NCBI GenBank assembly: GCA_949358305.1
Contig: OX442314.1
Location: 28,954,001 to 29,018,000, forward strand
Source of the DNA: Strigamia acuminata
Taxonomy: Eukaryota
Direction: 5' to 3'
DNA: 64,000 nucleotides
Part shown: positions 1-64,000 of the stretch, in pieces
Layout: each line of letters begins with the position of its first letter
How positions within the stretch are numbered: position 1 is the first letter of the stretch
Notes under the pieces: model-generated
Told to the model about the DNA's origin: nothing
The model's database searches: none
Seen by the model: the letters and a program-made list of their open reading frames with translations, nothing else
Program-made: the position numbers and the translations under genes

Positions 1-1840
1 TTGTCCAGGCCGCCATAGCTTGCCGACTGTCCAAGAAGACGCCCAGGGATAGCAGCTGGGCCAGTACGTTCGTCACAGCCAAATTCAAACTGCTCCGATG
101 GCAGGGGTGAGCGCGGTCCGGATTGTCACTGAATTGCTGTGACAACGTCCGCATCTGTTCGATCGCCCAGTTGATGTGGTGAGTTTGGGCGGCGTCGGCC
201 TGTCGTATGGCCAACTCGGCAATCGCGGGGTTCTCGTATTCGGCCAGATATTCTTGTAACTCGCTGAGTGAGGGATAGGCCGCTTCACGCCGGCATCTGG
301 CGTCCATCCCCCGCTGCGCGTACCACTCGGCGTTGCGATGAGGATGGTACACTCGTGGCGTCGGGGGTGACGGTGGACGGCCCATCCCTGGTAGGTCGTC
401 GTATCTGACCCGTTTGGGAGTTGGATCTCCCACCGGAATCATCCGGGGAGGGGTCCACGTGGTCACTGCTGGGTTTGTACCCTCGAGGAGTGGCGGCCAT
501 CGCGATTGCACCTGTGGGGGCACAAGCGCGGTGGGCACAGCCGGTGTTGAGCCCGACGGCCGGTTGGCCGCGTATCCTCGGAAGGCGTTCTTCAATGCCA
601 TGGCCAGATCTTGTTTCGTGACCGGTCCATCCTTGTCCGACTCTTCTTGGGATATTTGTTCTTCCGTCAATTCTCCCAAATCAATCTCTGCCTGGAGCCT
701 GGACGGCCCAGCCGCGGATCCGAGACTTCGGGGTTCGGACCTTTTTGCGGCGGCCATCTCTCGCTCTTTCTCCAATCCTTTCGCGATCAGAGACCGCGCA
801 CGCGTCTTCTGTCGTACTTTACGCTTCCGATTCCTCCTGGTGTTGGCTGCGACGGATCTTTGTTGGACCGTCCTCTGGGGGACGTCCGTCGGGGAATCCG
901 GTCTCTGGTGTGTTGAGACGGTTCGTCGCGACGAGGATTGATCTGACGACTGTGTGGTAATCGCCATAAACAACGAGGATCTTTTCTTTCCTCGATCTTG
1001 GTGTGTCTCGGACCTCGCAGCCCAGTGGGCGGAAGATTCGACCGTTCGCTCAGCCCGCGCGTCGTCTGGCGAGGCAGGCTCGAGCGTTACTACTCGGCGA
1101 CACTCCGAGCGCACGACAACTCGAGTTCGGGAACTGGAGCTGCTCGAGCGGCTGCGGTAGTCGCGACTCGTTGACGGGCCGGCCTCTGTTGGGGAGACGG
1201 CCTGTCTTCTTCGTGCGGGTCCGCGTGGGGCGGACTCCGCCGGACGCTTCGATCTTCTGTGATGGCGGCGACTTCCCAGGATACCAGCGTGGTATAACTG
1301 CCACATCTCAGACTGCGTGGCCGTAAAATTCGCCGGTGGTATCCATCTGGGTGTCAAATGGTCTTCTTCGATGTCGCGAAGCCATCTACGGATTTCTTCG
1401 GGGGAGAAACCGTTTCTCTCGAGAACTCGGGTTACTCCGTGAGTCTCGGTGCGCTTTAAGCGTTCGATCTCGTCGTCCACTATTTTCTGGCGGGCTGCCA
1501 AGGTCGGGGCCTCGCTCCACCTGTGGGAGGTGTGCAGCTCGGCCACCGTGCCTGGGTAAGCCTCTTCCAGGTACCCGGAGTAAACGGGGCTCGGCGGATC
1601 CGCATCGGGTGGGATCCGCGGCCCCACTCGCTCCCTCATCTCCTTCGTCATGCACTCGACCAGCGTTTTCGATCGCTCGAATTTTTCCTCGAGGGTCCTG
1701 GAGTACATCAATCGGATTTTCCAGGCGCTGGTCTCTGCAGGATAGGCCTGCCGCAGGTAAATCGGCAGGGCTCCGCGAAAGATGTTGTTGGCGGTTGACA
1801 CCGTCGAAGGCAGGGCGTCCCACGATTCTAGCGGGTCGAC
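1..1840 (-). CDS. Main (last visible) exon of accessory ORF3 of element 1, >=613 codons, runs off the left edge; unknown function
   Basis: Acceptor ttattcAG at 1841-1842, then VDPLESWDALPSTVSTANNIFRGALP..WKIRLMYSR..DADPPSP..TQSEMWQLYHAG; same frame reads LLSLGVFLDSRQAMAAWT at the window edge. Colinear with element-2 ORF3. Absent from the ORF track, consistent with no in-window stop in this frame. Confidence 0.85.
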
Positions 1841-2163
1841 CTGAATAATTTTAGATCACAAGATTAATATAATAAATCCCAGTTTAACGATGGGGATCAG
1901 AAATATGCTCAAGATCGACGGTGGCAGCAACTCCTTTCTTTTGTTGCGGCCGTCGGTCTTATTTTCTTGTTTCGCAGTTCTGCGATGATCTCCGCCGTCG
2001 TAGCGCTGATCCAACACTACCTTTGAACTCAGGTGATCCGCTTTTTAGGAAGGGGTCGCAGGCAAAACCGATCGTTAAATTCTTAATATTACGTTAAACT
2101 TTTTATTTTAACTCTAATCGTATTTTAATTTATTACGATGTTTAATTTTAAAAGAAAGAAAAC

Positions 2164-2518
2164 CTTTAGTTTTGGTTTTGGTTTGCCACGACGCCATTCC
2201 GCGAACACTTCCTTTGTTCTAGTTTTTTGGCGGCCTTGACTCCGAGGTGAATCTGGGTCCACTCTCGGGTTTTTAGCCAGCCTTAAATCAATAATAAAAC
2301 AGAAAGAAATATATCAGTCACAAGTCACGCTCCAATCTGGGTTGGATGCAACAGATTCAAAGAATTATGTGATTTCTCTGGGGAAATCACACTAATTTTA
2401 CCTGCAACGGCGGTTGTTCGTCCCAATTCTCATCGTCTTCTGCATTTACGATTAGGCCGTCGCTCTCGTCTCTCGACGATGCGCTCGGCTCTAATCGTGG
2501 GTTGCGTCGATCGGCCAT
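2164..2518 (-). CDS. Predicted upstream exons of element-1 ORF3 (2518-2402; possible 8-nt microexon 2336-2329; 2281-2164)
   Basis: ATG at 2518 gives MADRRNPRLEPS...EQPPLQ then CAG|GTAAAA (phase 0). Phases 0/2/0 join in frame to the 1840 acceptor only if the microexon is used; donors GTGACT and GTTTTC are weak. Confidence 0.5.
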
Positions 2519-2898
2519 TTCAATTTAGGAAAATGAAGTTTTGTTTGAGAGGTCTTTGTCTTTCTCTTTGGGGGAGAAGCAAAAACACGTCTCGTCGTGT
2601 TAAAAACAGTCGGAAACTGGGCCTATCGACGCTGAGAATTGTGGGTCTCGAACGCGTCTCGTATTTTGCGAGATCCGCCGTGCTGGCAATGACGCTACGG
2701 GGTCGACCGCGTGGTTTCATTGTCACGTGGTCGCCCGATACGTCATAACTTCTCGTCTGTTAGTGGTGACTGCGACAATTCGTTGCGAAGTTTGGACTTA
2801 GCCAAATTTTCGCGTTTCAACATGTGCAGCAGCTCTCGTAAGTAAATCTTTTTATTTTACAAGGCCTCCGCTCCATGTTATCACATTTTCTTTTATTT

Positions 2899-5800
2899 TT
2901 AGTTCTTCCCCACGACTTTGCCGTCCCGAATGAACGGATTATTGCTTCGTCGTGGTCGAAGGTTGATTTTCGACGTGCTCGTAGATCGTGACTCTACTTG
3001 CTCGTTCATCTCCGATGTGTTGGCATTTTTCTCATTATTAATTTTTTTATTTTCCATTTCAGAAGTACATTCTTCTGCTTCCTCCCTCTCCGAAATTGCT
3101 TGCTCCGGCTGTGCTGGAGCCTCGTCGGCCGGAGATTCGGCGTCGAAGAATTCATCCTCGTCCTCCGCTATATTTTCAGCTTCATTTGTTTTTTGGAACG
3201 TGTCGACCACGGTGCCCCCTTGGCCGCTGTGTGTCTGACCTTCCAGCCAGATTTCTTGGGGAAACTCTGGCAGATATGGCCTTAAATCTCGGCCATGTAT
3301 CGACTGAAAATTTTTGTTGTCCTCTAAGCGGCGTAGTTGGTATGCGTTGCCGCCGTGTTCGGCCACAATTACATAGGGACCGTCCCTCTTGTCGGCTAAA
3401 CCTGCGGCGATGCCCCTCGCTGCATTGGACAACGTGTGTGCCTCCTTCCACACTAGATCATTCACTTTAAAGTTCGCGAAAGCGAGATCGCCTTCTTTAT
3501 CTGCGATTCTTTCTCTCATGTTGAAAATATGCGCCATCATATGCTGGTATGTGTCGGATATAGTCTGTTCCAACCGGCACACGTACTCGTGTGGGCTCGA
3601 TGGGTCTAATACGTTAACAGCTTCGGCAACGCGTGGGTCCCATGGCATCCTTAATTCGCGGGCGAAGTTGAGGTACGCCGGTGAGAATTCGCGTGTTCTT
3701 GACACGGTTGAGCGAATGCTGAAAGCGATTTCTCGCAGGTATTCGTCCCATCGATTGTGAATGTCGGTGAATACTGTCAGCGCATATTTTATATCTTTAT
3801 TTAATCTCTCGACTGGGTTTGTCTGAGGATTATATGTGGAGGTGTTCGATGCATCCATTTTAAATTTCCTACAGAAGTCCTTATATATTCTTGATCGGAA
3901 TTGGGGGCCGTTATCCGAAATGAGTTTTCTGGGAAACCCAAATCGCATTGCCACGTCGTAAAGGCACTCGACTATGTTTTCAGCCGAGGGCTTCGCGAGG
4001 GCGTACAGCTCCGGCCATCGGGTGGCCACGTCCATAATTACGAGAATATACATGTTCTTGTTTCCCGTTGTGGGCTTGGGGCCCATCAAGTCTATGCTTA
4101 AGCAGTCAAACGGTGCGTAGGGTCCGAGAGACATGGCGTTTCTGGCTACTTTATCTCGCGGTCTGCATGCTTGGCACCGGGGGCAGTGTCGGATAAATTT
4201 CGTTATCTTTTGCCGCGCGCCCGGCCAGAAGAAAAGTTGCTTTACTCGATAAAGGGTTCTCGCTATGCCGGAATGGCTGGCGAGCGGGTGTCCGTGCATC
4301 AGCCACAACAGTCGGTTGTGCAGTGATGCCGGTACGACCACTTTCACCGAGTTTCCCGCTCCACTGAGGTCATCTTGAAATGTCGGGTGGTATTTTACCA
4401 GGAGTTCATCATCTATGAGGTAGCTTGTTGCTTCTTTGACGAACTGTTTCCGGCGGTGTGGGTTTGTCATCCCTTCCGGAAATTCGCCGTTCAGCAAATA
4501 TTGTGTTATAATTTGACATTTTGTGTCTGCTGCCTGGTGTTCGACGAACTCACGTCTCGTGGGTGGAGCATATTGCGTTTTTTCTTCAATTTTTGCTGTG
4601 AAGGCGCGTAGTAGTGTTTTGTGGGTTTCTCCGGGGGGCGGAGGTTGAATTGCGGACGTTGAATCGCTCGTCCCAGCTGGCTGGTACGTTCGAGTCCAAA
4701 AACCACAAAACGTTCTATCTTCGGGCTCCATCACCGGCAGTTCGTTTGCTTTTCGTAAGCGCCATATTCTGCGTGGAGTTGGGCAGTACAAGAGGTGGGT
4801 GTCGTCCTCGCCGTCGTCGTCTGGTCCCTGGGGGTCAGAGGCTGGGGCTCTTGAGAGGGCGTCGGCCACATGATTGTACTTCCCGGGGCGGTACGTAATT
4901 GTTATATCGCACGCCATTAACTCCAGTTGCCATCTTGCGAGTCGGCCGGAAGGTTCCTTGAGCTTCATCAACCAGCTTAGTGCCTGGTGATCTGTCTGAA
5001 CCTCGAAGTTCGTGTACTCCAGATAGTCGCGAAATTTTCGAACTGCCCAAATTACGGCTAGGCATTCTAGTTCCGTTGCCGTGTAATTTTTCTCCGCGCC
5101 CTGTATTTTCCTGCTTATAAACATACAGGGTACTTCTTGCGAGATTCCGTTGTACACGTGGGTCTGCAGAAGGGCTGCACCCAGTCCGATTTTACTCGCG
5201 TCGGTGTGCAACACGAACGGTCGGTTTAGGTCCGGCAATGGCATCTTTTCGACGTCAGCCAGCATTTGCTTGATAGTGCTAAATGCGGCCTCGCACTGGA
5301 CCGTCCACTCAAACTCTTTATCCGTTCGTAAGAGATCCGTTATAGGCGCGGCCACCTCAGCCAGACCAGAGAGTAGTCGGCCGAAGAAATTGACCATGCC
5401 CATGAATCTTTGGACACCTTTTATATCTTCGGGGGCGGGGAATCCGTTTATTGCTTTGACCTTTTCGGGGTCAATCGCGATTCCCTCGACTCCTATTCGA
5501 TATCCTAGGAAGGCAAGCTCTTTTCTGCAAAACTTGCTCTTCCCTGGATGGATGTGGAGTCCCGCCTTGGCTAGGCGAGAGACCACTCTGTCGATGTGGT
5601 CTATATGCTCTTCGAATGTGTCCGACGTTATTATTATGTCGTCGAGATACGCCCACACGAAGTCGTGAAGCATATCTCCCAACACGCTTTCGATCAATTT
5701 CTGGAACGTGCTCGGGGCGTTTACAAGCCCGAACGGCATCACGTTGAACATTAATCTTCCTATCGGGGAGTAGAAAGCCGTTTTTAGTTTGTCTTCTGGT

Positions 5801-7035
5801 TTTAGCTCCACTTGCCAATACCCCTTTGACAGATCCATCGTGGTTACCCACTTGAACGGGCTCAGTTCCCGGAGGATCGAGTCTATAGACGGCATCTGAA
5901 TCGGGTCTATAACTGTTATCGCATTCAGGGGGCGATAATCAATGCATAGTCGAGGCTCCGAGCCTGGACGCATTACCAGGACGATCCGCATCGCGTATTC
6001 GCCCAGCGCTTGAGTTACTATGCCCTTGTCGAGCATGTCTTGGCACATCTGCGTCACAATGTCTCTTTTCTGGGGGTTCATCCCCTTGTAAGGCACTCGA
6101 ATCGGCTTGTCTGTGGTTAAGACTATTTCGTGGGTTGCTTCCGTCGTTCGACCAGGTGTCTTGGTCAGAATTCTTTCATGTTTTCGAAGCACTCGCCTTA
6201 GTAGCGATGCCTCGTTAACACGCAGTGCTGCCTCCTCGACCAGTGTGTCCACGACGTTACTCCTCTGTAATTCCAGAGTGAAGGCTGCGAAATCGTAATC
6301 TTGGACGAATTTTCGCAATCCTCTTCCGTATTCCTCTTTGTCCTTGGCTTCGTCCAGTAATTTTTGGGGAACTACGGGGACTGGCCGTTCTCCCTCGGGA
6401 CTTATCCAGTTCCATGAACGGGTTATCGGGTTTGGCTGAATTTTCAGTTTTGCCATGATATCCATCCCTAAGAGGAATACTTTGTCGTGGGATGGCAAGA
6501 CTATGAAGGGGTGGGACAGGTTCCCCCCCTTCCAGTCGATCATGATGCGAACTACGCCCCTCGGCTTGACGTAGCCGTTGGCGGTGAGCAATTCTACGTT
6601 CGCGTTCACTTGTGCCACCTTTTTTTCAATATCCAAGTCCTTTACTATATCTTCGGATATGAATGAACGATCTGCTCCTGAATCCAGCAGACCGAACAAT
6701 TTTTGGTTTTCGATCTCCACTGGCAGCATACACAGAGTTTCGCAATGTGCTTTCGTGACATTGCAGTGAAATACGCGTAATGTCTGGGGCTCAACCTCCA
6801 GATTGAACGGAAGGTCCGTCCAATCCATGTCGACCTCCGGTTTCGTTCTCACTTGCATACTCGTTAACGTCACTTTTTCCTCCTTCTTCGGAACGATCTG
6901 TATGCGGTCTTTGATCTGTGCCTCTGCCAAGGCATGACCTGCGGGTCCAGTGTGATATTTCTTCTTTTTAATTTCCGCGGCTGGCGCAGACGAAGCTGAA
7001 TTTATTTCGGCGACGCCTGCGCTTGGAAGTTTTTT
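2899..7035 (-). CDS. pol: Pol of element 1 (protease, reverse transcriptase, RNase H, integrase with GPY/F motif), entered by -1 frameshift
   Basis: LLDSGA, AYLDD, HTDAS, HGHPLASH..CPRC, IDLMGP/SDNG/NPVER, RDGPY; the -1 frame is open back to the slippery site. Confidence 0.96.
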   Translation of the reverse strand, partial: KKLPSAGVAEINSASSAPAAEIKKKKYHTGPAGHALAEAQIKDRIQIVPKKEEKVTLTSMQVRTKPEVDMDWTDLPFNLEVEPQTLRVFHCNVTKAHCETLCMLPVEIENQKLFGLLDSGADRSFISEDIVKDLDIEKKVAQVNANVELLTANGYVKPRGVVRIMIDWKGGNLSHPFIVLPSHDKVFLLGMDIMAKLKIQPNPITRSWNWISPEGERPVPVVPQKLLDEAKDKEEYGRGLRKFVQDYDFAAFTLELQRSNVVDTLVEEAALRVNEASLLRRVLRKHERILTKTPGRTTEATHEIVLTTDKPIRVPYKGMNPQKRDIVTQMCQDMLDKGIVTQALGEYAMRIVLVMRPGSEPRLCIDYRPLNAITVIDPIQMPSIDSILRELSPFKWVTTMDLSKGYWQVELKPEDKLKTAFYSPIGRLMFNVMPFGLVNAPSTFQKLIESVLGDMLHDFVWAYLDDIIITSDTFEEHIDHIDRVVSRLAKAGLHIHPGKSKFCRKELAFLGYRIGVEGIAIDPEKVKAINGFPAPEDIKGVQRFMGMVNFFGRLLSGLAEVAAPITDLLRTDKEFEWTVQCEAAFSTIKQMLADVEKMPLPDLNRPFVLHTDASKIGLGAALLQTHVYNGISQEVPCMFISRKIQGAEKNYTATELECLAVIWAVRKFRDYLEYTNFEVQTDHQALSWLMKLKEPSGRLARWQLELMACDITITYRPGKYNHVADALSRAPASDPQGPDDDGEDDTHLLYCPTPRRIWRLRKANELPVMEPEDRTFCGFWTRTYQPAGTSDSTSAIQPPPPGETHKTLLRAFTAKIEEKTQYAPPTRREFVEHQAADTKCQIITQYLLNGEFPEGMTNPHRRKQFVKEATSYLIDDELLVKYHPTFQDDLSGAGNSVKVVVPASLHNRLLWLMHGHPLASHSGIARTLYRVKQLFFWPGARQKITKFIRHCPRCQACRPRDKVARNAMSLGPYAPFDCLSIDLMGPKPTTGNKNMYILVIMDVATRWPELYALAKPSAENIVECLYDVAMRFGFPRKLISDNGPQFRSRIYKDFCRKFKMDASNTSTYNPQTNPVERLNKDIKYALTVFTDIHNRWDEYLREIAFSIRSTVSRTREFSPAYLNFARELRMPWDPRVAEAVNVLDPSSPHEYVCRLEQTISDTYQHMMAHIFNMRERIADKEGDLAFANFKVNDLVWKEAHTLSNAARGIAAGLADKRDGPYVIVAEHGGNAYQLRRLEDNKNFQSIHGRDLRPYLPEFPQEIWLEGQTHSGQGGTVVDTFQKTNEAENIAEDEDEFFDAESPADEAPAQPEQAISEREEAEECTSEMENKKINNEKNANTSEMNEQVESRSTSTSKINLRPRRSNNPFIRDGKVVGKN
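6984..7035 (-). promoter_or_regulatory. -1 programmed ribosomal frameshift signal (element 1)
   Basis: A_AAA_AAC (7035-7029) in gag register, 6-nt spacer, stem GCGCAGGCG/CGUCUGCGC; pol is in the -1 frame. Confidence 0.85.
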
Positions 7036-10000
7036 GCCAGATCAGTTCTTAACTCCATCATCATTTTCATCATGGTTTGCATGATGTCCTTTTCTTTGAC
7101 GGTTTTCTCACATTTATCTGAGTAGTGGCCGTATTCTCCACAGCTGTAACATTTGATGTTACTTTTATCCCCTGTGGGAGTGAATCCCGGTTTTTTCGGG
7201 ACGAAGGGCGTCGGGAATCGTCTTTTTCCTCCCAATGCTCCTCTCGCTTTTGTTGCTTGCACGTGTGCTCTGAATTGTGTGATTGCCAAGGCCCGGTGTG
7301 CATGGTGCAAATAGGGACCTTGATCGTCGCATCCCGTCGATAAGTTTTCGAGGTGCTCATTTAGGGCTTCCTCGTCGCTCGATGCTGGCTCCTCTTCTTT
7401 AGCCGTGGCGAGAGGTGTTGTCTCTTCGACTTTCTCCATCTGGGTGGAGTCCGTCGAGGTCACCTGCATCGCCGTCGCTGCCGGTGCTTTCTTTGGGGCA
7501 GCTATCGGGTTGGCTGGAAGAATACTGCCTGCTTTAGGCGTCAGCATTCGTCCGAAGGATGCTTCGGTGAGACTCATTATGCCGCTCAAATATTCACTTG
7601 GCCTCATTAATTTTTCTGAGGTCTTGTGGCGTTCGGCGCTCGTCTGCAACCGCTTCTCGTGCGCGTCAGCTTCTTCCGGGGGCAGAGTGGCGTAATACCG
7701 CTGTTCTATTTCTAACGTGTTTGTTAGAAGATAGTTACTGACATCTTGGTAATCGCCAGTGCGGGGTGCACGCATGTCTAGCAGAATTCTTTGCGAGTGG
7801 GCCGATAATCCTCCGTAAAAGATCATCGTAAAACCAGCGGGGTTTATTTCGTACGGCGCTCTTGCAAACAGGAGTTTCGCTCGGGCGTCGTAGTCGGCTA
7901 ATGTTTCTCCTGGGGCTTGCCGTAGACCACGTAATTTGTTACTGATCTCGTCTGGAGTCTCGCCGTATCGGAGATCGAAACGGACGAGAAAATCGTCCCA
8001 GGTTGGGTTTTTCAGTCCCTGATACCATTCTCGAGCTGACCCCGTGGTTAGCTCCACTAGACCGTGGGTTAGCATGTCGGCGACGGTGGCTTTTGTCGCT
8101 TTCTTGATACGCATTACTTCGTCTAGGAAGCGGTCTCCGGCCTTCCACGAACCGTCGAATCGTGTTTGTATGTAGTGTTGCCAACGGATGTTACCCGTGG
8201 CTTCGCTGCTTGGTTCGTTTCGTACGCCATATTTGCGCTTAACCCTCTCTCCGGCGCGATTATGTTCGTCGCCTGGATGGCCTAGATCTATTCCTTCTCT
8301 TCTGAAAGAGTTCAGCAGGGCTCGGCCTAGCTCAGACATCGTGTAATGTCGGCCAGATGAGTCCTGAAAGTTCCCTTCCTCCGAACGAGGGTTGGAGCTC
8401 CGGGAGGAGCGGTCTGAAGCATTCGGCCGGTTCGACCGGTGCCCATCGCTGTCTTCTTGACTCCTCCCTGTAGACGGTCGACTCGGATGGTCGTCGTCCG
8501 ACGAATCGGAGGGCTCGGAGGGATCTCCTTGGGGGTGAAACCTCGGCCCTCTCGGTGGGGTCTCTCCGCCAGCCTTCTTCTGTTTCGAGCCTCCGGATGG
8601 CGGCGGCTCCCCTCCGTCGTTGTTCTCGTAAAAAGAATGCCATCTGTTTTCCTCGCTTTCGGGGCGTTCCCGATTTTTATTTGCGTTTTTCTTTTCGAGT
8701 AACGCGTCGATGGCTGCTCCCGTCTCGGATCTTTTTGAGGGGTGACGGTCCTTTGTTTTTGGGACCGACTCGTCTCTCTTTTGAGATTTCCCCCTTTTCG
8801 CCGTTTTTGCCGGCTTTGTTGCACCTTCTCCTGTGTCGGTATCAGAGCCGCTGGGGGGTTCTGGTTTCCGTTTCAGGTTTTCTTCATTTTTCTTCCTGTC
8901 CGAGACGTCTTGTGCGTACTCTTTCTGGAACTTTTCTGTCTCCTTCTCCCAGTTTTCGGCTTCCCATCTTTTTTGCTCATCTATTATAGCTTGTTTCTTC
9001 GCTTTGTACTCTTCGGTCCATCTGACTCGATCCCACTCTTCTTTCTCTTTCAGAAACTGTTCTTTTTCTTTTCTGGCTTCCTCTTCTCTCAACCTCTCGC
9101 GATGTTGTTCTTCCCATTTCTGATGTTGTAGAATGGCCTCTTTTCGCAACATTTGTAGTTTTTCTGTTTTTCTTTGAGCTATTAGCGCTTGAAATTGGTC
9201 CTCGTACTCTTGAGCTTCTCGATGTCGCCCTTCTACTGTTGCGTTCCATTCTTTTCGAATTTTAGCTTCTCGTTCTTCCCTCATTTTTTGGACCAGTTTC
9301 TCTGTTCTCTCGGTGGTTCTTCTCTCGCGTTGCTCCCTTTCTTCCTCTTCCTTCCAGAGTTCTCGCCGCTCTGCGCTCAGCCTTCGTTGGCGACTAGTCG
9401 CTTCTTGTCTGGCTTCCTCGCGGGCCTTCTCTCTGGATTCGTGAAGTGTTCGGTTGGGGTCTGGCGCGAAACCTCCGGTGTCACTGGGCGTTACCTGGGG
9501 CATGGGCGTCTCCGCTGCTGGTCTTGCGACCGGCGTCGGGGCTTGTGCCGCACAGATAGCGTCAGTGAGTAGGGTAATCGATTCCCAGACTGACGTTCCT
9601 ACTGGAATGTCTATCATCGCTTTTAGCTGGGCAGCTTGCTGCGTCAACCGAATTAGGTGAGATACTTCGAAGGAAACAACTGCAGGACTCGCCGTAACTC
9701 GGGGGGTTATCGGGGTCCCGCCGTCGTTTTTCCGTGGGGTTTGTTTTACGGACGTCTGAGCCGTTGGTGGCGATGGGTCTGTGCCGATCGTGACCGTTAT
9801 TTTCGGAGCTTCATTCGTCTCCTCGGTCATCAATATCGATACTCGTCCTGGCGATACGTCGCGAATTTCTTCTCGATTTTCTATGGCTTCCGGATCGGTA
9901 TCTTCGAAGGGTTGCATATTCAAGGGAACCCGCTCTCGCTCTGGCCCGTCTAGGGCCGCGAGCGATGCAGCTTGCTCCTCTTTCTGCGCCTTCGCTCTCC

Positions 10001-10142
10001 TTTTATTCGCTCGGGCTTTCGCCTTTGCGGACATTTCAGGGACGGGACCATCCGATCTCAGGTGGTAGTCGGAGGTCCTTTTTCCCTTCTCGGGCATTCT
10101 CTGCTCGGTTTCAGACGTGGATTGCTCGTCTTTGTCTGACAT
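7002..10142 (-). CDS. gag: Gag of element 1 (1046 aa; E/R/K coiled-coil, disordered region, capsid-like domain, CCHC knuckle)
   Basis: AREWY..WDDFLVRFDLRYG..LRQAPGETLADY retrotransposon-gag motif; CYSCGEYGHYSDKC. Confidence 0.93.
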   Translation of the reverse strand: MSDKDEQSTSETEQRMPEKGKRTSDYHLRSDGPVPEMSAKAKARANKRRAKAQKEEQAASLAALDGPERERVPLNMQPFEDTDPEAIENREEIRDVSPGRVSILMTEETNEAPKITVTIGTDPSPPTAQTSVKQTPRKNDGGTPITPRVTASPAVVSFEVSHLIRLTQQAAQLKAMIDIPVGTSVWESITLLTDAICAAQAPTPVARPAAETPMPQVTPSDTGGFAPDPNRTLHESREKAREEARQEATSRQRRLSAERRELWKEEEEREQRERRTTERTEKLVQKMREEREAKIRKEWNATVEGRHREAQEYEDQFQALIAQRKTEKLQMLRKEAILQHQKWEEQHRERLREEEARKEKEQFLKEKEEWDRVRWTEEYKAKKQAIIDEQKRWEAENWEKETEKFQKEYAQDVSDRKKNEENLKRKPEPPSGSDTDTGEGATKPAKTAKRGKSQKRDESVPKTKDRHPSKRSETGAAIDALLEKKNANKNRERPESEENRWHSFYENNDGGEPPPSGGSKQKKAGGETPPRGPRFHPQGDPSEPSDSSDDDHPSRPSTGRSQEDSDGHRSNRPNASDRSSRSSNPRSEEGNFQDSSGRHYTMSELGRALLNSFRREGIDLGHPGDEHNRAGERVKRKYGVRNEPSSEATGNIRWQHYIQTRFDGSWKAGDRFLDEVMRIKKATKATVADMLTHGLVELTTGSAREWYQGLKNPTWDDFLVRFDLRYGETPDEISNKLRGLRQAPGETLADYDARAKLLFARAPYEINPAGFTMIFYGGLSAHSQRILLDMRAPRTGDYQDVSNYLLTNTLEIEQRYYATLPPEEADAHEKRLQTSAERHKTSEKLMRPSEYLSGIMSLTEASFGRMLTPKAGSILPANPIAAPKKAPAATAMQVTSTDSTQMEKVEETTPLATAKEEEPASSDEEALNEHLENLSTGCDDQGPYLHHAHRALAITQFRAHVQATKARGALGGKRRFPTPFVPKKPGFTPTGDKSNIKCYSCGEYGHYSDKCEKTVKEKDIMQTMMKMMMELRTDLAKNFQAQASPK

Positions 10143-10216
10143 TTTCTTTCGGTAATTCTACGATTTGGGTTATCTTATTGAGAGATCACAAGTTCAGATT
10201 TGAGATTTATTTCTAA

Positions 10217-10234
10217 ATCCCGGCCAGGCCCCCA
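10217..10234 (-). promoter_or_regulatory. Primer-binding site, tRNA-Pro type (element 1)
   Basis: TGGGGGCCTGGCCGGGAT, 2 nt (CG) after the LTR; resembles canonical tRNA-Pro PBS TGGGGGCTCGTCCGGGAT. Confidence 0.85.
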
Positions 10235-10236
10235 CG

Positions 10237-11056
10237 TGTCGCGTCCTACTTGGTATAGGTTTAAATAGCGCTAACGTGTAATACTTTACCTGTGATCAAT
10301 TATGTAAATACCCAAATGAATACCAAATGTATGTAAATAAACAGGTAATTTATTCACCAGGCTTTATGCCTTTAAAATACACTCAGTAATAATTCTAGAG
10401 TCGACGTGGTCAGCGTCGAACAAAGGATTTCTCAAGATGGCGTCGTCGATTCCGCGTGGTCGGCGGAACAAAGGCGGCGTCTCGAGTTGTCGTTAATTCG
10501 TCACGGATTCGTCTTCACGGACGCGGTGGAATGCTCTTTCGAGTCTTCTATCCGTGCCTGTTGTCTAGGGTTTGTTTAGCGTCGCAGAGGCCTCGTCTAG
10601 GAACTTTGGGGTTCCCTACAAAGCACTCGGACACTTACTTCGGCGAATAATCGTCTGGGCGATTATTCTGGGTGATTTCACAAGGGCTATTCTCGTGCTT
10701 TCGCAGGAATAGCTCGCAAGTGACTTCGTGAGAGTTACAGTTTGCACTTTACTCAGCGATCCTCGATCAATCCTAACTTGTAGTTGAAGTTGGCCTGACG
10801 GTGAGGTAGTTGCTGTGTTCTTGGTGTCGTTTGTGTAAGTTCTGTCTTTAGGCGGGAAACACAGCCTTTTATGCAGTGGGGTGAAGGGCCGGCGATCAAC
10901 CAATGGGGGCTGACCACCAGCCGCTTCCTCCCCGTCGGGGCACACACCTGCCATGGGGAGGTGGAGCCAACTCGGGGGGGAACGACTCTTTAATCATAGT
11001 GACTCATAGGACAAGTATCCGCCCTGGGGGGACACTTATCCAACTGGGTCACCACA
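10237..11056 (-). repeat. 5' LTR of element 1 (820 bp)
   Basis: Minus strand starts TGTGGTGA (same as element-2 LTR) and ends ..CGACA next to the PBS; partner LTR not in window. Confidence 0.8.
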
Positions 11057-11083
11057 GATTGAATAGCAATTATACGATTGCAG

Positions 11084-11969
11084 ATGAGAAAATGGAGTAC
11101 AAAGGTCCATTCACATTTCTTAGTTTGGGCTGGAACACCGTTGAGGCTCCCTATGATGTACCAAGTCTCTTAGTAACGTTGAACGATGAAAACATAAAAC
11201 AGAAAATGAAATATAAAATGTCACATTTACCTTGCAGTTCTCTCTCCACGGTGATGCATTCCGGCATGTCTATGACGGCCTTGTAGTAGCTGAAGAAGCC
11301 AAAGTCAATTTTCAAACAGAATTCCGAATATTTGAAAAAGAGGTGCAGTAACACAATTTTAAAAAAGAAATTAACGCTTTTCAATACGAATCCAAATTTT
11401 AGTTTAAGAATTTGAATTTACCTCGCAATCCCTGTGCACCGGCAGAAGAAGTTACAACCTGCATAACTAATTGCTTGGACAAATTACTAGAAAAGGAGTT
11501 AACTTGTAGGTAAGATTCCAATGCATGTAGGTTAGAACTGTTTCATCCGGATGTGTATACGAAATCTTTCACTTTCTTTGTCAGATTACCATTTTTCAAT
11601 GCCACACTACCACGCTGCACCAGTTTTAATGAAACTGAGAAAGCATTTTTGACTGGTTGGAAAGCAGCAATCGAAATGGTCGAAAATGTTAAACCTTGTC
11701 AGTGTAAACGTAAATGTAACGAGTTCAAATACACAGTGTATAAGGAAACGCAGGAAAAAGATGATAAATCAAACAGAACAGAGTTGTTTTTCCGTTTTTC
11801 AGCGGAAACACACGAAACGATTACAGAGCGCCAACTGTTTTCGGTTTCAGCTTTGTTCAGTGACATTGGTGGAACCCTCGGTTTATACCTTGGCATAAGT
11901 ATTTTCACAATTGCTGATCTCATTAGCTTTCTTGCCCGACTTTCAATTTCCAAGTTTAAACGTTTCTAA
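11084..11969 (+). CDS. DEG/ENaC (pickpocket/ASIC-like) channel gene A, last four exons (11084-11172, 11238-11342, 11403-11509, 11585-11969)
   Basis: GT-AG introns in consistent phase; Cys-rich thumb (NPC..C..C..C.LPF..C..CQCKRKC) and TM2 SDIGGTLGLYLGISIFT with GxS filter; AATAAA ~130 nt after the stop. Confidence 0.88.
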
Positions 11970-12503
11970 AATGATTAATACCGCTTAGGTTAAGCTTTCA
12001 GTAAGCCACATGACATCTAGATCAATCTTAGCACTATCATTTAATATTCTCAAATTGTATCTCTTTGTCCGTATGTTTCTGCACAATACAATGTAGGAAA
12101 TAAAGTAAATGAAATAAATGAATTAACTGACTCATCATTGAATGCGCCTAACATAAATAAAATATTAATTTTTCTAACGCGCAGTTATGCGCCTGGTCCT
12201 GAGTATCCAGGTCCTGTTGATCAGGATTTTTATAATTCCTGTGTCCATGTCATCTCATTGGAGATGGACGACCATTCATGATTGTGATGTTTAAATCTGT
12301 GTCTTTTATTCAAGAGTTCACTAGATGGCACTGTCAATCAAATATCACAATACAGTCTGTCAAAATAATTACGTTTAGTTAATTAGGAGTGGTCTTGAGA
12401 AGTATAACAGTTTCTATCTAACTTTAATCAGGATCGATACCGAATCGACGTCGTCCGACTTATCTCGACTCACAATCATTTTTGCAAAGAAATGATTAAA
12501 TAT

Positions 12504-13462
12504 TGCTGCGATCCGGGTTTTTATCCACTTAATTTCTAATAAATTAAGCAGAAACCGCAGGTGAATGCTTTACAAGACTTATATCGCGGCCGAAACTTGT
12601 CTAGGGTTAAGTTTACGGAAATAGGAATAAAAAGACAGTTTATTATGGTAATAAAAATCACACAAATGTTTTATTCGATAAATTACAATATATACTAATT
12701 ATGATTGTGAATATCACAGAATAAAATGAGCGGGAAACAATGAAACAAAGGAAGGGCTTGCAACGACTGTTGCAAGCTACAAAGCGTCAGAAATGGCGCT
12801 TAAACAACTTGAAGTTGTTAGGCGAAGGCAAATTGTCTTCGTTCTACGAACTCACGAACGATGGTCGAAGACGATGGTTCTCGTGGGCTCCTTCTACGGC
12901 TCGTGCGACGGCTCGGCGGCGGTGGTTGACGGCTGTAGGCGTCCGGCTTTCGTACGATGGCGGTGGCTGTCGTTCGCGCAACAGCGACGGCGATGGTTCA
13001 CGATCGTCGGGAATCTTCTCTTCTCGATTGCTGGAATTAGCGACGGCTAATTCAAGCAGGATTGCTGGCTTTGTGCGTTTGATACACAAAGATAGCAGGT
13101 GAAACTGAGTTACAACGGTCCTCTATCAATACTTTTCTTTCAGGAGCAAAAGCAGTGATGTTGAGGTTGTTGTTGTATTTTTCAGAGTCTCGATTTGAGC
13201 CAAGACGCGAGCCCAGCACGCTTCAATATTGCGCAGAAAACCTGCGCACTTAGCTCAAATGGGTGCAACTAGTGGTTATTACACCATATTGCACCATAAC
13301 GGCTAATAACCGTTTTCACCCCGGACAACCTGGGGTGATATGTGCCTAGAGAGGATTTCTCCCCTCGGTCACATGATCTGACTTGGCGTGTGCCACAGTC
13401 AAATTAATTAGAAGATAATTAATTTAATCTTCTAAGTTGGTGAATATTTTGAGATCACCACA
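12504..13462 (-). repeat. 3' LTR of element 2
   Basis: Direct repeat of 23885-24843 (offset 11,381); preceded on - by the purine tract AAATGGGGGGATG (PPT, ~13463-13475). Confidence 0.97.
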
Positions 13463-13514
13463 CATCCCCCCATTTAAGACGAATCTTACATGGAGAGAAA
13501 ATGAACGAACCAAT

Positions 13515-16310
13515 TTATGATTCGTCCATGGTCTGAGTTCGCTCAGGCGTCAACGGGCGCATCATATCCGTGGTGTCGTCCCTCGGGTTGGACCGCTCGT
13601 TAACCGTACACAGGTCGCGACCTGCGTTTGGTCCGGAGACCATTCCAGGGTTGACATGAAGCCAAACCTGGATGATTCTTGCCGAGTTCGCTCGGTTGAA
13701 GAATCCTAGCGCCGCGAACTCGATTGGATCCTCTGGCGCTAATCGTGCTCTCAGGAGTCGATCATGGAGCACCGATGGTGGGCTTAACACCCGGATGTGG
13801 TCCTCGAGCCACATAAACACCTGCCTCGACAACTTGTGGTTGTTGCTAAGCAGTGTTCGCGTATCCGGCGTCAAATAGAAGTGCGGATACAGGCGCATTA
13901 GGGTCTTGAAAGCCGACTCTTTTTTCAGCGGCTTGACCTTCGTCTCCGGCTTGGCTGGCGGCGGCGGCGGCGGACGTGAGTCTTCCGTCGTGGCATCGTC
14001 AAACTGGCACTGCGGGCCCAAGAAAACCAACGCGGGTGCGGAGGTTGACGAGGGTGTGACGCCTCGTCCCGGTGCTCGACCCACACCGGGGAGCTGACGG
14101 GTTTCGACTACCCGTTGAACTCCGGCTGGAGTTTGAGAACTTCCGGCGTTCTCTGGCCAAAATGAACATCCAGCGCCCTCTTGGGCCGACTGGAAAACAG
14201 CCAGTGACGCAGCTGCTGTGGCGCTTGTAACTGGAAGCGGTGGTCTTCCGGTCATTCGCGCCGTGGCCTTCGCAAAGGACCACTCGGTTCGCAACCGAAC
14301 GGCGGCCTCTTCTTCGGTCTCACCGTTTGCTACGACTTGCTTTATTAGCTCGGCTAAGATCGTAGGCGGGTCGAGCCTGAGGTGGTACCACAGCTCGACT
14401 TTCTTCTCCGACAGGCCCATCGGCGCGGTCCAAAGGTACGTTATGGCCGCTAACGCCTGTCCTGGCGAAGGAAGAACACCAGGGTACAACACCCTAGTCA
14501 TCCCCGGAATTAGCTGACGCTGAAAATCCATCAGACGGGGATCATCAATGGTATTGATGTCGGAGACTTCTAGCCTTTCAGCTAGTCTCTGCCAGTCCTT
14601 CTGCGACTCGGCGATCTGGGCGCTTTGGTATGCGTCCAGCTTCTGGAGCACTTCCTGCTGTGCTCTAATGGGTTGCTGCTCGTAGCAGGTCCATTGTGGG
14701 CCGAATGACTCACTAAAAAATGGCCGGAGTTGCAGGTTGCTAACTCCAGCCGGCAAGCGGGAAACATATCCTTGTTCGGGCAAGCGGCTAGCATGTCCAG
14801 GTACTGGCACGCTACAGTCGGGAGAAATATCACCGACAACACGTCTCATGGCGTATGGAGTAGCCGAGTTGTCCACTTTGAACGTGGAGGCGGTTCGGCT
14901 ACTTCGGGCGGACTTAATTGTGGAGTCCGATTCAAAACTCAGCGAAGACGACGAGCCAAACGACTCTGGTGTCCGTCCTCGTCGCGACTGCGGGCGTGAT
15001 GGCTGCGCGTCAGTCGAATATGGGCGTGATCGCTTCTGACGTTCCTCTCGATCGCGGCTTGATTCGCGGAACATCGGTCGGACTGGAACCGGCGGAGGGA
15101 GTTGCCCCACCCTCAAATCCTCGTCTTGCGGCGGAGGATTGATGGCCGCTGGGGCCGGAATTTCATCTTCTTGATAAAAAGGGAGAGCGCAACGCGCTTG
15201 CTCCTCTGCCTCGTGTTCTCGAGCCAGTTGTCGATTTTCGTCGACGCGAAGCTGCACCGCGGCAGCTCGGAGTGCTTTGGACGGGAAAAATCCCGGAAAA
15301 TCGTTAAAACACCCGGCGAGCGCCAACTGGTGGAGCTCGGTTTGTGTGACGGGAAGTTGTGGGTTCCCGTCACGAACGGATTTGCGATACCGTTTAACGA
15401 CTTCGCGTTGTGTCGTCTTGAGGTTCTTCCTCAATTGGGTTAGAGCACCGTAATTAATTCCGGTACTCTTTAGCGCTCTTCTGCGCTCGTGACGCTCTCG
15501 TGGCGTCACTGGCCACTGGTTGTGCAGCAACTCTGCTGCAAGCGGTCCTGGGGGGCTCTCGTCGAGCGTCCACTCGATTTCGTCGACACCGTCCACGTGA
15601 AGGCGCTCGATGAATCTTCCTTTTGCACCAAATCCTTGCAGCGCTGATCTGCTGAAGTCGTGGCGCAACTTCCACCAGGTATTGTTTGCCGTCTTCAGTC
15701 TTCTGATTTTTTCGGGCAATGCCGCTCGAAAAATCAGCGGGTGCTGAGTCGGCACGTGATCGGGAAGCGCGAATGGCGTTTCTCGATCCCTCTCGATCTG
15801 TATTCGAAGAAAAATAAATAAATTAGTTTATTTAAAAATAAACAAATAATTTCTTATTTGAAATATTTTTTAAGCTTAGCGCTTGTGGCTGTGAGTCACT
15901 AAGGGATGTTGGTTGTCATGGCAACTCCCTTCGCACATGCTTGAAGCACGTGACTTTTATAGCCGCCATTTTTATTTTTTAGCGGCTTGTGTTTGAAGTC
16001 AGGAAAAGTGAAATTACTCAATTTTTCTGACTTAAACACTTGGTAAAAATTTATTCTAATAATTTACCCGTTGTTGAAGCGTCAATTGAACGTCTTCATT
16101 TGCCCCTTCCATGGGCATTTCTCCGTCCGCCTGGAGTTGGATCGCTTCCTCGTCCATTCTCTTTCGTTTTCCGGTAATTTCGGAAATTCTTTCGTCTTGA
16201 AAGAGAAATAATACATAAATCTTATGTTTTATCAAATTTTTCATACAGAAAAATTACTTACGATCAGGTTGTCGAACTATTCGGGTCGTAACGTAGGCGA
16301 TGCGATGCAT
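13515..16310 (-). CDS. Accessory ORF3 of element 2: predicted 3 exons (16310-16262, 16195-16068, 15797-13515), ~819 aa, unknown function, not Env-like
   Basis: ATG at 16310; GTAAGT donor (phase 1) matches tttcAAG acceptor (phase 1); GTAAAT donor (phase 0) matches taCAG acceptor (phase 0), giving MHRIAYVTTRIVRQPDHERISEITGKRKR..QQR-IERDRETPFALPDHVPTQHPLIFRAALP..; no signal peptide or TM helix evident. Confidence 0.82.
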
Positions 16311-16329
16311 ACACTCTCGAAACTTTTGA

Positions 16330-16450
16330 AAAAGTGACTAAGTTCGTTGATTGCAAACACGAACTTGGATTAGAGACGCTTTGTGACGTCACTAATTATA
16401 ACGTATGATTAACGTTGTCATTCGAGTGGGTACTACGAATGACGTCACGA
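16330..16450 (-). promoter_or_regulatory. Candidate internal promoter for ORF3
   Basis: Two TGACGTCA (CRE/ATF) palindromes at 16384 and 16440; TTAGTC initiator-like motif ~30 nt before the ATG. Confidence 0.35.
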
Positions 16451-16499
16451 GATTGCTTTCTCGGATCTTTTGGGTAAACCCAAAAGGTGAAAGACAACA

Positions 16500-19400
16500 C
16501 TATGTCTTGGCTCGCGGAACGCGAGATCTCAAGTTGTACTTTGACTTTCGCGAAGTACAATCCAACTTGTTTAGATTGTCATCAGCATCGTCTCCAATGT
16601 CAGATGAGTTATATACTTCATTGTTTGAAATTTTCTCTTTTTCTAAAAACATTTCCTTTTCTAGATTTTCATCAAGAGAAACATTTTCAAGTCGCTGGTT
16701 TATTTCATCGACTTCGTTATTTTTGAGTTTCGATTTTTTACTCGATTCCGTGTTTTCGACAGGAATTTTGGATAATTTAGCATCATCCAAGGTATTAACA
16801 ATATTTTTTGTTTTTTGACCCACTTCCTCCCCTTCCAGCCAAATTTCTTGGTTGAAAACGGGAAAGTACGGCATTAATTCAGTGCCGTGAACAGCTGGAT
16901 AAATTTTATTATCACTCAGCCGTCGAAGTTGAAAGGCGCCTCCTTGTAACCTTTTGATAATTACATAAGGCCCATTCCTTTTCGGTGAAATGCCTGCTGC
17001 TATTCCTTTAGCGGCATTTGAGAGAATATGAGACTCTCGCCAGACTAAATCATTTTGTCTGAAGTTGTCGAATTTCTTATCTGATTTTTCAGCTTCGACA
17101 CGGCGTCTCAAATCTAAGACGTGAGACATCATATGCTGATACGTCTCTGCAATTATTGTTTCTAATTTCTGAACATATAAATGCGGATTTTTTGGATCAA
17201 TGACTAAAATTCCTTCCGGAATTCTTGGATCCCAAGGAATTCTTAATTCTCGGAAAAAATTTAAGAAAGCAGGAGAATAATCTCTGCCTCTTGTTACAGT
17301 TGTTCTCAAACTGAATGCAAATTCGCGTAGATACTCATCCCATTGGTCATGAATATCTAAATAAATCGAAACTAAATATTTAATATCTCGATTGGTTCTC
17401 TCCACAGGATTGCTTTGTGGATGATAAATCGATGTCGGTGTTCGCGACATGTCGAATTTTTTGCAAAATTCTTTATAGACCTGTGATCGAAATTGTGGTC
17501 CATTATCACTTATGATTTGTCTCGGAAATCCGAAAGTCATTGATAAGTGATAAATTGTGTTGGCAACTTTTATTGCCGTTGGATTACACATTGGAAATAA
17601 TTCGGGCCAATGTGTAGCGACATCTACGATGACGCAAATGTGGGTATTGTTTTTTCTGGTTCTTGGTTTGGGACCAGACAAATCCACACTGAGGCAGTCA
17701 AATGGTCCAAATGGTCCAATTTGAGCGCCTTCAATTTCGGTCTTTGATCTCGGCTTACATGCCTGACATCCTTGACAATGTTGAATAAAACGTGTAATAT
17801 CACGTTTCATACCTTTCCAGGTATAAACTCTTCGAGTTCGGTACATTGTCCTCGCAATGCCTGGGTGGCCGGACAGTGGATGTCCGTGCATCAACCAAAT
17901 GATTTTATAAATCAATTTTCTTGGCACAACAACTTTAAGTGCCCTACCATCCTCTCCCAATTCATCGGTGGAGGTAGGATGATAATGGAGTAGCATATCT
18001 TCTTCAATGAGATAAGTACTCGCGTGTCTTTCAAAGTTTCTTCTTTGAAGACGAGTTACTATGTAACTTGGATATTGCTTGTTTAGCAAGTAATTGCGAA
18101 TATGTTGGCAAAATTCGTCTGCTTTTTGCGCTGCAATAATGTCATCTCTCGTTGGAGGATCACATTCTAATTGCTTCGCAATTTTAGCTGCAAATGCTTT
18201 AATTAAAACATTTGTTGTTGGCAGCTCGAATTTTTTAGCCATCATAGCTCTTAATTCGACGTCAGGGGTTCCTGACGGATCATGCATGTTAATACAAAAA
18301 TTAATTAATGCTTGATCGTCGTCATTAACTATTATTGACTTGGGTAATTCGTTCAATTTTCCCATTTGCCAACTTCGGCAAGGAGATGGACAATATGATA
18401 ATAAATCATCATTATCGCCATCGTCTTCTGGTTCGTCAGGTGCGCTGACAGGTGCACGTGACAATGCGTCTGCTATTACATTTAGCGGACCTTTGACGTA
18501 TTGTATTTCGAACGAATACGCCATCAGCTCCATTTGCCAACGAGCTAATCTGCCCGACGGGTCAGATAACGACATCAACCACCTAAGTGCTTGGTGATCC
18601 GTTTGTACAGTGAATGTAGTGTACTCTAAGTATGGGCGAAATTTGCGTAATCCCCATACTACTGCGAGACATTCTAATTCTGTCACAGTATAATTCTTTT
18701 CAGCGGGTTGCAAGCTTCTGCTTGCATACACGCATGGCATTTCGACTTCTTGGCCATCCACATTTTTCTTTTGTGTAAGGGCTGCACCCAACCCTTGTTT
18801 ACTGGCGTCAGTATGAACAATAAATGGCATGTACAAGTCAGGCATCTTCATTGTTTCAGCATTCGTAAGCAGGTCTTTTATTGCGTCGAATGCTGCTTGA
18901 TGATGCAGTTCCCAATCGAACTCCGCATCTTTCTTCAAGAGTGGCCTTAGTGGTTCTGCCACTGTGGCCAAATTCTTGATTAGGCGGTGAAAGAAATTCA
19001 CCATGCCTAGAAATCTTTGTAATTCCTTAAGATTGGTAGGAGCAGGAAATTGCGTAATTGCAGCGACTTTTTTAGGGTCTACTGCAAGTCCTTCTACTCC
19101 TACTTTGTAGCCTAGAAAAATTAATTCCTTTCTACAGAGATGCGTCTTGCCAGGGTGCGCATGTAAATTAGCTTCTGCCAATTTTTTAAACACTATATCT
19201 AAATGTTTAATGTGTTCTTCGAACGATTTGGATACAATAATTATGTCATCCAAATATGCCCATGCAAATTTTCTGTAAACGTCACCCAAAACTTTTTCCA
19301 TTAATTCTTGGAAGGTAGTTGGTGCGTTTACTAATCCGAAAGGCATGACTAAAAACATTAGTCTTCCCATTGGGCTCCAGAAGGCAGTTTTTTCTCTGTC

Positions 19401-20759
19401 TTCAGGTCGCAATTCTATCTGCCAATATCCCTTGGTCAGATCTATAGTACTGACCCATTCGAATTCTCCGATTTCTCGCAGAATTTCCTCAATTGTTGGC
19501 ATTTGAGGTGGGTTGTACTTAGTATGTGTATTGATGGGGCGAAAATCAATGCACAAGCGTGGGTCGTTTCCTGGTCGCATGACTAGGACTGGCCGCATTC
19601 CGTAATCGCCTTCAGCTTTGACGACTACGCCTTTGTCAATCATGTCTTGACAAAGTTGTCTGATTATTTCCCTTTTTTGAGGGTTTATGCTCTTAAAGGG
19701 GACACGGATGGGTTTCTCCGTGTCAAGCTCAATTTTGTGCTTAACCAGGTGTGTTTTACCTGGATCTTTAGAAATAATCCTTTTATGTTTGGATAACATC
19801 TTTTCTAATAATTTGGATTGCTCCAAATTTAAGTTAGCTTCTTCGACTAACTTTTGGATGAAATTCTCTTCATCAATTTTGCCTTGAGTTACACTTGCAG
19901 CGTAAGCTTTTGCAAAGGTCATAAATGAGGAATCGGGTTCCTCTATTTTCTCCAAATAACGATCCAGCAACGCTTGTGGAATGTAGGGTAAATCTGCATC
20001 CATAGGTTGCGTGAAATTCCAAGACATCGTCTGTGGATTAGGTTGGATTTTTAATTTATTCATAAAATCGCAACCCAATAGTACCATTGGATACTTATTT
20101 GGTATTACGATGAACGGATGACGTAACGTGCCATGTGTCCATCGAAATGAAAGATGGATGGTTCCATCTGGAGTGACTTCTTCACTTGCCGTCGTAACTC
20201 TGACACCAGGTCCGATAGGTCGTAGATATTTTTCTAGACCTAGTTGATTAATAACTGAAGTGGCTAGGAAGCTTTTATTTGCTCCTGAGTCCAACATTCC
20301 GGTTATTACACCTTTTAACGTTTCTAACTTTAACGTCGGAAGGTCTTGGCTGTTTGGTATTCCAGCCACTTTGCACTCAAACTTGCGCAATTTATGAGGA
20401 ATTGTAATTGGAGGCTCCAAAGGCAATTCATCTAATAACTCATTGGTATCAAGAGTTGTAGTTGCAAATAACTTAATGCATTCCTCAATTCCAGGTGTCT
20501 CTGGAACTGAGCTTGGTCTATCGTCTTTAACTTCGACTTTATCTTGAATATTGGAAGTGTCTTCTTCAGTCGGGGTTTCGCCGACAATCTCCTTTTTTAC
20601 ATCAAGAGATCCTTTTTCTTTTAGTTCTGTTTGACGAATTAATTCATCAATAACTTCTCCAACATCTTCCATTATCTTCAGATTTTCATTCTCTGATTCC
20701 GATTTCGGAGGTGACGCAGCGTCCACTAGACCTGATGGATCTGCGTCTACAAGTTTTTT
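16500..20759 (-). CDS. pol: Pol of element 2 (PR-RT-RH-IN), entered by -1 frameshift
   Basis: MLDSGA, AYLDD, HTDAS, HGHPLSGH..CQGC, VDLSGP/SDNG/NPVER, RNGPY. Confidence 0.96.
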   Translation of the reverse strand, partial: KKLVDADPSGLVDAASPPKSESENENLKIMEDVGEVIDELIRQTELKEKGSLDVKKEIVGETPTEEDTSNIQDKVEVKDDRPSSVPETPGIEECIKLFATTTLDTNELLDELPLEPPITIPHKLRKFECKVAGIPNSQDLPTLKLETLKGVITGMLDSGANKSFLATSVINQLGLEKYLRPIGPGVRVTTASEEVTPDGTIHLSFRWTHGTLRHPFIVIPNKYPMVLLGCDFMNKLKIQPNPQTMSWNFTQPMDADLPYIPQALLDRYLEKIEEPDSSFMTFAKAYAASVTQGKIDEENFIQKLVEEANLNLEQSKLLEKMLSKHKRIISKDPGKTHLVKHKIELDTEKPIRVPFKSINPQKREIIRQLCQDMIDKGVVVKAEGDYGMRPVLVMRPGNDPRLCIDFRPINTHTKYNPPQMPTIEEILREIGEFEWVSTIDLTKGYWQIELRPEDREKTAFWSPMGRLMFLVMPFGLVNAPTTFQELMEKVLGDVYRKFAWAYLDDIIIVSKSFEEHIKHLDIVFKKLAEANLHAHPGKTHLCRKELIFLGYKVGVEGLAVDPKKVAAITQFPAPTNLKELQRFLGMVNFFHRLIKNLATVAEPLRPLLKKDAEFDWELHHQAAFDAIKDLLTNAETMKMPDLYMPFIVHTDASKQGLGAALTQKKNVDGQEVEMPCVYASRSLQPAEKNYTVTELECLAVVWGLRKFRPYLEYTTFTVQTDHQALRWLMSLSDPSGRLARWQMELMAYSFEIQYVKGPLNVIADALSRAPVSAPDEPEDDGDNDDLLSYCPSPCRSWQMGKLNELPKSIIVNDDDQALINFCINMHDPSGTPDVELRAMMAKKFELPTTNVLIKAFAAKIAKQLECDPPTRDDIIAAQKADEFCQHIRNYLLNKQYPSYIVTRLQRRNFERHASTYLIEEDMLLHYHPTSTDELGEDGRALKVVVPRKLIYKIIWLMHGHPLSGHPGIARTMYRTRRVYTWKGMKRDITRFIQHCQGCQACKPRSKTEIEGAQIGPFGPFDCLSVDLSGPKPRTRKNNTHICVIVDVATHWPELFPMCNPTAIKVANTIYHLSMTFGFPRQIISDNGPQFRSQVYKEFCKKFDMSRTPTSIYHPQSNPVERTNRDIKYLVSIYLDIHDQWDEYLREFAFSLRTTVTRGRDYSPAFLNFFRELRIPWDPRIPEGILVIDPKNPHLYVQKLETIIAETYQHMMSHVLDLRRRVEAEKSDKKFDNFRQNDLVWRESHILSNAAKGIAAGISPKRNGPYVIIKRLQGGAFQLRRLSDNKIYPAVHGTELMPYFPVFNQEIWLEGEEVGQKTKNIVNTLDDAKLSKIPVENTESSKKSKLKNNEVDEINQRLENVSLDENLEKEMFLEKEKISNNEVYNSSDIGDDADDNLNKLDCTSRKSKYNLRSRVPRAKT
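20713..20759 (-). promoter_or_regulatory. -1 programmed ribosomal frameshift signal (element 2)
   Basis: A_AAA_AAC (20759-20753), 5-nt spacer, stem GACGCAG/CUGCGUC plus UCCA/UGGA; the -1 frame is open into pol. Confidence 0.85.
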
Positions 20760-23700
20760 CGAAACATGTCAGTTATGATCTTGACTGCTTTTTCAAACTC
20801 AGCTGTTGACACTGGTTTGTCCTTTTTAGAGGAAGGGCAGTCTTTTTGCCAATGCCCTAATTTTTTGCATAAATTGCATGGATCAGTGGCAGGCGATTTC
20901 TTTTTCGTTGCTGCTGGCGAGGCAGAACGAGAACGAGCGTCAGACCGGCGCTCTGGCGACACCGCAGGTGACTTTGAATTCCTTTCGGTATTCACCTTTG
21001 ATGCGTCAAATGAAACATTTTTTGGTTTCATCCTTGGCTTCCATTTGCCCGCAACGGGGTTATTTTTTGCTAACAACGCCGCTGCTTTGGCCAATAAAGC
21101 CATCGTCTCGTCTCCTGTTTCCTCCTCCTCTTCAGCTTCTTCAGCTTCAGACGACGGAGTTTCAGCTCCAGTTATATTTGCGTGTAACTTAGGGACTGAA
21201 TGAGGATTTTTGACGTCCTTTTTGGAAGATTCTTTTTTCGAACTCTTCTCATCCACTTCGTCTAGAAAGTCTTCGTAACTAGGTGGCTGCAACAATTTCA
21301 AACCATTAAAGGTTTCATTGTTTTGCTCAGCGAGTCTTTTCTCTCGCTTTAAGTACGCTGACCTTTCGGCTTCTGTAAGATAAGCTTTGTACTTTTCGTC
21401 AATGCGCAATTGATTGACTTCCATGAATTCGTTTAACTCGGAGAATTTCCCCGGGTCGGGAGCGTCCGACATCATCAGAATATTTTTACTATATTCTGTG
21501 AGGCCAGCTCTAAACTGATCATCTGCTGTTGCATCAGTAACAGCATGTGGCATTCTGCCAAGCAGATTCTCTGCTCTTAGCATGTACGAATGTAAGCTTT
21601 CGCCTTTTCGTTGCTTAAGACATCTCCAGAGCGTTTTGATGTCTTCGCTCGATTCACCAAATTTAAACATAAATTGTTTAACGAAGTCATCCCACTTCGT
21701 GAAGTCTTTCCTGCGAAACCACTCCTTGACACCGCCAACTAGTATTCTTGGTACTAGATGGGCCAATGCACCTTCACAGCTAAAACTGTGAACTTTGCCT
21801 AGTTCGAATATTTCCAGCAAGAGGTTTGACCCTGCTTGCCAATTTCCATTATAGGCATGTGGGATAACTCGATCCCATCTAATGAACTTTTCATCTGTTG
21901 TTTGATGAGTCCATTTATCAGAAGTAAATTCACTTATTTTTTGCAAAATAATTTTATCCCTTCTGCTTTTTCGCTGTTGTTGAGCATTTTGCCTCAACAA
22001 CTGGTCAATCTCATCTTTCGTGTAGAAATCGGGTCTTTGAGTTCTACTACGTGTTCTGTGACGAGATCGCCCTCTCACACTGGGACGTGAGGAATCTGTA
22101 TCTGACGCAGATTCATGATTCGGATTTGGCGGCGGATCAGGGTCCGGAGGATCGTCGCCATCTGGCGGACGACGGTCTCCATTTGGTGGTCCCCTTCCAT
22201 TTCGATTGCCATTCGAATTGTGGTCACGTGAGTGGCCACCTCCATGTCCATCTGAACTATCTCCACCTGGTGGGTCACCACCTGGCGGATTTCCACGGTA
22301 TCTCGGCCCATCACGGATGTCGTTATGACAATCTCGTTTTGGTGAGCCTTCTCGCGGATTATCGTGTGACCGTCCACGATCGTGTGGTTTCTCACGTTCT
22401 TTATTCTTTTTCTCTAGCATTCCGATTAATCGGTCGCTATTGCTAAAGAATCGATCCGAATCTTGCGTAACTTTTGGGGAATGATATTCGGTCGGGTCTG
22501 GTTGTCGCTTTCGCTTTTTGCGACTGTGATGACTGTTACGGCTTCCACGACTACTGCGTGAGTCATCACTGTCAGTCCAACTTGATTGTCGACTGACTTT
22601 TGGTTTAGCTGATGTTAAATCAATCAACTCAGGTGATTTGGAAGCACCTTTTTGCAAAACTGGGGCTGGCTTTGCAAAATTATCTTCGCCACAAACGTCT
22701 TGTACTTTTTGTACTACTACTGCAAAGTTCTCTTGTACCGTCAATAGATCTGCGCGAAGAATTTCGTTTTCACGAGCTTGCGCAGCTAAGTCGGCACGTA
22801 ATAACTGCTCTGCAGTACTTTGACTTTTGGCGGCTAGACCAGCATCAATTACGGACTGCTGTCGAGCGAGAAATACTTCGTTTTCTCGTTGTGCTAATCT
22901 CTTAGCTCTTGCTGCTTGCTCTGCAGCATGATTCTCGTAATTTCGAGAAGTGGAGGGAATTACTTCCCTCGCTCGAACTGGGGCGGTTAGTTCGGCAGTC
23001 ATTAAATTTGTGTTGGCTTCTCGCAAATTTGCGTTGGCCAATCTCAAATTTTCATTAGCAATTTCTAAATCTTTTTGGGCTTGATTTAGTTGCTCGAGCC
23101 TTTGTTGTTGCTCTTCGTCAGTAATTAGCCAGGAAGCTTTTTCCTGTTCTAATTGTAACAACTTAACATGGTCATTCGCACGTTGTTGTTTTAGTTCGGC
23201 ATTTTGCTGATGCATTTCTGCATGCATTCGCTCGAACTCTGCTTGCAAGCTTGTTCTGACGATTTCAACGTCCTTTTGGCTTTGTTTGCGAACCATAGCT
23301 TTGTGGATTTGTTCCACAGTCATTTCGCTAGTGACTTTTACTCCCTCGAGCCTAGCTTGCTCACGGAGTGCGTCCATCATGGTAACACGCACGGGAGAAT
23401 GAGAAACTTCCATATTGGAGTTCTCAGAATCTTGCTGTGCTGCACCTTGAACCGGTGATGAATTCAGCGAGTGCTCTGCACTTGATGATTGAATTCGTAA
23501 ATTCAAATCATCGTTTTGCGACTTGGAACGGCCACTTCCAGTTGGATTGTTTAAGTCCAACTGGCCGCTTGGCGGGGATGGCTTTTGTCGCTCCAACGCT
23601 TGCGTGAATTCATTCACGATTAACTGTGCCGAGTTACAGTTAGCTGTTTGATCCATAGTTTCAAACAGTTCTTGTGACTCAGTCACTTCTTGATCCACGG

Positions 23701-23770
23701 CTGGTAGATCGATCGCCACTCGTCTCTTCGCTGGTCTGCCTCTCGGTCTCTTTTCGCCTGGAGTCGCCAT
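20747..23770 (-). CDS. gag: Gag of element 2 (1007 aa)
   Basis: Coiled-coil N-terminal half; VKEWF..WDDFVKQFMFKFG..LKQRKGESLHSY; CNLCKKLGHWQKDC. Confidence 0.93.
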   Translation of the reverse strand: MATPGEKRPRGRPAKRRVAIDLPAVDQEVTESQELFETMDQTANCNSAQLIVNEFTQALERQKPSPPSGQLDLNNPTGSGRSKSQNDDLNLRIQSSSAEHSLNSSPVQGAAQQDSENSNMEVSHSPVRVTMMDALREQARLEGVKVTSEMTVEQIHKAMVRKQSQKDVEIVRTSLQAEFERMHAEMHQQNAELKQQRANDHVKLLQLEQEKASWLITDEEQQQRLEQLNQAQKDLEIANENLRLANANLREANTNLMTAELTAPVRAREVIPSTSRNYENHAAEQAARAKRLAQRENEVFLARQQSVIDAGLAAKSQSTAEQLLRADLAAQARENEILRADLLTVQENFAVVVQKVQDVCGEDNFAKPAPVLQKGASKSPELIDLTSAKPKVSRQSSWTDSDDSRSSRGSRNSHHSRKKRKRQPDPTEYHSPKVTQDSDRFFSNSDRLIGMLEKKNKEREKPHDRGRSHDNPREGSPKRDCHNDIRDGPRYRGNPPGGDPPGGDSSDGHGGGHSRDHNSNGNRNGRGPPNGDRRPPDGDDPPDPDPPPNPNHESASDTDSSRPSVRGRSRHRTRSRTQRPDFYTKDEIDQLLRQNAQQQRKSRRDKIILQKISEFTSDKWTHQTTDEKFIRWDRVIPHAYNGNWQAGSNLLLEIFELGKVHSFSCEGALAHLVPRILVGGVKEWFRRKDFTKWDDFVKQFMFKFGESSEDIKTLWRCLKQRKGESLHSYMLRAENLLGRMPHAVTDATADDQFRAGLTEYSKNILMMSDAPDPGKFSELNEFMEVNQLRIDEKYKAYLTEAERSAYLKREKRLAEQNNETFNGLKLLQPPSYEDFLDEVDEKSSKKESSKKDVKNPHSVPKLHANITGAETPSSEAEEAEEEEETGDETMALLAKAAALLAKNNPVAGKWKPRMKPKNVSFDASKVNTERNSKSPAVSPERRSDARSRSASPAATKKKSPATDPCNLCKKLGHWQKDCPSSKKDKPVSTAEFEKAVKIITDMFRKNL

Positions 23771-23864
23771 TTTTCAAATGAAGACAAAGAAAGGATAGAG
23801 AAGAAAGATAAGCAAGATAAAAATGGCGGGTAAATTTTAAACTATCAAAATTTATACAATGACT

Positions 23865-23882
23865 ATCCCGGACGGGCCCCCA
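23865..23882 (-). promoter_or_regulatory. Primer-binding site, tRNA-Pro type (element 2)
   Basis: TGGGGGCCCGTCCGGGAT, 2 nt (CG) after the 5' LTR. Confidence 0.9.
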
Positions 23883-23884
23883 CG

Positions 23885-24843
23885 TGCTGCGATCCGGGTT
23901 TTTATCCACTTAATTTCTAATAAATTAAGCAGAAACCGCAGGTGAATGCTTTACAAGACTTATATCGCGGCCGAAACTTGTCTAGGGTTAAGTTTACGGA
24001 AATAGGAATAAAAAGACAGTTTATTATGGTAATAAAAATCACACAAATGTTTTATTCGATAAATTACAATATATACTAATTATGATTGTGAATATCACAG
24101 AATAAAATGAGCGGGAAACAATGAAACAAAGGAAGGGCTTGCAACGACTGTTGCAAGCTACAAAGCGTCAGAAATGGCGCTTAAACAACTTGAAGTTGTT
24201 AGGCGAAGGCAAATTGTCTTCGTTCTACGAACTCACGAACGATGGTCGAAGACGATGGTTCTCGTGGGCTCCTTCTACGGCTCGTGCGACGGCTCGGCGG
24301 CGGTGGTTGACGGCTGTAGGCGTCCGGCTTTCGTACGATGGCGGTGGCTGTCGTTCGCGCAACAGCGACGGCGATGGTTCACGATCGTCGGGAATCTTCT
24401 CTTCTCGATTGCTGGAATTAGCGACGGCTAATTCAAGCAGGATTGCTGGCTTTGTGCGTTTGATACACAAAGATAGCAGGTGAAACTGAGTTACAACGGT
24501 CCTCTATCAATACTTTTCTTTCAGGAGCAAAAGCAGTGATGTTGAGGTTGTTGTTGTATTTTTCAGAGTCTCGATTTGAGCCAAGACGCGAGCCCAGCAC
24601 GCTTCAATATTGCGCAGAAAACCTGCGCACTTAGCTCAAATGGGTGCAACTAGTGGTTATTACACCATATTGCACCATAACGGCTAATAACCGTTTTCAC
24701 CCCGGACAACCTGGGGTGATATGTGCCTAGAGAGGATTTCTCCCCTCGGTCACATGATCTGACTTGGCGTGTGCCACAGTCAAATTAATTAGAAGATAAT
24801 TAATTTAATCTTCTAAGTTGGTGAATATTTTGAGATCACCACA
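23885..24843 (-). repeat. 5' LTR of element 2
   Basis: Copy of 12504-13462; adjacent to the PBS. Confidence 0.97.
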
Positions 24844-25696
24844 ATATTTATTTCAATTTCTATCAATATTTTCAACCAGAGTAGACAAACTGGCCAGAAT
24901 ATCAACATTCCACGTGTCTGTCCTCGTTAGGTATGAGTGTTTTTACTCCTTGTTCTCTGAAAGTTTCACATTCTTAACTTTCCATCTTATTACCCCTCTA
25001 ACTCAACGCCTACTTTCAAATTTGAGACGCATTTACGTAGCAGTAACACGGTGATGCTAAATATCGTCTAGACACAGCAATGATGGGTCGAATTTGGAAC
25101 TCTGATCAAATCAGCGACGCGCAAAGAGCGACCATGTAAGTAGCAACGTGAAATTAGCGACCGATTCGAATAGCGACATAACAAAACAGCGACGTAGCGT
25201 AAAAGCGACCCGCGCATATTAAGACATTCGGAATAGCGACGGTCGTTTTTGGTTCCATTGCAGTGAAGCTTCAAGGGGGTGGTTTTCAATCCTGGCGACG
25301 CTTAACTCCAACAGCTCAAAAACAGTGGATGTCGTAATAAACTAAGAATTGTATGTTCAAAAAGCTTATTTGCATGAAAAATGAACTCCCTCAGCCAACA
25401 AAGTTCTACTTTGACAATGCCATTGTTAGTTATCTCTAGCTTACGAAGCAAAATGCTTTGAAATGGTTAAAAAAACTACTTGTAATTGTTATCTCACATA
25501 ATTAATTTTAAAATTAGTACCTTCCCCTTGTAAGCTTCATGTAACTCTCTTAAGGAATTACCAGGAAGTAACTTTGAGTTATCTGGCCAGACCACTCTTC
25601 TTTTGGATAAGAACAACACAAGTCAGAGAATACACCAAATTCCGTTTTTACATGGTTTTGATTTAACAAGATCTAGAAAAATTAATTCAATTTCTG

Positions 25697-25930
25697 TTTT
25701 TAAACGATTTAGTTTGATTTAACACCGTTTTTAAACGATTTATTTTTATTTAACACCGTTTTTAATCGATTTATTTTTATTTAACACCGTTTTTAAACGA
25801 TTTATTTTTATTTAACACCATTTTTAAACGATTTATTTTGATTTAACACCGTTTTTAAACGATTTATTTTGATTTAACACCGTTTTGAAACGATTTATTT
25901 TGCTTTAACACCGTTTTTAACATATTTATT
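25697..25930. repeat. 31-bp AT-rich minisatellite, ~7 copies, just upstream of a splice acceptor
   Basis: Unit TTTTTAAACGATTTATTTTGATTTAACACCG. Confidence 0.9.
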
Positions 25931-26887
25931 TGCAGATATAAGAGAAGAAGACAAGTCAGACCTAGACAAGTCGGACTTAAACAAGTCGGACTGAAACAAG
26001 TTAGACTGAAACAAGTCAGATACGGAAAAGAAGCTGATCAATCTGATTTTTTGGGGTTGAACAAATTATGTGATCAATCACACAGCATATTTTTCAAATT
26101 GGTTTGGTTTCTACTTGTCGTGGCTTGCTTCACTGCTTGTTTGGTACAAATTTACACACGTGTGAGCGTTTACCTAGATGGGGCAATTACACTGGAAGTT
26201 GATTTCAGACCCCAAACATCTTTTACATTTCCTTCAGTCGCCTTATACAGCCTGCATTTGCATTACCTAATGATGGCCGTCTCGGGTACAAAAATTGTAA
26301 ACATTGACACTTTAAATTTGATTAACAGCAATTTAGACGAATTATGGACTACACTGGGTAGAATAAATCTAGACTCCTTATGCACAGTAAGTAATAATAA
26401 AGTGCACTTGGAACTTAGATTAATATTGAAATAAGTAACAGTTATGGTCACTTTTGCCTTCAAATGATAAAATTAGCATAAAAATCAATCAAAATTTAAG
26501 ACAAAGACCTTTAGAAATCAAAGTGCCTACCGGTAGGGTCTACGCCGGTCTTAAAATGACATTTTGATTTCCACTGTACAGTCTTTTAAACAACATATTT
26601 AAACTGCTTTTCTTGATCTAACTTCAAACATGGCCGGCAACATTTGTTTTCAGTCGCAATGTGCACATAAAAAAAATATTTAAATTTTATATATTTATAT
26701 TTATATATTTAAATCTTTGAATCATAGAAATATCGTACAATTTGTTTAAATTCAACTGTCTTTTACCAGGGCACAGGAGAAACTGACATCATCTGTGGAA
26801 AAAGCGCTTTTAAGATAGTGACGGCAAACTTTGTTAATACAGTAACCGGAAGTTGTGGGATGCTTACTATGAGTAACACATAGATTA

Positions 26888-27888
26888 CCGTATATCCTCA
26901 CGTATAATGCGAAAAACTTAGGGTGAACAAGACCGCTTTAAAGTTAGAACTTAACAAATAAACTGAAACAAGTAAAACAAAAAAACTACGTTTTTGGAAA
27001 AAGGCTTTTATGCTGTATCCCTGCGAAATTGGAATCCGGACTAAGAATTTGGCAAATGACAGATCGTTTTTTAGCAAATAAAAAAAAACTGAAATTCAGA
27101 TTAAAAAATTATTGGAACACTTTGAAAGAGCGGCAAATTCTGCACAGGAAACATATTTTAAATATTCTAATCGGTTCATTTTTCAAATTTCCCACAATTT
27201 GCCATGCGGTCGCTGGCTACAATCGTAAAAAAACGTACTTTTTTTTACCAAATTGAAAAAAAAAATACACAGGCTTGTGCAGAATGCAATTTCCAATCGA
27301 ATAAGCCAGGTTTCAGAATTAATAAATCCTTTTTTAGTACCGAAATCATCAAAATTTGTATCGGGATAAACATTTTGGTATCCATTAAAGTGTTGGAATG
27401 CGCTGATCGCTGAAACTTATTGTTTTATTTTTATTTTATTTTATTTAGTTTTACATATACCAGAGGTAGCGCTACTGTCCACCGGAAGTTGAAATAAACA
27501 AGCAAACACACATCCACACGCATTCATTTCAAGTTAAATAAAAGCCATTAAAAATAAAATAAAGTGTAAAGATAACGTGTAAGGATAACGTACGGAGAAC
27601 ACAGTACTCAAATATGAATATCCTAAAAATGAGCCAACATAAACGTAAATCGTTCATCCTACAGATGAATTTATACATGAAATGTTTGATGACTGAAATG
27701 ACGAAGAAGAATTTCATGGATTCTGACATTTTGTTTTAAATAATTAAATTTGCCTTCTGTTAATTTGTATTGCATTATTCAGAATGTTATGGAACAACAG
27801 TTCGCATTTTTCGTGGACATGCTATTTTAGGGCTCATTTTCATACAAAACTCCTACCGGTAGTTCGTATTATACGCGAGTTTATACGA
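26888..27888. mobile_element. Degenerate non-autonomous DNA transposon (Tc1/mariner/pogo-type MITE) in a gene-B intron
   Basis: TA-preceded CCGTATATCCTCACGTATAATGCGA vs reverse complement of the right end TCGTATAAACTCGCGTATAATACGA (20/25 match). Confidence 0.55.
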
Positions 27889-28979
27889 TGTATCAATATA
27901 TGATTTTAATATGGGAATATTGTCACAGGTCAACAGAATTCACACTTACTTTGGCCGACAATTAGTTTCCTGTAGAAACTTGTTTGCTATAATATTTTTA
28001 GTCCTATATTTGATTTACGTAATTGCAGATGCAAATATGGAGTACAAAGGTCCATTCACCTATCTTTATTTGAGCTGGAACACCGTTCAGGCTCCCTATC
28101 CTACACCAAATCTATTTGTATGGCCATATGACAAAAACAAGCTAACAAAAATAAAATCTAAATTTCTACATTTATTTTGTAGATTTCTCTCCACGGCGAT
28201 ACATTCCAGCATGTGTATGACGGCCTTGTGGTGGCTGAACTAATCGACGCCAATATTTTTACTCGCTATCGAATATTTGAAAAAGAGGTACTGTATAGTA
28301 AAAACAATTACGAGTATTATTTTAATTTTTCCCAAAAAAATTCAGGCATGGTCGGGGACCTAATTGTTATTGACCCAATCATGAATTACATAATTCAAGA
28401 CATTTTGCCAATATAAAAACAATATCTCTTTTATTTGAACATGAATTTCAGTTTAAGAATTTGAATTTACCACGCAATCCCTGTGCACCGGCAGAGGACG
28501 TTATAAACTGCATAACTCAATGCTTGGACAAATTACTAGAAAAAAAGTTAACTTGTAGGTAAGATACAACTGACATGCAGCTTATAACTGTTGTATCTCT
28601 AGATGTGACTTCTTTTATTTTCTTTACCAGATTACCATTCTTCAATTCTACACTACCACGGTGCACCAGGTTTAATGAAACCGAGAAAGGTTTTAGGGTT
28701 GGTTGGTTCACAGCAATGAACATGGCCAAAAATGTTAAACCTTGTCAATGTAAACGTAAATGTAACGAGATCAAATACACATTGAATAAGGACATGCAAG
28801 TGGATATTAATCTCATGAAGAGAACAGGGTTAAATTTCCTATTTGCAGCTGTAATGTCGCTATGAATGTCCGGATGTCAATAAAGCACGCACACACTTTC
28901 ATTCAATACTTGATTCCTATCTGACTCTTTATTTCAGCTTCATCACCTTTATATTCTCGGTCACCTTCATCACAACCTC

Positions 28980-28993
28980 GCGCCCTCTAGTGG
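28980..28993 (-). promoter_or_regulatory. CTCF-consensus site in the element-3 LTR (second copy at 33461-33474)
   Basis: CCACTAGAGGGCGC on the - strand. Confidence 0.55.
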
Positions 28994-29116
28994 CGGTATA
29001 TACATTTAATCGAGTCATCACTATATCACATCCCTTCCCCCTTACAATGACATAAATTATTTCATAATAAATTCGAAATCTGTATCACAATCAATAATAA
29101 AATATAGCAATCAAGT

Positions 29117-32100
29117 TCACTTCCGTTTCTCTGACGCCTTTGCATTCGTATAACGGTCTGGCTCTCGTCGCTCTCGTATTGGTCTCGTCCGCTCTGGAAT
29201 CACTGACTGTTGTTGTTGTTCCACGGCTTGCTGGACAATCGGTTGAACGTCATCGAGTTGTTGGGGTTCCTCTCTCGCACCCCTCTCCTCCTCCTCCTCC
29301 GACACCGACAGTTCCATCTCACCGCCTCCCGGCTCATCAAATTCCCCATCCTCCACATCCTGTTCCATCTTTTTGAAAAATGAGGAATTCCTCACTACCT
29401 GGTACTGTCCTCGTTTAGCTGTGATCCGAGAACCCTCGACCTTTACCACCGTCATCAACTCGGGATCATATGGAGTCATTAACTTATTCGTTTTCCTCCT
29501 TTTTACCAAAACCTGATCGCCGACTGTCAACCCATGCGAACACACTCTCCTTCGACCATCCGCTTCCAACTTCATCTTCTCTTTTCCTTTCTCATCTCGC
29601 TGTCGCACTCCATCGTCATTTACCTTTCCAAAATTCTGCGGCAGTCTCGTCTGCAATGCTCGCTGATATAACAATTTTGCCGGTGCCACGCCCGTTGTTG
29701 AATGTGGCGTTGCGCGGTAGTTTAATAAAAACTCATGGATCTCTTTACTCCACACCCTTCCTTCCGTTACAGCTGTAAGAATCGCCTTGTTTAGAGTCCG
29801 CATCATCCTTTCTACTTCTCCATTCGCTTCGGGCCATAACGGGGTTACTCTCCTATGTTGGATTCCAAACCCACTCATAAAGACTCGGATCTCCTCTGAT
29901 GTAAATGGAGGCCCATTGTCCGACTTAACCGACTCCGGAATACCAAGCTCCGAGAATCTCTTCTCAAGAATAGGAATTATCGTCCTCGCCGCTGTTGAAT
30001 TCACCTCATCTACAAATGGGAAACGTGAATATTCATCCACCATCACCAACAACAATCGCCCGTCTGGAAATGGCCCTAGAAAATCCATCGCCAACCGTTG
30101 CCATGGTCTTTCCGGCAACACCGACATTTGCAAAGGTTCCCTTCTCGAAACCACCAAACTGGCTTGGCACGGCACACACTGCGCAATTCTCCTCTCGACC
30201 CGTTTATCCAGGCCCGGAAACCACACCTTCTCTCTCAACAAATTCTTCGTTTTCACAACTCCCTGATGCCCTCTGTGGGCCAGTTCTACCACTCTCGATC
30301 TTAATGACTCCGGGATTAAAATTCGATCGCCTCGCAGCAAAACACCATCCCCCGTACTCGTGATTTCATCTCTTATCATCATAAACGGTTTCAGTCGCTC
30401 CTCTTGCCACGGCTTCTCTCCTTCTCCGTGCAAAGCCTTCCTCAGCAACTGCAAAACCTCATCTGCTCTAGTCTCCCGAATCACCTCCTCTCTCGTCATT
30501 GTTGTCGGCATCCGCGTTTCCACCACGAAATTCACGTATCGCTCTACCACTTTCTCCGTCAAACTAAGTCGTGACCCTGGATGTCGTGATAAATAATCAC
30601 TCGGGTTCGTAGCTCCTGACGTGTGCTTAACCTCGAATTCGTATTGCTGTATCCGAAGACACAACCGTTCAATCCTCGCCGATGGTCTCGCTCTGCGGTT
30701 ACTAAAAATGCTCACCAACGGCTTATGGTCTGTAAAAATCACAAACACAGTTCCGTATAAATATAGATAGAAATGTTCTACTGACCAAACAACCGCAAGT
30801 GTCTCTTTTTCTATCTGTGAATATCGTGTTTCTACGTCAGTCAATGCTCTACTGGCATACGCAACAACCCGTGGTTCAGCTTCTCCTTCTCGCAGTTGAG
30901 CCAAAATCGCACCCAATCCGTGTGGACCCGCGTCGACCGTCAGATGAATTTTCGCCGTCGAATCGTAATAGGCCAAGATCTCGTTGTTGCTCAGCTCTCG
31001 TTTTACATATTCCCACGCACTTTGATGTTCTGGTTTCCATGCAAACACCGCACTCTTCCTTGTTAAATCTCTCAACGACTTGGTTTTGTCGGCCATATTA
31101 CGCACAAATCGCGCGCAATACACAATCATTCCAAGAAGACTCTTTACTTCTGCCGCACTCGTCGGTGTTTCCATCTTGACTACTGCTTCCACCTTCTTTG
31201 GGTCAACGGCAATGCCTCGCTCTGAAAATACATGTCCGAAAAAAATTAACTCCTTCTTTCCAAATTCACACTTCTGTTTGTTCAACGTGAGCCTTTTTTC
31301 TTTCAACTTTCGCAACACTCCGTGTAACGCCTCCCCATGATCCTTATCTCTTTTACCAACCACGAAAATGTCGTCCATAATATTTATGGTGTTATCCACT
31401 TCCTCAATCACCTTTTCCACGGAATCCTGGAAAATCTCAGGCGCTGAATTTACTCCAAAACCAAGCCGCTTAAAACGAAATAAACCAACGTGCGTCGCGA
31501 AAACCATAAATTGTCGCGACACCTCGTCAAGTTCCAACTGGTGAAAACCATGATTCAAGTCCAACTTCGAAAAGATCGTCGCTCCTTCAGCCATCGATAT
31601 GAGATCCTCCAGCCTCGGAGATGTGTGTCTCACCCTCTTAATTGCACGGTTCACCTCCCTAGCATCCATGCATATACGGATCGCATCGGGGTCCGGGTCT
31701 TTTGGTTTATCAACCACGTGTATCGGTGATATCCACGATGTGGGACCCATCGATTCATCCACTCTCTCGATAATGTCCATCTCCACCAGTCGCATCAACT
31801 CCTTTTCTACTTTTCGTCTCAAATTAAATGGTAGCGGCCTATATCGCTGGGCCACCGGAGGCACCGATTCGTCCACATGTAGATGTACCTGGCGACCTGC
31901 CAATTTTCCTATTCCGCGGAACAGTTCCGGATACTGCTCCTCTATTTGTGTCGCCAAATTTCCTTGTTCGACGCTATTGACAGCGCCAATGACTCCCAGC
32001 CGTCGTGCTGTCGCGTAACTCAATAAAGATTCCCCTTTCCGATCAACCACAAACAAATCAGTCACAACCTCCTCCTTATCTCTACCTCCCAGCGTCGTTC

Positions 32101-33226
32101 TCATCCATCCCAACAATGGTAGTGGCTCTGTCGCTCCGTACGGCAAAAGTCGAACATCACTCCATCTTAATTCTGGCGCCGGCGTCAATTGTTTAAACAC
32201 CTCCCTGCTCAAAATGTCAACAGACGTGCCCGAATCCACCACGAACGACACCTTCACCTTCCGCTTCCCCATCAGCAGCTCCACCCTCGGCATTTCCTTC
32301 TGCGAGCCAACCAAACCAATATTCCAAATTGGCACATCATCATCCAAGATGTCCTCTCGAGATGGCGCTTTATTCATGATATTAACCTTCTGTTTCACTT
32401 CCTCTTTGCCGTCCTGTTTGGATTTACAAAATCGAACGAAATGCCCGACTCTCCCGCACCCGTGGCATTTAACCGTTTTCGCGGGGCAATTCTGTCCTTC
32501 CAAATGCGGCCAATTCCGACCACAATTAAAGCATCTCCTAGCTGGTCCACCTCCTCTCGATGCTGCACCTGCGCCACCACCCCTATCTGTTCCACGTCTA
32601 GAATTGCCAAAACGTACCAAATTAATGTCTAATTCATCCGAATTACTCACGACCTCCATTTGTTTGGCCTGCCACTCGGAAGTTTCATAACCACGACCTG
32701 CATCCAATAAGTCCTTCAACACCCATGCTGTCTCTCGAAGCCCTCGACGACGTAAATGGCCCATCATCGTTCCCATGATGATTTGAGATTTAATTTCCGC
32801 ACTATCGTCCGTAAAATCGCATCCGACTGACAGTTGTTTCAAACGTGTATGAAATTCGTCTATCGTCTCGCCCGCCCTCTGGCGACTCATCCGAAAATTA
32901 TATTTACAAAATTCGACGTTCTTCCTCGGTGCAAAATACGTCGCTAATGCGTCTTTGACCGTCTTATATTTAGCGTCCGCCAACGTGAGTGTTTCGTATA
33001 TCGCGTACACCTCCTCACCGGCATGATGGAGTAACATCGCCGCCCTTCTCGCATCGTCCGTTATTCCCGCGGCGACTAAATACATCTCCAAACGTCCGAC
33101 CCACCTTGTCCATCTCTGGCTCTGTGTTGTCACTTCCCCATGAATATCAAAACTCGGTAAACCCGACGCTTGCACGAAACTAGCCGGTCCCGGTGCCACG
33201 CCCACCACTGGCTTCGACTCCGCCAT
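29117..33226 (-). CDS. gag-pol: Single-frame Gag-Pol polyprotein of element 3 (1369 aa)
   Basis: Two Cys/His knuckles (CFNC..H..C; CHGCGRVGHFVRFC), VVDSGT, IMDD, TVDAG, HRGHQG..CVPC, MDFLGP/SDNG/NGEVER. Confidence 0.96.
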   Translation of the reverse strand: MAESKPVVGVAPGPASFVQASGLPSFDIHGEVTTQSQRWTRWVGRLEMYLVAAGITDDARRAAMLLHHAGEEVYAIYETLTLADAKYKTVKDALATYFAPRKNVEFCKYNFRMSRQRAGETIDEFHTRLKQLSVGCDFTDDSAEIKSQIIMGTMMGHLRRRGLRETAWVLKDLLDAGRGYETSEWQAKQMEVVSNSDELDINLVRFGNSRRGTDRGGGAGAASRGGGPARRCFNCGRNWPHLEGQNCPAKTVKCHGCGRVGHFVRFCKSKQDGKEEVKQKVNIMNKAPSREDILDDDVPIWNIGLVGSQKEMPRVELLMGKRKVKVSFVVDSGTSVDILSREVFKQLTPAPELRWSDVRLLPYGATEPLPLLGWMRTTLGGRDKEEVVTDLFVVDRKGESLLSYATARRLGVIGAVNSVEQGNLATQIEEQYPELFRGIGKLAGRQVHLHVDESVPPVAQRYRPLPFNLRRKVEKELMRLVEMDIIERVDESMGPTSWISPIHVVDKPKDPDPDAIRICMDAREVNRAIKRVRHTSPRLEDLISMAEGATIFSKLDLNHGFHQLELDEVSRQFMVFATHVGLFRFKRLGFGVNSAPEIFQDSVEKVIEEVDNTINIMDDIFVVGKRDKDHGEALHGVLRKLKEKRLTLNKQKCEFGKKELIFFGHVFSERGIAVDPKKVEAVVKMETPTSAAEVKSLLGMIVYCARFVRNMADKTKSLRDLTRKSAVFAWKPEHQSAWEYVKRELSNNEILAYYDSTAKIHLTVDAGPHGLGAILAQLREGEAEPRVVAYASRALTDVETRYSQIEKETLAVVWSVEHFYLYLYGTVFVIFTDHKPLVSIFSNRRARPSARIERLCLRIQQYEFEVKHTSGATNPSDYLSRHPGSRLSLTEKVVERYVNFVVETRMPTTMTREEVIRETRADEVLQLLRKALHGEGEKPWQEERLKPFMMIRDEITSTGDGVLLRGDRILIPESLRSRVVELAHRGHQGVVKTKNLLREKVWFPGLDKRVERRIAQCVPCQASLVVSRREPLQMSVLPERPWQRLAMDFLGPFPDGRLLLVMVDEYSRFPFVDEVNSTAARTIIPILEKRFSELGIPESVKSDNGPPFTSEEIRVFMSGFGIQHRRVTPLWPEANGEVERMMRTLNKAILTAVTEGRVWSKEIHEFLLNYRATPHSTTGVAPAKLLYQRALQTRLPQNFGKVNDDGVRQRDEKGKEKMKLEADGRRRVCSHGLTVGDQVLVKRRKTNKLMTPYDPELMTVVKVEGSRITAKRGQYQVVRNSSFFKKMEQDVEDGEFDEPGGGEMELSVSEEEEERGAREEPQQLDDVQPIVQQAVEQQQQSVIPERTRPIRERREPDRYTNAKASEKRK

Positions 33227-33313
33227 CTTGGAAAAAATTCAAACGCACCGATGTTCACACAAAATCGTAACTCACACGTTCAATCGTCCGTCAAACGTTC
33301 TCCACACGAAATT

Positions 33314-33329
33314 ATCCCGCTCGTCGCCA
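33314..33329 (-). promoter_or_regulatory. Primer-binding site of element 3, tRNA-Ser-like
   Basis: TGGCGACGAG(CGGGAT) 1 nt after the LTR; complementary to the ..CTCGTCGCCA end of tRNA-Ser(GCU). Confidence 0.7.
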
Positions 33330-34984
33330 ATGTAATGTCGCTATGAATGTCCGGATGTCAATAAAGCACGCACACACTTTCATTCAATACTTGATTCCTA
33401 TCTGACTCTTTATTTCAGCTTCATCACCTTTATACTCTCGGTCACCTTCATCACAACCTCGCGCCCTCTAGTGGCGGTATATACATTTAATCGAGTCATC
33501 ACTATATCACAGCAGCTGAGACACACGAAACGATTATAGAGCGCCAAATGTTCTCGCTTTCAGCTTTGATCAGTGAAATTGGTGGAACCCTCGGTCTATA
33601 CCTTGGCGTAAGCGTTTTCACAATTGTTGATCTCATTAGCTTTCTTGCCCAACTTTCAGTTTCCAAGTTTAAACATTTTATAATATATCAAGATTAATAC
33701 CGCTTCTGTTAAGCCTTCAGTAAGCCACATAAAAGTCAATCTCTGCACTATAAGCATTGATACAAATAAGAACCAAAACCGGTTCAGATTAACGTGTAAG
33801 ACCAATTATTTTTAGCAATAACTGAAGTTGTTAATGTGATTAATGTGAGTAATACAGTAGCATTATTGTACACTAAATTTTACTTAAAGTTTTCTGACAA
33901 GAGAAAAAACTTAGTTATTGCCTGCATATCTGTTTGTCTCCCAGGTTCAAAATGTCTACTGACAGGGAAAAGCATCTTAGAAAAATTTATCCTACCATAT
34001 TATCAGTGTTTATTATTGATTGTTACAATCTGTCAGGTTCAATTGTTAGATTAACATAGTTTAAAATTGTGTTAGCTATAGCAATGGGTTTAGTGTTTAG
34101 TATATTTAACGCATACTGCCCAGAATAACCGCTGAAGACGTTCTGTGCAGGTACCAATAAATTATGCTTGAGTTGAGAAACCTTGTGTGATGTGTCTATT
34201 TATTATTCTGTGCATGTTTAACCACTTGTTTAACCAGTCTACCCCAAGGGTGATGAAATGGATAAACGATCTTACCTTTTGTGTCGCTTTTCACTAAGAG
34301 CAATGCTAAATCGACATCGCCATACATTGATTTAAACATGTTAAGTTTTTAATCAACTAAGCATGACCCCCTAGATAGTCATTAGATTGAGAATATCAAA
34401 TTGGGTGTTTAATCTCAAAATCGATTTAGACTGAAAAGGATTTATTCAAATTAAAATCACAGGTTGCATACTAAGTTATCATCCATATTGGAGTCATCAT
34501 CCAATAGACATGATCCCTAGATCCAAAAACCAAGTCGACAGTACAACTTGGGCAATTACTAGACCACTGGGCTCCAGATATAATAAAAAAGACTCCAGAC
34601 CCAAAAGAAATTCAGGACCGGCTCAACTCAAGATAGGATTGAGTGGTGCTACCGCACAAGGCGCCAAAACAAAAAGGATGCAAAAATTCATTCATAAGCA
34701 TTGAAAACGATGTTTGTGCATGGAGAGCCAAGACAATGCCCAATATGACACCCAACAAAATGATTTAAGTTCTCTTCCTCGAAGTAATCCAAAAGATACG
34801 AAATGTTTTTCTCGAGTCTCCATTTCTTCGCTTATTTGCTGAAAAGTTAATGTTAATTTGAACTTTTAGCTTTGTAAAGTCACATTTACAAAGATTGTAG
34901 ATTTTTGTTTTAATCAGCAACTTTAAAAAATTAAAAAGACAATTTACAATAAACGCACACAATAACTTTACAATTTTTAAATTT

Positions 34985-35130
34985 CAAATTTGTCAGTCAA
35001 TAAATTTAATTTTTAATTTGTCAGTTTTATCAATAAATTTAATTTTAAATTTGTCAGTTTTATCAATAAATTTAATTTTAAATTTATCAGTTTTAACAAT
35101 AAATTTAATTTCAAATTTATCAGTTTAATT
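34985..35130. repeat. 33-bp AT-rich tandem repeat, ~4 copies
   Basis: Unit TCAATAAATTTAATTTTAAATTTGTCAGTTTTA. Confidence 0.85.
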
Positions 35131-38100
35131 AAATTTTAATTTTTTTAAATTTCAAAATTTTTAAATTTTAAAAATTTAAAAATTTATTTTAAAATATTTA
35201 CATGTAAATATTTTCATTATTTCATAAAAATAAATCCCACGAAAATAATTTTCATGAAAATCAATCCTATGAAAATCCATTAAATTTTCATAAAACTCTC
35301 ACACATGCATAAGTGTGGACAAAATCAACAGAAGGCAATGATACAAGCTCACATCTACGTCATAATGTTACAAATTTTATAACCAAATTAAAATGTTAAA
35401 CTACAAAATTTTATACCATTTTGTTTCGTTTAACTCCATCGATGATATTCTAATTAAGTTTTGAAGTAAAATTCACAGAACCAACCCCATATTTAACAAA
35501 TTTCAATTTTTTAGCTTTTTATTTTGAAATATGTCGCCAGCTCGTGATAAACTCATACATTAACTTTCCAAGTTATTTACAAAGCAACTTAAATTTAATG
35601 TAAATGTCTAATTTACACATGAAATTTAAGAAGTGTGTAAATACAATGTTAAATTTCTAATTTTTGTTTGATTATACAACAACTTGTGACCGTCAGGCCA
35701 CCTGGGGTGACCTACGTCACTGCCACACACCACCATACGGCCCCAAGATCACCCCCTGATTGGGCAAGGTGATCTAGCCCGGGGGAAGGAGGGAGCTAAG
35801 TGGTGTGGGGAGGAGTTGCAGAGAGAGAGAGTGCGGACACCAACCAGGCAGGTCGTGTGTTGACAGAGTTCCAGGGTGTTGTAGTAGACGAGGGGACAAG
35901 GCGTGTCCCGGCTGAGAGGACTCTGCACTCCTTCCCATTCACCACAGCGATGCTCAGTATCTGGGTTTTCCACCCAATACAGCCTCCATGAGTGGTCACT
36001 GCGGGCTGTAGGTAAGTACAGCATGAATGTAACGTTGAACCGACCACGTCACCCATTGGGCTCGCGCCCAGTGTGTGACGGGTCGGTTGCCGGTGCGGCG
36101 TGCCTTCGTGGCACCCCTGCAACGGGTAACGGGATTCCCCATACCCCTAGACAACACAATAAAGGCCAACCAACCAATATTGTGGGATTCCCCGTTATTT
36201 ACGTGAAGTATGCGTCCCTACCCAGTGTTATCAGTCCCCTGACTACACTGGCGAGACCATAGCAGTCACAATTGAGGGCCCTGTCCGAGATTTGAACTTG
36301 AAAATTTTTTTTTTGTGTTTCCGCCATTTTGTTTTGCCTTGTGTGTCAAATTTTGGTTGCATTTTGTTTTGCTTTATGCCCCAGTTTTTGTTGCTCTTTG
36401 CTTTGCTCCTTGGTGGGGGCTCAATTGTATTGTTTTTCTCTTGTTTTTATTTTGGAATGTGGGTTAATTACTTTCTTTGAGGGGCTGAGGAATTTGAAAG
36501 GTGTTTTTGTTAGCCACTTTGGGTCGCGTGAGAGGCTTAGTTGTGGGGGGCTGAATGCTTTTTCATTTGAAGGTTTCTTAGATTGTATTTTTCTCAGTGC
36601 TGGTATGGTTGGGGGCTCTGAAATTTATTTTCAGACGCACTGCAACCAACCAAAACATTTTGGTATTCATTTCTCTGGGTGGCTGGGGGGATTTGCTCTC
36701 CACCTTAGGCGGTCATAGCAACGCATGCCATTATGTCCATTCTTTTGTGTTTTTCTCCCCTCGCACTGACTTGACCTCGCAGTGCTTTTGTCTTTGTTTT
36801 CACTTGCACTGTGTGTCTATTTTTAGAGTCGGGGTGAGAAACACTTGTTATTCTTCTGTCACACTCTTCTCTGAATTTGGGCTGGGTATTGTTCGAGTTT
36901 TTGGGGAGTGTTGTGCAATTTTATATTATTTTATGGAGTTCTTTCTTTTTTGCTGGCCTGGTTGGGGTTTGATTGATTTGTTCTTTTTTTTCTGTTACAA
37001 TTAAGGCCCACTTTATGATGACAATAGCCAGCCAGCACATTAGCTTGATGCCATACCCTTTTCTTATTATTTTGAAGTGTATTTTTCTTGTGTGTTTGGT
37101 TGACTTGAGTTTGACCTTGGTGTTTCCTTTAATCATCTTAGGATAATAATGGCCAACCAACACATGAGCTTTATACCATTTTTATATTATTTTATAATTT
37201 ATTTCTTTGGTGTGCAATTGGGAGAGAAACCATTTGTAGGTGCTCAGAATTTGTGGTCTGAAGCGTTGGAGATGTACAGCTTCATCGTTTTAGGGGCATA
37301 CTGAAAGTGGGGTGTGTAGGGGTTAGGCTTGAACAAGCTGGCAACGTGTTACCCATGACATTCCTGAGGTTACGCAGACGTAATGAGTGTCTTAGAGGGT
37401 CGGCACCACACCAGACGAATGGTAGATTAAGTTCTTTTATTTCTTTCCCTGGATTTGCAGATTTGGTGCTTTTTCCGAGTGTGTTTTTTGGCGGGAAACG
37501 TGAATGTGGTGTTGTTGTGGTGGGCAGGCATGCTGCTGGGTGCAGTATATCCCGGTTCAGCCCTGTGCCTTGCCCGGGCGACGATAAACTAATGCGGTAA
37601 ATTTAGGGGAGCTCTGTTCATTACTGGCCAGAGGTACATTCCTGGTTGCAGCGGTTTGAGTAATCTTTTGAATCACAGACACGCGTACTTAAGGAGAATG
37701 CACGGAGACTGGGTTTCCAACCCTGTCCCGGGCACTGGTGGACACGGCTCGGTGTGGTTTTGGCAATGTGTTTTATATGCGCATTTACGACACATTGTAC
37801 CGATTTCACTGCCTTGCCGTGGAAATTGGGTCTCGGATAGCGGGGGGGCGGCCTTTGCAGGGGACTGCTCAGGTGTCGAGCCCGAAGGTGTTTTGCTTTC
37901 AAACCGCGCGTGGAATGCTTGCAAGCACGGATTGGGTGGCTAACAGCTTTGAAAAAAGACTGTGAATCCAGCCCAACACCTTTTTAATCTTTGTTTTCAA
38001 TGTGCTGTGTGTGGATCCCTCTTCCCAATTTTGTGAAACATACCACATTTTTCTTGAACCCTTCTTTTATCCTATTTCTACCCTAATTTCATATCCGGGT

Positions 38101-38564
38101 TGGTGAGGAGTGAGGCTCCCGGGGATTGGACCTAACTTTCCCTGGCGCTGGACCGTGTTCAGTTGCAATACCTCCAATCTGGCTCTGGCTCTGTTCGCCG
38201 ATTTCCCTTCACTCTTAGTCTGAGGCGAACGAGTCGACATTTTTGCCTCATCAGGATTATCGCGATCTTGATGGTGTTTCGGGTGTGATTTTGGTGCTGG
38301 AGCTATGCCAAAGGAAGCCTGAAACACGCGTTTTAGCGTTTTCAGCAGGGGTTAAAACTGGTGGCAGACGTATACACCAGCGCAAAGGAAAACGTACGCC
38401 TTAGCATCAAAGCTGTGGGGCGCGATGGAAAATGCCACGAAAAATCGATATACGCAGTTTTTTGTACTTGGTTCTGGCGTGAATAATTTAGAACACGAAG
38501 GGAAAGACAAACCGTGGGATTGCGTTTGTTAGTTTGGGAGTGTCAGAGAACTTCCAGTCGCCCA

Positions 38565-38725
38565 TTTCTATCTTCTGGGGCGTGGATAAATGCCGGAAAG
38601 GTGTTCGCCGTTTTCTATCTTTTGGGGCGTGGATAAGTACCAGAAAGGTGTTCGCTAATTTTTTGTTTTGGGGCGTGGATTAGAAAAAACCAAAATATAA
38701 CCGCTAATTTGATCTTTTGGGGCGC
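38565..38725 (+). repeat. 3-4 imperfect direct repeats with GGGGCGTGG GC-boxes immediately upstream of gag
   Basis: TTCTATCTT(C/T)TGGGGCGTGGATAA..GAAAGGTGTTCGC at ~50-bp spacing. Confidence 0.7.
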
Positions 38726-38741
38726 TGAGATACAGATACGC

Positions 38742-39638
38742 ATGGACCCGTTCTCGGGCGATCGCACGGCGGCAAGGACGTTTCTCATCCAGCTGAGATC
38801 GAATCTGTCCTTCGCCGAGCTGCAGCTCGATTATGTGGCTAGGCGTTTCTTGTCGAGATTTTTTACAGGTGACGCCCTATCTTGGTGGCAATCGACGATG
38901 CCCGTGAAAACGTGGGATGAGTTTGAAGTCGCCTTCCAGACCCGGTTCGCACCCTCCGACAGCCAACTACTCGCGAAAGTAGTATCCATCAAGCAGGCGA
39001 AGGATGTGACGGCTTTGCAGATTTGGACGGACCTGGACGCGTTGTTTAACCAGATGCAGGTGCCGATAGCGGATGAGTATAAAATTAATTATGCTTTGGC
39101 AGCTATGACCCCGGAAACGTGCACTATGGCAGCGAGCACCTTGGCATGGGATCACTCCTGGCTAGGATTGAAGCGCTCCTGTGTACGTTTCGCCCCGGCA
39201 GCTTTGGCAATGGAAAGGTTCCGTGACCCGGCCAGTGTAATCATACCTCATTGGCATTCACCACCGGCCCAGGCGTTGCCGAAGTTTGCTGACCTGAAAA
39301 GCGGAGATAGAACGCGGAGTTGGTTGAAGCCTCCGACGGGTAAGCCTGTGGCGACTCCTGGTGGGAAGCTTACGGAAACCCCAAAGGCGGCTGCGACCCG
39401 ACCCGCGTCTAACCTGCTGAAGGATCATGCGATCGCACCTACTGGCGCAGGTTGTTGGCATTGTGGCGGACCGCATTTTGAGCGTCAGTGCACGATCAAA
39501 CACAAACTCGCCGGTAAGGCTGCTGAACGCGTGGCCCACCTAACTGAGGAACTGGCGAAAGCTGTGTTCTTCACGAAAGGTATAACCGAAGAAAAGACTG
39601 AGTCGGAAAACGAGCTGGAGCAGGCTCCGGAGGATTAA
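38742..39638 (+). CDS. gag: Gag of element 4 (~298 aa)
   Basis: MDPFSGD..FTGDALSWW..TWDEFEVAFQTRF; CWHCGGPHFERQC knuckle. Confidence 0.85.
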   Translation: MDPFSGDRTAARTFLIQLRSNLSFAELQLDYVARRFLSRFFTGDALSWWQSTMPVKTWDEFEVAFQTRFAPSDSQLLAKVVSIKQAKDVTALQIWTDLDALFNQMQVPIADEYKINYALAAMTPETCTMAASTLAWDHSWLGLKRSCVRFAPAALAMERFRDPASVIIPHWHSPPAQALPKFADLKSGDRTRSWLKPPTGKPVATPGGKLTETPKAAATRPASNLLKDHAIAPTGAGCWHCGGPHFERQCTIKHKLAGKAAERVAHLTEELAKAVFFTKGITEEKTESENELEQAPED

Positions 39639-40402
39639 TTTCATCCGAGGCCTGCGAGCAAGCCGCTTCCTTCTTAGCACCCAGTGGGACTGATTTGGAT
39701 GATGATATCTTTGCAGACTTCTCACCTTCAGAACCACACCCCTTCTCGGGACTTCCCGAGGTTGAGGTATTCGATATAGTACACGTTGCTGTCAGGGATT
39801 GGAATTGCCCTCTTCCCTACATCAATGTTTGCTTGAACGGCCATGAGACAAAAGCTTTGGTTGACTGCGGCGCAACTGGTCCTTATATCAGCAGCGCTAT
39901 GGCCGACAGGTTTAATCTCATGCACCTGATTGAACCCTGTAAGAATCCTATTAGGGTTATGACTGGTGACAGAGTGACGAGCCCAATTGGAATACTCGAG
40001 TTGCTTCTGTGCTGGAGAACTGGGAGTCAAAAGATCCGTTTCCCGGTGTTACCCTCTAGTTCGTGTTTCATCCTCCTCGGGTGCAACTGGATTAAGGGGA
40101 ACAACATCGTGATTAGATTGCCCCGGAATGATTGGTTTCACCTTGATAATCCGGAGGAGACATTTCCTTTTGACCCCCAACCATATAGAGTAGACTTAGC
40201 GGTCCCTGTCGTGGACCAGTGGGAGCTCGCCGAATCCGCACGGATAGATGGCGAATCTGCTGGGCCTACGCTCGCGGAATGTTTAACCTTTTCGCGGATT
40301 GGCTTCCGCGAAATCCGCATTTTGGGGGTGACTATTCTGGGAATTCCGGGTGGACCATACTCTTCCGAAAAATGTCCGGGGTGGTGTTGGGAGTGTCGAT
40401 AG
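39605..40402 (+). pseudogene. Truncated pol of element 4: aspartic protease only, entered by -1 frameshift
   Basis: G_GAA_AAC at 39605-39611, then GCAGGC/GCCTGC stem; ALVDCGATG and ILLGCNW motifs; similarity is lost before RT. Confidence 0.8.
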
Positions 40403-41744
40403 ACTGTTTTGTGTCAAGGTTGCCAATTTTCATGTAAGTATTGGAAGGTTCATTTCTGTGCATTCTCATATATTTTTTTCACAGGAGCAACGAGGCGCGA
40501 TGAAGGGGGATCAAGCGAGAGTGAATAAAATAAACTCGTTTTTGTCTCAAATGCGCGTTTGCGTTTGTAAATTTGGTTGTCTTGCAACGCGGTGGCGCGT
40601 TTGAGTTTCGTGTTGCGATACAAACACGCACGGGTGCGTATTGGAGTCGTAAACGACTTTCTGTCGCAATGCGATCGCGTATTTGACAAATTTCTGCAGA
40701 TTTTTGCCAATATTTGACAATTTTCAGACAAATTTCAATTAATTTTAGAAATTTTTGAGAGATTTCAATAAAAGTTTGAGGAATTTCTTATGCTGACGCT
40801 AAAATGCCAAAAGGAGTCTTAACTCAGAAGAGCACTTTTCCGACCACTTAGGTGTCGGAAAAGCACTTCCAAAGGTCGCAAAATGTGCTCTACGCGTTTT
40901 TTGACACTAGAACGGTCGAAAACGAGTCTAAAACTGCTAAGCTGGCGCCTGTAACTTGGCGCATTCGCTGGGTCGCTCGAAAATGAGATTCGAGCAAACC
41001 GAAACCTATGAGAGAAACGCGCCGGCGGAAATATTCGTTTTTACCAATGAATACTTAATAAATCTTCATGGGAATTTAATCCCAATCTACTGTAGGCTTA
41101 GGAACCTTGAATACCAAATAAAAACAAAGGAGCAAAGGCGGGAAACAAAGAACAAGGGCCCGACGCCCGTAAATCACCAAAATGGCTATCTGCCAGACAC
41201 GCTAGTGGCCTTGAGCCACTTCTAACTTCGTTTTCGAGGTCGTGGGTCTCGAAAACGACTAAACCGAGTGGTGGGAACGATTCCCGAGGTCTTTTTAGTC
41301 AATGTCGCCCAAAACCCGAATCAACAAGCTAACTTTCAACGAGAAACGAAGACTGGAGCCGAATGCGGTGATAAGCGCTCATTCCAGACTCGTGTAAGCG
41401 ATCTCCGCTTAAAGCCAGTTGCTCTGAGCAGACGACGCAATCGCTTACCAAGGAAAAAGACGGGTTTATGGGCTCAAAACCCGACGAAACACTTAAACAG
41501 GATCCAGAAATTACCAAGCGAGTTGGTAAGCTAAACTAAAACTGTAAAATAAGTTGGGGACTTGGTAAAATGCGAGTCTCTCAAACTTTTGTTGCGTCCT
41601 GCTCGCAACACGCGCGATGTACGCGCGTGGCCGCGTGTTGAACGTGCGCACTACGCGCAAGAACCGTACAAACCGAGGTAAAACGAATTAAACACATATC
41701 TAATGCAAAAACAATTATTAAATACATCATTCTTGTTGCTGTTT

Positions 41745-44581
41745 GCAAACTTGCAAAACTTGCACCGAATTTGGGCAATTTTTTACAAATTTCAGCAGAT
41801 TTTTGTCTATATTTGACAAATTTCAGCAGATTTTTGTCTATATTTGACAAATTTCAGCAGATTTCCTCAATCCTCAAACATTTGCTGATATTTCTCAAAC
41901 ATTTTCTAAAATTAATTGAAATCTGTCTGAAATTTGTCTTGAATGTGTCAAATATTGTCAAAAATCCGTGGAAATTTGTCAAATACTGGCAAAAATCCAT
42001 GTAAATTTGTCAAAAATTGCCATAATTCGGTGCAAATTGTGTTAGATATTGGAAAAATTTATTTTAACGCTTCCAACGCGCCAGTAAATCGCGCGTGCAC
42101 ACGCGTGGATTTTTCGTCATAGTTGGATGCGCGCAAACCTCACGTAACTTGCGCCAAAATTTGGCAATTTTTGACAAATTTCAGCAGATTTTTGCCAGTA
42201 TTTGACAAATTTCCACTGATTTTTGACAATATTTGACCCAACAACTGCGCCACGTTCCAGGCGCCGGTTTAGGCATTTTAGACCCGTTTTAGACCGTTTT
42301 AGATGGCGAAAACGTTCTCTCCATCATTTTCTACCCCTGGGTGAGGTTTTCAGCGTTCATGATTGATGAAAAAGCTGTTTTCTAACTAGCTGTCCCATTG
42401 CTAGTTTTGGCGTCAGGTTTTAGCAACCTTCCGATCCGACTCTGTCGTCTGCACGACCTCCAAGACCGTTTTAGGGTTAATTTGAGTCAAATAATTCATT
42501 CTGGGGGTTGTTTTGGGTTTTTTACAAGTGTGTTTTTGTAGTTTTTATTGGTTTCAAACATTGTCAATTCTTTATACAAGTGTAACTTTCATTTCTCTGT
42601 ATTTTGAGAACTTTGCATTGCAGCAAAGTTCATTTCTTGCCCCTTAATTATTGTGTAATTGTTGGTTTTCAAGCCCGTTTTTTAACAATAACTTTATTTG
42701 AAGTGCCTATTGTTTCAGGCACGTGCTTCCACGTGCCTTTTATTGTTGAGCAATTTCTTGGGCAGTTGCGCTCCTGTTGCTAGCATTGCCGCGCGTTCTC
42801 CGCGCGCGTACTCGCGTTTCGCATCACACACATTCGGATTCGATGGCCTATCGCGGCGGCACATTGTGTGGCATAGCGCGGCAGGTTGCAATTGCTAATG
42901 CTACGGTCGACGGCGATTCGCATGCGCTATCCGCTGCATCAAACCCCAAATACCGATCAAAAATCGCAGAAAACACTAATCCCGACCCAAAAACCGCCAA
43001 AATTACCCTCAACACACGCCAACAACCTTCCACCACTTAAATTACACCGGAAAAAAACAATTTCAAACCGAAAAATCAACAAAAAAGGCCAAAAAAATAT
43101 TGCAAACAAAGAGAAAAGATCAATTATCGAGGCAAATCCCCACCACAAAACAACGCATCGCCGGTATACACTTAAGCGTACAGTGCACAACACTACTGTT
43201 TATTTTCAATGATCCAATAAATAAAATTTGAAACAAAGTTGAGTGGAATTGTACGTTTCTTGTATATTAAAGTTTTTATTTTGTTTGTTTACACTTAATT
43301 TTTTTTTTCCATCATAGAATGGCGACTCGATACTTTTGTAGCTCGAATTCACTTCGTAAACGTGGTCGGTGTTCATCACGCGTCAATGCGCTCGTGCAAT
43401 AGTATAGGCGCGCATACGATTTGATGCGCGCAAAACTTGCAAAACTTGCACGGAATTTGGGCAATTTTTGACAAATTTCAGCAGATTTTTGCCTGTATTT
43501 GACAAATTTCAGAAGATTTTTGCCTATATTTGACAAATTTCAGAAGATTTCCTCAATCCTCAAACATTTGCTGAAATTTCTCATAAAATTTCTAAAATTA
43601 ATTGAAATTTGTCTGAAATTTGTCTGGAATTTGTCAAATATTGTCAAAAATCCGTGGAAATTTGTCAAATACTGGCAAAAATCCATGTAAATTTGTCAAA
43701 AATTGCCATAATTCGGTGCAAATTGTGTTAGATATTGGAAAAATTTATTTTAACGCTTCCAACGCGCCAGTAAATCGCGCGTGCACACGCATGGATTTTT
43801 TGTCATAGTTGGATGCGCGCAAACCTCACGTAACTTGCGCCAAAATTTGGCAATTTTTGACAAATTTCAGCAGATTTTTGCCAGTATTTGACAAATTTCC
43901 ACTGATTTTTGACAATATTTGACCCAACAACTGCGCCACGTTCCAGGCGCCGGTTTAGGCATTTTAGACCCGTTTTAGACCGTTTTAGATGGCGAAAACG
44001 TTCTCTCCATCATTTTCTACCCCTGGGTGAGGTTTTCAGCGTTCATAATTGATGAAAAAGCTGTTTTCTAACTAGCTGTCCCATTGCTAGTTTTGGCGTC
44101 AGGTTTTAGCAACCTTCCGATCCGACTCTGTCGTCTGCACGACCTCCAAGACTGTTTTAGGGTTAATTTGAGTCAAATAATTCATTCTGGGTGTTGTTTT
44201 GGGTTTTTTACAAGTGTGTTTTTGTAGTTTTTATTGGTTTCAAACATTGTCAATTCTTTATACAAGTGTAACTTTCATTTCTCTGTATTTTGAGAACTTT
44301 GCATTGCAGCAAAGTTCATTTCTTGCCCCTTAATTATTGTGTAATTGTTGGTTTTCAAGCCCGTTTTTTAACAATAACTTTATTTGAAGTGCCTATTGTT
44401 TCAGGCACGTGCTTCCACGTGCCTTTTATTGTTGAGCAATTTCTTGGGCAGTTGCGCTCCTGTTGCTAGCATTGCCGCGCGTTCTCCGCGCGCGTACTCG
44501 CGCGTTTCGCATCACACACATTCGGGTTCAATGGCCTATCGCGGCGGCACATTGTGTGGCATAGCGCGGCACGTTGCAATT
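41745..44581. repeat. Left arm: ~1.7 copies of the 1.68-kb unit, inverted relative to the right array
   Basis: Period 1686 (41755 vs 43441; 42698 vs 44384); outer copy truncated and more diverged. Confidence 0.93.
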
Positions 44582-44699
44582 ACGTGACGTGGCACGTTGC
44601 TGTTACGTGACGCGATAGCCAGTATTTAAGCAGGGGATTCCATCATCGTTTACACAAATGCGCATTGCAACGTGGAGGCGCATTCGAGTCCTTTTCCCA

Positions 44700-45368
44700 A
44701 GCGTTGAAAAAGGACAAAACTCGTATTCGATTCGAAAGCGAATCGAATACGATTTTTGTCCTTTTTCAACGCAAAATTGTATTCGATTCGCTTTCGAATC
44801 GAATACGAGTTTTGCCCTTCTTCAACGCGAAATCGTATTCGACTCGCTTTCGAGTCGAATGCGAATTTTTCCCTTCTTCAACGCGAAATCGTATTCGACT
44901 CGTTTTCGAGTCGAGTACGAGTTTTGCCCTTCTTCAACGCGAAATCGTATTCGACTCGTTTTCGAGTCGAATACGAGTTTTGCCCTTCTTCAACGCGAAA
45001 TCGTATTCGACTCTTTTCGAGTCGAGTACGAGTTTTGCCCTTCTTCAACGCGAAATCGTATTCGACTCGTTTTCGAGTCGAGTACGAGTTTTGCCCTTCT
45101 TCAACGCGAAATCGTATTCGACTCGTTTTCGAGTCGAATACGAGTTTTGCCCTTCTTCAACGCGAAATCGTATTCGACTCGTTTTCGAGTCGAGTACGAG
45201 TTTTGCCCTTCTTCAACGCGAAATCGTATTCGACTCGTTTTCGAGTCGAATACGAGTTTTGCCCTTCTTCAACGCGAAATCGTATTCGACTCGTTTTCGA
45301 GTCGAGTACGAGTTTTGTCCTTCTTCAACGCGAAATCGTATTCGACTCGTTTTCGAGTCGAATACGAG
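44700..45368. repeat. 56-bp tandem array, ~12 units, each with a 14-bp-stem hairpin (mirror copy at ~47036-47705)
   Basis: Unit GAGTTTTGCCCTTCTTCAACGCGAAATCGTATTCGACTCGTTTTCGAGTCGA(A/G)TAC. Confidence 0.95.
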
Positions 45369-45399
45369 ATAGTCGATGACCCGTTCCCGGACTTTGACT

Positions 45400-47005
45400 C
45401 GTACGACTCGTATTCGAGATGTATTCGAGATGTATTCGAGATGTATTCGAATCGTATTCGAGTCGCATTCGAGATGGTCGATGATTTCCACTCGCTCGTA
45501 TACGCGTTGTATACGAGCTCGTATTTTGATCGTAATCGTAAACGAATCGTTTACAAGTCGTATACAAGTTGTATACGACGTGTATACACCTCGTATACGA
45601 ACGAAGTTTGTGAAAACACAATTTCCAAATAAGACGTATGTGACTACTATGTGTTTTCATGTCGTAGTAAGTATCCGGTGGATTTTCCAAACTTCGTTCG
45701 TATACGAGGTGTATACACGTCGTATACAACTTGTATACGACTTGTAAACGATTCGTTTACGATTACGATCAAAATACGAGCTCGTATACAACGCGTATAC
45801 GAGCGAGTGGAAACCATCGACCATCTCGAATGCGACTCGAATACGATTCGAATACATCTCGAATACATCTCGAATACGAGTCGTATACGAGATGGTCGAT
45901 TTTTGTTTCCCGGACTTTGATTCGTATTCGAGTTGTTACGAGTTCGTATTTTGATCGTATTCGTATTCGAATCGAATTCGAATCGTATTCGAATCGAATA
46001 CGAATCGAATTCGAGTCGTATTCGAGATGGTCGATGATTTCCACTCGCTCGTATACGCGTTGTATACGAGCTCGTATTTTGATCGTAATCGTAAACGAAT
46101 CGTTTACAAGTCGTATACAAGTTGTATACGACGTGTATACACCTCGTATACGAACGAAGTTTGTGAAAACACAATTTCCAAATAAGACGTATGTGACTAC
46201 TATGTGTTTTCATGTCGTAGTAAGTATCCGGTGGATTTTCCAAACTTCGTTCGTATACGAGGTGTATACACGTCGTATACAACTTGTATACGACTTGTAA
46301 ACGATTCGTTTACGATTACGATCAAAATACGAGCTCGTATACAACGCGTATACGAGCGAGTGGAAATCATCGACCATCTCGAATGCGACTCGAATACGAT
46401 TCGAATACATCCCGAATACATCTCGAATACGAGTCGTATACGAGATGGTCGATTTTTGTTTCCCGGACTTTGATTCGTATTCGAGTTGTTACGAGTTCGT
46501 ATTTTGATCGTATTCGTATTCGAATCGAATTCGAATCGTATTCGAATCGAATACGAATCGAATTCGAGTCGTATTCGAGATGGTCGATGATTTCCACTCG
46601 CTCGTATACGCGTTGTATACGAGCTCGTATTTTGATCGTAATCGTAAACGAATCGTTTACAAGTCGTATACAAGTTGTATACGACGTGTATACACCTCGT
46701 ATACGAACGAAGTTTGTGAAAACACAATTTCCAAATAAGACGTATGTGACTACTATGTGTTTTCATGTCGTAGTAAGTATCCGGTGGATTTTCCAAACTT
46801 CGTTCGTATACGAGGTGTATACACGTCGTATACAACTTGTATACGACTTGTAAACGATTCGTTTACGATTACGATCAAAATACGAGCTCGTATACAACGC
46901 GTATACGAGCGAGTGGAAATCATCGACCATCTCGAATGCGACTCGAATACGATTCGAATACATCTCGAATACATCTCGAATACATCTCGAATACGAGTCG
47001 TACGA
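45400..47005. repeat. Core: 553-bp period, three hairpin modules (arm - 77-nt spacer - inverted arm)
   Basis: Identical spacers at 45611-45687, 46164-46240 and 46717-46793, all in the same orientation; ORF repeats at 45647/46200/46753. Confidence 0.93.
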
Positions 47006-47823
47006 GTCAAAGTCCGGGAACGGGTCATCGACTATCTCGTATTCGACTCGAAAACGAGTCGAATACGATTTCGCGTTGAAGAAGGGCAAAACTCGTACTC
47101 GACTCGAAAACGAGTCGAATACGATTTCGCGTTGAAGAAGGGCAAAACTCGTATTCGACTCGAAAACGAGTCGAATACGATTTCGCGTTGAAGAAGGGCA
47201 AAACTCGTACTCGACTCGAAAACGAGTCGAATACGATTTCGCGTTGAAGAAGGGCAAAACTCGTATTCGACTCGAAAACGAGTCGAATACGATTTCGCGT
47301 TGAAGAAGGGCAAAACTCGTACTCGACTCGAAAACGAGTCGAATACGATTTCGCGTTGAAGAAGGGCAAAACTCGTACTCGACTCGAAAACGAGTCGAAT
47401 ACGATTTCGCGTTGAAGAAGGGCAAAACTCGTATTCGACTCGAAAACGAGTCGAATACGATTTCGCGTTGAAGAAGGGCAAAACTCGTACTCGACTCGAA
47501 AACGAGTCGAATACGATTTCGCGTTGAAGAAGGGAAAAATTCGCATTCGACTCGAAAGCGAGTCGAATACGATTTCGCGTTGAAGAAGGGCAAAACTCGT
47601 ATTCGATTCGAAAGCGAATCGAATACAATTTTGCGTTGAAAAAGGACAAAAATCGTATTCGATTCGCTTTCGAATCGAATACGAGTTTTGTCCTTTTTCA
47701 ACGCTTGGGAAAAGGACTCGAATGCGCCTCCACGTTGCAATGCGCATTTGTGTAAACGATGATGGAATCCCCTGCTTAAATACTGGCTATCGCGTCACGT
47801 AACAGCAACGTGCCACGTCACGT

Positions 47824-50800
47824 AATTGCAACGTGCCGCGCTATGCCACACAATGTGCCGCCGCGATAGGCCATTGAACCCGAATGTGTGTGATGCGAAA
47901 CGCGCGAGTACGCGCGCGGAGAACGCGCGGCAATGCTAGCAACAGGAGCGCAACTGCCCAAGAAATTGCTCAACAATAAAAGGCACGTGGAAGCACGTGC
48001 CTGAAACAATAGGCACTTCAAATAAAGTTATTGTTAAAAAACGGGCTTGAAAACCAACAATTACACAATAATTAAGGGGCAAGAAATGAACTTTGCTGCA
48101 ATGCAAAGTTCTCAAAATACAGAGAAATGAAAGTTACACTTGTATAAAGAATTGACAATGTTTGAAACCAATAAAAACTACAAAAACACACTTGTAAAAA
48201 ACCCAAAACAACACCCAGAATGAATTATTTGACTCAAATTAACCCTAAAACAGTCTTGGAGGTCGTGCAGACGACAGAGTCGGATCGGAAGGTTGCTAAA
48301 ACCTGACGCCAAAACTAGCAATGGGACAGCTAGTTAGAAAACAGCTTTTTCATCAATTATGAACGCTGAAAACCTCACCCAGGGGTAGAAAATGATGGAG
48401 AGAACGTTTTCGCCATCTAAAACGGTCTAAAACGGGTCTAAAATGCCTAAACCGGCGCCTGGAACGTGGCGCAGTTGTTGGGTCAAATATTGTCAAAAAT
48501 CAGTGGAAATTTGTCAAATACTGGCAAAAATCTGCTGAAATTTGTCAAAAATTGCCAAATTTTGGCGCAAGTTACGTGAGGTTTGCGCGCATCCAACTAT
48601 GACAAAAAATCCATGCGTGTGCACGCGCGATTTACTGGCGCGTTGGAAGCGTTAAAATAAATTTTTCCAATATCTAACACAATTTGCACCGAATTATGGC
48701 AATTTTTGACAAATTTACATGGATTTTTGCCAGTATTTGACAAATTTCCACGGATTTTTGACAATATTTGACAAATTCCAGACAAATTTCAGACAAATTT
48801 CAATTAATTTTAGAAATTTTATGAGAAATTTCAGCAAATGTTTGAGGATTGAGGAAATCTTCTGAAATTTGTCAAATATAGGCAAAAATCTTCTGAAATT
48901 TGTCAAATACAGGCAAAAATCTGCTGAAATTTGTCAAAAATTGCCCAAATTCCGTGCAAGTTTTGCAAGTTTTGCGCGCATCAAATCGTATGCGCGCCTA
49001 TACTATTGCACGAGCGCATTGACGCGTGATGAACACCGACCACGTTTACGAAGTGAATTCGAGCTACAAAAGTATCGAGTCGCCATTCTATGATGGAAAA
49101 AAAAAATTAAGTGTAAACAAACAAAATAAAAACTTTAATATACAAGAAACGTACAATTCCACTCAACTTTGTTTCAAATTTTATTTATTGGATCATTGAA
49201 AATAAACAGTAGTGTTGTGCACTGTACGCTTAAGTGTATACCGGCGATGCGTTGTTTTGTGGTGGGGATTTGCCTCGATAATTGATCTTTTCTCTTTGTT
49301 TGCAATATTTTTTTGGCCTTTTTTGTTGATTTTTCGGTTTGAAATTGTTTTTTTCCGGTGTAATTTAAGTGGTGGAAGGTTGTTGGCGTGTGTTGAGGGT
49401 AATTTTGGCGGTTTTTGGGTCGGGATTAGTGTTTTCTGCGATTTTTGATCGGTATTTGGGGTTTGATGCAGCGGATAGCGCATGCGAATCGCCGTCGACC
49501 GTAGCATTAGCAATTGCAACCTGCCGCGCTATGCCACACAATGTGCCGCCGCGATAGGCCATCGAATCCGAATGTGTGTGATGCGAAACGCGAGTACGCG
49601 CGCGGAGAACGCGCGGCAATGCTAGCAACAGGAGCGCAACTGCCCAAGAAATTGCTCAACAATAAAAGGCACGTGGAAGCACGTGCCTGAAACAATAGGC
49701 ACTTCAAATAAAGTTATTGTTAAAAAACGGGCTTGAAAACCAACAATTACACAATAATTAAGGGGCAAGAAATGAACTTTGCTGCAATGCAAAGTTCTCA
49801 AAATACAGAGAAATGAAAGTTACACTTGTATAAAGAATTGACAATGTTTGAAACCAATAAAAACTACAAAAACACACTTGTAAAAAACCCAAAACAACCC
49901 CCAGAATGAATTATTTGACTCAAATTAACCCTAAAACGGTCTTGGAGGTCGTGCAGACGACAGAGTCGGATCGGAAGGTTGCTAAAACCTGACGCCAAAA
50001 CTAGCAATGGGACAGCTAGTTAGAAAACAGCTTTTTCATCAATCATGAACGCTGAAAACCTCACCCAGGGGTAGAAAATGATGGAGAGAACGTTTTCGCC
50101 ATCTAAAACGGTCTAAAACGGGTCTAAAATGCCTAAACCGGCACCTGGAACGTGGCGCAGTTGTTGGGTCAAATATTGTCAAAAATCAGTGGAAATTTGT
50201 CAAATACTGGCAAAAATCTGCTGAAATTTGTCAAAAATTGCCAAATTTTGGCGCAAGTTACGTGAGGTTTGCGCGCATCCAACTATGACGAAAAATCCAT
50301 GCGTGTGCACGCGCGATTTACTGGCGCGTTGGAAGCGTTAAAATAAATTTTTCCAATATCTAACACAATTTGCACCGAATTATGGCAATTTTTGACAAAT
50401 TTACATGGATTTTTGCCAGTATTTGACAAATTTCCACGGATTTTTGACAATATTTGACAAATTCCAGACAAATTTCAGACAAATTTCAATTAATTTTTGA
50501 AATTTTATGAGAAATTTCAGCAAATGTTTGAGGATTGAGGAAATCTTCTGAAATTTGTCAAATATAGGCAAAAATCTTCTGAAATTTGTCAAATACAGGC
50601 AAAAATCTGCTGAAATTTGTCAAAAATTGCCCAAATTCCGTGCAAGTTTTGCAAGTTTTGCGCGCATCAAATCGTATGCGCGCCTATACTATTGCACGAG
50701 CGCATTGACGCGTGATGAACACCGACCACGTTTACGAAGTGAATTCGAGCTACAAAAGTATCGAGTCGCCATTCTATGATGGAAAAAAAAAATTAAGTGT

Positions 50801-53800
50801 AAACAAACAAAATAAAAACTTTAATATACAAGAAACGTACAATTCCACTCAACTTTGTTTCAAATTTTATTTATTGGATCATTGAAAATAAACAGTAGTG
50901 TTGTGCACTGTACGCTTAAGTGTATACCGGCGATGCGTTGTTTTGTGGTGGGGATTTGCCTCGATAATTGATCTTTTCTCTTTGTTTGCAATATTTTTTT
51001 GGCCTTTTTTGTTGATTTTTCGGTTTGAAATTGTTTTTTTCCGGTGTAATTTAAGTGGTGGAAGGTTGTTGGCGTGTGTTGAGGGTAATTTTGGCGGTTT
51101 TTGGGTCGGGATTAGTGTTTTCTGCGATTTTTTATCGGTATTTGGGGTTTGATGCAGCGGATAGCGCATGCGAAACGCCGTCGACCGTAGCATTAGCAAT
51201 TGCAACGTGCCGCGCTATGCCACACAATGTGCCGCCGCGATATGCCATCGAATCCGAATGTGTGTGATGCGAAACGCGAGTACGCGCGCGGAGAACGCGC
51301 GGCAATGCTAGCAACAGGAGCGCAACTGCCCAAGAAATTGCTCAACAATAAAAGGCACGTGCCTGAAACAATAGGCACTTCAAATAAAGTTATTGTTAAA
51401 AAATGGGCCTGAAAACCAACAATTACACAATAATTAAGGGGCAAGAAATGAACTTTGCTGCAATGCAAAGTTCTCAAAATACAGAGAAATGAAAGTTACA
51501 CTTGTATAAAGAATTGACAATGTTTGAAACCAATAAAAACTACAAAAACACACTTGTAAAAAACCCAAAACAACCCCCAGAATGAATTATTTGACTCAAA
51601 TTAACCCTAAAACGGTCTTGGAGGTCGTGCAGACGACAGAGTCGGATCGGAAGGTTGCTAAAACCTGACGCCAAAACTAGCAATGGGACAGCTAGTTAGA
51701 AAACAGCTTTTTCATCAATCATGAACGCTGAAAACCTCACCCAGGGGTAGAAAATGATGGAGAGAACGTTTTCGCCATCTAAAACGGTCTAAAACGGGTC
51801 TAAAATGCCTAAACCGGCGCCTGGAACGTGGCGCAGTTGTTGGGTCAAATATTGTCAAAAATCAGTGGAAATTTGTCAAATACTGGCAAAAATCTGCTGA
51901 AATTTGTCAAAAATTGCCAAATTTTGGCGCAAGTTACGTGAGGTTTGCGCGCATCCAACTATGACGAAAAATCCATGCGTGTGCACGCGCGATTTACTGG
52001 CGCGTTGGAAGCGTTAAAATAAATTTTTCCAATATCTAACACAATTTGCACCGAATTATGGCAATTTTTGACAAATTTACATGGATTTTTGCCAGTATTT
52101 GACAAATTTCCACGGATTTTTGACAATATTTGACAAATTCCAGACAAATTTCAGACAAATTTCAATTAATTTTTGAAATTTTATGAGAAATTTCAGCAAA
52201 TGTTTGAGGATTGAGGAAATCTTCTGAAATTTGTCAAATATAGGCAAAAATCTTCTGAAATTTGTCAAATACAGGCAAAAATCTGCTGAAATTTGTCAAA
52301 AATTGCCCAAATTCCGTGCAAGTTTTGCAAGTTTTGCGCGCATCAAATCGTATGCGCGCCTATACTATTGCACGAGCGCATTGACGCGTGATGAACACCG
52401 ACCACGTTTACGAAGTGAATTCGAGCTACAAAAGTATCGAGTCGCCATTCTATGATGGAAAAAAAAAATTAAGTGTAAACAAACAAAATAAAAACTTTAA
52501 TATACAAGAAACGTACAATTCCACTCAACTTTGTTTCAAATTTTATTTATTGGATCATTGAAAATAAACAGTAGTGTTGTGCACTGTACGCTTAAGTGTA
52601 TACCGGCGATGCGTTGTTTTGTGGTGGGGATTTGCCTCGATAATTGATCTTTTCTCTTTGTTTGCAATATTTTTTTGGCCTTTTTTGTTGATTTTTCGGT
52701 TTGAAATTGTTTTTTTCCGGTGTAATTTAAGTGGTGGAAGGTTGTTGGCGTGTGTTGAGGGTAATTTTGGCGGTTTTTGGGTCGGGATTAGTGTTTTCTG
52801 CGATTTTTTATCGGTATTTGGGGTTTGATGCAGCGGATAGCGCATGCGAATCGCCGTCGACCGTAGCATTAGCAATTGCAACGTGCCGCGCTATGCCACA
52901 CAATGTGCCGCCGCGATATGCCATCGAATCCGAATGTGTGTGATGCGAAACGCGAGTACGCGCGCGGAGAACGCGCGGCAATGCTAGCAACAGGAGCGCA
53001 ACTGCCCAAGAAATTGCTCAACAATAAAAGGCACGTGCCTGAAACAATAGGCACTTCAAATAAAGTTATTGTTAAAAAACGGGCTTGAAAACCAACAATT
53101 ACACAATAATTAAGGGGCAAGAAATGAACTTTGCTGCAATGCAAAGTTCTCAAAATACAGAGAAATGAAAGTTACACTTGTATAAAGAATTGACAATGTT
53201 TGAAACCAATAAAAACTACAAAAACACACTTGTAAAAAACCCAAAACAACCCCCAGAATGAATTATTTGACTCAAATTAACCCTAAAACGGTCTTGGAGG
53301 TCGTGCAGACGACAGAGTCGGATCGGAAGGTTGCTAAAACCTGACGCCAAAACTAGCAATGGGACAGCTAGTTAGAAAACAGCTTTTTCATCAATCATGA
53401 ACGCTGAAAACCTCACCCAGGGGTAGAAAATGATGGAGAGAACGTTTTCGCCATCTAAAACGGTCTAAAACGGGTCTAAAATGCCTAAACCGGCGCCTGG
53501 AACGTGGCGCAGTTGTTGGGTCAAATATTGTCAAAAATCAGTGGAAATTTGTCAAATACTGGCAAAAATCTGCTGAAATTTGTCAAAAATTGCCAAATTT
53601 TGGCGCAAGTTACGTGAGGTTTGCGCGCATCCAACTATGACGAAAAATCCATGCGTGTGCACGCGCGATTTACTGGCGCGTTGGAAGCGTTAAAATAAAT
53701 TTTTCCAATATCTAACACAATTTGCACCGAATTATGGCAATTTTTGACAAATTTACATGGATTTTTGCCAGTATTTGACAAATTTCCACGGATTTTTGAC

Positions 53801-56800
53801 AATATTTGACAAATTCCAGACAAATTTCAGACAAATTTCAATTAATTTTTGAAATTTTATGAGAAATTTCAGCAAATGTTTGAGGATTGAGGAAATCTTC
53901 TGAAATTTGTCAAATATAGGCAAAAATCTTCTGAAATTTGTCAAATACAGGCAAAAATCTGCTGAAATTTGTCAAAAATTGCCCAAATTCCGTGCAAGTT
54001 TTGCAAGTTTTGCGCGCATCAAATCGTATGCGCGCCTATACTATTGCACGAGCGCATTGACGCGTGATGAACACCGACCACGTTTACGAAGTGAATTCGA
54101 GCTACAAAAGTATCGAGTCGCCATTCTATGATGGAAAAAAAAAATTAAGTGTAAACAAACAAAATAAAAACTTTAATATACAAGAAACGTACAATTCCAC
54201 TCAACTTTGTTTCAAATTTTATTTATTGGATCATTGAAAATAAACAGTAGTGTTGTGCACTGTACGCTTAAGTGTATACCGGCGATGCGTTGTTTTGTGG
54301 TGGGGATTTGCCTCGATAATTGATCTTTTCTCTTTGTTTGCAATATTTTTTTGGCCTTTTTTGTTGATTTTTCGGTTTGAAATTGTTTTTTTCCGGTGTA
54401 ATTTAAGTGGTGGAAGGTTGTTGGCGTGTGTTGAGGGTAATTTTGGCGGTTTTTGGGTCGGGATTAGTGTTTTCTGCGATTTTTTATCGGTATTTGGGGT
54501 TTGATGCAGCGGATAGCGCATGCGAATCGCCGTCGACCGTAGCATTAGCAATTGCAACGTGCCGCGCTATGCCGCACAATGTGCCGCCGCGATATGCCAT
54601 CGAATCCGAATGTGTGTGATGCGAAACGCGAGTACGCGCGCGGAGAACGCGCGGCAATGCTAGCAACAGGAGCGCAACTGCCCAAGAAATTGCTCAACAA
54701 TAAAAGGCACGTGGAAGCACGTGCCTGAAACAATAGGCACTTCAAATAAAGTTATTGTTAAAAAACGGGCTTGAAAACCAACAATTACACAATAATTAAG
54801 GGGCAAGAAATGAACTTTGCTGCAATGCAAAGTTCTCAAAATACAGAGAAATGAAAGTTACACTTGTATAAAGAATTGACAATGTTTGAAACCAATAAAA
54901 ACTACAAAAACACACTTGTAAAAAACCCAAAACAACCCCCAGAATGAATTATTTGACTCAAATTAACCCTAAAACGGTCTTGGAGGTCGTGCAGACGACA
55001 GAGTCGGATCGGAAGGTTGCTAAAACCTGACGCCAAAACTAGCAATGGGACAGCTAGTTAGAAAACAGCTTTTTCATCAATCATGAACGCTGAAAACCTC
55101 ACCCAGGGGTAGAAAATGATGGAGAGAACGTTTTCGCCATCTAAAACGGTCTAAAACGGGTCTAAAATGCCTAAACCGGCACCTGGAACGTGGCGCAGTT
55201 GTTGGGTCAAATATTGTCAAAAATCAGTGGAAATTTGTCAAATACTGGCAAAAATCTGCTGAAATTTGTCAAAAATTGCCAAATTTTGGCGCAAGTTACG
55301 TGAGGTTTGCGCGCATCCAACTATGACGAAAAATCCATGCGTGTGCACGCGCGATTTACTGGCGCGTTGGAAGCGTTAAAATAAATTTTTCCAATATCTA
55401 ACACAATTTGCACCGAATTATGGCAATTTTTGACAAATTTACATGGATTTTTGCCAGTATTTGACAAATTTCCACGGATTTTTGACAATATTTGACAAAT
55501 TCCAGACAAATTTCAGACAAATTTCAATTAATTTTTGAAATTTTATGAGAAATTTCAGCAAATGTTTGAGGATTGAGGAAATCTTCTGAAATTTGTCAAA
55601 TATAGGCAAAAATCTTCTGAAATTTGTCAAATACAGGCAAAAATCTGCTGAAATTTGTCAAAAATTGCCCAAATTCCGTGCAAGTTTTGCAAGTTTTGCG
55701 CGCATCAAATCGTATGCGCGCCTATACTATTGCACGAGCGCATTGACGCGTGATGAACACCGACCACGTTTACGAAGTGAATTCGAGCTACAAAAGTATC
55801 GAGTCGCCATTCTATGATGGAAAAAAAAAATTAAGTGTAAACAAACAAAATAAAAACTTTAATATACAAGAAACGTACAATTCCACTCAACTTTGTTTCA
55901 AATTTTATTTATTGGATCATTGAAAATAAACAGTAGTGTTGTGCACTGTACGCTTAAGTGTATACCGGCGATGCGTTGTTTTGTGGTGGGGATTTGCCTC
56001 GATAATTGATCTTTTCTCTTTGTTTGCAATATTTTTTTGGCCTTTTTTGTTGATTTTTCGGTTTGAAATTGTTTTTTTCCGGTGTAATTTAAGTGGTGGA
56101 AGGTTGTTGGCGTGTGTTGAGGGTAATTTTGGCGGTTTTTGGGTCGGGATTAGTGTTTTCTGCGATTTTTTATCGGTATTTGGGGTTTGATGCAGCGGAT
56201 AGCGCATGCGAATCGCCGTCGACCGTAGCATTAGCAATTGCAACGTGCCGCGCTATGCCGCACAATGTGCCGCCGCGATATGCCATCGAATCCGAATGTG
56301 TGTGATGCGAAACGCGAGTACGCGCGCGGAGAACGCGCGGCAATGCTAGCAACAGGAGCGCAACTGCCCAAGAAATTGCTCAACAATAAAAGGCACGTGG
56401 AAGCACGTGCCTGAAACAATAGGCACTTCAAATAAAGTTATTGTTAAAAAACGGGCTTGAAAACCAACAATTACACAATAATTAAGGGGCAAGAAATGAA
56501 CTTTGCTGCAATGCAAAGTTCTCAAAATACAGAGAAATGAAAGTTACACTTGTATAAAGAATTGACAATGTTTGAAACCAATAAAAACTACAAAAACACA
56601 CTTGTAAAAAACCCAAAACAACCCCCAGAATGAATTATTTGACTCAAATTAACCCTAAAACGGTCTTGGAGGTCGTGCAGACGACAGAGTCGGATCGGAA
56701 GGTTGCTAAAACCTGACGCCAAAACTAGCAATGGGACAGCTAGTTAGAAAACAGCTTTTTCATCAATCATGAACGCTGAAAACCTCACCCAGGGGTAGAA

Positions 56801-59800
56801 AATGATGGAGAGAACGTTTTCGCCATCTAAAACGGTCTAAAACGGGTCTAAAATGCCTAAACCGGCACCTGGAACGTGGCGCAGTTGTTGGGTCAAATAT
56901 TGTCAAAAATCAGTGGAAATTTGTCAAATACTGGCAAAAATCTGCTGAAATTTGTCAAAAATTGCCAAATTTTGGCGCAAGTTACGTGAGGTTTGCGCGC
57001 ATCCAACTATGACGAAAAATCCATGCGTGTGCACGCGCGATTTACTGGCGCGTTGGAAGCGTTAAAATAAATTTTTCCAATATCTAACACAATTTGCACC
57101 GAATTATGGCAATTTTTGACAAATTTACATGGATTTTTGCCAGTATTTGACAAATTTCCACGGATTTTTGACAATATTTGACAAATTCCAGACAAATTTC
57201 AGACAAATTTCAATTAATTTTTGAAATTTTATGAGAAATTTCAGCAAATGTTTGAGGATTGAGGAAATCTTCTGAAATTTGTCAAATATAGGCAAAAATC
57301 TTCTGAAATTTGTCAAATACAGGCAAAAATCTGCTGAAATTTGTCAAAAATTGCCCAAATTCCGTGCAAGTTTTGCAAGTTTTGCGCGCATCAAATCGTA
57401 TGCGCGCCTATACTATTGCACGAGCGCATTGACGCGTGATGAACACCGACCACGTTTACGAAGTGAATTCGAGCTACAAAAGTATCGAGTCGCCATTCTA
57501 TGATGGAAAAAAAAAATTAAGTGTAAACAAACAAAATAAAAACTTTAATATACAAGAAACGTACAATTCCACTCAACTTTGTTTCAAATTTTATTTATTG
57601 GATCATTGAAAATAAACAGTAGTGTTGTGCACTGTACGCTTAAGTGTATACCGGCGATGCGTTGTTTTGTGGTGGGGATTTGCCTCGATAATTGATCTTT
57701 TCTCTTTGTTTGCAATATTTTTTTGGCCTTTTTTGTTGATTTTTCGGTTTGAAATTGTTTTTTTCCGGTGTAATTTAAGTGGTGGAAGGTTGTTGGCGTG
57801 TGTTGAGGGTAATTTTGGCGGTTTTTGGGTCGGGATTAGTGTTTTCTGCGATTTTTTATCGGTATTTGGGGTTTGATGCAGCGGATAGCGCATGCGAATC
57901 GCCGTCGACCGTAGCATTAGCAATTGCAACGTGCCGCGCTATGCCACACAATGTGCCGCCGCGATATGCCATCGAATCCGAATGTGTGTGATGCGAAACG
58001 CGAGTACGCGCGCGGAGAACGCGCGGCAATGCTAGCAACAGGAGCGCAACTGCCCAAGAAATTGCTCAACAATAAAAGGCACGTGCCTGAAACAATAGGC
58101 ACTTCAAATAAAGTTATTGTTAAAAAACGGGCTTGAAAACCAACAATTACACAATAATTAAGGGGCAAGAAATGAACTTTGCTGCAATGCAAAGTTCTCA
58201 AAATACAGAGAAATGAAAGTTACACTTGTATAAAGAATTGACAATGTTTGAAACCAATAAAAACTACAAAAACACACTTGTAAAAAACCCAAAACAACCC
58301 CCAGAATGAATTATTTGACTCAAATTAACCCTAAAACGGTCTTGGAGGTCGTGCAGACGACAGAGTCGGATCGGAAGGTTGCTAAAACCTGACGCCAAAA
58401 CTAGCAATGGGACAGCTAGTTAGAAAACAGCTTTTTCATCAATCATGAACGCTGAAAACCTCACCCAGGGGTAGAAAATGATGGAGAGAACGTTTTCGCC
58501 ATCTAAAACGGTCTAAAACGGGTCTAAAATGCCTAAACCGGCGCCTGGAACGTGGCGCAGTTGTTGGGTCAAATATTGTCAAAAATCAGTGGAAATTTGT
58601 CAAATACTGGCAAAAATCTGCTGAAATTTGTCAAAAATTGCCAAATTTTGGCGCAAGTTACGTGAGGTTTGCGCGCATCCAACTATGACGAAAAATCCAT
58701 GCGTGTGCACGCGCGATTTACTGGCGCGTTGGAAGCGTTAAAATAAATTTTTCCAATATCTAACACAATTTGCACCGAATTATGGCAATTTTTGACAAAT
58801 TTACATGGATTTTTGCCAGTATTTGACAAATTTCCACGGATTTTTGACAATATTTGACAAATTCCAGACAAATTTCAGACAAATTTCAATTAATTTTTGA
58901 AATTTTATGAGAAATTTCAGCAAATGTTTGAGGATTGAGGAAATCTTCTGAAATTTGTCAAATATAGGCAAAAATCTTCTGAAATTTGTCAAATACAGGC
59001 AAAAATCTGCTGAAATTTGTCAAAAATTGCCCAAATTCCGTGCAAGTTTTGCAAGTTTTGCGCGCATCAAATCGTATGCGCGCCTATACTATTGCACGAG
59101 CGCATTGACGCGTGATGAACACCGACCACGTTTACGAAGTGAATTCGAGCTACAAAAGTATCGAGTCGCCATTCTATGATGGAAAAAAAAAATTAAGTGT
59201 AAACAAACAAAATAAAAACTTTAATATACAAGAAACGTACAATTCCACTCAACTTTGTTTCAAATTTTATTTATTGGATCATTGAAAATAAACAGTAGTG
59301 TTGTGCACTGTACGCTTAAGTGTATACCGGCGATGCGTTGTTTTGTGGTGGGGATTTGCCTCGATAATTGATCTTTTCTCTTTGTTTGCAATATTTTTTT
59401 GGCCTTTTTTGTTGATTTTTCGGTTTGAAATTGTTTTTTTCCGGTGTAATTTAAGTGGTGGAAGGTTGTTGGCGTGTGTTGAGGGTAATTTTGGCGGTTT
59501 TTGGGTCGGGATTAGTGTTTTCTGCGATTTTTTATCGGTATTTGGGGTTTGATGCAGCGGATAGCGCATGCGAATCGCCGTCGACCGTAGCATTAGCAAT
59601 TGCAACGTGCCGCGCTATGCCGCACAATGTGCCGCCGCGATATGCCATCGAATCCGAATGTGTGTGATGCGAAACGCGAGTACGCGCGCGGAGAACGCGC
59701 GGCAATGCTAGCAACAGGAGCGCAACTGCCCAAGAAATTGCTCAACAATAAAAGGCACGTGGAAGCACGTGCCTGAAACAATAGGCACTTCAAATAAAGT

Positions 59801-62800
59801 TATTGTTAAAAAACGGGCTTGAAAACCAACAATTACACAATAATTAAGGGGCAAGAAATGAACTTTGCTGCAATGCAAAGTTCTCAAAATACAGAGAAAT
59901 GAAAGTTACACTTGTATAAAGAATTGACAATGTTTGAAACCAATAAAAACTACAAAAACACACTTGTAAAAAACCCAAAACAACCCCCAGAATGAATTAT
60001 TTGACTCAAATTAACCCTAAAACGGTCTTGGAGGTCGTGCAGACGACAGAGTCGGATCGGAAGGTTGCTAAAACCTGACGCCAAAACTAGCAATGGGACA
60101 GCTAGTTAGAAAACAGCTTTTTCATCAATCATGAACGCTGAAAACCTCACCCAGGGGTAGAAAATGATGGAGAGAACGTTTTCGCCATCTAAAACGGTCT
60201 AAAACGGGTCTAAAATGCCTAAACCGGCACCTGGAACGTGGCGCAGTTGTTGGGTCAAATATTGTCAAAAATCAGTGGAAATTTGTCAAATACTGGCAAA
60301 AATCTGCTGAAATTTGTCAAAAATTGCCAAATTTTGGCACAAGTTACGTGAGGTTTGCGCGCATCCAACTATGACGAAAAATCCATGCGTGTGCACGCGC
60401 GATTTACTGGCGCGTTGGAAGCGTTAAAATAAATTTTTCCAATATCTAACACAATTTGCACCGAATTATGGCAATTTTTGACAAATTTACATGGATTTTT
60501 GCCAGTATTTGACAAATTTCCACGGATTTTTGACAATATTTGACAAATTCCAGACAAATTTCAGACAAATTTCAATTAATTTTTGAAATTTTATGAGAAA
60601 TTTCAGCAAATGTTTGAGGATTGAGGAAATCTTCTGAAATTTGTCAAATATAGGCAAAAATCTTCTGAAATTTGTCAAATACAGGCAAAAATCTGCTGAA
60701 ATTTGTCAAAAATTGCCCAAATTCCGTGCAAGTTTTGCAAGTTTTGCGCGCATCAAATCGTATGCGCGCCTATACTATTGCACGAGCGCATTGACGCGTG
60801 ATGAACACCGACCACGTTTACGAAGTGAATTCGAGCTACAAAAGTATCGAGTCGCCATTCTATGATGGAAAAAAAAAATTAAGTGTAAACAAACAAAATA
60901 AAAACTTTAATATACAAGAAACGTACAATTCCACTCAACTTTGTTTCAAATTTTATTTATTGGATCATTGAAAATAAACAGTAGTGTTGTGCACTGTACG
61001 CTTAAGTGTATACCGGCGATGCGTTGTTTTGTGGTGGGGATTTGCCTCGATAATTGATCTTTTCTCTTTGTTTGCAATATTTTTTTGGCCTTTTTTGTTG
61101 ATTTTTCGGTTTGAAATTGTTTTTTTCCGGTGTAATTTAAGTGGTGGAAGGTTGTTGGCGTGTGTTGAGGGTAATTTTGGCGGTTTTTGGGTCGGGATTA
61201 GTGTTTTCTGCGATTTTTTATCGGTATTTGGGGTTTGATGCAGCGGATAGCGCATGCGAATCGCCGTCGACCGTAGCATTAGCAATTGCAACGTGCCGCG
61301 CTATGCCACACAATGTGCCGCCGCGATATGCCATCGAATCCGAATGTGTGTGATGCGAAACGCGAGTACGCGCGCGGAGAACGCGCGGCAATGCTAGCAA
61401 CAGGAGCGCAACTGCCCAAGAAATTGCTCAACAATAAAAGGCACGTGCCTGAAACAATAGGCACTTCAAATAAAGTTATTGTTAAAAAACGGGCTTGAAA
61501 ACCAACAATTACACAATAATTAAGGGGCAAGAAATGAACTTTGCTGCAATGCAAAGTTCTCAAAATACAGAGAAATGAAAGTTACACTTGTATAAAGAAT
61601 TGACAATGTTTGAAACCAATAAAAACTACAAAAACACACTTGTAAAAAACCCAAAACAACCCCCAGAATGAATTATTTGACTCAAATTAACCCTAAAACG
61701 GTCTTGGAGGTCGTGCAGACGACAGAGTCGGATCGGAAGGTTGCTAAAACCTGACGCCAAAACTAGCAATGGGACAGCTAGTTAGAAAACAGCTTTTTCA
61801 TCAATCATGAACGCTGAAAACCTCACCCAGGGGTAGAAAATGATGGAGAGAACGTTTTCGCCATCTAAAACGGTCTAAAACGGGTCTAAAATGCCTAAAC
61901 CGGCGCCTGGAACGTGGCGCAGTTGTTGGGTCAAATATTGTCAAAAATCAGTGGAAATTTGTCAAATACTGGCAAAAATCTGCTGAAATTTGTCAAAAAT
62001 TGCCAAATTTTGGCGCAAGTTACGTGAGGTTTGCGCGCATCCAACTATGACGAAAAATCCATGCGTGTGCACGCGCGATTTACTGGCGCGTTGGAAGCGT
62101 TAAAATAAATTTTTCCAATATCTAACACAATTTGCACCGAATTATGGCAATTTTTGACAAATTTACATGGATTTTTGCCAGTATTTGACAAATTTCCACG
62201 GATTTTTGACAATATTTGACAAATTCCAGACAAATTTCAGACAAATTTCAATTAATTTTTGAAATTTTATGAGAAATTTCAGCAAATGTTTGAGGATTGA
62301 GGAAATCTTCTGAAATTTGTCAAATATAGGCAAAAATCTTCTGAAATTTGTCAAATACAGGCAAAAATCTGCTGAAATTTGTCAAAAATTGCCCAAATTC
62401 CGTGCAAGTTTTGCAAGTTTTGCGCGCATCAAATCGTATGCGCGCCTATACTATTGCACGAGCGCATTGACGCGTGATGAACACCGACCACGTTTACGAA
62501 GTGAATTCGAGCTACAAAAGTATCGAGTCGCCATTCTATGATGGAAAAAAAAAATTAAGTGTAAACAAACAAAATAAAAACTTTAATATACAAGAAACGT
62601 ACAATTCCACTCAACTTTGTTTCAAATTTTATTTATTGGATCATTGAAAATAAACAGTAGTGTTGTGCACTGTACGCTTAAGTGTATACCGGCGATGCGT
62701 TGTTTTGTGGTGGGGATTTGCCTCGATAATTGATCTTTTCTCTTTGTTTGCAATATTTTTTTGGCCTTTTTTGTTGATTTTTCGGTTTGAAATTGTTTTT

Positions 62801-62961
62801 TTCCGGTGTAATTTAAGTGGTGGAAGGTTGTTGGCGTGTGTTGAGGGTAATTTTGGCGGTTTTTGGGTCGGGATTAGTGTTTTCTGCGATTTTTGATCGG
62901 TATTTGGGGTTTGATGCAGCGGATAGCGCATGCGAATCGCCGTCGACCGTAGCATTAGCAA
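47824..62961. repeat. Tandem array of exactly nine ~1.68-kb units (1688,1686,1676,1676,1686,1686,1676,1686,1676 bp)
   Basis: Unit starts at 47824, 49512, 51198, 52874, 54550, 56236, 57922, 59598, 61284; internal ~30-bp GAAATTTGTCAAA subrepeats. Confidence 0.97.
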
Positions 62962-63349
62962 GTGCGCGCGCAAGTTAAATGTGTACAGGACTGTGAGAAA
63001 ATAAAACGTGTGTGGAAAAGTAAATGTTCTTTGGTGATCGCCATGAGTTCGTACTTTGTCGTGGGCGCGAAATGTGTGTGATATATATGCTACTATGCGT
63101 GATGTAGCGCCGTCAGCGCGTTTCAGCACGCGATGTAGCGCCTTGAGCGCGTCCAAATGCGTACAGGTGTTCGACAGATGTGCCAGGGCTTCACGTGCAT
63201 ACACGAAACATAAACATGAAGAAAACAGAAAAAACCGTTGTGTGTGATGTGTATAAAGACACATTACACAAAGAATACTACTCTTCATACAAAAAGCAAT
63301 AAACTTTATACATATTGCAATAAACTTACAAAATGGTAAAAATAAAATA

Positions 63350-63600
63350 CTGGAAAACATGGCCTTGAATAATAGTGGAAAACATGGCATACTGCCTTGA
63401 ATAATAGTGAAAAACATGGCGTACTGCCTTGAATACCCCCTTGAATACGTCGCACCGCATCATCTCGCCTCACTTCCCGTCTTGGAAATAAATAAATGCC
63501 CCGGCGTTTATTCGAGGCAATGTCCAACTTGGGCTTTCATTCGCGCCTCACATCCCGCCTTGGTAATAAATAAACGCCCCGGCGTTTATTCGAGGCACAT
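63350..63600. repeat. Short direct repeats: ~30-bp GCCTTGAATAATAGTG(G/A)AAAACATGGC x2.5 and two copies of AATAAA(C/T)GCCCCGGCGTTTATTCGAGGC; probable DNA-transposon remnant
   Basis: Read directly; the second motif is a near-palindrome of the kind seen near MITE termini. Confidence 0.55.
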
Positions 63601-64000
63601 CACCCACACCTCCCCGGCGTTCAAACGAGTAGCTGCGCGTATTTGACCCCGGTTTTTATTTTTTCAAATTGTCGTGTGTTTTCAAAGTTCTTAATTTGTT
63701 CAAAAACAAACAAAATGGCTATTTGTTGATTTTTAATTGATTTTATCGATTTCTGTTCGTTTTTTGCTGGTTTTTAATCGATTTTTCTGTATTTTTGATC
63801 AATTTTTGCCAATTGTAATCGTTATTTGTCATTCTGAATTGATTATTGTCAGGTTTCAGTCGATTTTTGTCGATTTCTGATCAATGTTTATACATTTTTT
63901 ATCATTTTGTGTAGATTTCTGTTGAATTTTAATCATATTTCTTCGTTTTTATTCAATTTTTGTCCCATGCTCCGCGATCAGTTCGAATAATTGACACCAT

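Follow-up and report, generated by a model that had tools for sequence, protein, structure and literature searches.

What the third open reading frame of a gypsy-like retrotransposon does for the element is the question raised by this locus. The minus strand of the window, the 64,000-nt stretch of Strigamia acuminata DNA that was analysed, carries two Ty3/gypsy elements, E1 and E2, each with an ORF3 downstream of pol. The preliminary description had proposed that the ORF3 of E1 is homologous to that of E2, that both begin at an intron in the same position, and that the gene is an old, selected trait of a whole lineage.

Table 1. Features of elements E1 and E2 and of their ORF3 genes
Feature	Position	Strand	Details
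E1 5′ LTR	10237..11056	-	820 nt, TG..CA
E1 primer-binding site	10217..10234	-	
E1 gag frame	7002..10157	-	1051 codons; one CCHC knuckle
E1 pol (PR-RT-RH-IN)	2899..7041	-	intact; -1 overlap with gag at AAAAAAC site
E1 first coding exon (predicted)	2402..2518	-	ATG 2518 or ATG 2445
E1 first intron (predicted)	2282..2401	-	120 nt, GT..AAG; splice signals; indel at 2396
E1 middle exon (predicted)	2164..2281	-	118 nt, 50% GC; acceptor, open frame, no listed indel
E1 second intron (predicted)	1841..2163	-	323 nt, GT..CAG, phase 0; weak donor at 2163; 5 of 10 listed indels inside
E1 ORF3 main exon	2..1840	-	613 codons; no stop before window edge
E1 ORF3 N-terminal domain	1271..1828	-	about residues 5-190, significant core 9-107; predicted helical
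E1 ORF3 S/R/P-rich linker	272..1270	-	Arg/Lys clusters; predicted disordered
E1 ORF3 C-terminal domain	2..271	-	residues 524-613, cut at window edge; predicted helical
E2 5′ LTR	23885..24843	-	
E2 gag frame	20747..23773	-	1008 codons
E2 pol	16500..20768	-	intact
Two TGACGTCA palindromes	16384..16447	.	candidate internal promoter, between E2 pol stop and ORF3
E2 first coding exon (predicted)	16262..16310	-	49 nt from ATG 16310
E2 first intron (predicted)	16196..16261	-	66 nt, GTAAGT..AAG, phase 1
E2 middle exon (predicted)	16068..16195	-	128 nt
E2 second intron (predicted)	15798..16067	-	270 nt, GTAAAT..CAG, phase 0
E2 ORF3 main exon	13515..15797	-	760 codons, to its stop
E2 3′ LTR	12504..13462	-	959 nt

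As judged by Pfam, both pol proteins have the order protease, RT, RNase H and integrase, and neither contains a chromodomain. The 5′ LTR and primer-binding site of E1, the latter of which we take to resemble a tRNA-Pro site, lie inside the window and its 3′ end lies beyond the window edge; in E2 the two 959-nt LTRs are identical and are accompanied by a PPT and a target duplication of 4 nt (ATAT). The pol proteins are 50% identical over 1295 columns (63% in RT-RNase H and 56% in integrase), and the gag proteins align weakly from end to end (Smith-Waterman score 433; shuffle maximum 88, n=200). Outside relatives of pol, the best among 93 matches, had 28-47% identity. A FastTree tree built on 95 rows, with no named reference element (Osvaldo, Ulysses or Woot) among them, placed E1 and E2 in one clade with a support of 100 and a long stem (0.58). 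The LTRs had been described as alignable at their termini only, and this was contradicted by an internal block of ~60 nt found in both (score 35; 0 of 1000 dinucleotide shuffles), the core 12-mer of which is, within the window, confined to the three LTRs. DNA similarity between the two pol-ORF3 spacers was absent. Contigs from two runs covered E1 and E2 uniformly and at much greater depth than the flanks, as expected of multicopy DNA. No Rfam match was found in 1-25000. The window also contains pieces of a degenerin/ENaC gene (Pfam ASC, E 4e-15) and short introns, which mark the DNA as animal.

The E1 frame is open from a stop to the window edge (1855..2, 618 codons). Downstream of the AG at 1841 it runs for 613 codons with zero in-frame stops, in line with the frame first proposed, and the five other frames over 1-1840 contain 7-17 stops each. 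The third frame of E2 (15827-13515) has 770 codons. Four pairs of motifs had been matched by eye, and they are collinear (E1 residues 9/40, 79, 175 and 599; E2 residues 10/42, 79, 151 and 439). Blocks 1 and 2 form a single 100-column alignment with 30 identities (blastp E 3e-7), and the Smith-Waterman score of 98 for the N-terminal ~100 residues was reached by none of 500 full shuffles (maximum 73) and none of 500 shuffles in ten-residue windows (maximum 87). Taken alone, blocks 3 and 4 were not significant, their scores being reached by 296 and 636 of 2000 shuffles, respectively. An S/R-rich, disordered linker had also been described in both proteins; S plus R reaches 24 per 50 residues in E1 and 23 in E2, and disorder is predicted.

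When a profile was run against a large protein set (1,835,955,588 representatives), the N-domains of E1 and E2 returned one match, P0094 (525 aa, E 4.3e-8). This is a 'hypothetical protein' from a 2921-nt JGI/IMG contig and the sole member of its cluster. The E1 N-domain scored 145 with P0094, compared to 98 with E2. The query profile contained no C-terminal sequence; nevertheless, P0094 gave gapless alignments with both C-domains, spanning 89 columns in E1 (P0094 residues 316-404; 1 of 1000 shuffles) and 77 columns in E2 (17 of 1000 shuffles). Both end on the fourth motif. Because P0094 is collinear with both domains of E1 and E2, we regard the two-domain family as real, with three known members. 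Of the four-block homology, blocks 1 and 2 thus stand on the shuffles and block 4 stands through P0094, but block 3 is a match by eye only.

A word-based protein search with E2 ORF3 matched none of 7997 candidates of 418-1330 aa, and a word-based search of 7996 candidates with a four-row profile returned P0094 itself and nothing else. Pfam, searched with E up to 1, gave no family for E1 ORF3, E2 ORF3 or P0094, DEDDy exonuclease and GDSL esterase domains included, and no PDB sequence matched ORF3. P0094 gave one weak row each in PHROGs and NCBIfam (E 0.036 and 0.083, respectively); in the ESM Atlas, the E2 N-domain gave two rows under 0.8, and P0094 gave no usable match. Metagenome and viral contigs were scanned by pattern for the DNA of P0094 and yielded none, and E1 ORF3 and pol had no match in the viral contigs. 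A scan with an integrase pattern yielded matches in none of 66 metagenome stretches and in 7 of 31 viral stretches, all distant (25-39%) and none with ORF3. Two of the viral stretches, L001 and L004, are permuted ordinary gag-pol. With two domains aligned in three sequences and no match to the family in any library searched, the suggestion of a possibly undescribed two-domain family has held up. The known carriers of ORF3 are two elements of one host, plus the P0094 protein without genomic context. The occurrence of a homologous ORF3 in elements only 50% identical in pol supports the old origin that had been claimed, and the gene is very probably real and ancestral to E1 and E2.

The whole exon model in Table 1 was predicted from the sequence, and all of its exons lie downstream of pol. 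Each main exon follows a T-rich tract and CAG (at 1841 in E1 and 15798 in E2), both acceptors are phase 0, and neither main exon has an in-frame ATG ahead of the conserved block. On a crude score for T-rich acceptors in E1, 2281 reached 14 (best of the element) and 1840 reached 9, compared to a best of 4.5 in gag-pol. From the acceptor to the common ALP motif there are 8 codons in E1 and 9 in E2; the junctions are one codon apart, in a stretch that is unalignable. Upstream of this the predicted architectures run in parallel (a first intron ending in AAG, a middle exon, and a phase-0 second intron ending in CAG), with the first intron in phase 2 in E1 and phase 1 in E2. In E1, translation from ATG 2518 gives 39 codons in phase 0, in frame only when the middle exon is skipped (a stop is met otherwise); ATG 2445 gives 44 nt in phase 2 and stays in frame when the middle exon is included.

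At its C-terminal end, the product of the middle exon resembles the part of P0094 immediately upstream of the N-domain, with an anchored P of 0.008 over 6 residues and 0.02 over 10, four exons at four lengths having been tried; the resemblance was not significant over 15 or 25 residues. The exon from ATG 2518 showed no resemblance (P 0.25-0.74). This likeness lends weak support to a three-exon model, and E1 probably has two introns, as E2 does, with an extra exon at 2281-2164, rather than one. As regards the shared intron position, the phase-0 acceptors one codon apart agree with the earlier claim, but its single-intron model is probably incomplete. P0094 is open for 67 codons upstream of the N-domain and may either lack the second intron or derive from a spliced transcript. 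A further candidate exon, at 2045-1891, was rejected, having no suitable acceptor and a minor-copy indel at 2042. Contigs of both runs span the introns, and none of the listed joints (2 of 2 and 15 of 52, from runs that are not on record as RNA) excises a predicted intron. In one X2 contig the match ends at 1845, at the acceptor. Judged by its splice signals, ORF3 is likely to be spliced roughly as predicted.

Selection was examined among copies, that is, contigs from two runs of one study, neither recorded as RNA, and the window itself may derive from one of them. Among the 40 of 103 substitution rows that were listed, 38 fall in the E1 main exon, 35 of these in 137-913. The 38 comprise 21 silent and 17 residue-changing substitutions and no stops, whereas random placement of the same spectrum would give 11.4 silent substitutions (P 0.001) and 1.5 stops. 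For these 38 substitutions pN/pS is ~0.35, hence not near 1, which upholds the claim of a selected trait for the E1 copies; purifying selection on ORF3 among them is supported. E2 ORF3 had three rows only, one silent and two not. All nine listed rows in E1 pol were silent, suggesting that ORF3 is less constrained than pol. The 10 indels listed (3% share) are confined to 1883-2396 and 2542-2580, and none falls in 2-1840, 2164-2281 or 2402-2518. The non-coding part is a quarter of the stretch, but it is homopolymer-rich, and the naive P of 9e-7 therefore exaggerates the significance of this placement. One low-depth, diverged contig is a counterexample, with four gaps in 1-473.

AlphaFold2 models built with two and four rows had mean pLDDT values of 46.9 and 45.3. 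These low-confidence models concur in making the N- and C-domains helical and the middle disordered. Foldseek searches of viral and PDB libraries at E 0.001 returned no match, to which we attach little weight given the low-confidence model. Clusters of Arg and Lys follow the N-domain in all three proteins (in E1, 10 of the 15 residues at 335-349 are basic), and RS/SR dipeptides number 21, 14 and 8 across the three. Matches to an NES pattern were unspecific and their positions were not aligned.

The position of ORF3 is that of env, and a highly diverged env or fusogen would account for this; hydropathy in E1 reaches 1.75, and the E1 C-terminus lies beyond the window. The E1 value, however, comes from one 19-residue window that is unshared, the peaks are only 1.01 in the complete E2 exon and 1.33 in P0094, and no membrane segment is common to the three proteins. 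Cysteines number 4-7, none of them invariant in the three-way alignment, N-glycosylation sequons occur once in E1 and once in E2, and a signal peptide is absent from the predicted first exons, which are hydrophilic. The set of env or fusogen traits that was looked for (signal peptide, TM anchor, conserved cysteines and glycosylation sites) was not found in ORF3 up to the window edge of E1. The product of ORF3 is not env, and a diverged env, which these data largely refute, is very improbable.

The RNA of E2 is over-structured along its entire length (mean z -2.4 to -3.1) and that of E1 less so (mean z -1.2 to -2.6), with z at 0 in a third gypsy element and the host DNA of the window. This excess persisted under a synonymous-codon null. 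Intron 2 had a z of -6.7 in E2 and -1.95 in E1. A single RRE-like structure in the pol-ORF3 spacer was considered and dropped because the entire elements are over-structured. The two TGACGTCA palindromes ahead of E2 ORF3, a motif that we take to be a CRE, are the only ones in the window. E1 has a half site of TGACGTCA plus CACGTG.

An LTR element is copied via RNA, and a sense-strand intron is lost once spliced RNA is packaged. Because two diverged elements keep comparable introns, the packaged RNA appears to be unspliced at the ORF3 sites. The splice sites would have to be good enough to make an ORF3 message, yet the packaged RNA would have to escape splicing. If the introns persist, then the element makes two RNAs and must export the unspliced one from the nucleus, and a basic, S/R-rich protein made from fully spliced RNA would be a natural switch between them. 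The ORF3 message would be spliced twice and would arise through either an internal promoter or a splice upstream, and its product would likely be soluble and nuclear. By analogy with CERV and Rev, we tentatively favour the reading that ORF3 is a non-env accessory gene that would aid unspliced genomic RNA past splicing or out of the nucleus.

Consistent with this are the homology, the selection in E1, the location of the listed indels outside 2-1840 and 2402-2518, the matching architecture of E1 and E2, and the introns covered by contigs of both runs with no listed joint removing them. The Arg/Lys clusters and RS/SR dipeptides of all three proteins also fit, as does the precedent of CERV, an env-position gene needed for genomic RNA export according to the available part of its description (PMC10309623). 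Against it, no listed joint matches a predicted intron, E1 has a weak donor at 2163, the NES matches are unspecific and unaligned, and the RNA structure of the spacer is not special. Unlike those of CERV, the predicted exons are not common to gag, and no CERV feature is in common, there being no invariant cysteine and the low-confidence models giving no hint of an alpha/beta G-like domain. In addition, cis elements alone export unspliced RNA in many retroelements (Mason-Pfizer monkey virus, as discussed in the part of PMC10309623 available), and selection was counted in E1 only, on 38 listed substitutions (from 40 of 103 rows) of which 35 lie in 137-913. More speculatively, E1 and E2 might represent an independently 'complex' animal gypsy lineage, with a three-exon regulatory gene, introns kept since the 50% pol divergence, and a two-domain product, a new protein family, that would switch the element from one RNA form, spliced or unspliced, to the other. 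Which of two start codons is used in E1 would then also depend on whether the middle exon is included or skipped.

The same homology and selection data would be obtained if ORF3 were real and spliced but acted on transcription or chromatin, as a transactivator of the LTR or an internal promoter, or as an anti-silencing factor. A basic, likely nuclear protein suits this role. The candidate internal promoter suits it too, given the pair of TGACGTCA sites of E2 and, in E1, CACGTG together with a half site; the internal LTR block kept in both elements could be a binding site. The high, even cover of E1 and E2 in two runs suggests successful families, although depth is not copy number, and the Tor elements of Oikopleura have internal promoters for 3′ genes, according to the available part of PMC4402516. 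A transcriptional role by itself, however, leaves intron retention unexplained, and no DNA-binding or chromatin domain was detected; we consider it possible but rather doubtful. We think it unlikely that ORF3 is a particle-associated or cytoplasmic helper that serves nuclear import or integration-complex targeting, assembly, or fusogen-free cell-to-cell passage. The env position and the pol proteins without a chromodomain (Pfam) could be read in this way, and two predicted helical domains with a long, flexible linker between them might fit an adaptor, but the three proteins have no membrane segment in common and no likeness to known movement or fusion proteins.

In reverse transcription it is normally spliced copies that are captured, and this speaks against the idea that a common ancestor captured a host gene with its introns and kept it for a host-like function, P0094 being possibly cellular. 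The short, AT-rich introns are host-like, the gene has three exons with its own start, and P0094 lacks known genomic context; an animal cellular family would nevertheless be expected to give more than one relative in 1.84 billion representatives, and we regard such a capture as improbable. A capture origin is compatible with the other proposed functions of ORF3. The chances also seem poor that the frames are real but the match in intron position is coincidental or the splice sites are unused, ORF3 being made otherwise. For this one can point to junctions one codon apart, first-intron phases of 2 and 1, upstream exons of E1 and E2 that are unalignable, and the 67 open codons ahead of the P0094 domain. 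But the frames open just a few codons ahead of the acceptor and lack an in-frame ATG upstream of the conserved block, and it is these very acceptors that rank as the strongest T-rich ones in their respective elements. Moreover, indels cluster in the predicted introns, and P0094 may come from a spliced transcript.

Export of intron-containing genomic RNA has been settled for few LTR retrotransposons, and CERV is the one element-encoded case that we found in the literature searched. In the available part of its description (PMC10309623), CERV of Cer1, a gypsy/Ty3 element of C. elegans, occupies the env position, has a five-exon mRNA and encodes a nuclear protein needed to export genomic RNA. ORF3 likewise sits in the env position without env homology. 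The first four exons of CERV, however, come from the gag region, whereas ORF3 is predicted to have its own ATG and to be encoded entirely downstream of pol. A Cys loop (M domain) and a GTPase-like G domain are present in CERV, whereas ORF3 has no invariant cysteine, no Pfam or PDB match, and helical low-confidence models (pLDDT 45-47). For CERV, splicing and function are demonstrated (same part of PMC10309623), whereas those of ORF3 are predicted. With no CERV domain feature in common, the relation of ORF3 to CERV is one of 'works like' and not of membership.

If the export reading is true, ORF3 would be a second, unrelated export family with its own retained introns, pointing to repeated invention of retrovirus-like accessory genes by invertebrate elements, and ORF3 elements would offer a testable system for export of unspliced RNA. 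In retroviruses, Rev/Rex and Tas/Tax are regulators made from multiply spliced 3′ messages and have Arg-rich segments. ORF3 resembles them in its Arg-rich segments but is unrelated in sequence, is five times the length of Rev, and belongs to elements without env. Even with another function, ORF3 defines an unannotated two-domain protein family, and it shows that spliced third genes are missed by ORF finders and TE annotation.

Third genes of other kinds offer further comparisons, each drawn from the available part of the paper cited. The ORF3s of bdelloid rotifer LTR elements are likewise non-env third ORFs after pol in animal gypsy-like elements; they are family-specific and encode a DEDDy exonuclease, a GDSL esterase or coiled-coil/TM proteins (PMC5408684). 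Those are recognisable enzymes or TM proteins, whereas the ORF3 of E1 and E2 is Pfam-less and common to elements 50% identical in pol; the word 'intron' is absent from the main text of that paper. In Oikopleura Tor3b and Tor4b, a promoter located in the pol-ORF3 spacer, the site of the E2 candidate, can drive a 3′ env, but the Tor ORF3 is a membrane glycoprotein whose internal-promoter message is without evidence of splicing, whereas that of E1 and E2 is non-membrane and has two predicted introns (PMC4402516). The plant aORF-3S and aORF-3R are, like ORF3, conserved extra ORFs in the interval from pol to the 3′ LTR, and some plant aORFs are nuclear and proposed to be accessory regulators (PMC7264820). 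The plant sense aORFs, however, are often env-like with TM segments and the nuclear ones are antisense, whereas ORF3 is sense, non-TM and animal (PMC7264820). The part available of a paper on env-carrying elements (PMC13524379) contains nothing on an ORF3 gene. In the full-text literature searched, with subscription journals, Repbase and Dfam outside its scope, a self-contained multi-intron third gene in animal gypsy elements is not described. Non-env third ORFs as such are already known from bdelloid rotifer elements, plants and Cer1, and ORF3 is a new protein family in this already known kind of slot, the env position.

Both ORF3-bearing elements, the diverged Ty3/gypsy retrotransposons E1 and E2, were over-structured throughout at the RNA level, whereas the third gypsy element and the host DNA of the window gave folding z values of about 0. 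Mean z was -2.7 to -3.2 in E2 pol and about -1.3 in E1. The excess of structure persisted against a synonymous-codon null, and sense structure exceeded antisense structure in E2 only, not in E1. Several strong hairpins (z -6.7) were also seen at 15870-16000, within the predicted second intron of E2 ORF3, the third gene after pol; the same interval holds a TATA-like motif adjoining CACGTG. The predicted second intron of E1 ORF3 has a GC-rich middle, of which only 1932-2043 was matched by one diverged contig.

The LTRs of E1 and E2 are unalignable except for a common internal block of ~60 nt, whose distance from the end of the LTR is about 285 nt in E1 but about 50 nt in E2. In each element gag and pol overlap in -1 at AAAAAAC. 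The N-terminal halves of the two gag frames are long, coiled-coil-like and disordered, and neither frame gave a Pfam capsid match. Two IMG/VR contigs (L001 and L004), matched in an integrase pattern scan, are ordinary gypsy gag-pol, circularly permuted.

The remaining features of the window are listed with these frames in the table below. E1 is placed directly before what remains of the first degenerin/ENaC gene, and the second is split by the third gypsy element, which has gag-pol as one 1373-codon frame and lacks ORF3. Both arms of the palindromic structure carry 56-nt tandem arrays, and a unit of ~1.68 kb, with nested 31-nt repeats, occurs there in at least nine copies at 99-100% identity.

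Features of the window, with positions
Feature	Position	Strand	Remarks
E1	1-11056		
E1 gag frame	7002-10157		>1000 codons
Shared LTR block	10572 (E1), 12608 (E2)		
First degenerin/ENaC (ASC) gene	11060-11970		paralogue of second; short introns
E2	12504-24843		
E2 gag frame	20747-23773		>1000 codons
Second degenerin/ENaC (ASC) gene	27900-28850 + 33513-33730		short introns
Third gypsy element	28850-33511		unrelated; 181-nt LTRs (99%)
Further LTR element	38637-40402	plus	truncated; gag and protease frames
Large palindromic structure	41747-64000		centre near 46200

Follow-up and report, generated by a model that had tools for sequence, protein, structure and literature searches.

How the unspliced RNA of LTR retrotransposons passes nuclear retention is still mostly an open question, and one of the rare trans-acting cases known is that of Cer1, a tRNA-Pro-primed element that needs the spliced CERV product to export its genomic RNA (PMC10309623). 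CERV is also the only retrotransposon precedent found in the literature outside subscription journals; the main text of PMC10309623 names no RNA target for it and mentions neither a stem-loop nor an RRE. In HIV and HTLV-1, the spliced products Rev and Rex bind a structured RNA and move unspliced RNA out, the RRE being located on intron-retaining RNAs (PMC3342944) and the RxRE in the LTR (PMC7551171). Another type of arrangement is found in ssRNA viruses, where packaging signals consist of many stem-loops that share a motif genome-wide, coding regions included (PMC6281560).

The locus described here, element 1, lies in a 64-kb window (the whole stretch of DNA that was analysed) and resembles Cer1 in being a Ty3/gypsy element with a tRNA-Pro PBS (TGGGGGCC) and an additional orphan protein encoded by a spliced mRNA (PMC10309623, PMC3315495), the splicing being predicted in the case of this protein, ORF3. 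The Cer1 PBS, TGGGGGCCG, matches those of element 1 and of its sister, element 2, at 8 of 9 letters. The gene layouts differ, however: CERV has exons in common with gag and carries a Cys loop, whereas ORF3 follows pol and shows no invariant Cys akin to that loop, and the gag and pol of Cer1 are not separated by a stop, whereas those of element 1 overlap in the -1 frame. The position of ORF3 downstream of pol and the different frames of gag and pol led to the rejection of membership in the Cer1 family.

The retrotransposon and its sister

Element 1 is a Ty3/gypsy LTR retrotransposon on the minus strand, in which gag, protease, reverse transcriptase (RT), RNase H (RH), integrase, LTR and PBS are all present; its 5' LTR lies inside the window and its 3' LTR outside. 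The boundaries of the 5' LTR (10237..11056) are predicted from its TG...CA termini and the PBS, and its signals include CATAAAA at 10873 and AATAAA at 10354. The PBS, TGGGGGCCTGGCCGGGAT (10217..10234), is of the tRNA-Pro type when set against that of Cer1 (PMC10309623, PMC3315495). Gag (7002..10142; about 1046 aa) has a C-terminal CCHC knuckle that falls below the Pfam cut-off, and pol (2899..7041), encoding protease, RT, RNase H and integrase, overlaps gag at an A AAA AAC heptamer. The main exon of ORF3 (1..1840), with more than 613 codons and cut by the window edge, encodes two conserved domains and an Arg/Ser-rich linker.

Relatives of the integrase region comprise 48 proteins with 30-36% identity, the named ones being insect and spider elements (31-35%), which suggests an invertebrate host, and the best identity of RT-RH outside the window is 44% among the 17 matches compared. 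No related locus was found in viral contigs searched with Pol and with P0052, a homologue of ORF3 discussed below, and metagenome contigs contained one distant related locus (22%), which was left out of the comparisons. Element 1 is covered deeply and with many variants by the contigs of two runs, X1 and X2, from one study on one organism; this suggests a young multi-copy family, with the proviso that depth is not equal to copy number. Element 2 (12503-24843, minus strand) is a complete sister with the same layout, a Pol 50% identical to that of element 1, a tRNA-Pro PBS and a homologous predicted spliced ORF3 of 770 codons. Its 959-nt LTRs differ at 1 of 959 compared positions (the offset last base) and are probably flanked by an ATAT target duplication.

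One hexaloop on unrelated stems

The original prediction was of three hairpins with the same CCCAGA loop within 150 nt of the minus strand, and all three sequences are found there. H1 (2367..2392) has a 10-bp stem, with its loop at 2382-2377; H2 (2329..2349), the weakest, has a 5-bp upper stem, an unpaired A and a loop at 2341-2336; and H3 (2242..2268) consists of 5 bp (one of them G-U), a bulged A and another 5 bp, with its loop at 2257-2252. The RNA folding check bore the prediction out, since all three are part of the minimum free energy (MFE) fold of 2200-2430 (z -2.82). In a 206-nt context, H1 and H3 are stable, with upper-stem pair probabilities of 0.99-1.0 and 0.83-1.0, respectively; H2 is marginal (0.38-0.52) and is formed about half the time. 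The bulged A that had been placed 5 bp under the loop in two of the hairpins is clean in H3; the A of H2 is likewise unpaired, but the stem below it is poor, consisting of just 2 bp or, in a second folding, leaving the A within a 1x2 internal loop. The claim of a fixed hexaloop on differing stems holds beyond chance, as the 1059-nt pol-ORF3 region, shuffled 3000 times with its dinucleotides kept, gave no hexaloop more than twice, against the three copies observed.

When every CCCAG in the window was scanned, 7 of the 11 CCCAGA on the sense strand of element 1 proved to be the loops of stems with 5 bp or more, a cut-off adopted from the stems of H1-H3 as first described, against 0 of the 18 remaining CCCAGA in the 64 kb. 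The four further hairpins, all on the minus strand, have loops starting at 10659, 7444, 3933 and 879. The LTR hairpin (10645..10668), with nine Watson-Crick pairs, is part of the predicted R region, the GTAAGT donor at 10638 following after 6 nt, and the gag hairpin (7426..7457) stacks 5 bp, a 3x3 internal loop and another 5 bp under its loop. The integrase hairpin (3921..3940) has 7 bp, including one G-U, and its loop forms the Pro-Arg codons of FGFPRK, while the ORF3-coding hairpin (864..888) has 5 bp and a bulged G on the 3' side.

Several lines of statistics bear on this recurrence. Closure of a hexaloop by at least 5 bp has a background of 65 in 11030 positions (0.6%), whereas in a held-out test restricted to CCCAGA outside H1-H3, four of eight form hairpins (binomial P 8e-8). 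Block shuffles (n=300) never yielded a hexaloop, whatever its sequence, more than twice. Persistence in coding sequence is equally a direct observation: three of the six coding CCCAGA are in hairpins, a number reached by none of 5000 synonymous shuffles that kept the protein fixed. For the relaxed motif CCCNNA, 5 of 67 occurrences in coding DNA are in hairpins (three of these five being the exact sites), and again none of 5000 shuffles reached five.

The stems of the seven sites are unrelated and use four closing pairs (G-C, A-U, U-A and C-G); thus, the loop is the conserved part and the stem merely presents it. Only five of the seven hairpins could also form on the antisense strand, to which none is specific, because two stems require sense G-U pairs, which mildly favours the sense RNA; an antisense-strand element was rejected on the same grounds. 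Taken together, the seven hairpins very probably constitute a selected RNA motif, and a loop that recurs unchanged on varying stems and is retained even within coding sequence most likely represents a protein-binding site, as far as can be judged from sequence. The multimeric, protein-read array that had been proposed is therefore retained as a repeated selected motif backed by statistics, the four new copies included, but not as a local structure, since the sites are dispersed over the element. The CCCAGA hairpin set is apparently undescribed, as no paper outside subscription journals was found to treat such a motif in its title or abstract.

Hairpins with loops one or two letters off, at 10610 (CCCAAA), 1509 (CCCCGA), 732 (CCCGAA) and 518 (CCCACA), all on the minus strand, are possibly lower-affinity sites. 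A further CCCAGA located 13 nt before the loop of the LTR hairpin (10680-10667, minus strand) appears as a small tandem duplication. It is preceded by GAAATCAC, which is the same as the 3' arm of H1, so that long-range pairing with the H1 5' arm is possible.

Predicted splicing of ORF3

Coding exon 1 of ORF3 is predicted at 2402..2518 (minus strand) and consists of the ATG and 39 acidic codons, ending in phase 0. The same layout is seen in element 2: the ATG exon, short and acidic in each case, leads to a GTAAA donor in phase 0 (2401 and 16067, respectively), the long ORF3 exon starts at a phase-0 AG (1841 and 15798), and the two proteins align from the intron end onward (E 3e-7). This shared exon/intron layout, together with the alignment from the AG, places H1-H3 within 160 nt of the 5' end of a predicted intron of 561 nt (1841..2401, minus strand), which has GT..AG ends and is strongly structured (z -5.7). 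A second predicted intron runs from the LTR donor at 10638 to a predicted acceptor at about 2566. Under these two introns, five of the seven hairpins would be intronic, and the LTR and ORF3-exon sites would remain in the spliced mRNA.

The hairpins had been placed at the ORF3 splice sites, which applies to the donor, with H1 beginning 9 nt after the GT at 2401, inside the predicted intron, but not to the likely acceptor at 1841, 400 nt past H3. The loop of H2 does hold an AG, as was claimed (position 2337), yet its use as the acceptor is probably wrong: it would define a 65-nt intron followed by ATT GGA GCG TGA, with a stop at the fourth codon, so this AG is at most an alternative, unproductive acceptor. 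It was rejected as the main ORF3 acceptor, since the in-frame acceptor at 1841 has a counterpart in element 2, and 1841 is probably the site used. Three of the seven hairpins lie at most 25 nt from a donor that matches at least 7 of 9 consensus positions (background 7%, P ~0.01, post hoc), and four do not. No joint at the predicted introns is present among the 15/43 joints listed for the X1/X2 contigs, a result that is uninformative on splicing if these are DNA runs.

A phase-0 donor-like site, CAG/GTGACC, is located at 7463 (minus strand), 19 nt before the loop of the gag hairpin, and the distance from the donor at 2401 to the H1 loop is likewise 19 nt (18 nt in most other copies). The site at 7463 could allow an in-frame Gag-ORF3 fusion, reminiscent of the exons that CERV has in common with gag.

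The ORF3 protein

Among 1.84 billion representatives, ORF3 has one homologue, P0052 (E 4e-8), and a homologue search among proteins of 920-2625 aa returned none. Both an N-terminal (E 3e-13) and a C-terminal domain (E 2e-4) are common to P0052 and ORF3, so that ORF3 represents a real, conserved orphan family. P0052 has 525 aa and is encoded on a 2921-nt metagenomic contig, where its acidic N-terminus runs straight on into the conserved domain, which would suit either an intron-less gene or a spliced copy. No match to ORF3 was found in Pfam, PDB or Atlas, and its structure models reach a mean pLDDT of 49.6 and 39.3, too low for use. ORF3 contains an Arg-rich stretch (10 R/K of 17) and an RS-rich linker, with 21 RS/SR dipeptides; the Arg-rich stretch is unmatched in the element 2 protein, whose best window has 8/17. 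A leucine NES pattern is absent from the 613 aa of ORF3 inside the window, whose edge cuts the protein.

Variation within the family and absence from element 2

In the region 2225-2415, no substitution is listed at a frequency of at least 1% in the X1 or X2 contigs, where the totals for the whole element, 510 and 612 variable places per 11400 nt at 5%, would lead one to expect 8.5 and 10.3; this rate takes in the LTR and flank. Two indels fall in this region, both outside the stems. The variant list is incomplete, as two high-depth X2 contigs differ once, unlisted, in 2250-2326. None of the 35 best-supported variants inside element 1 (from the best 40 of 667 rows) falls in the 175 hairpin bases, an observation that is weak alone. 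The low variation across the H1-H3 region is thus only suggestive of conservation.

Conservation of the loops in a sister family, which the original prediction had made a test, was not found: CCCAGA hairpins are absent from element 2, the one sister compared and a distant one (Pol 50% and ORF3 N-domain 27% identical). The motif is therefore family-specific. A scan of element 2 for a substitute loop of 3-8 nt found none above shuffles (60 per loop length); since this element has a homologous ORF3 and no over-represented loop, the combination of ORF3 with a repeated loop is not general in the clade. Its 270-nt ORF3 intron (z -6.4) contains four strong hairpins with unlike loops, and near-variants occur as single cases, namely CCAUGA over a stem of 4 bp in the intron and a CCAAGA hairpin in pol. 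The integrase of element 2 has the same Pro-Arg, written CCG AGA, without a stem. The LTR of element 2 carries seven CC[AG]TCG in about 190 nt (24427-24245, minus strand) shortly before a GTGAGT donor (24236); this motif occurs 11 times in the element, is not found in hairpin loops of the MFE fold and is perhaps that family's own signal.

Comparison with known RNA hairpins

The likeness to an iron-responsive element (IRE) that had been noted extends to the topology, an upper helix of 5 bp above an unpaired base, and fails at the identities of loop and bulge. The IRE has an A15 G16 U17 triad and a bulged C8 (PMC8466369), whereas the triad is CCA and the unpaired base A in the present hairpins, and a bulge is lacking altogether in H1 and in the LTR hairpin. 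An Rfam scan of 1800-3000 (E<=10) gave no IRE and four weak matches, none near the gathering score. IRE identity was therefore rejected, for want of both the AGU triad in CCCAGA and a C at the bulge. A nucleolin recognition element was also rejected, as it needs UCCCGA in the hairpin loop, where CCCAGA is present.

The pseudotriloops of the IRE, HBV epsilon, the BMV promoter and TAR offer another comparison, since C1 and G5 are able to pair across the hexaloop in all seven hairpins, H2 and H3 have the 5-bp upper helix over an unpaired base, and the gag site has an internal loop. However, a stable pseudotriloop is favoured by G-C closure and a 3' pyrimidine (PMC3884659), and with G-C closure in one of the seven hairpins and a purine, A, at position 6, the set argues against such a structure.

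Candidate readers of the hexaloop

The explanation favoured here, if tentatively, is that the spliced ORF3 protein binds the seven hairpins as a response element dispersed along the RNA, and thereby restrains splicing or exports the unspliced RNA. The mRNA for ORF3 would be spliced twice, from 10638 to about 2566 and from 2401 to 1841, and the protein would read the loop rather than the sequence of the stem. As five of the seven sites lie in predicted introns, unspliced RNA would carry many more sites than the ORF3 mRNA; protein bound beside the 5' splice sites would hinder donor use, unspliced genomic RNA would leave the nucleus through the bound ORF3 in the fashion of HIV Rev, and rising ORF3 would switch the output from ORF3 mRNA to gag-pol/genomic RNA. 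ORF3 is favoured as the reader because the motif is family-specific, mostly intronic and partly beside donors, and because the element encodes an otherwise unexplained spliced protein; family-specificity would also fit an element-encoded partner better than a conserved host partner. The predicted logic is that of Rev/RRE and Rex/RxRE, and CCCAGA sites are found both in a predicted intron, as is the RRE on its intron-retaining RNA, and in the LTR, as is the RxRE. The RRE and RxRE are single large structures, whereas element 1 has seven small hairpins with one fixed loop over 10 kb. Rev is also much smaller than ORF3, and regulators of the Rev/Rex type combine an Arg-rich motif with a leucine-rich NES, of which ORF3 shows the Arg-rich stretch and no NES in the 613 aa inside the window.

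A competing possibility, considered rather unlikely, is that Gag, or ORF3 acting as a protein of the particle, reads the hairpins as packaging signals scattered along the RNA, by which full-length RNA would be selected and assembly nucleated. Assembly mediated by packaging signals is defined by a pattern of dispersed stem-loops with a recognition motif in common (PMC6281560), the sites span the whole RNA, and removal of the two predicted introns would eliminate five of them. Family-specificity would suit a fast-evolving Gag, which is 24% identical between elements 1 and 2 over 394 aa, and the weaker loops CCCAAA, CCCACA, CCCGAA and CCCCGA would suit graded affinities, even if the viral signals are degenerate and the loop of element 1 is exact. 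Retroviral and Ty Gag proteins, however, recognise RNA mostly via the 5' region and G-rich single strands, unlike one fixed hexaloop; moreover, the densest cluster is intronic and 8 kb from the PBS, and three of the seven sites adjoin splice donors. Dispersed packaging signals were not found described for LTR retrotransposons in the literature outside subscription journals, and binding by Gag would extend them to this group. It is also unlikely that a host RNA-binding protein, such as an SR protein (e.g., SRSF2), a KH protein or an export adaptor, silences splicing or promotes export through a constitutive element, in which case the CCCAGA loop would be a new structured binding motif. Three sites are close to donors, the CCAG in the loop fits the SSNG consensus of SRSF2 (PMC9022966), and the loop resembles the nucleolin motif UCCCGA (PMC12293987). 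Nevertheless, UCCCGA is not matched by the loop, six positions fixed across seven copies are far tighter than SSNG demands, neither element 2, in the same host, nor element 3 uses the motif, and none of the 18 CCCAGA elsewhere in the window is in a hairpin.

Two further ideas, even taken together, are regarded as improbable: that the loops act by pairing with RNA, in kissing contacts with UCUGGG or the UGGG in the PBS, or that H2 regulates splicing by masking an alternative acceptor followed by a stop. CCCA is indeed complementary to the first bases of the PBS, but the resulting duplex would have only 4 bp and leaves the fixed GA unexplained, the sense strand contains just one UCUGGG, and element 2, whose PBS is of the same type, lacks the loops; the AG in H2, 65 nt from the donor, would give a plausible short intron and H2 is metastable, yet this accounts for one site of seven. 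Very improbable, and largely refuted, is the view that the set has no function and stems from chance, local duplication or a replication artefact perfecting inverted repeats: the CCCAGA upstream of the LTR hairpin does resemble a small duplication and the set has no covariation support across relatives, but the stems are unrelated, the sites are up to 10 kb apart, three hairpins are kept inside reading frames and every shuffle test fails to reproduce the set.

If ORF3 is the reader, a wider and more doubtful proposal is that a Ty3/gypsy clade encodes a new family of RNA-binding regulators, with no known fold, that recognise CCCAGA on any stem. By counting these sites along its RNA, the element would choose between spliced and genomic output; the system would resemble Rev/RRE but be dispersed and of independent origin, and would supply a new orthogonal pair of protein and hairpin on a par with MS2 or PP7. 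One element joins a defined cis motif, one hexaloop at seven sites, with a candidate orphan protein, which opens the pair to a direct test with short RNAs.

Neighbouring elements

The remainder of the window holds further repeats. Element 3 (28850-33510, minus strand) is a single-ORF gypsy element with short LTRs, and a gag-protease element on the plus strand (35690-40400) ends after the protease. Finally, a tandem array of 1676/1686-bp units, in about nine copies that are 99-100% alike, occupies 41900-63500 and adjoins an inverted block with repeats of 56 nt and 553 nt.

Follow-up and report, generated by a model that had tools for sequence, protein, structure and literature searches.

A selected, probably intron-split non-Env gene after pol in two divergent families of one Gypsy lineage

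The window analysed here, a 64-kb stretch of Strigamia acuminata DNA, contains a recently inserted, intact Gypsy retrotransposon on its minus strand (12504-24843, hereafter element 2), flanked by a 4-bp target duplication, ATAT. Its LTRs are identical, gag and pol are open, and a third gene lies between pol and the polypurine tract (PPT), as an earlier note on this DNA had claimed; the interval 13515-16310 given there spans the third gene only. In the order of transcription the element comprises the following features.

23885..24843, minus strand: 5' LTR, 959 bp, TG...CA, 100% identical to 12504-13462
23865..23882, minus strand: primer binding site, 2 nt past the LTR; a similar site follows the LTR of the neighbouring element 1
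20747..23770, minus strand: gag with a C-terminal CCHC knuckle (PF00098, E 9e-4, slightly under the curated cut-off)
16500..20768, minus strand: pol (PR-RT-RH-IN), intact, overlapping gag
16311..16499, minus strand: spacer, candidate internal promoter or structured RNA
16262..16310, minus strand: predicted exon 1 of the third gene, 49 nt, with ATG 16310 in weak context; may be largely 5' UTR
16196..16261, minus strand: predicted intron 1, 66 nt, phase 1, GC 0.20, GT..AG; donor rank 3/598, acceptor rank 1/851
16068..16195, minus strand: predicted exon 2, 128 nt; encodes an acidic peptide; GKRKR precedes ATG 16157, whose context is good
15798..16067, minus strand: predicted intron 2, 270 nt, phase 0, GC 0.31, GT..AG; predicted stem at the donor, with two hairpins after it
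13515..15797, minus strand: exon 3, 2283 nt, 760 codons; helical N-terminal region common with element 1, R/S/P-rich linker, two more predicted helical regions
13463..13475, minus strand: PPT (motif)
12504..13462, minus strand: 3' LTR, AATAAA at 12675 and 12644

The LTRs, primer binding site, PPT, gag and the pol order PR-RT-RH-IN place element 2 in Ty3/Gypsy (Metaviridae), with a primer binding site that we take to be of the tRNA-Pro type. Among 4729 scored candidates the closest matches to its Pol reached no more than 26-35% identity over RH-IN, and those with a named source belonged to ticks, rotifers and a springtail. In a quick RT-RH tree, elements 1 and 2 paired (SH-aLRT 100) within a group of tick and springtail elements (95); its 39 rows, from 120 listed matches, were the 30 with the best scores and named ones spanning 330 columns or more. 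Relatives with flanking sequence numbered 0/2 and 2/68 among viral contigs (30-31% identity) and 4/63 among metagenomes (33-39%), none of them close; a tblastn comparison of the third proteins with these viral and metagenome relatives gave no match, and a search of Rfam returned none. The Osvaldo clade was weighed for element 2; the Culex members of that clade are all tRNA-Lys, and the clade name is withheld. By the features examined, element 2 is not an errantivirus.

The window holds several other repeats. A third, unrelated Gypsy element (28850-33511), with a single 1373-aa gag-pol frame and 181-bp LTRs that are 99.4% identical, sits in a repeat resembling 11077-12037, and a further Gypsy element has left remnants of its gag and protease frames on the plus strand at 38637-40402. 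A satellite of 1676/1686 bp with 31-nt subunits occupies 41747-44581 and 47993-64000 in at least nine copies that are 99-100% identical. It is broken by a foldback/MITE-like block (44568-47837) with inverted ends of 23-nt units, in which inverted tandem arrays of a 56-nt unit, 11.6 copies per array, enclose repeats of an 11-nt unit.

The three-exon model of the third gene was recomputed, and its exon and intron coordinates, GT-AG sites, phases of 1 and 0 and 819-aa product held exactly. The 760-codon open frame has a chance probability of about 8e-13 at the local base composition. On a splice-site ranking from a rough weight matrix of typical base frequencies, the acceptors of introns 1 and 2 were ranks 1 and 2 among the 851 AG dinucleotides on the sense strand of element 2, and the donors were ranks 3 and 7 among the 598 GT. 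Seven stop-free chains lead from an ATG to exon 3, and the one proposed in the earlier note comes out on top (score 19.2 vs 8.8). The first methionine of exon 3 is residue 242 and an in-frame stop (15830-15828) stands 30 nt above the acceptor, so the N-terminal part of this exon is translatable only through a splice or an unusual start.

The beginning of the protein is less sure. ATG 16310 does open the 819-aa frame as claimed, but its context is poor, while ATG 16157, in frame within exon 2, is flanked by a purine at -3 and G at +4 and would give a product of 790 aa. Similarly, the GKRKR motif that had been likened to a nuclear localisation signal (NLS) is present in exon 2, yet it is absent there in the neighbouring element and lies upstream of the better ATG, so that the 790-aa protein lacks it. 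Intron 1 and the 819-aa start are therefore less certain than the rest of the model, the 790-aa start fitting the neighbour better; intron 1 may lie in the 5' UTR, or may serve a longer leaky-scanning isoform.

That neighbour, element 1, is a divergent relative truncated by the window edge, with the following features.

2899..11056, minus strand: element 1, with 5' LTR at about 11056-10237 (bounds from motifs), gag 7002-10157 and pol 2899-7041
2402..2518, minus strand: predicted 39-codon exon opening the coding part of its third gene; acidic, with a stop in frame 3 codons ahead of the ATG
1841..2401, minus strand: predicted intron, 561 nt, phase 0, in a place matching intron 2 of element 2; donor rank 6/444, acceptor rank 6/833
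2..1840, minus strand: long exon of its third gene, 613 codons, continuing past the window edge

The two elements are 50% identical in Pol and 24% in Gag over 394 aa. Their third proteins are 30% identical over 100 aa (E 3e-7; 0/1000 shuffles reach the score), and this likeness begins at the first residues of the two long exons, directly after the AG and in the same register. Past residue ~110 the similarity is not significant (244/2000 shuffles reach it for residues 111-200, and 333/500 beyond 200). The long exon of element 1 also has an in-frame stop just above it, and the 39-codon acidic exon corresponds to the stretch of 30 codons that starts at ATG 16157 in element 2. As a stop stands 3 codons before ATG 2518, any earlier exon in element 1 would be non-coding. 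The matching acidic exon and phase-0 intron indicate that intron 2 is conserved. Aligning the two post-pol regions globally at the DNA level gave no usable information.

Further cassette exons were sought in the element 1 intron, where the best acceptor, at 2282, gave no stop-free ATG chain. In the region 1841-2898, two GC-richer islands within the 561-nt intron likewise fit no such chain; together with acceptor 2282 they could possibly represent structured RNA (z -4.0 at 1881-2000) or exons, whether alternative or non-productive. The element 1 LTR has strong donors at 10947 and 10638. Both Gag frames (20747-23770 and 7002-10157) are unusually long at ~1000 aa, with ~600 residues before the alignable capsid-like part and no Pfam annotation there.

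Two public runs from one study contain the stretch and are possibly the window's own source; their even cover over LTR, introns and genes led us to read both as DNA. Variants were taken as two sets, the best-supported 40 of 384 places and all 21 rows within 15600-16500. Of the exon 3 variants listed, 20/25 were synonymous against an expected fraction of 0.25-0.29 (p 2e-7 against 0.29). The best 40 of 384 included 13 in exon 3, nine of them synonymous, and within the same 40 the synonymous share was 8/13 in pol and 7/12 in gag. At the 5' end of exon 3, 11 of the 12 variants in 15600-15797 were synonymous (p 1e-5 vs the 0.29 expectation). This pattern stops at the intron 2 acceptor and the next variants upstream are all intronic: a C/T change at acceptor position -3 (CAG/TAG kept) and another C/T in the pyrimidine tract, with a 2-nt indel 10 nt into intron 2 among copies.

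In the contigs of both DNA-like runs there was no intron-less joint across intron 1 or 2. The contigs over 15600-16500 held one joint in all, which came from a divergent relative and was not at the introns, and of the 35 joints in a wider listing the 15 displayed were also elsewhere. Contigs drop rare variants, so this retention applies to common copies, and rare intron-less ones are possible. As judged from these contigs, common copies keep both introns and the third gene is under selection. Two checks set out in the earlier note came out in its favour: the common genomic copies in these contigs show no precise intron loss, and the splice sites of intron 2 are conserved among relatives, its acceptor varying between CAG and TAG only and the neighbour having a matching phase-0 site.

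Three further observations concern the copies. In run X1 a single 486-nt contig (16003-16488), covering the spacer, exons 1-2 and intron 1, had a depth of ~5960 with zero differences, and divergent contigs over that region had depths of about 105-110; although depth is not a copy number, this suggests tens of near-identical copies and an unusual uniformity of this part. A divergent relative of low depth, present in both runs, can be matched to the spacer and to exon 3 but not in between (15641-16328). Other contigs part from intron 2 ~50 nt above the acceptor and continue in AT-rich sequence of a different kind, as sister families with their own intron sequence.

The protein is, provisionally, an orphan without known relative. 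Exon 3 matched none of 7996 candidates from 5.8 billion proteins at E 0.01, and the two-sequence N-terminal alignment matched none of 7995 longer proteins at E 1, both searches being word-based and weak for distant relatives. Pfam gave no family at E 0.1 and only sub-threshold rows at E 10, NCBIfam gave none at E 1, and no captured-enzyme domain (DEDDy, GDSL, GIY-YIG, Rep) was found with either. AlphaFold predicted three helical regions linked by coil (pLDDT 41 and 46). With models of such low confidence, Foldseek found nothing at E 0.001 in PDB and viral structures, a result that weighs neither for nor against any particular fold, those of baculovirus F and herpes gB included. Guanine deaminase, the best PDB sequence match to the alignment (E 0.021), was dismissed as chance, and the best VIA match (Z 6.2, rmsd 12.9) as generic helices.

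The composition of the protein agrees with the earlier description of a non-Env gene. No membrane segment was detected in exon 3 on the Kyte-Doolittle scale (best 19-residue hydropathy 1.01) and exons 1-2 are hydrophilic, which on that scale bears out the claim that signal peptide and transmembrane helix are missing. The further claim that furin and fusion-peptide patterns are absent stands for the fusion peptide; there is one furin-type R-x-K-R match, at residue 253, followed by hydrophilic sequence. Exon 3 is rich in P, R and S, with 7 Cys in 760 residues and a single N-glycosylation motif. Both third proteins have basic and RS/SR-rich stretches. The basic cluster of element 1 is significant (10 R/K in 15; 0/500 shuffles) and that of element 2 is not above chance (139/500 shuffles), while an export-signal pattern occurs twice, overlapping, in element 1 and not in exon 3 of element 2, where shuffling predicts 2.2.

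The third-gene mRNA probably ends in the 3' LTR, which carries two AATAAA signals, and may start in the ~190-nt spacer or in an LTR leader spliced to a weak acceptor at 16323. An initiator-like TTAGTC lies in the spacer at 16341-16336, 30 nt before ATG 16310. Post-pol RNA is predicted to be structured in both elements (z -6.1, -6.0, -6.1 and -5.5 vs shuffles), in the spacer and around donor 2, which is itself predicted to be base-paired. Compared with the remaining sequence, the post-pol region stands out clearly in element 1 (mean z -2.6 vs -1.0 to -1.3 elsewhere) and modestly in element 2 (-3.4 vs -1.6 to -2.8). The pol of element 2 is also predicted to be structured (mean z -2.7; 15/35 windows at or below -3), and since its RNA appears structured throughout, the local hairpins are only modestly special.

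Taken together, we consider it highly probable that the gene is real, is spliced at intron 2 and does not encode Env. On the sequence evidence it likely contains one ordinary intron or two, which DNA copies keep. Reverse transcription copies packaged RNA, and new insertions that keep the introns imply that the packaged RNA was unspliced. We tentatively favour, at somewhat less than even chance, a role for the product in RNA export like that of CERV or Rev: strong splice sites lie in an RNA that has to be exported unspliced, and the nearest precedent is CERV (PMC10309623), a nuclear orphan protein that comes from a spliced mRNA and is needed for export of Cer1 RNA. The third gene would be a selected accessory gene of its Gypsy lineage, expressed from a separately spliced mRNA. 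Its soluble, largely low-complexity product would act in the nucleus and let intron-holding full-length RNA be exported and packaged, and the predicted hairpins near the spacer and the intron-2 donor could be its cis target or a splicing brake. Against such a role, element 2 lacks an export-signal pattern and a significant basic cluster, and CERV-like features do not appear in the (poor) models, which have no Cys loop and no G-protein-like match. To our knowledge, Env-bearing elements export unspliced RNA without a Rev-like protein. Export by cis signals only also exists, in Mason-Pfizer monkey virus.

Nearly as likely, though still doubtful in itself, is that the same spliced gene encodes a transactivator or silencing antagonist of the foamy Tas/Bet or plant VANC type, made early from an internal promoter, with the introns kept by cis signals alone; donor 2, in keeping with this, is predicted to be base-paired. 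The 64-kb window has just two TGACGTCA sites, both within the spacer at a distance of 56 bp (16440-16447 and 16384-16391) and near the initiator-like motif, and the spacer is alignable in divergent relatives while exons 1-2 are not. The protein diverges fast relative to Pol, which fits host conflict, and post-pol internal promoters are known from the Oikopleura Tor4b env (PMC4402516) and foamy tas/bet (PMC13220597). However, two TGACGTCA sites per window are not above chance (29/100 shuffles), their clustering was spotted post hoc, the two can also form a stem in RNA, and in element 1 only half sites occur; nor did Pfam and fold searches find a DNA-binding or chromatin domain.

It is unlikely that the product instead works in the cytoplasm or in association with particles, perhaps with a Gag-fused form as well, spliced from donor 20995 to the intron-2 acceptor. 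Among the donors this one, in late gag, ranks first and shares phase 0 with exon 3, and some insect elements do splice env from within gag (PMC12992720). Nevertheless, a donor of such score is expected somewhere in 12 kb and one in three would be in phase; both elements have their own ATG exon just above the intron, and the protein has no similarity to Gag (best E 0.33). More improbable still is a coding but unspliced frame, translated from an internal methionine, a non-AUG codon or by internal ribosome entry, with the GT-AG sites due to chance in AT-rich spacers. Phase agreement at intron 1 has a one-in-three chance, AT-rich DNA scores well as acceptor, the spacer is predicted to be structured and the two DNA-like runs showed no spliced read. 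Against this, synonymous-only constraint begins at the acceptor, 241 codons before the first methionine, the acceptor varies between CAG and TAG alone, and the relative carries a donor and acceptor at the corresponding position, again in the same phase. A strongly diverged Env, or some other membrane fusion protein, to which the env-slot position, the R-x-K-R match and, in the element 1 product, whose end is outside the window, a stretch of moderate hydrophobicity (1.75) close to the window edge might point, is very improbable given the low hydropathy, few Cys and lone glycosylation motif of exon 3, its hydrophilic upstream exons, the lack of a Pfam match and a predicted all-helical/coil fold.

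Export of unspliced LTR-retrotransposon RNA is understood for few elements, and CERV is the sole trans-acting example in the papers searched. That strong host-type introns survived repeated reverse transcription in two divergent families implies some mechanism favouring unspliced RNA for packaging, for which the short introns offer a simple read-out. Because it has no relative in the searches made, the third protein is a candidate new regulator or silencing antagonist. Annotation based on ORFs alone misses such genes. It is conceivable, if rather doubtful, that this undescribed, arthropod-associated lineage is independently 'complex', with a multi-exon regulatory gene under its own promoter in the env slot, introns kept at 50% Pol identity, and a new protein family that switches from spliced to packageable RNA through structured RNA at its own donor.

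The ingredients of this arrangement, namely non-Env ORF3s, post-pol internal promoters and a spliced export factor, are each known separately (PMC10309623, PMC13524379, PMC6431247, PMC5408684, PMC13547354, PMC7264820, PMC4402516, PMC3286476, PMC12992720, PMC5718144, PMC13220597, 10.1101/2025.03.14.642691). Outside subscription papers and Repbase entries, the literature search turned up no arthropod Gypsy element whose pol is followed by a free-standing non-Env gene in sense orientation and split by introns. Errantivirus env-F resembles the third gene in following pol and gaining its start codon by splicing. It differs in its signal peptide, furin site, fusion peptide, conserved Cys and membrane anchor and in being spliced from the leader or gag (PMC12992720), whereas we found just a lone furin-type motif. 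In insects, Gypsy elements of the MDG1 group also carry accessory ORFs on which purifying selection acts, sORF1 (nuclear) and sORF2, but these are about 110 and 70 aa long, unspliced and upstream of gag (10.1101/2025.03.14.642691).

Foamy virus tas/bet and the Oikopleura Tor3b/4b env are likewise 3' genes expressed from an internal promoter, and tas/bet is further spliced; unlike them, the third gene has a candidate internal promoter, suggested by motifs only, there is no sequence relation, and the Tor product is a membrane Env (PMC13220597, PMC4402516). The extra ORFs of bdelloid rotifer and plant elements are non-Env and lie between pol and the 3' LTR, as here, and gene23 of maize Grande encodes a nuclear protein from its own promoter in antisense; the rotifer ORF3s, in contrast, are recognisable captured enzymes (PMC5408684, PMC5718144, PMC7264820, PMC6431247). 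Introns inside these ORFs find no mention in the passages searched, and the word 'intron' has no matches in PMC5408684 and PMC7264820.

The closest counterpart is CERV of Cer1, a Ty3/Gypsy element of C. elegans. Both are Gypsy-encoded orphan proteins. CERV comes from a spliced mRNA of five exons whose splice sites stay in the genomic RNA, as DNA variation and conservation suggest for the third gene, and both proteins combine fast divergence, structured domains on flexible linkers and a basic NLS-like motif (PMC10309623). CERV differs in sharing gag exons and in having a Cys loop and a G-protein-like domain (PMC10309623); the protein searches gave no homologue of the third protein, which has no Cys cluster, and its models (pLDDT 41 and 46) are too poor to speak against such folds. 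The third gene is instead free-standing in the env slot, 790-819 aa long, with small introns of its own and, in both elements, its own ATG exon after pol. Such a gene is not unprecedented, with CERV as a product of splicing and with the non-Env ORF3s of rotifers and plants; what stands of the earlier proposal is a real, selected, non-Env and probably intron-split gene, with the place of intron 2 common to two divergent families of one Gypsy lineage.

Follow-up and report, generated by a model that had tools for sequence, protein, structure and literature searches.

Background

Foldback elements such as Tetris and Galileo are known to carry long inverted repeats that are non-coding and contain tandem repeats, together with a middle domain, and the available text on them describes array expansion as well as extension of the inverted repeats by recruitment of internal sequence (PMC4079207, PMC3573991). 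Target duplications of 8-10 bp or 7 bp are reported there for these elements (PMC4079207, PMC3573991). The locus described here lies in a window of 64,000 nucleotides, the whole stretch of DNA that was analysed, and resembles foldback elements in each of the former respects. Its long inverted repeats contain tandem repeats, are non-coding and are multicopy by contig depth, which is a different quantity from copy number. The arms are 3.9 kb long here, against up to 1,735 bp in Tetris and about 1.26 kb in Galileo as given in the available text. They are internal and not terminal, with 1.46 kb of high-depth sequence to the left and a 12-kb array to the right, and an array of hairpins makes up the middle. 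Comparison of 12 left with 11 x 13 right positions at the arm ends identified no target-site duplication of 7-10 bp, the best direct match being 5 bp and lying inside the repeat. The foldback-type element proposed in a preliminary description of this DNA thus agrees with the structure and disagrees with the non-terminal arms and the lack of a flanking target-site duplication.

The piggyBac-like elements, including Pokey and Teratorn, share with this locus a TTAA followed by CCTT at the left end (PMC5381638, PMC3849761, PMC6431247), the general end motif being given as TTAA then CC[C/T]T (PMC2872659, PMC5381638). Known members of this group are 1.7-8.5 kb long in the available text (PMC5381638). 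Pokey is described as having a length-variable, repeat-rich non-coding region (PMC3849761) and Teratorn as giant with long inverted repeats (PMC6431247). Unlike them, the sequence described here has no transposase or viral genes that could be seen, is non-coding over at least 23.7 kb and has no right terminal inverted repeat (TIR) in the window.

HINE/DINE-1 elements, according to the text available on them, have a 5' hairpin beside TT, internal tandem arrays and a common flank with differing interiors (PMC4067079, PMC7492417), all of which are found at this locus. The element here is far larger, its cargo is inverted besides tandem, the 3' subTIR with stem-loop is not seen in the window and the host sequence matches through TTAA. 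Cichlid centroids are a further parallel, being large, non-coding, TE-like and palindrome-rich, with inverted pairs among satellites and intermittent homogenisation in the available description (PMC13652916). Centroid pairs are about 200 kb apart at centromeres (PMC13652916), whereas the arms here nearly touch and lie inside a gypsy element, with no evidence of a centromere. In the literature searched, with incomplete coverage of subscription papers, no account was found of a TTAA element with an internal palindrome of this kind. The most likely assignment of the locus is a foldback-like internal cassette of a large non-autonomous element, which is probably of piggyBac type.

Architecture of the inverted repeat

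Self-BLAST of the window gives a single inverted alignment over 41747-50658, in agreement with the inverted repeat of about 9 kb in the preliminary description. The extent 41745..50660 given there holds for the arms and fails as a boundary, as the right-hand array continues to 62961 and the high-depth element begins at about 40283.

The left arm starts with an outer, unconverted end of 31-bp repeats (41745-41945, minus strand), followed by a partial 1.68-kb unit, L2 (41946-42893, minus strand), and a full unit, L1 (42894-44581, minus strand). Next come a unique inner segment (44582-44720, plus strand), one in each arm, in which a TATA-like word, a putative promoter, is oriented towards the centre, an array of 11.6 56-mers (44721-45367, plus strand), each with a 14-bp-stem hairpin in the repeat and fold analysis, and segment A with stem S (45368-45609, plus strand). 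The right arm mirrors this order, with stem, A, 56-mer array and inner segment at 46795-47823 (minus strand), and continues as exactly nine units, R1-R9, of 1676-1688 bp each (47824-62961, plus strand), only R1 and part of R2 being mirrored in the left arm. A short microhomology is common to both ends of the array and to the tandem junction. The right flank (62962-64000) is non-coding and contains 32-, 78- and approximately 10-bp repeats.

Over 3,664 bp, 4 events distinguish the arm at 41946-45609 from that at 46795-50459. Segment A with the stem (242 bp; right copy at 46795-47036), the inner segment (139 bp; right copy at 47685-47823) and L1 against R1 (1688 bp) show no differences, while the remainder of L2 differs from the right arm twice in 948 bp. 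The 56-mer arrays differ twice in 647 bp, by a T/C substitution at 45318/47086 and by a 1-bp deletion at 45014, which locates the indel previously noted near 45013; both differences are private to the left arm as read from the window sequence. The outermost 199 bp hold 15 substitutions. Arm divergence is therefore a step at the outer end and has no gradient, contrary to the rising outward divergence that had been described.

The mirrored private variants reported earlier are confirmed in detail. L1 and R1 have eight variant events in common that none of the other eight right-hand units (R2-R9) carries, a C in column 10 occurs in L2 and R2 only, and a G in column 1624 is found in L1, R1 and also R9. 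L2 is nearest to R2, with 2 differences over columns 1-940 compared with 4-9 events against other units. The A/G order of the 56-mers, also claimed to be mirrored, agrees in 9 out of 9 (chance 1 in 126). The near-identity of the arms and their shared private variants fit the arm-to-arm conversion suggested in the preliminary description. The nested symmetry noted there is likewise present, each 56-mer forming a 32-bp hairpin (folding z -5.9) and one 553-nt unit folding with z -43.9.

The central hairpin core

The centre of the structure (45610-46794, plus strand) is non-palindromic. This 1.19-kb region is a direct triplication with a 553-bp period, in which a 79-nt loop occurs three times on the plus strand (45610, 46163 and 46716) and never on the minus strand, the loops being joined by stem-spacer-stem. 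The stems closing the loops range from 143 to about 190 bp, and private SNPs are present in the first (45814) and second core copies. Three hairpin units in the same direction thus replace the palindromic centre that had been proposed. A plain hairpin-replication junction, also proposed, conflicts with three same-orientation loops that carry private SNPs, and so does a chimera of fold-back reads.

Occurrence in public sequencing runs

Three public sequencing runs of organism A (X1, X2 and X3), belonging to two studies, contain 75-90% of the sampled words. X1 is possibly the window's own source and X3 comes from the same study as X1, while X2 belongs to a separate study. A run of organism B with a share of 0.06 (X4) gave two contigs at depth 2 in one comparison and none in a second and was excluded, and next to none of the sampled words were present in the remaining three runs (X5-X7).

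The left-arm junction is found on contigs from all three runs, and the loop and the right junction of the array on contigs from two. An X3 contig (41575-41814) bridges the left-arm end at flank depth with no letters other than those of the window, and an X2 contig carries the join of flank to unit with one 31-mer fewer. In both X1 and X2 a loose end carries the right junction of the array. One X2 contig runs across the loop, loose ends in X1 connect the stem with the loop's far end, and the spacer sequence is present as loose ends. The inverted repeat is a real structure; the copy counts of its arrays (9, 11.6 and 3) could still be mis-assembled.

These contigs bear on the reading in which the left arm is an assembly artefact, either a chimera from fold-back or a right-arm copy that was mis-collapsed. 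The near-identity of the arms would be expected of such an artefact, and no contig among X1-X3 spans the whole structure. The centre is asymmetric with private SNPs, the left-arm junction and its diverged end occur on contigs from runs of two studies, and the stem is connected to both ends of the loop, so that an artefact is hardly probable. The refutation that the preliminary description had set for itself, support from fold-back chimeric reads only or no spanning reads, is for the most part not borne out; the junctions recur in contigs of other runs.

The carrier element and its host

The larger element that carries the cassette begins inside the truncated pol of a host gypsy LTR-retrotransposon, whose gag and protease frames (38637-40282, plus strand; Pfam Retrotrans_gag and gag-asp_proteas) stop before the reverse transcriptase. 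A tblastn search of 33240-64000 with the three other gypsy pols of the window matched the protease only. None of the 3154 candidate homologues was scored for the truncated protease frame, scoring being confined to longer proteins. Position 40280 as the gypsy element's own 3' LTR was ruled out, there being no upstream copy. The window as a whole is repeat-rich, with three long gypsy pol frames, the truncated fourth element and fragments of an amiloride-sensitive channel (ASC). This content is eukaryotic, and the host is probably an animal.

Gypsy-type contigs stop at about 40287 in three of four runs (X1, X2 and X3), an X1 junction contig covers 40216-40309 at depth 264, and the depth increase falls in the bin 40251-40367. 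At this depth boundary lies the putative left end of the carrier (40283-40311, plus strand), composed of TTAA, CCTTTT and a hairpin with a 9-bp stem. The piggyBac end feature is found at 40283-40292, and a TTAA-CC[C/T]T motif has a chance of about 0.002-0.003 in the 45-base interval. The left flank that follows (40287-41744) is single in the window, even in depth, and includes part of the unit in inverted orientation at 40679-40974, an older copy with 78-83% identity.

The same end has features of a non-autonomous Helentron (HINE/DINE-1-like), which would have moved by a rolling circle with the arrays and palindrome as its central repeats. The TT and, after it, a 9-bp inverted repeat with 6 bases between its arms (hairpin at 40290-40313, z -2.8) fit the 5' subTIR with a nearby complementary inverted repeat in the available descriptions (PMC4067079, PMC7492417), and HINEs carry tandem arrays. 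A second subfamily, which has the first 280 bp in common and departs at 40559 (X2, depth 1457), is also in keeping with a Helentron; its interior motif is absent from the window. Host-type contigs, however, match through TTAA and one further base, as duplication of TTAA predicts, whereas Helentrons make no target modification; this favours piggyBac over Helentron. The exact CC[C/T]T motif would have to be a coincidence in a Helentron, and no inverted copy corresponding to the 3' subTIR was found downstream at two or fewer mismatches within the window, which ends at 64000. A Helentron origin is therefore rather unlikely, and a carrier of some other type is given the same low weight; a piggyBac-type carrier is favoured with some confidence.

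An inverted partner of the left end, a paired TIR of 12-19 bp or a duplicated TTAA was not found in the window, which stops at 64000. The carrier would measure at least 23.7 kb here if the right flank belongs to the element. Rfam gave no matches in 33000-64000. None of 17 frames scanned (the longer frames among 65 listed, plus one) exceeded the Pfam cut-off, and no DDE_Tnp_1_7 transposase was seen among them; weak Pfam hits on repeat-derived frames, all below the cut-off, were dismissed as repeat noise. Scans for exact patterns gave no loci in metagenome contigs, viral contigs or prokaryote genomes. The carrier is likely a multicopy, non-coding, non-autonomous DNA transposon.

Contig depth and composition of the family

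Contig depth suggests tens of copies of the larger element, and it is read only in these terms as depth does not equal copy number. The left flank is even in depth on single contigs (752-804 in X2, 4916-5364 in X3 and 22004 in X1), which is 83 times the junction contig in X1 and about 35-68 times the rare-joint contigs in X3, but in X2 no more than 1.8 times the depth of a gypsy contig. High depth extends through the 1.46 kb to the left of the left arm.

Ratios within the cassette rest on one run, X2, the cleanest of them, in which hairpin fragments can be under-sequenced; the summed depths of X1 and X3 were excluded because their contigs are fragmented and their depths apparently top out at 25000. 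The X2 depths are 1727 for the loop contig, 3713 for the A contig, 2047-4907 for the stem contigs, 3860 for the unit middle and 3400 for the unit distal part. The A contig has four letters other than those of the window, the number expected from one 11-mer fewer. Depth per loop is 2.15 for A, 2.24 for the unit middle and 1.97 for the unit distal part, in disagreement with the 0.67, 3.7 and 3.3 predicted from this window. The simplest reading of these ratios is that the usual copy of the family has one loop and two arms of about one unit each, and that the copy in this window has an expanded core and right array. The depth of the unit middle exceeds that of the distal part by 460-755, near the flank depth of 780, and this gap fits left arms that are usually partial. 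As X2 has 2.2 loops and 4.8 A segments for each left flank, many cassettes must sit in other contexts, for which the second subfamily is one candidate.

Two arms per loop would also be seen if a palindromic molecule, amplified or extrachromosomal, had been copied into a chromosome, its hairpin core being either an origin of replication or a hairpin end after resolution. The centres of palindromic rDNA and the hr repeats of viruses are parallels for such a molecule. The arrays of short palindromes and the variable ratio of flank to gypsy depth (13 in X1, 4.5 in X3 and 1.8 in X2) are compatible with it. The spread in depth may instead be library bias, the loops are not flip-flopped, and the Rfam and Pfam results above disclose no match of such a kind, which makes an extrachromosomal source very unlikely.

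Proposed origin and maintenance of the arms

The reading that we consider probable is that of an inverted repeat in a multicopy non-autonomous element, whose arms stay alike, and have grown longer, through copying from one arm to the other in the course of repair. In Galileo, internal sequence is described as recruited into longer inverted repeats by repair in the available text (PMC3573991). The cassette would have started by fold-back or template switching at the hairpin with the 79-nt loop, giving the two arms per loop that most copies of the family appear to possess. Older inverted copies at 71-83% identity suggest repeated fold-back events.

Both of the ancestral end contexts are present in the right array, while the left arm has the tandem junction only, with the private base of R2. 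Because both contexts exist on the right alone, the tandem junction is taken to have arisen there; the 1.68-kb unit would have been duplicated in tandem through microhomology and then expanded to nine. The left arm, ancestrally with a partial unit, may have aligned with R2 at an offset of one unit and then copied both R2 and R1 inward, thereby gaining L1. As it carries the tandem junction and private variants of the right array, the left arm was likely lengthened by such misaligned arm-to-arm copying, and this copy of the element may record the direction of one copying event. The diverged outer version of the left arm is considered family-wide because the X3 contig carries that version at flank depth.

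A one-off, recent inverted duplication of a one-armed repeat family could have arisen if the template was switched twice, once in the diverged 31-bp repeats and once in the hairpin stem. The 99.9% identity of the arms, the stop of the copy in a homologous, diverged 200-bp block and a make-up of this window unlike the X2 average are in its favour, and the available text gives a precedent in fold-back priming where inverted repeats are short (PMC7999016). It is improbable, because the left flank joined to an inverted unit reaches the whole depth of the flank in both X2 and X3, and because in X2 segment A roughly matches the stem in depth and has about twice the depth of the loop. Were the palindrome such a one-off, it would represent ordinary repeat turnover.

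If a mobile family does carry and maintain many palindromes of this kind, it would be a natural system for the study of arm-to-arm conversion and palindrome tolerance, and the known size range of non-autonomous TTAA elements would be stretched. According to the available text, near-perfect palindromes that are long and have short spacers form known fragile sites (PMC7999016). A more extended reading is possible and on the doubtful side: tens of giant (>23 kb) non-coding TTAA-ended transposons, each with a self-repairing internal palindrome of multi-kb arms and a 79-bp spacer, would have spread dozens of near-perfect palindromes, built of smaller hairpins and transcribed inward from mirrored promoters into long dsRNA. 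In the copy described here the outer cruciform, were it to form, would have a spacer of 1.19 kb.

Composition and internal features of the element

The 56-mers, short tandem repeats with hairpins in both arms of the inverted repeat, and the hairpin core between them (44721-47036) have a CpG observed/expected ratio of 2.9, as compared with 1.1 in the first 40 kb of the window. A TATA-like word has been identified in each arm, at 44620-44650 and, mirrored, at 47755-47785, with both words pointing toward the hairpin arrays. These two would be putative convergent promoters, if used.

The likely transposon that carries the arms is also represented by a second subfamily, which has the first 280 bp in common with it, up to 40559, with 17 differences over 191 bp in a contig from the public sequencing run X2. 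Past 40559 this subfamily has a different sequence that is absent from the window (run X2, contig depth 1457).

An inverted repeat about 290 bp long, with 71-76% identity and built from 31-bp repeats, is found at 43433-43923 and in every 1.68-kb repeat unit. It is an old, MITE-like feature, and rearranged relatives of low depth occur elsewhere in runs X1 and X3. A TTAA-CCCT word, additional to the left end of the element, occurs at 48239 and inside each unit and may be what is left of a transposon end; contigs show no shift in depth at this word.

Retrotransposons and channel gene fragments

The reverse strand carries long open gag/pol frames belonging to three gypsy-type elements (2899-10157, 16500-23773 and 29117-33238). 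Identical direct repeats of 959 bp (12504-13462 and 23885-24843) bracket one of these elements, which has an additional 770-residue frame at 13515-15827 with no match in Pfam. The third frame is flanked by 181-bp direct repeats (28850-29030 and 33331-33511; 99.4% identity), which probably represent the short LTRs of an element that inserted recently.

Partial genes for amiloride-sensitive channels (DEG/ENaC) lie at 10885-11969, 25889-26434 and 27863-28798. They apparently derive from two paralogues, the presumed pair sharing 83% identity over 359 bp. Retrotransposons have split the genes into these fragments.
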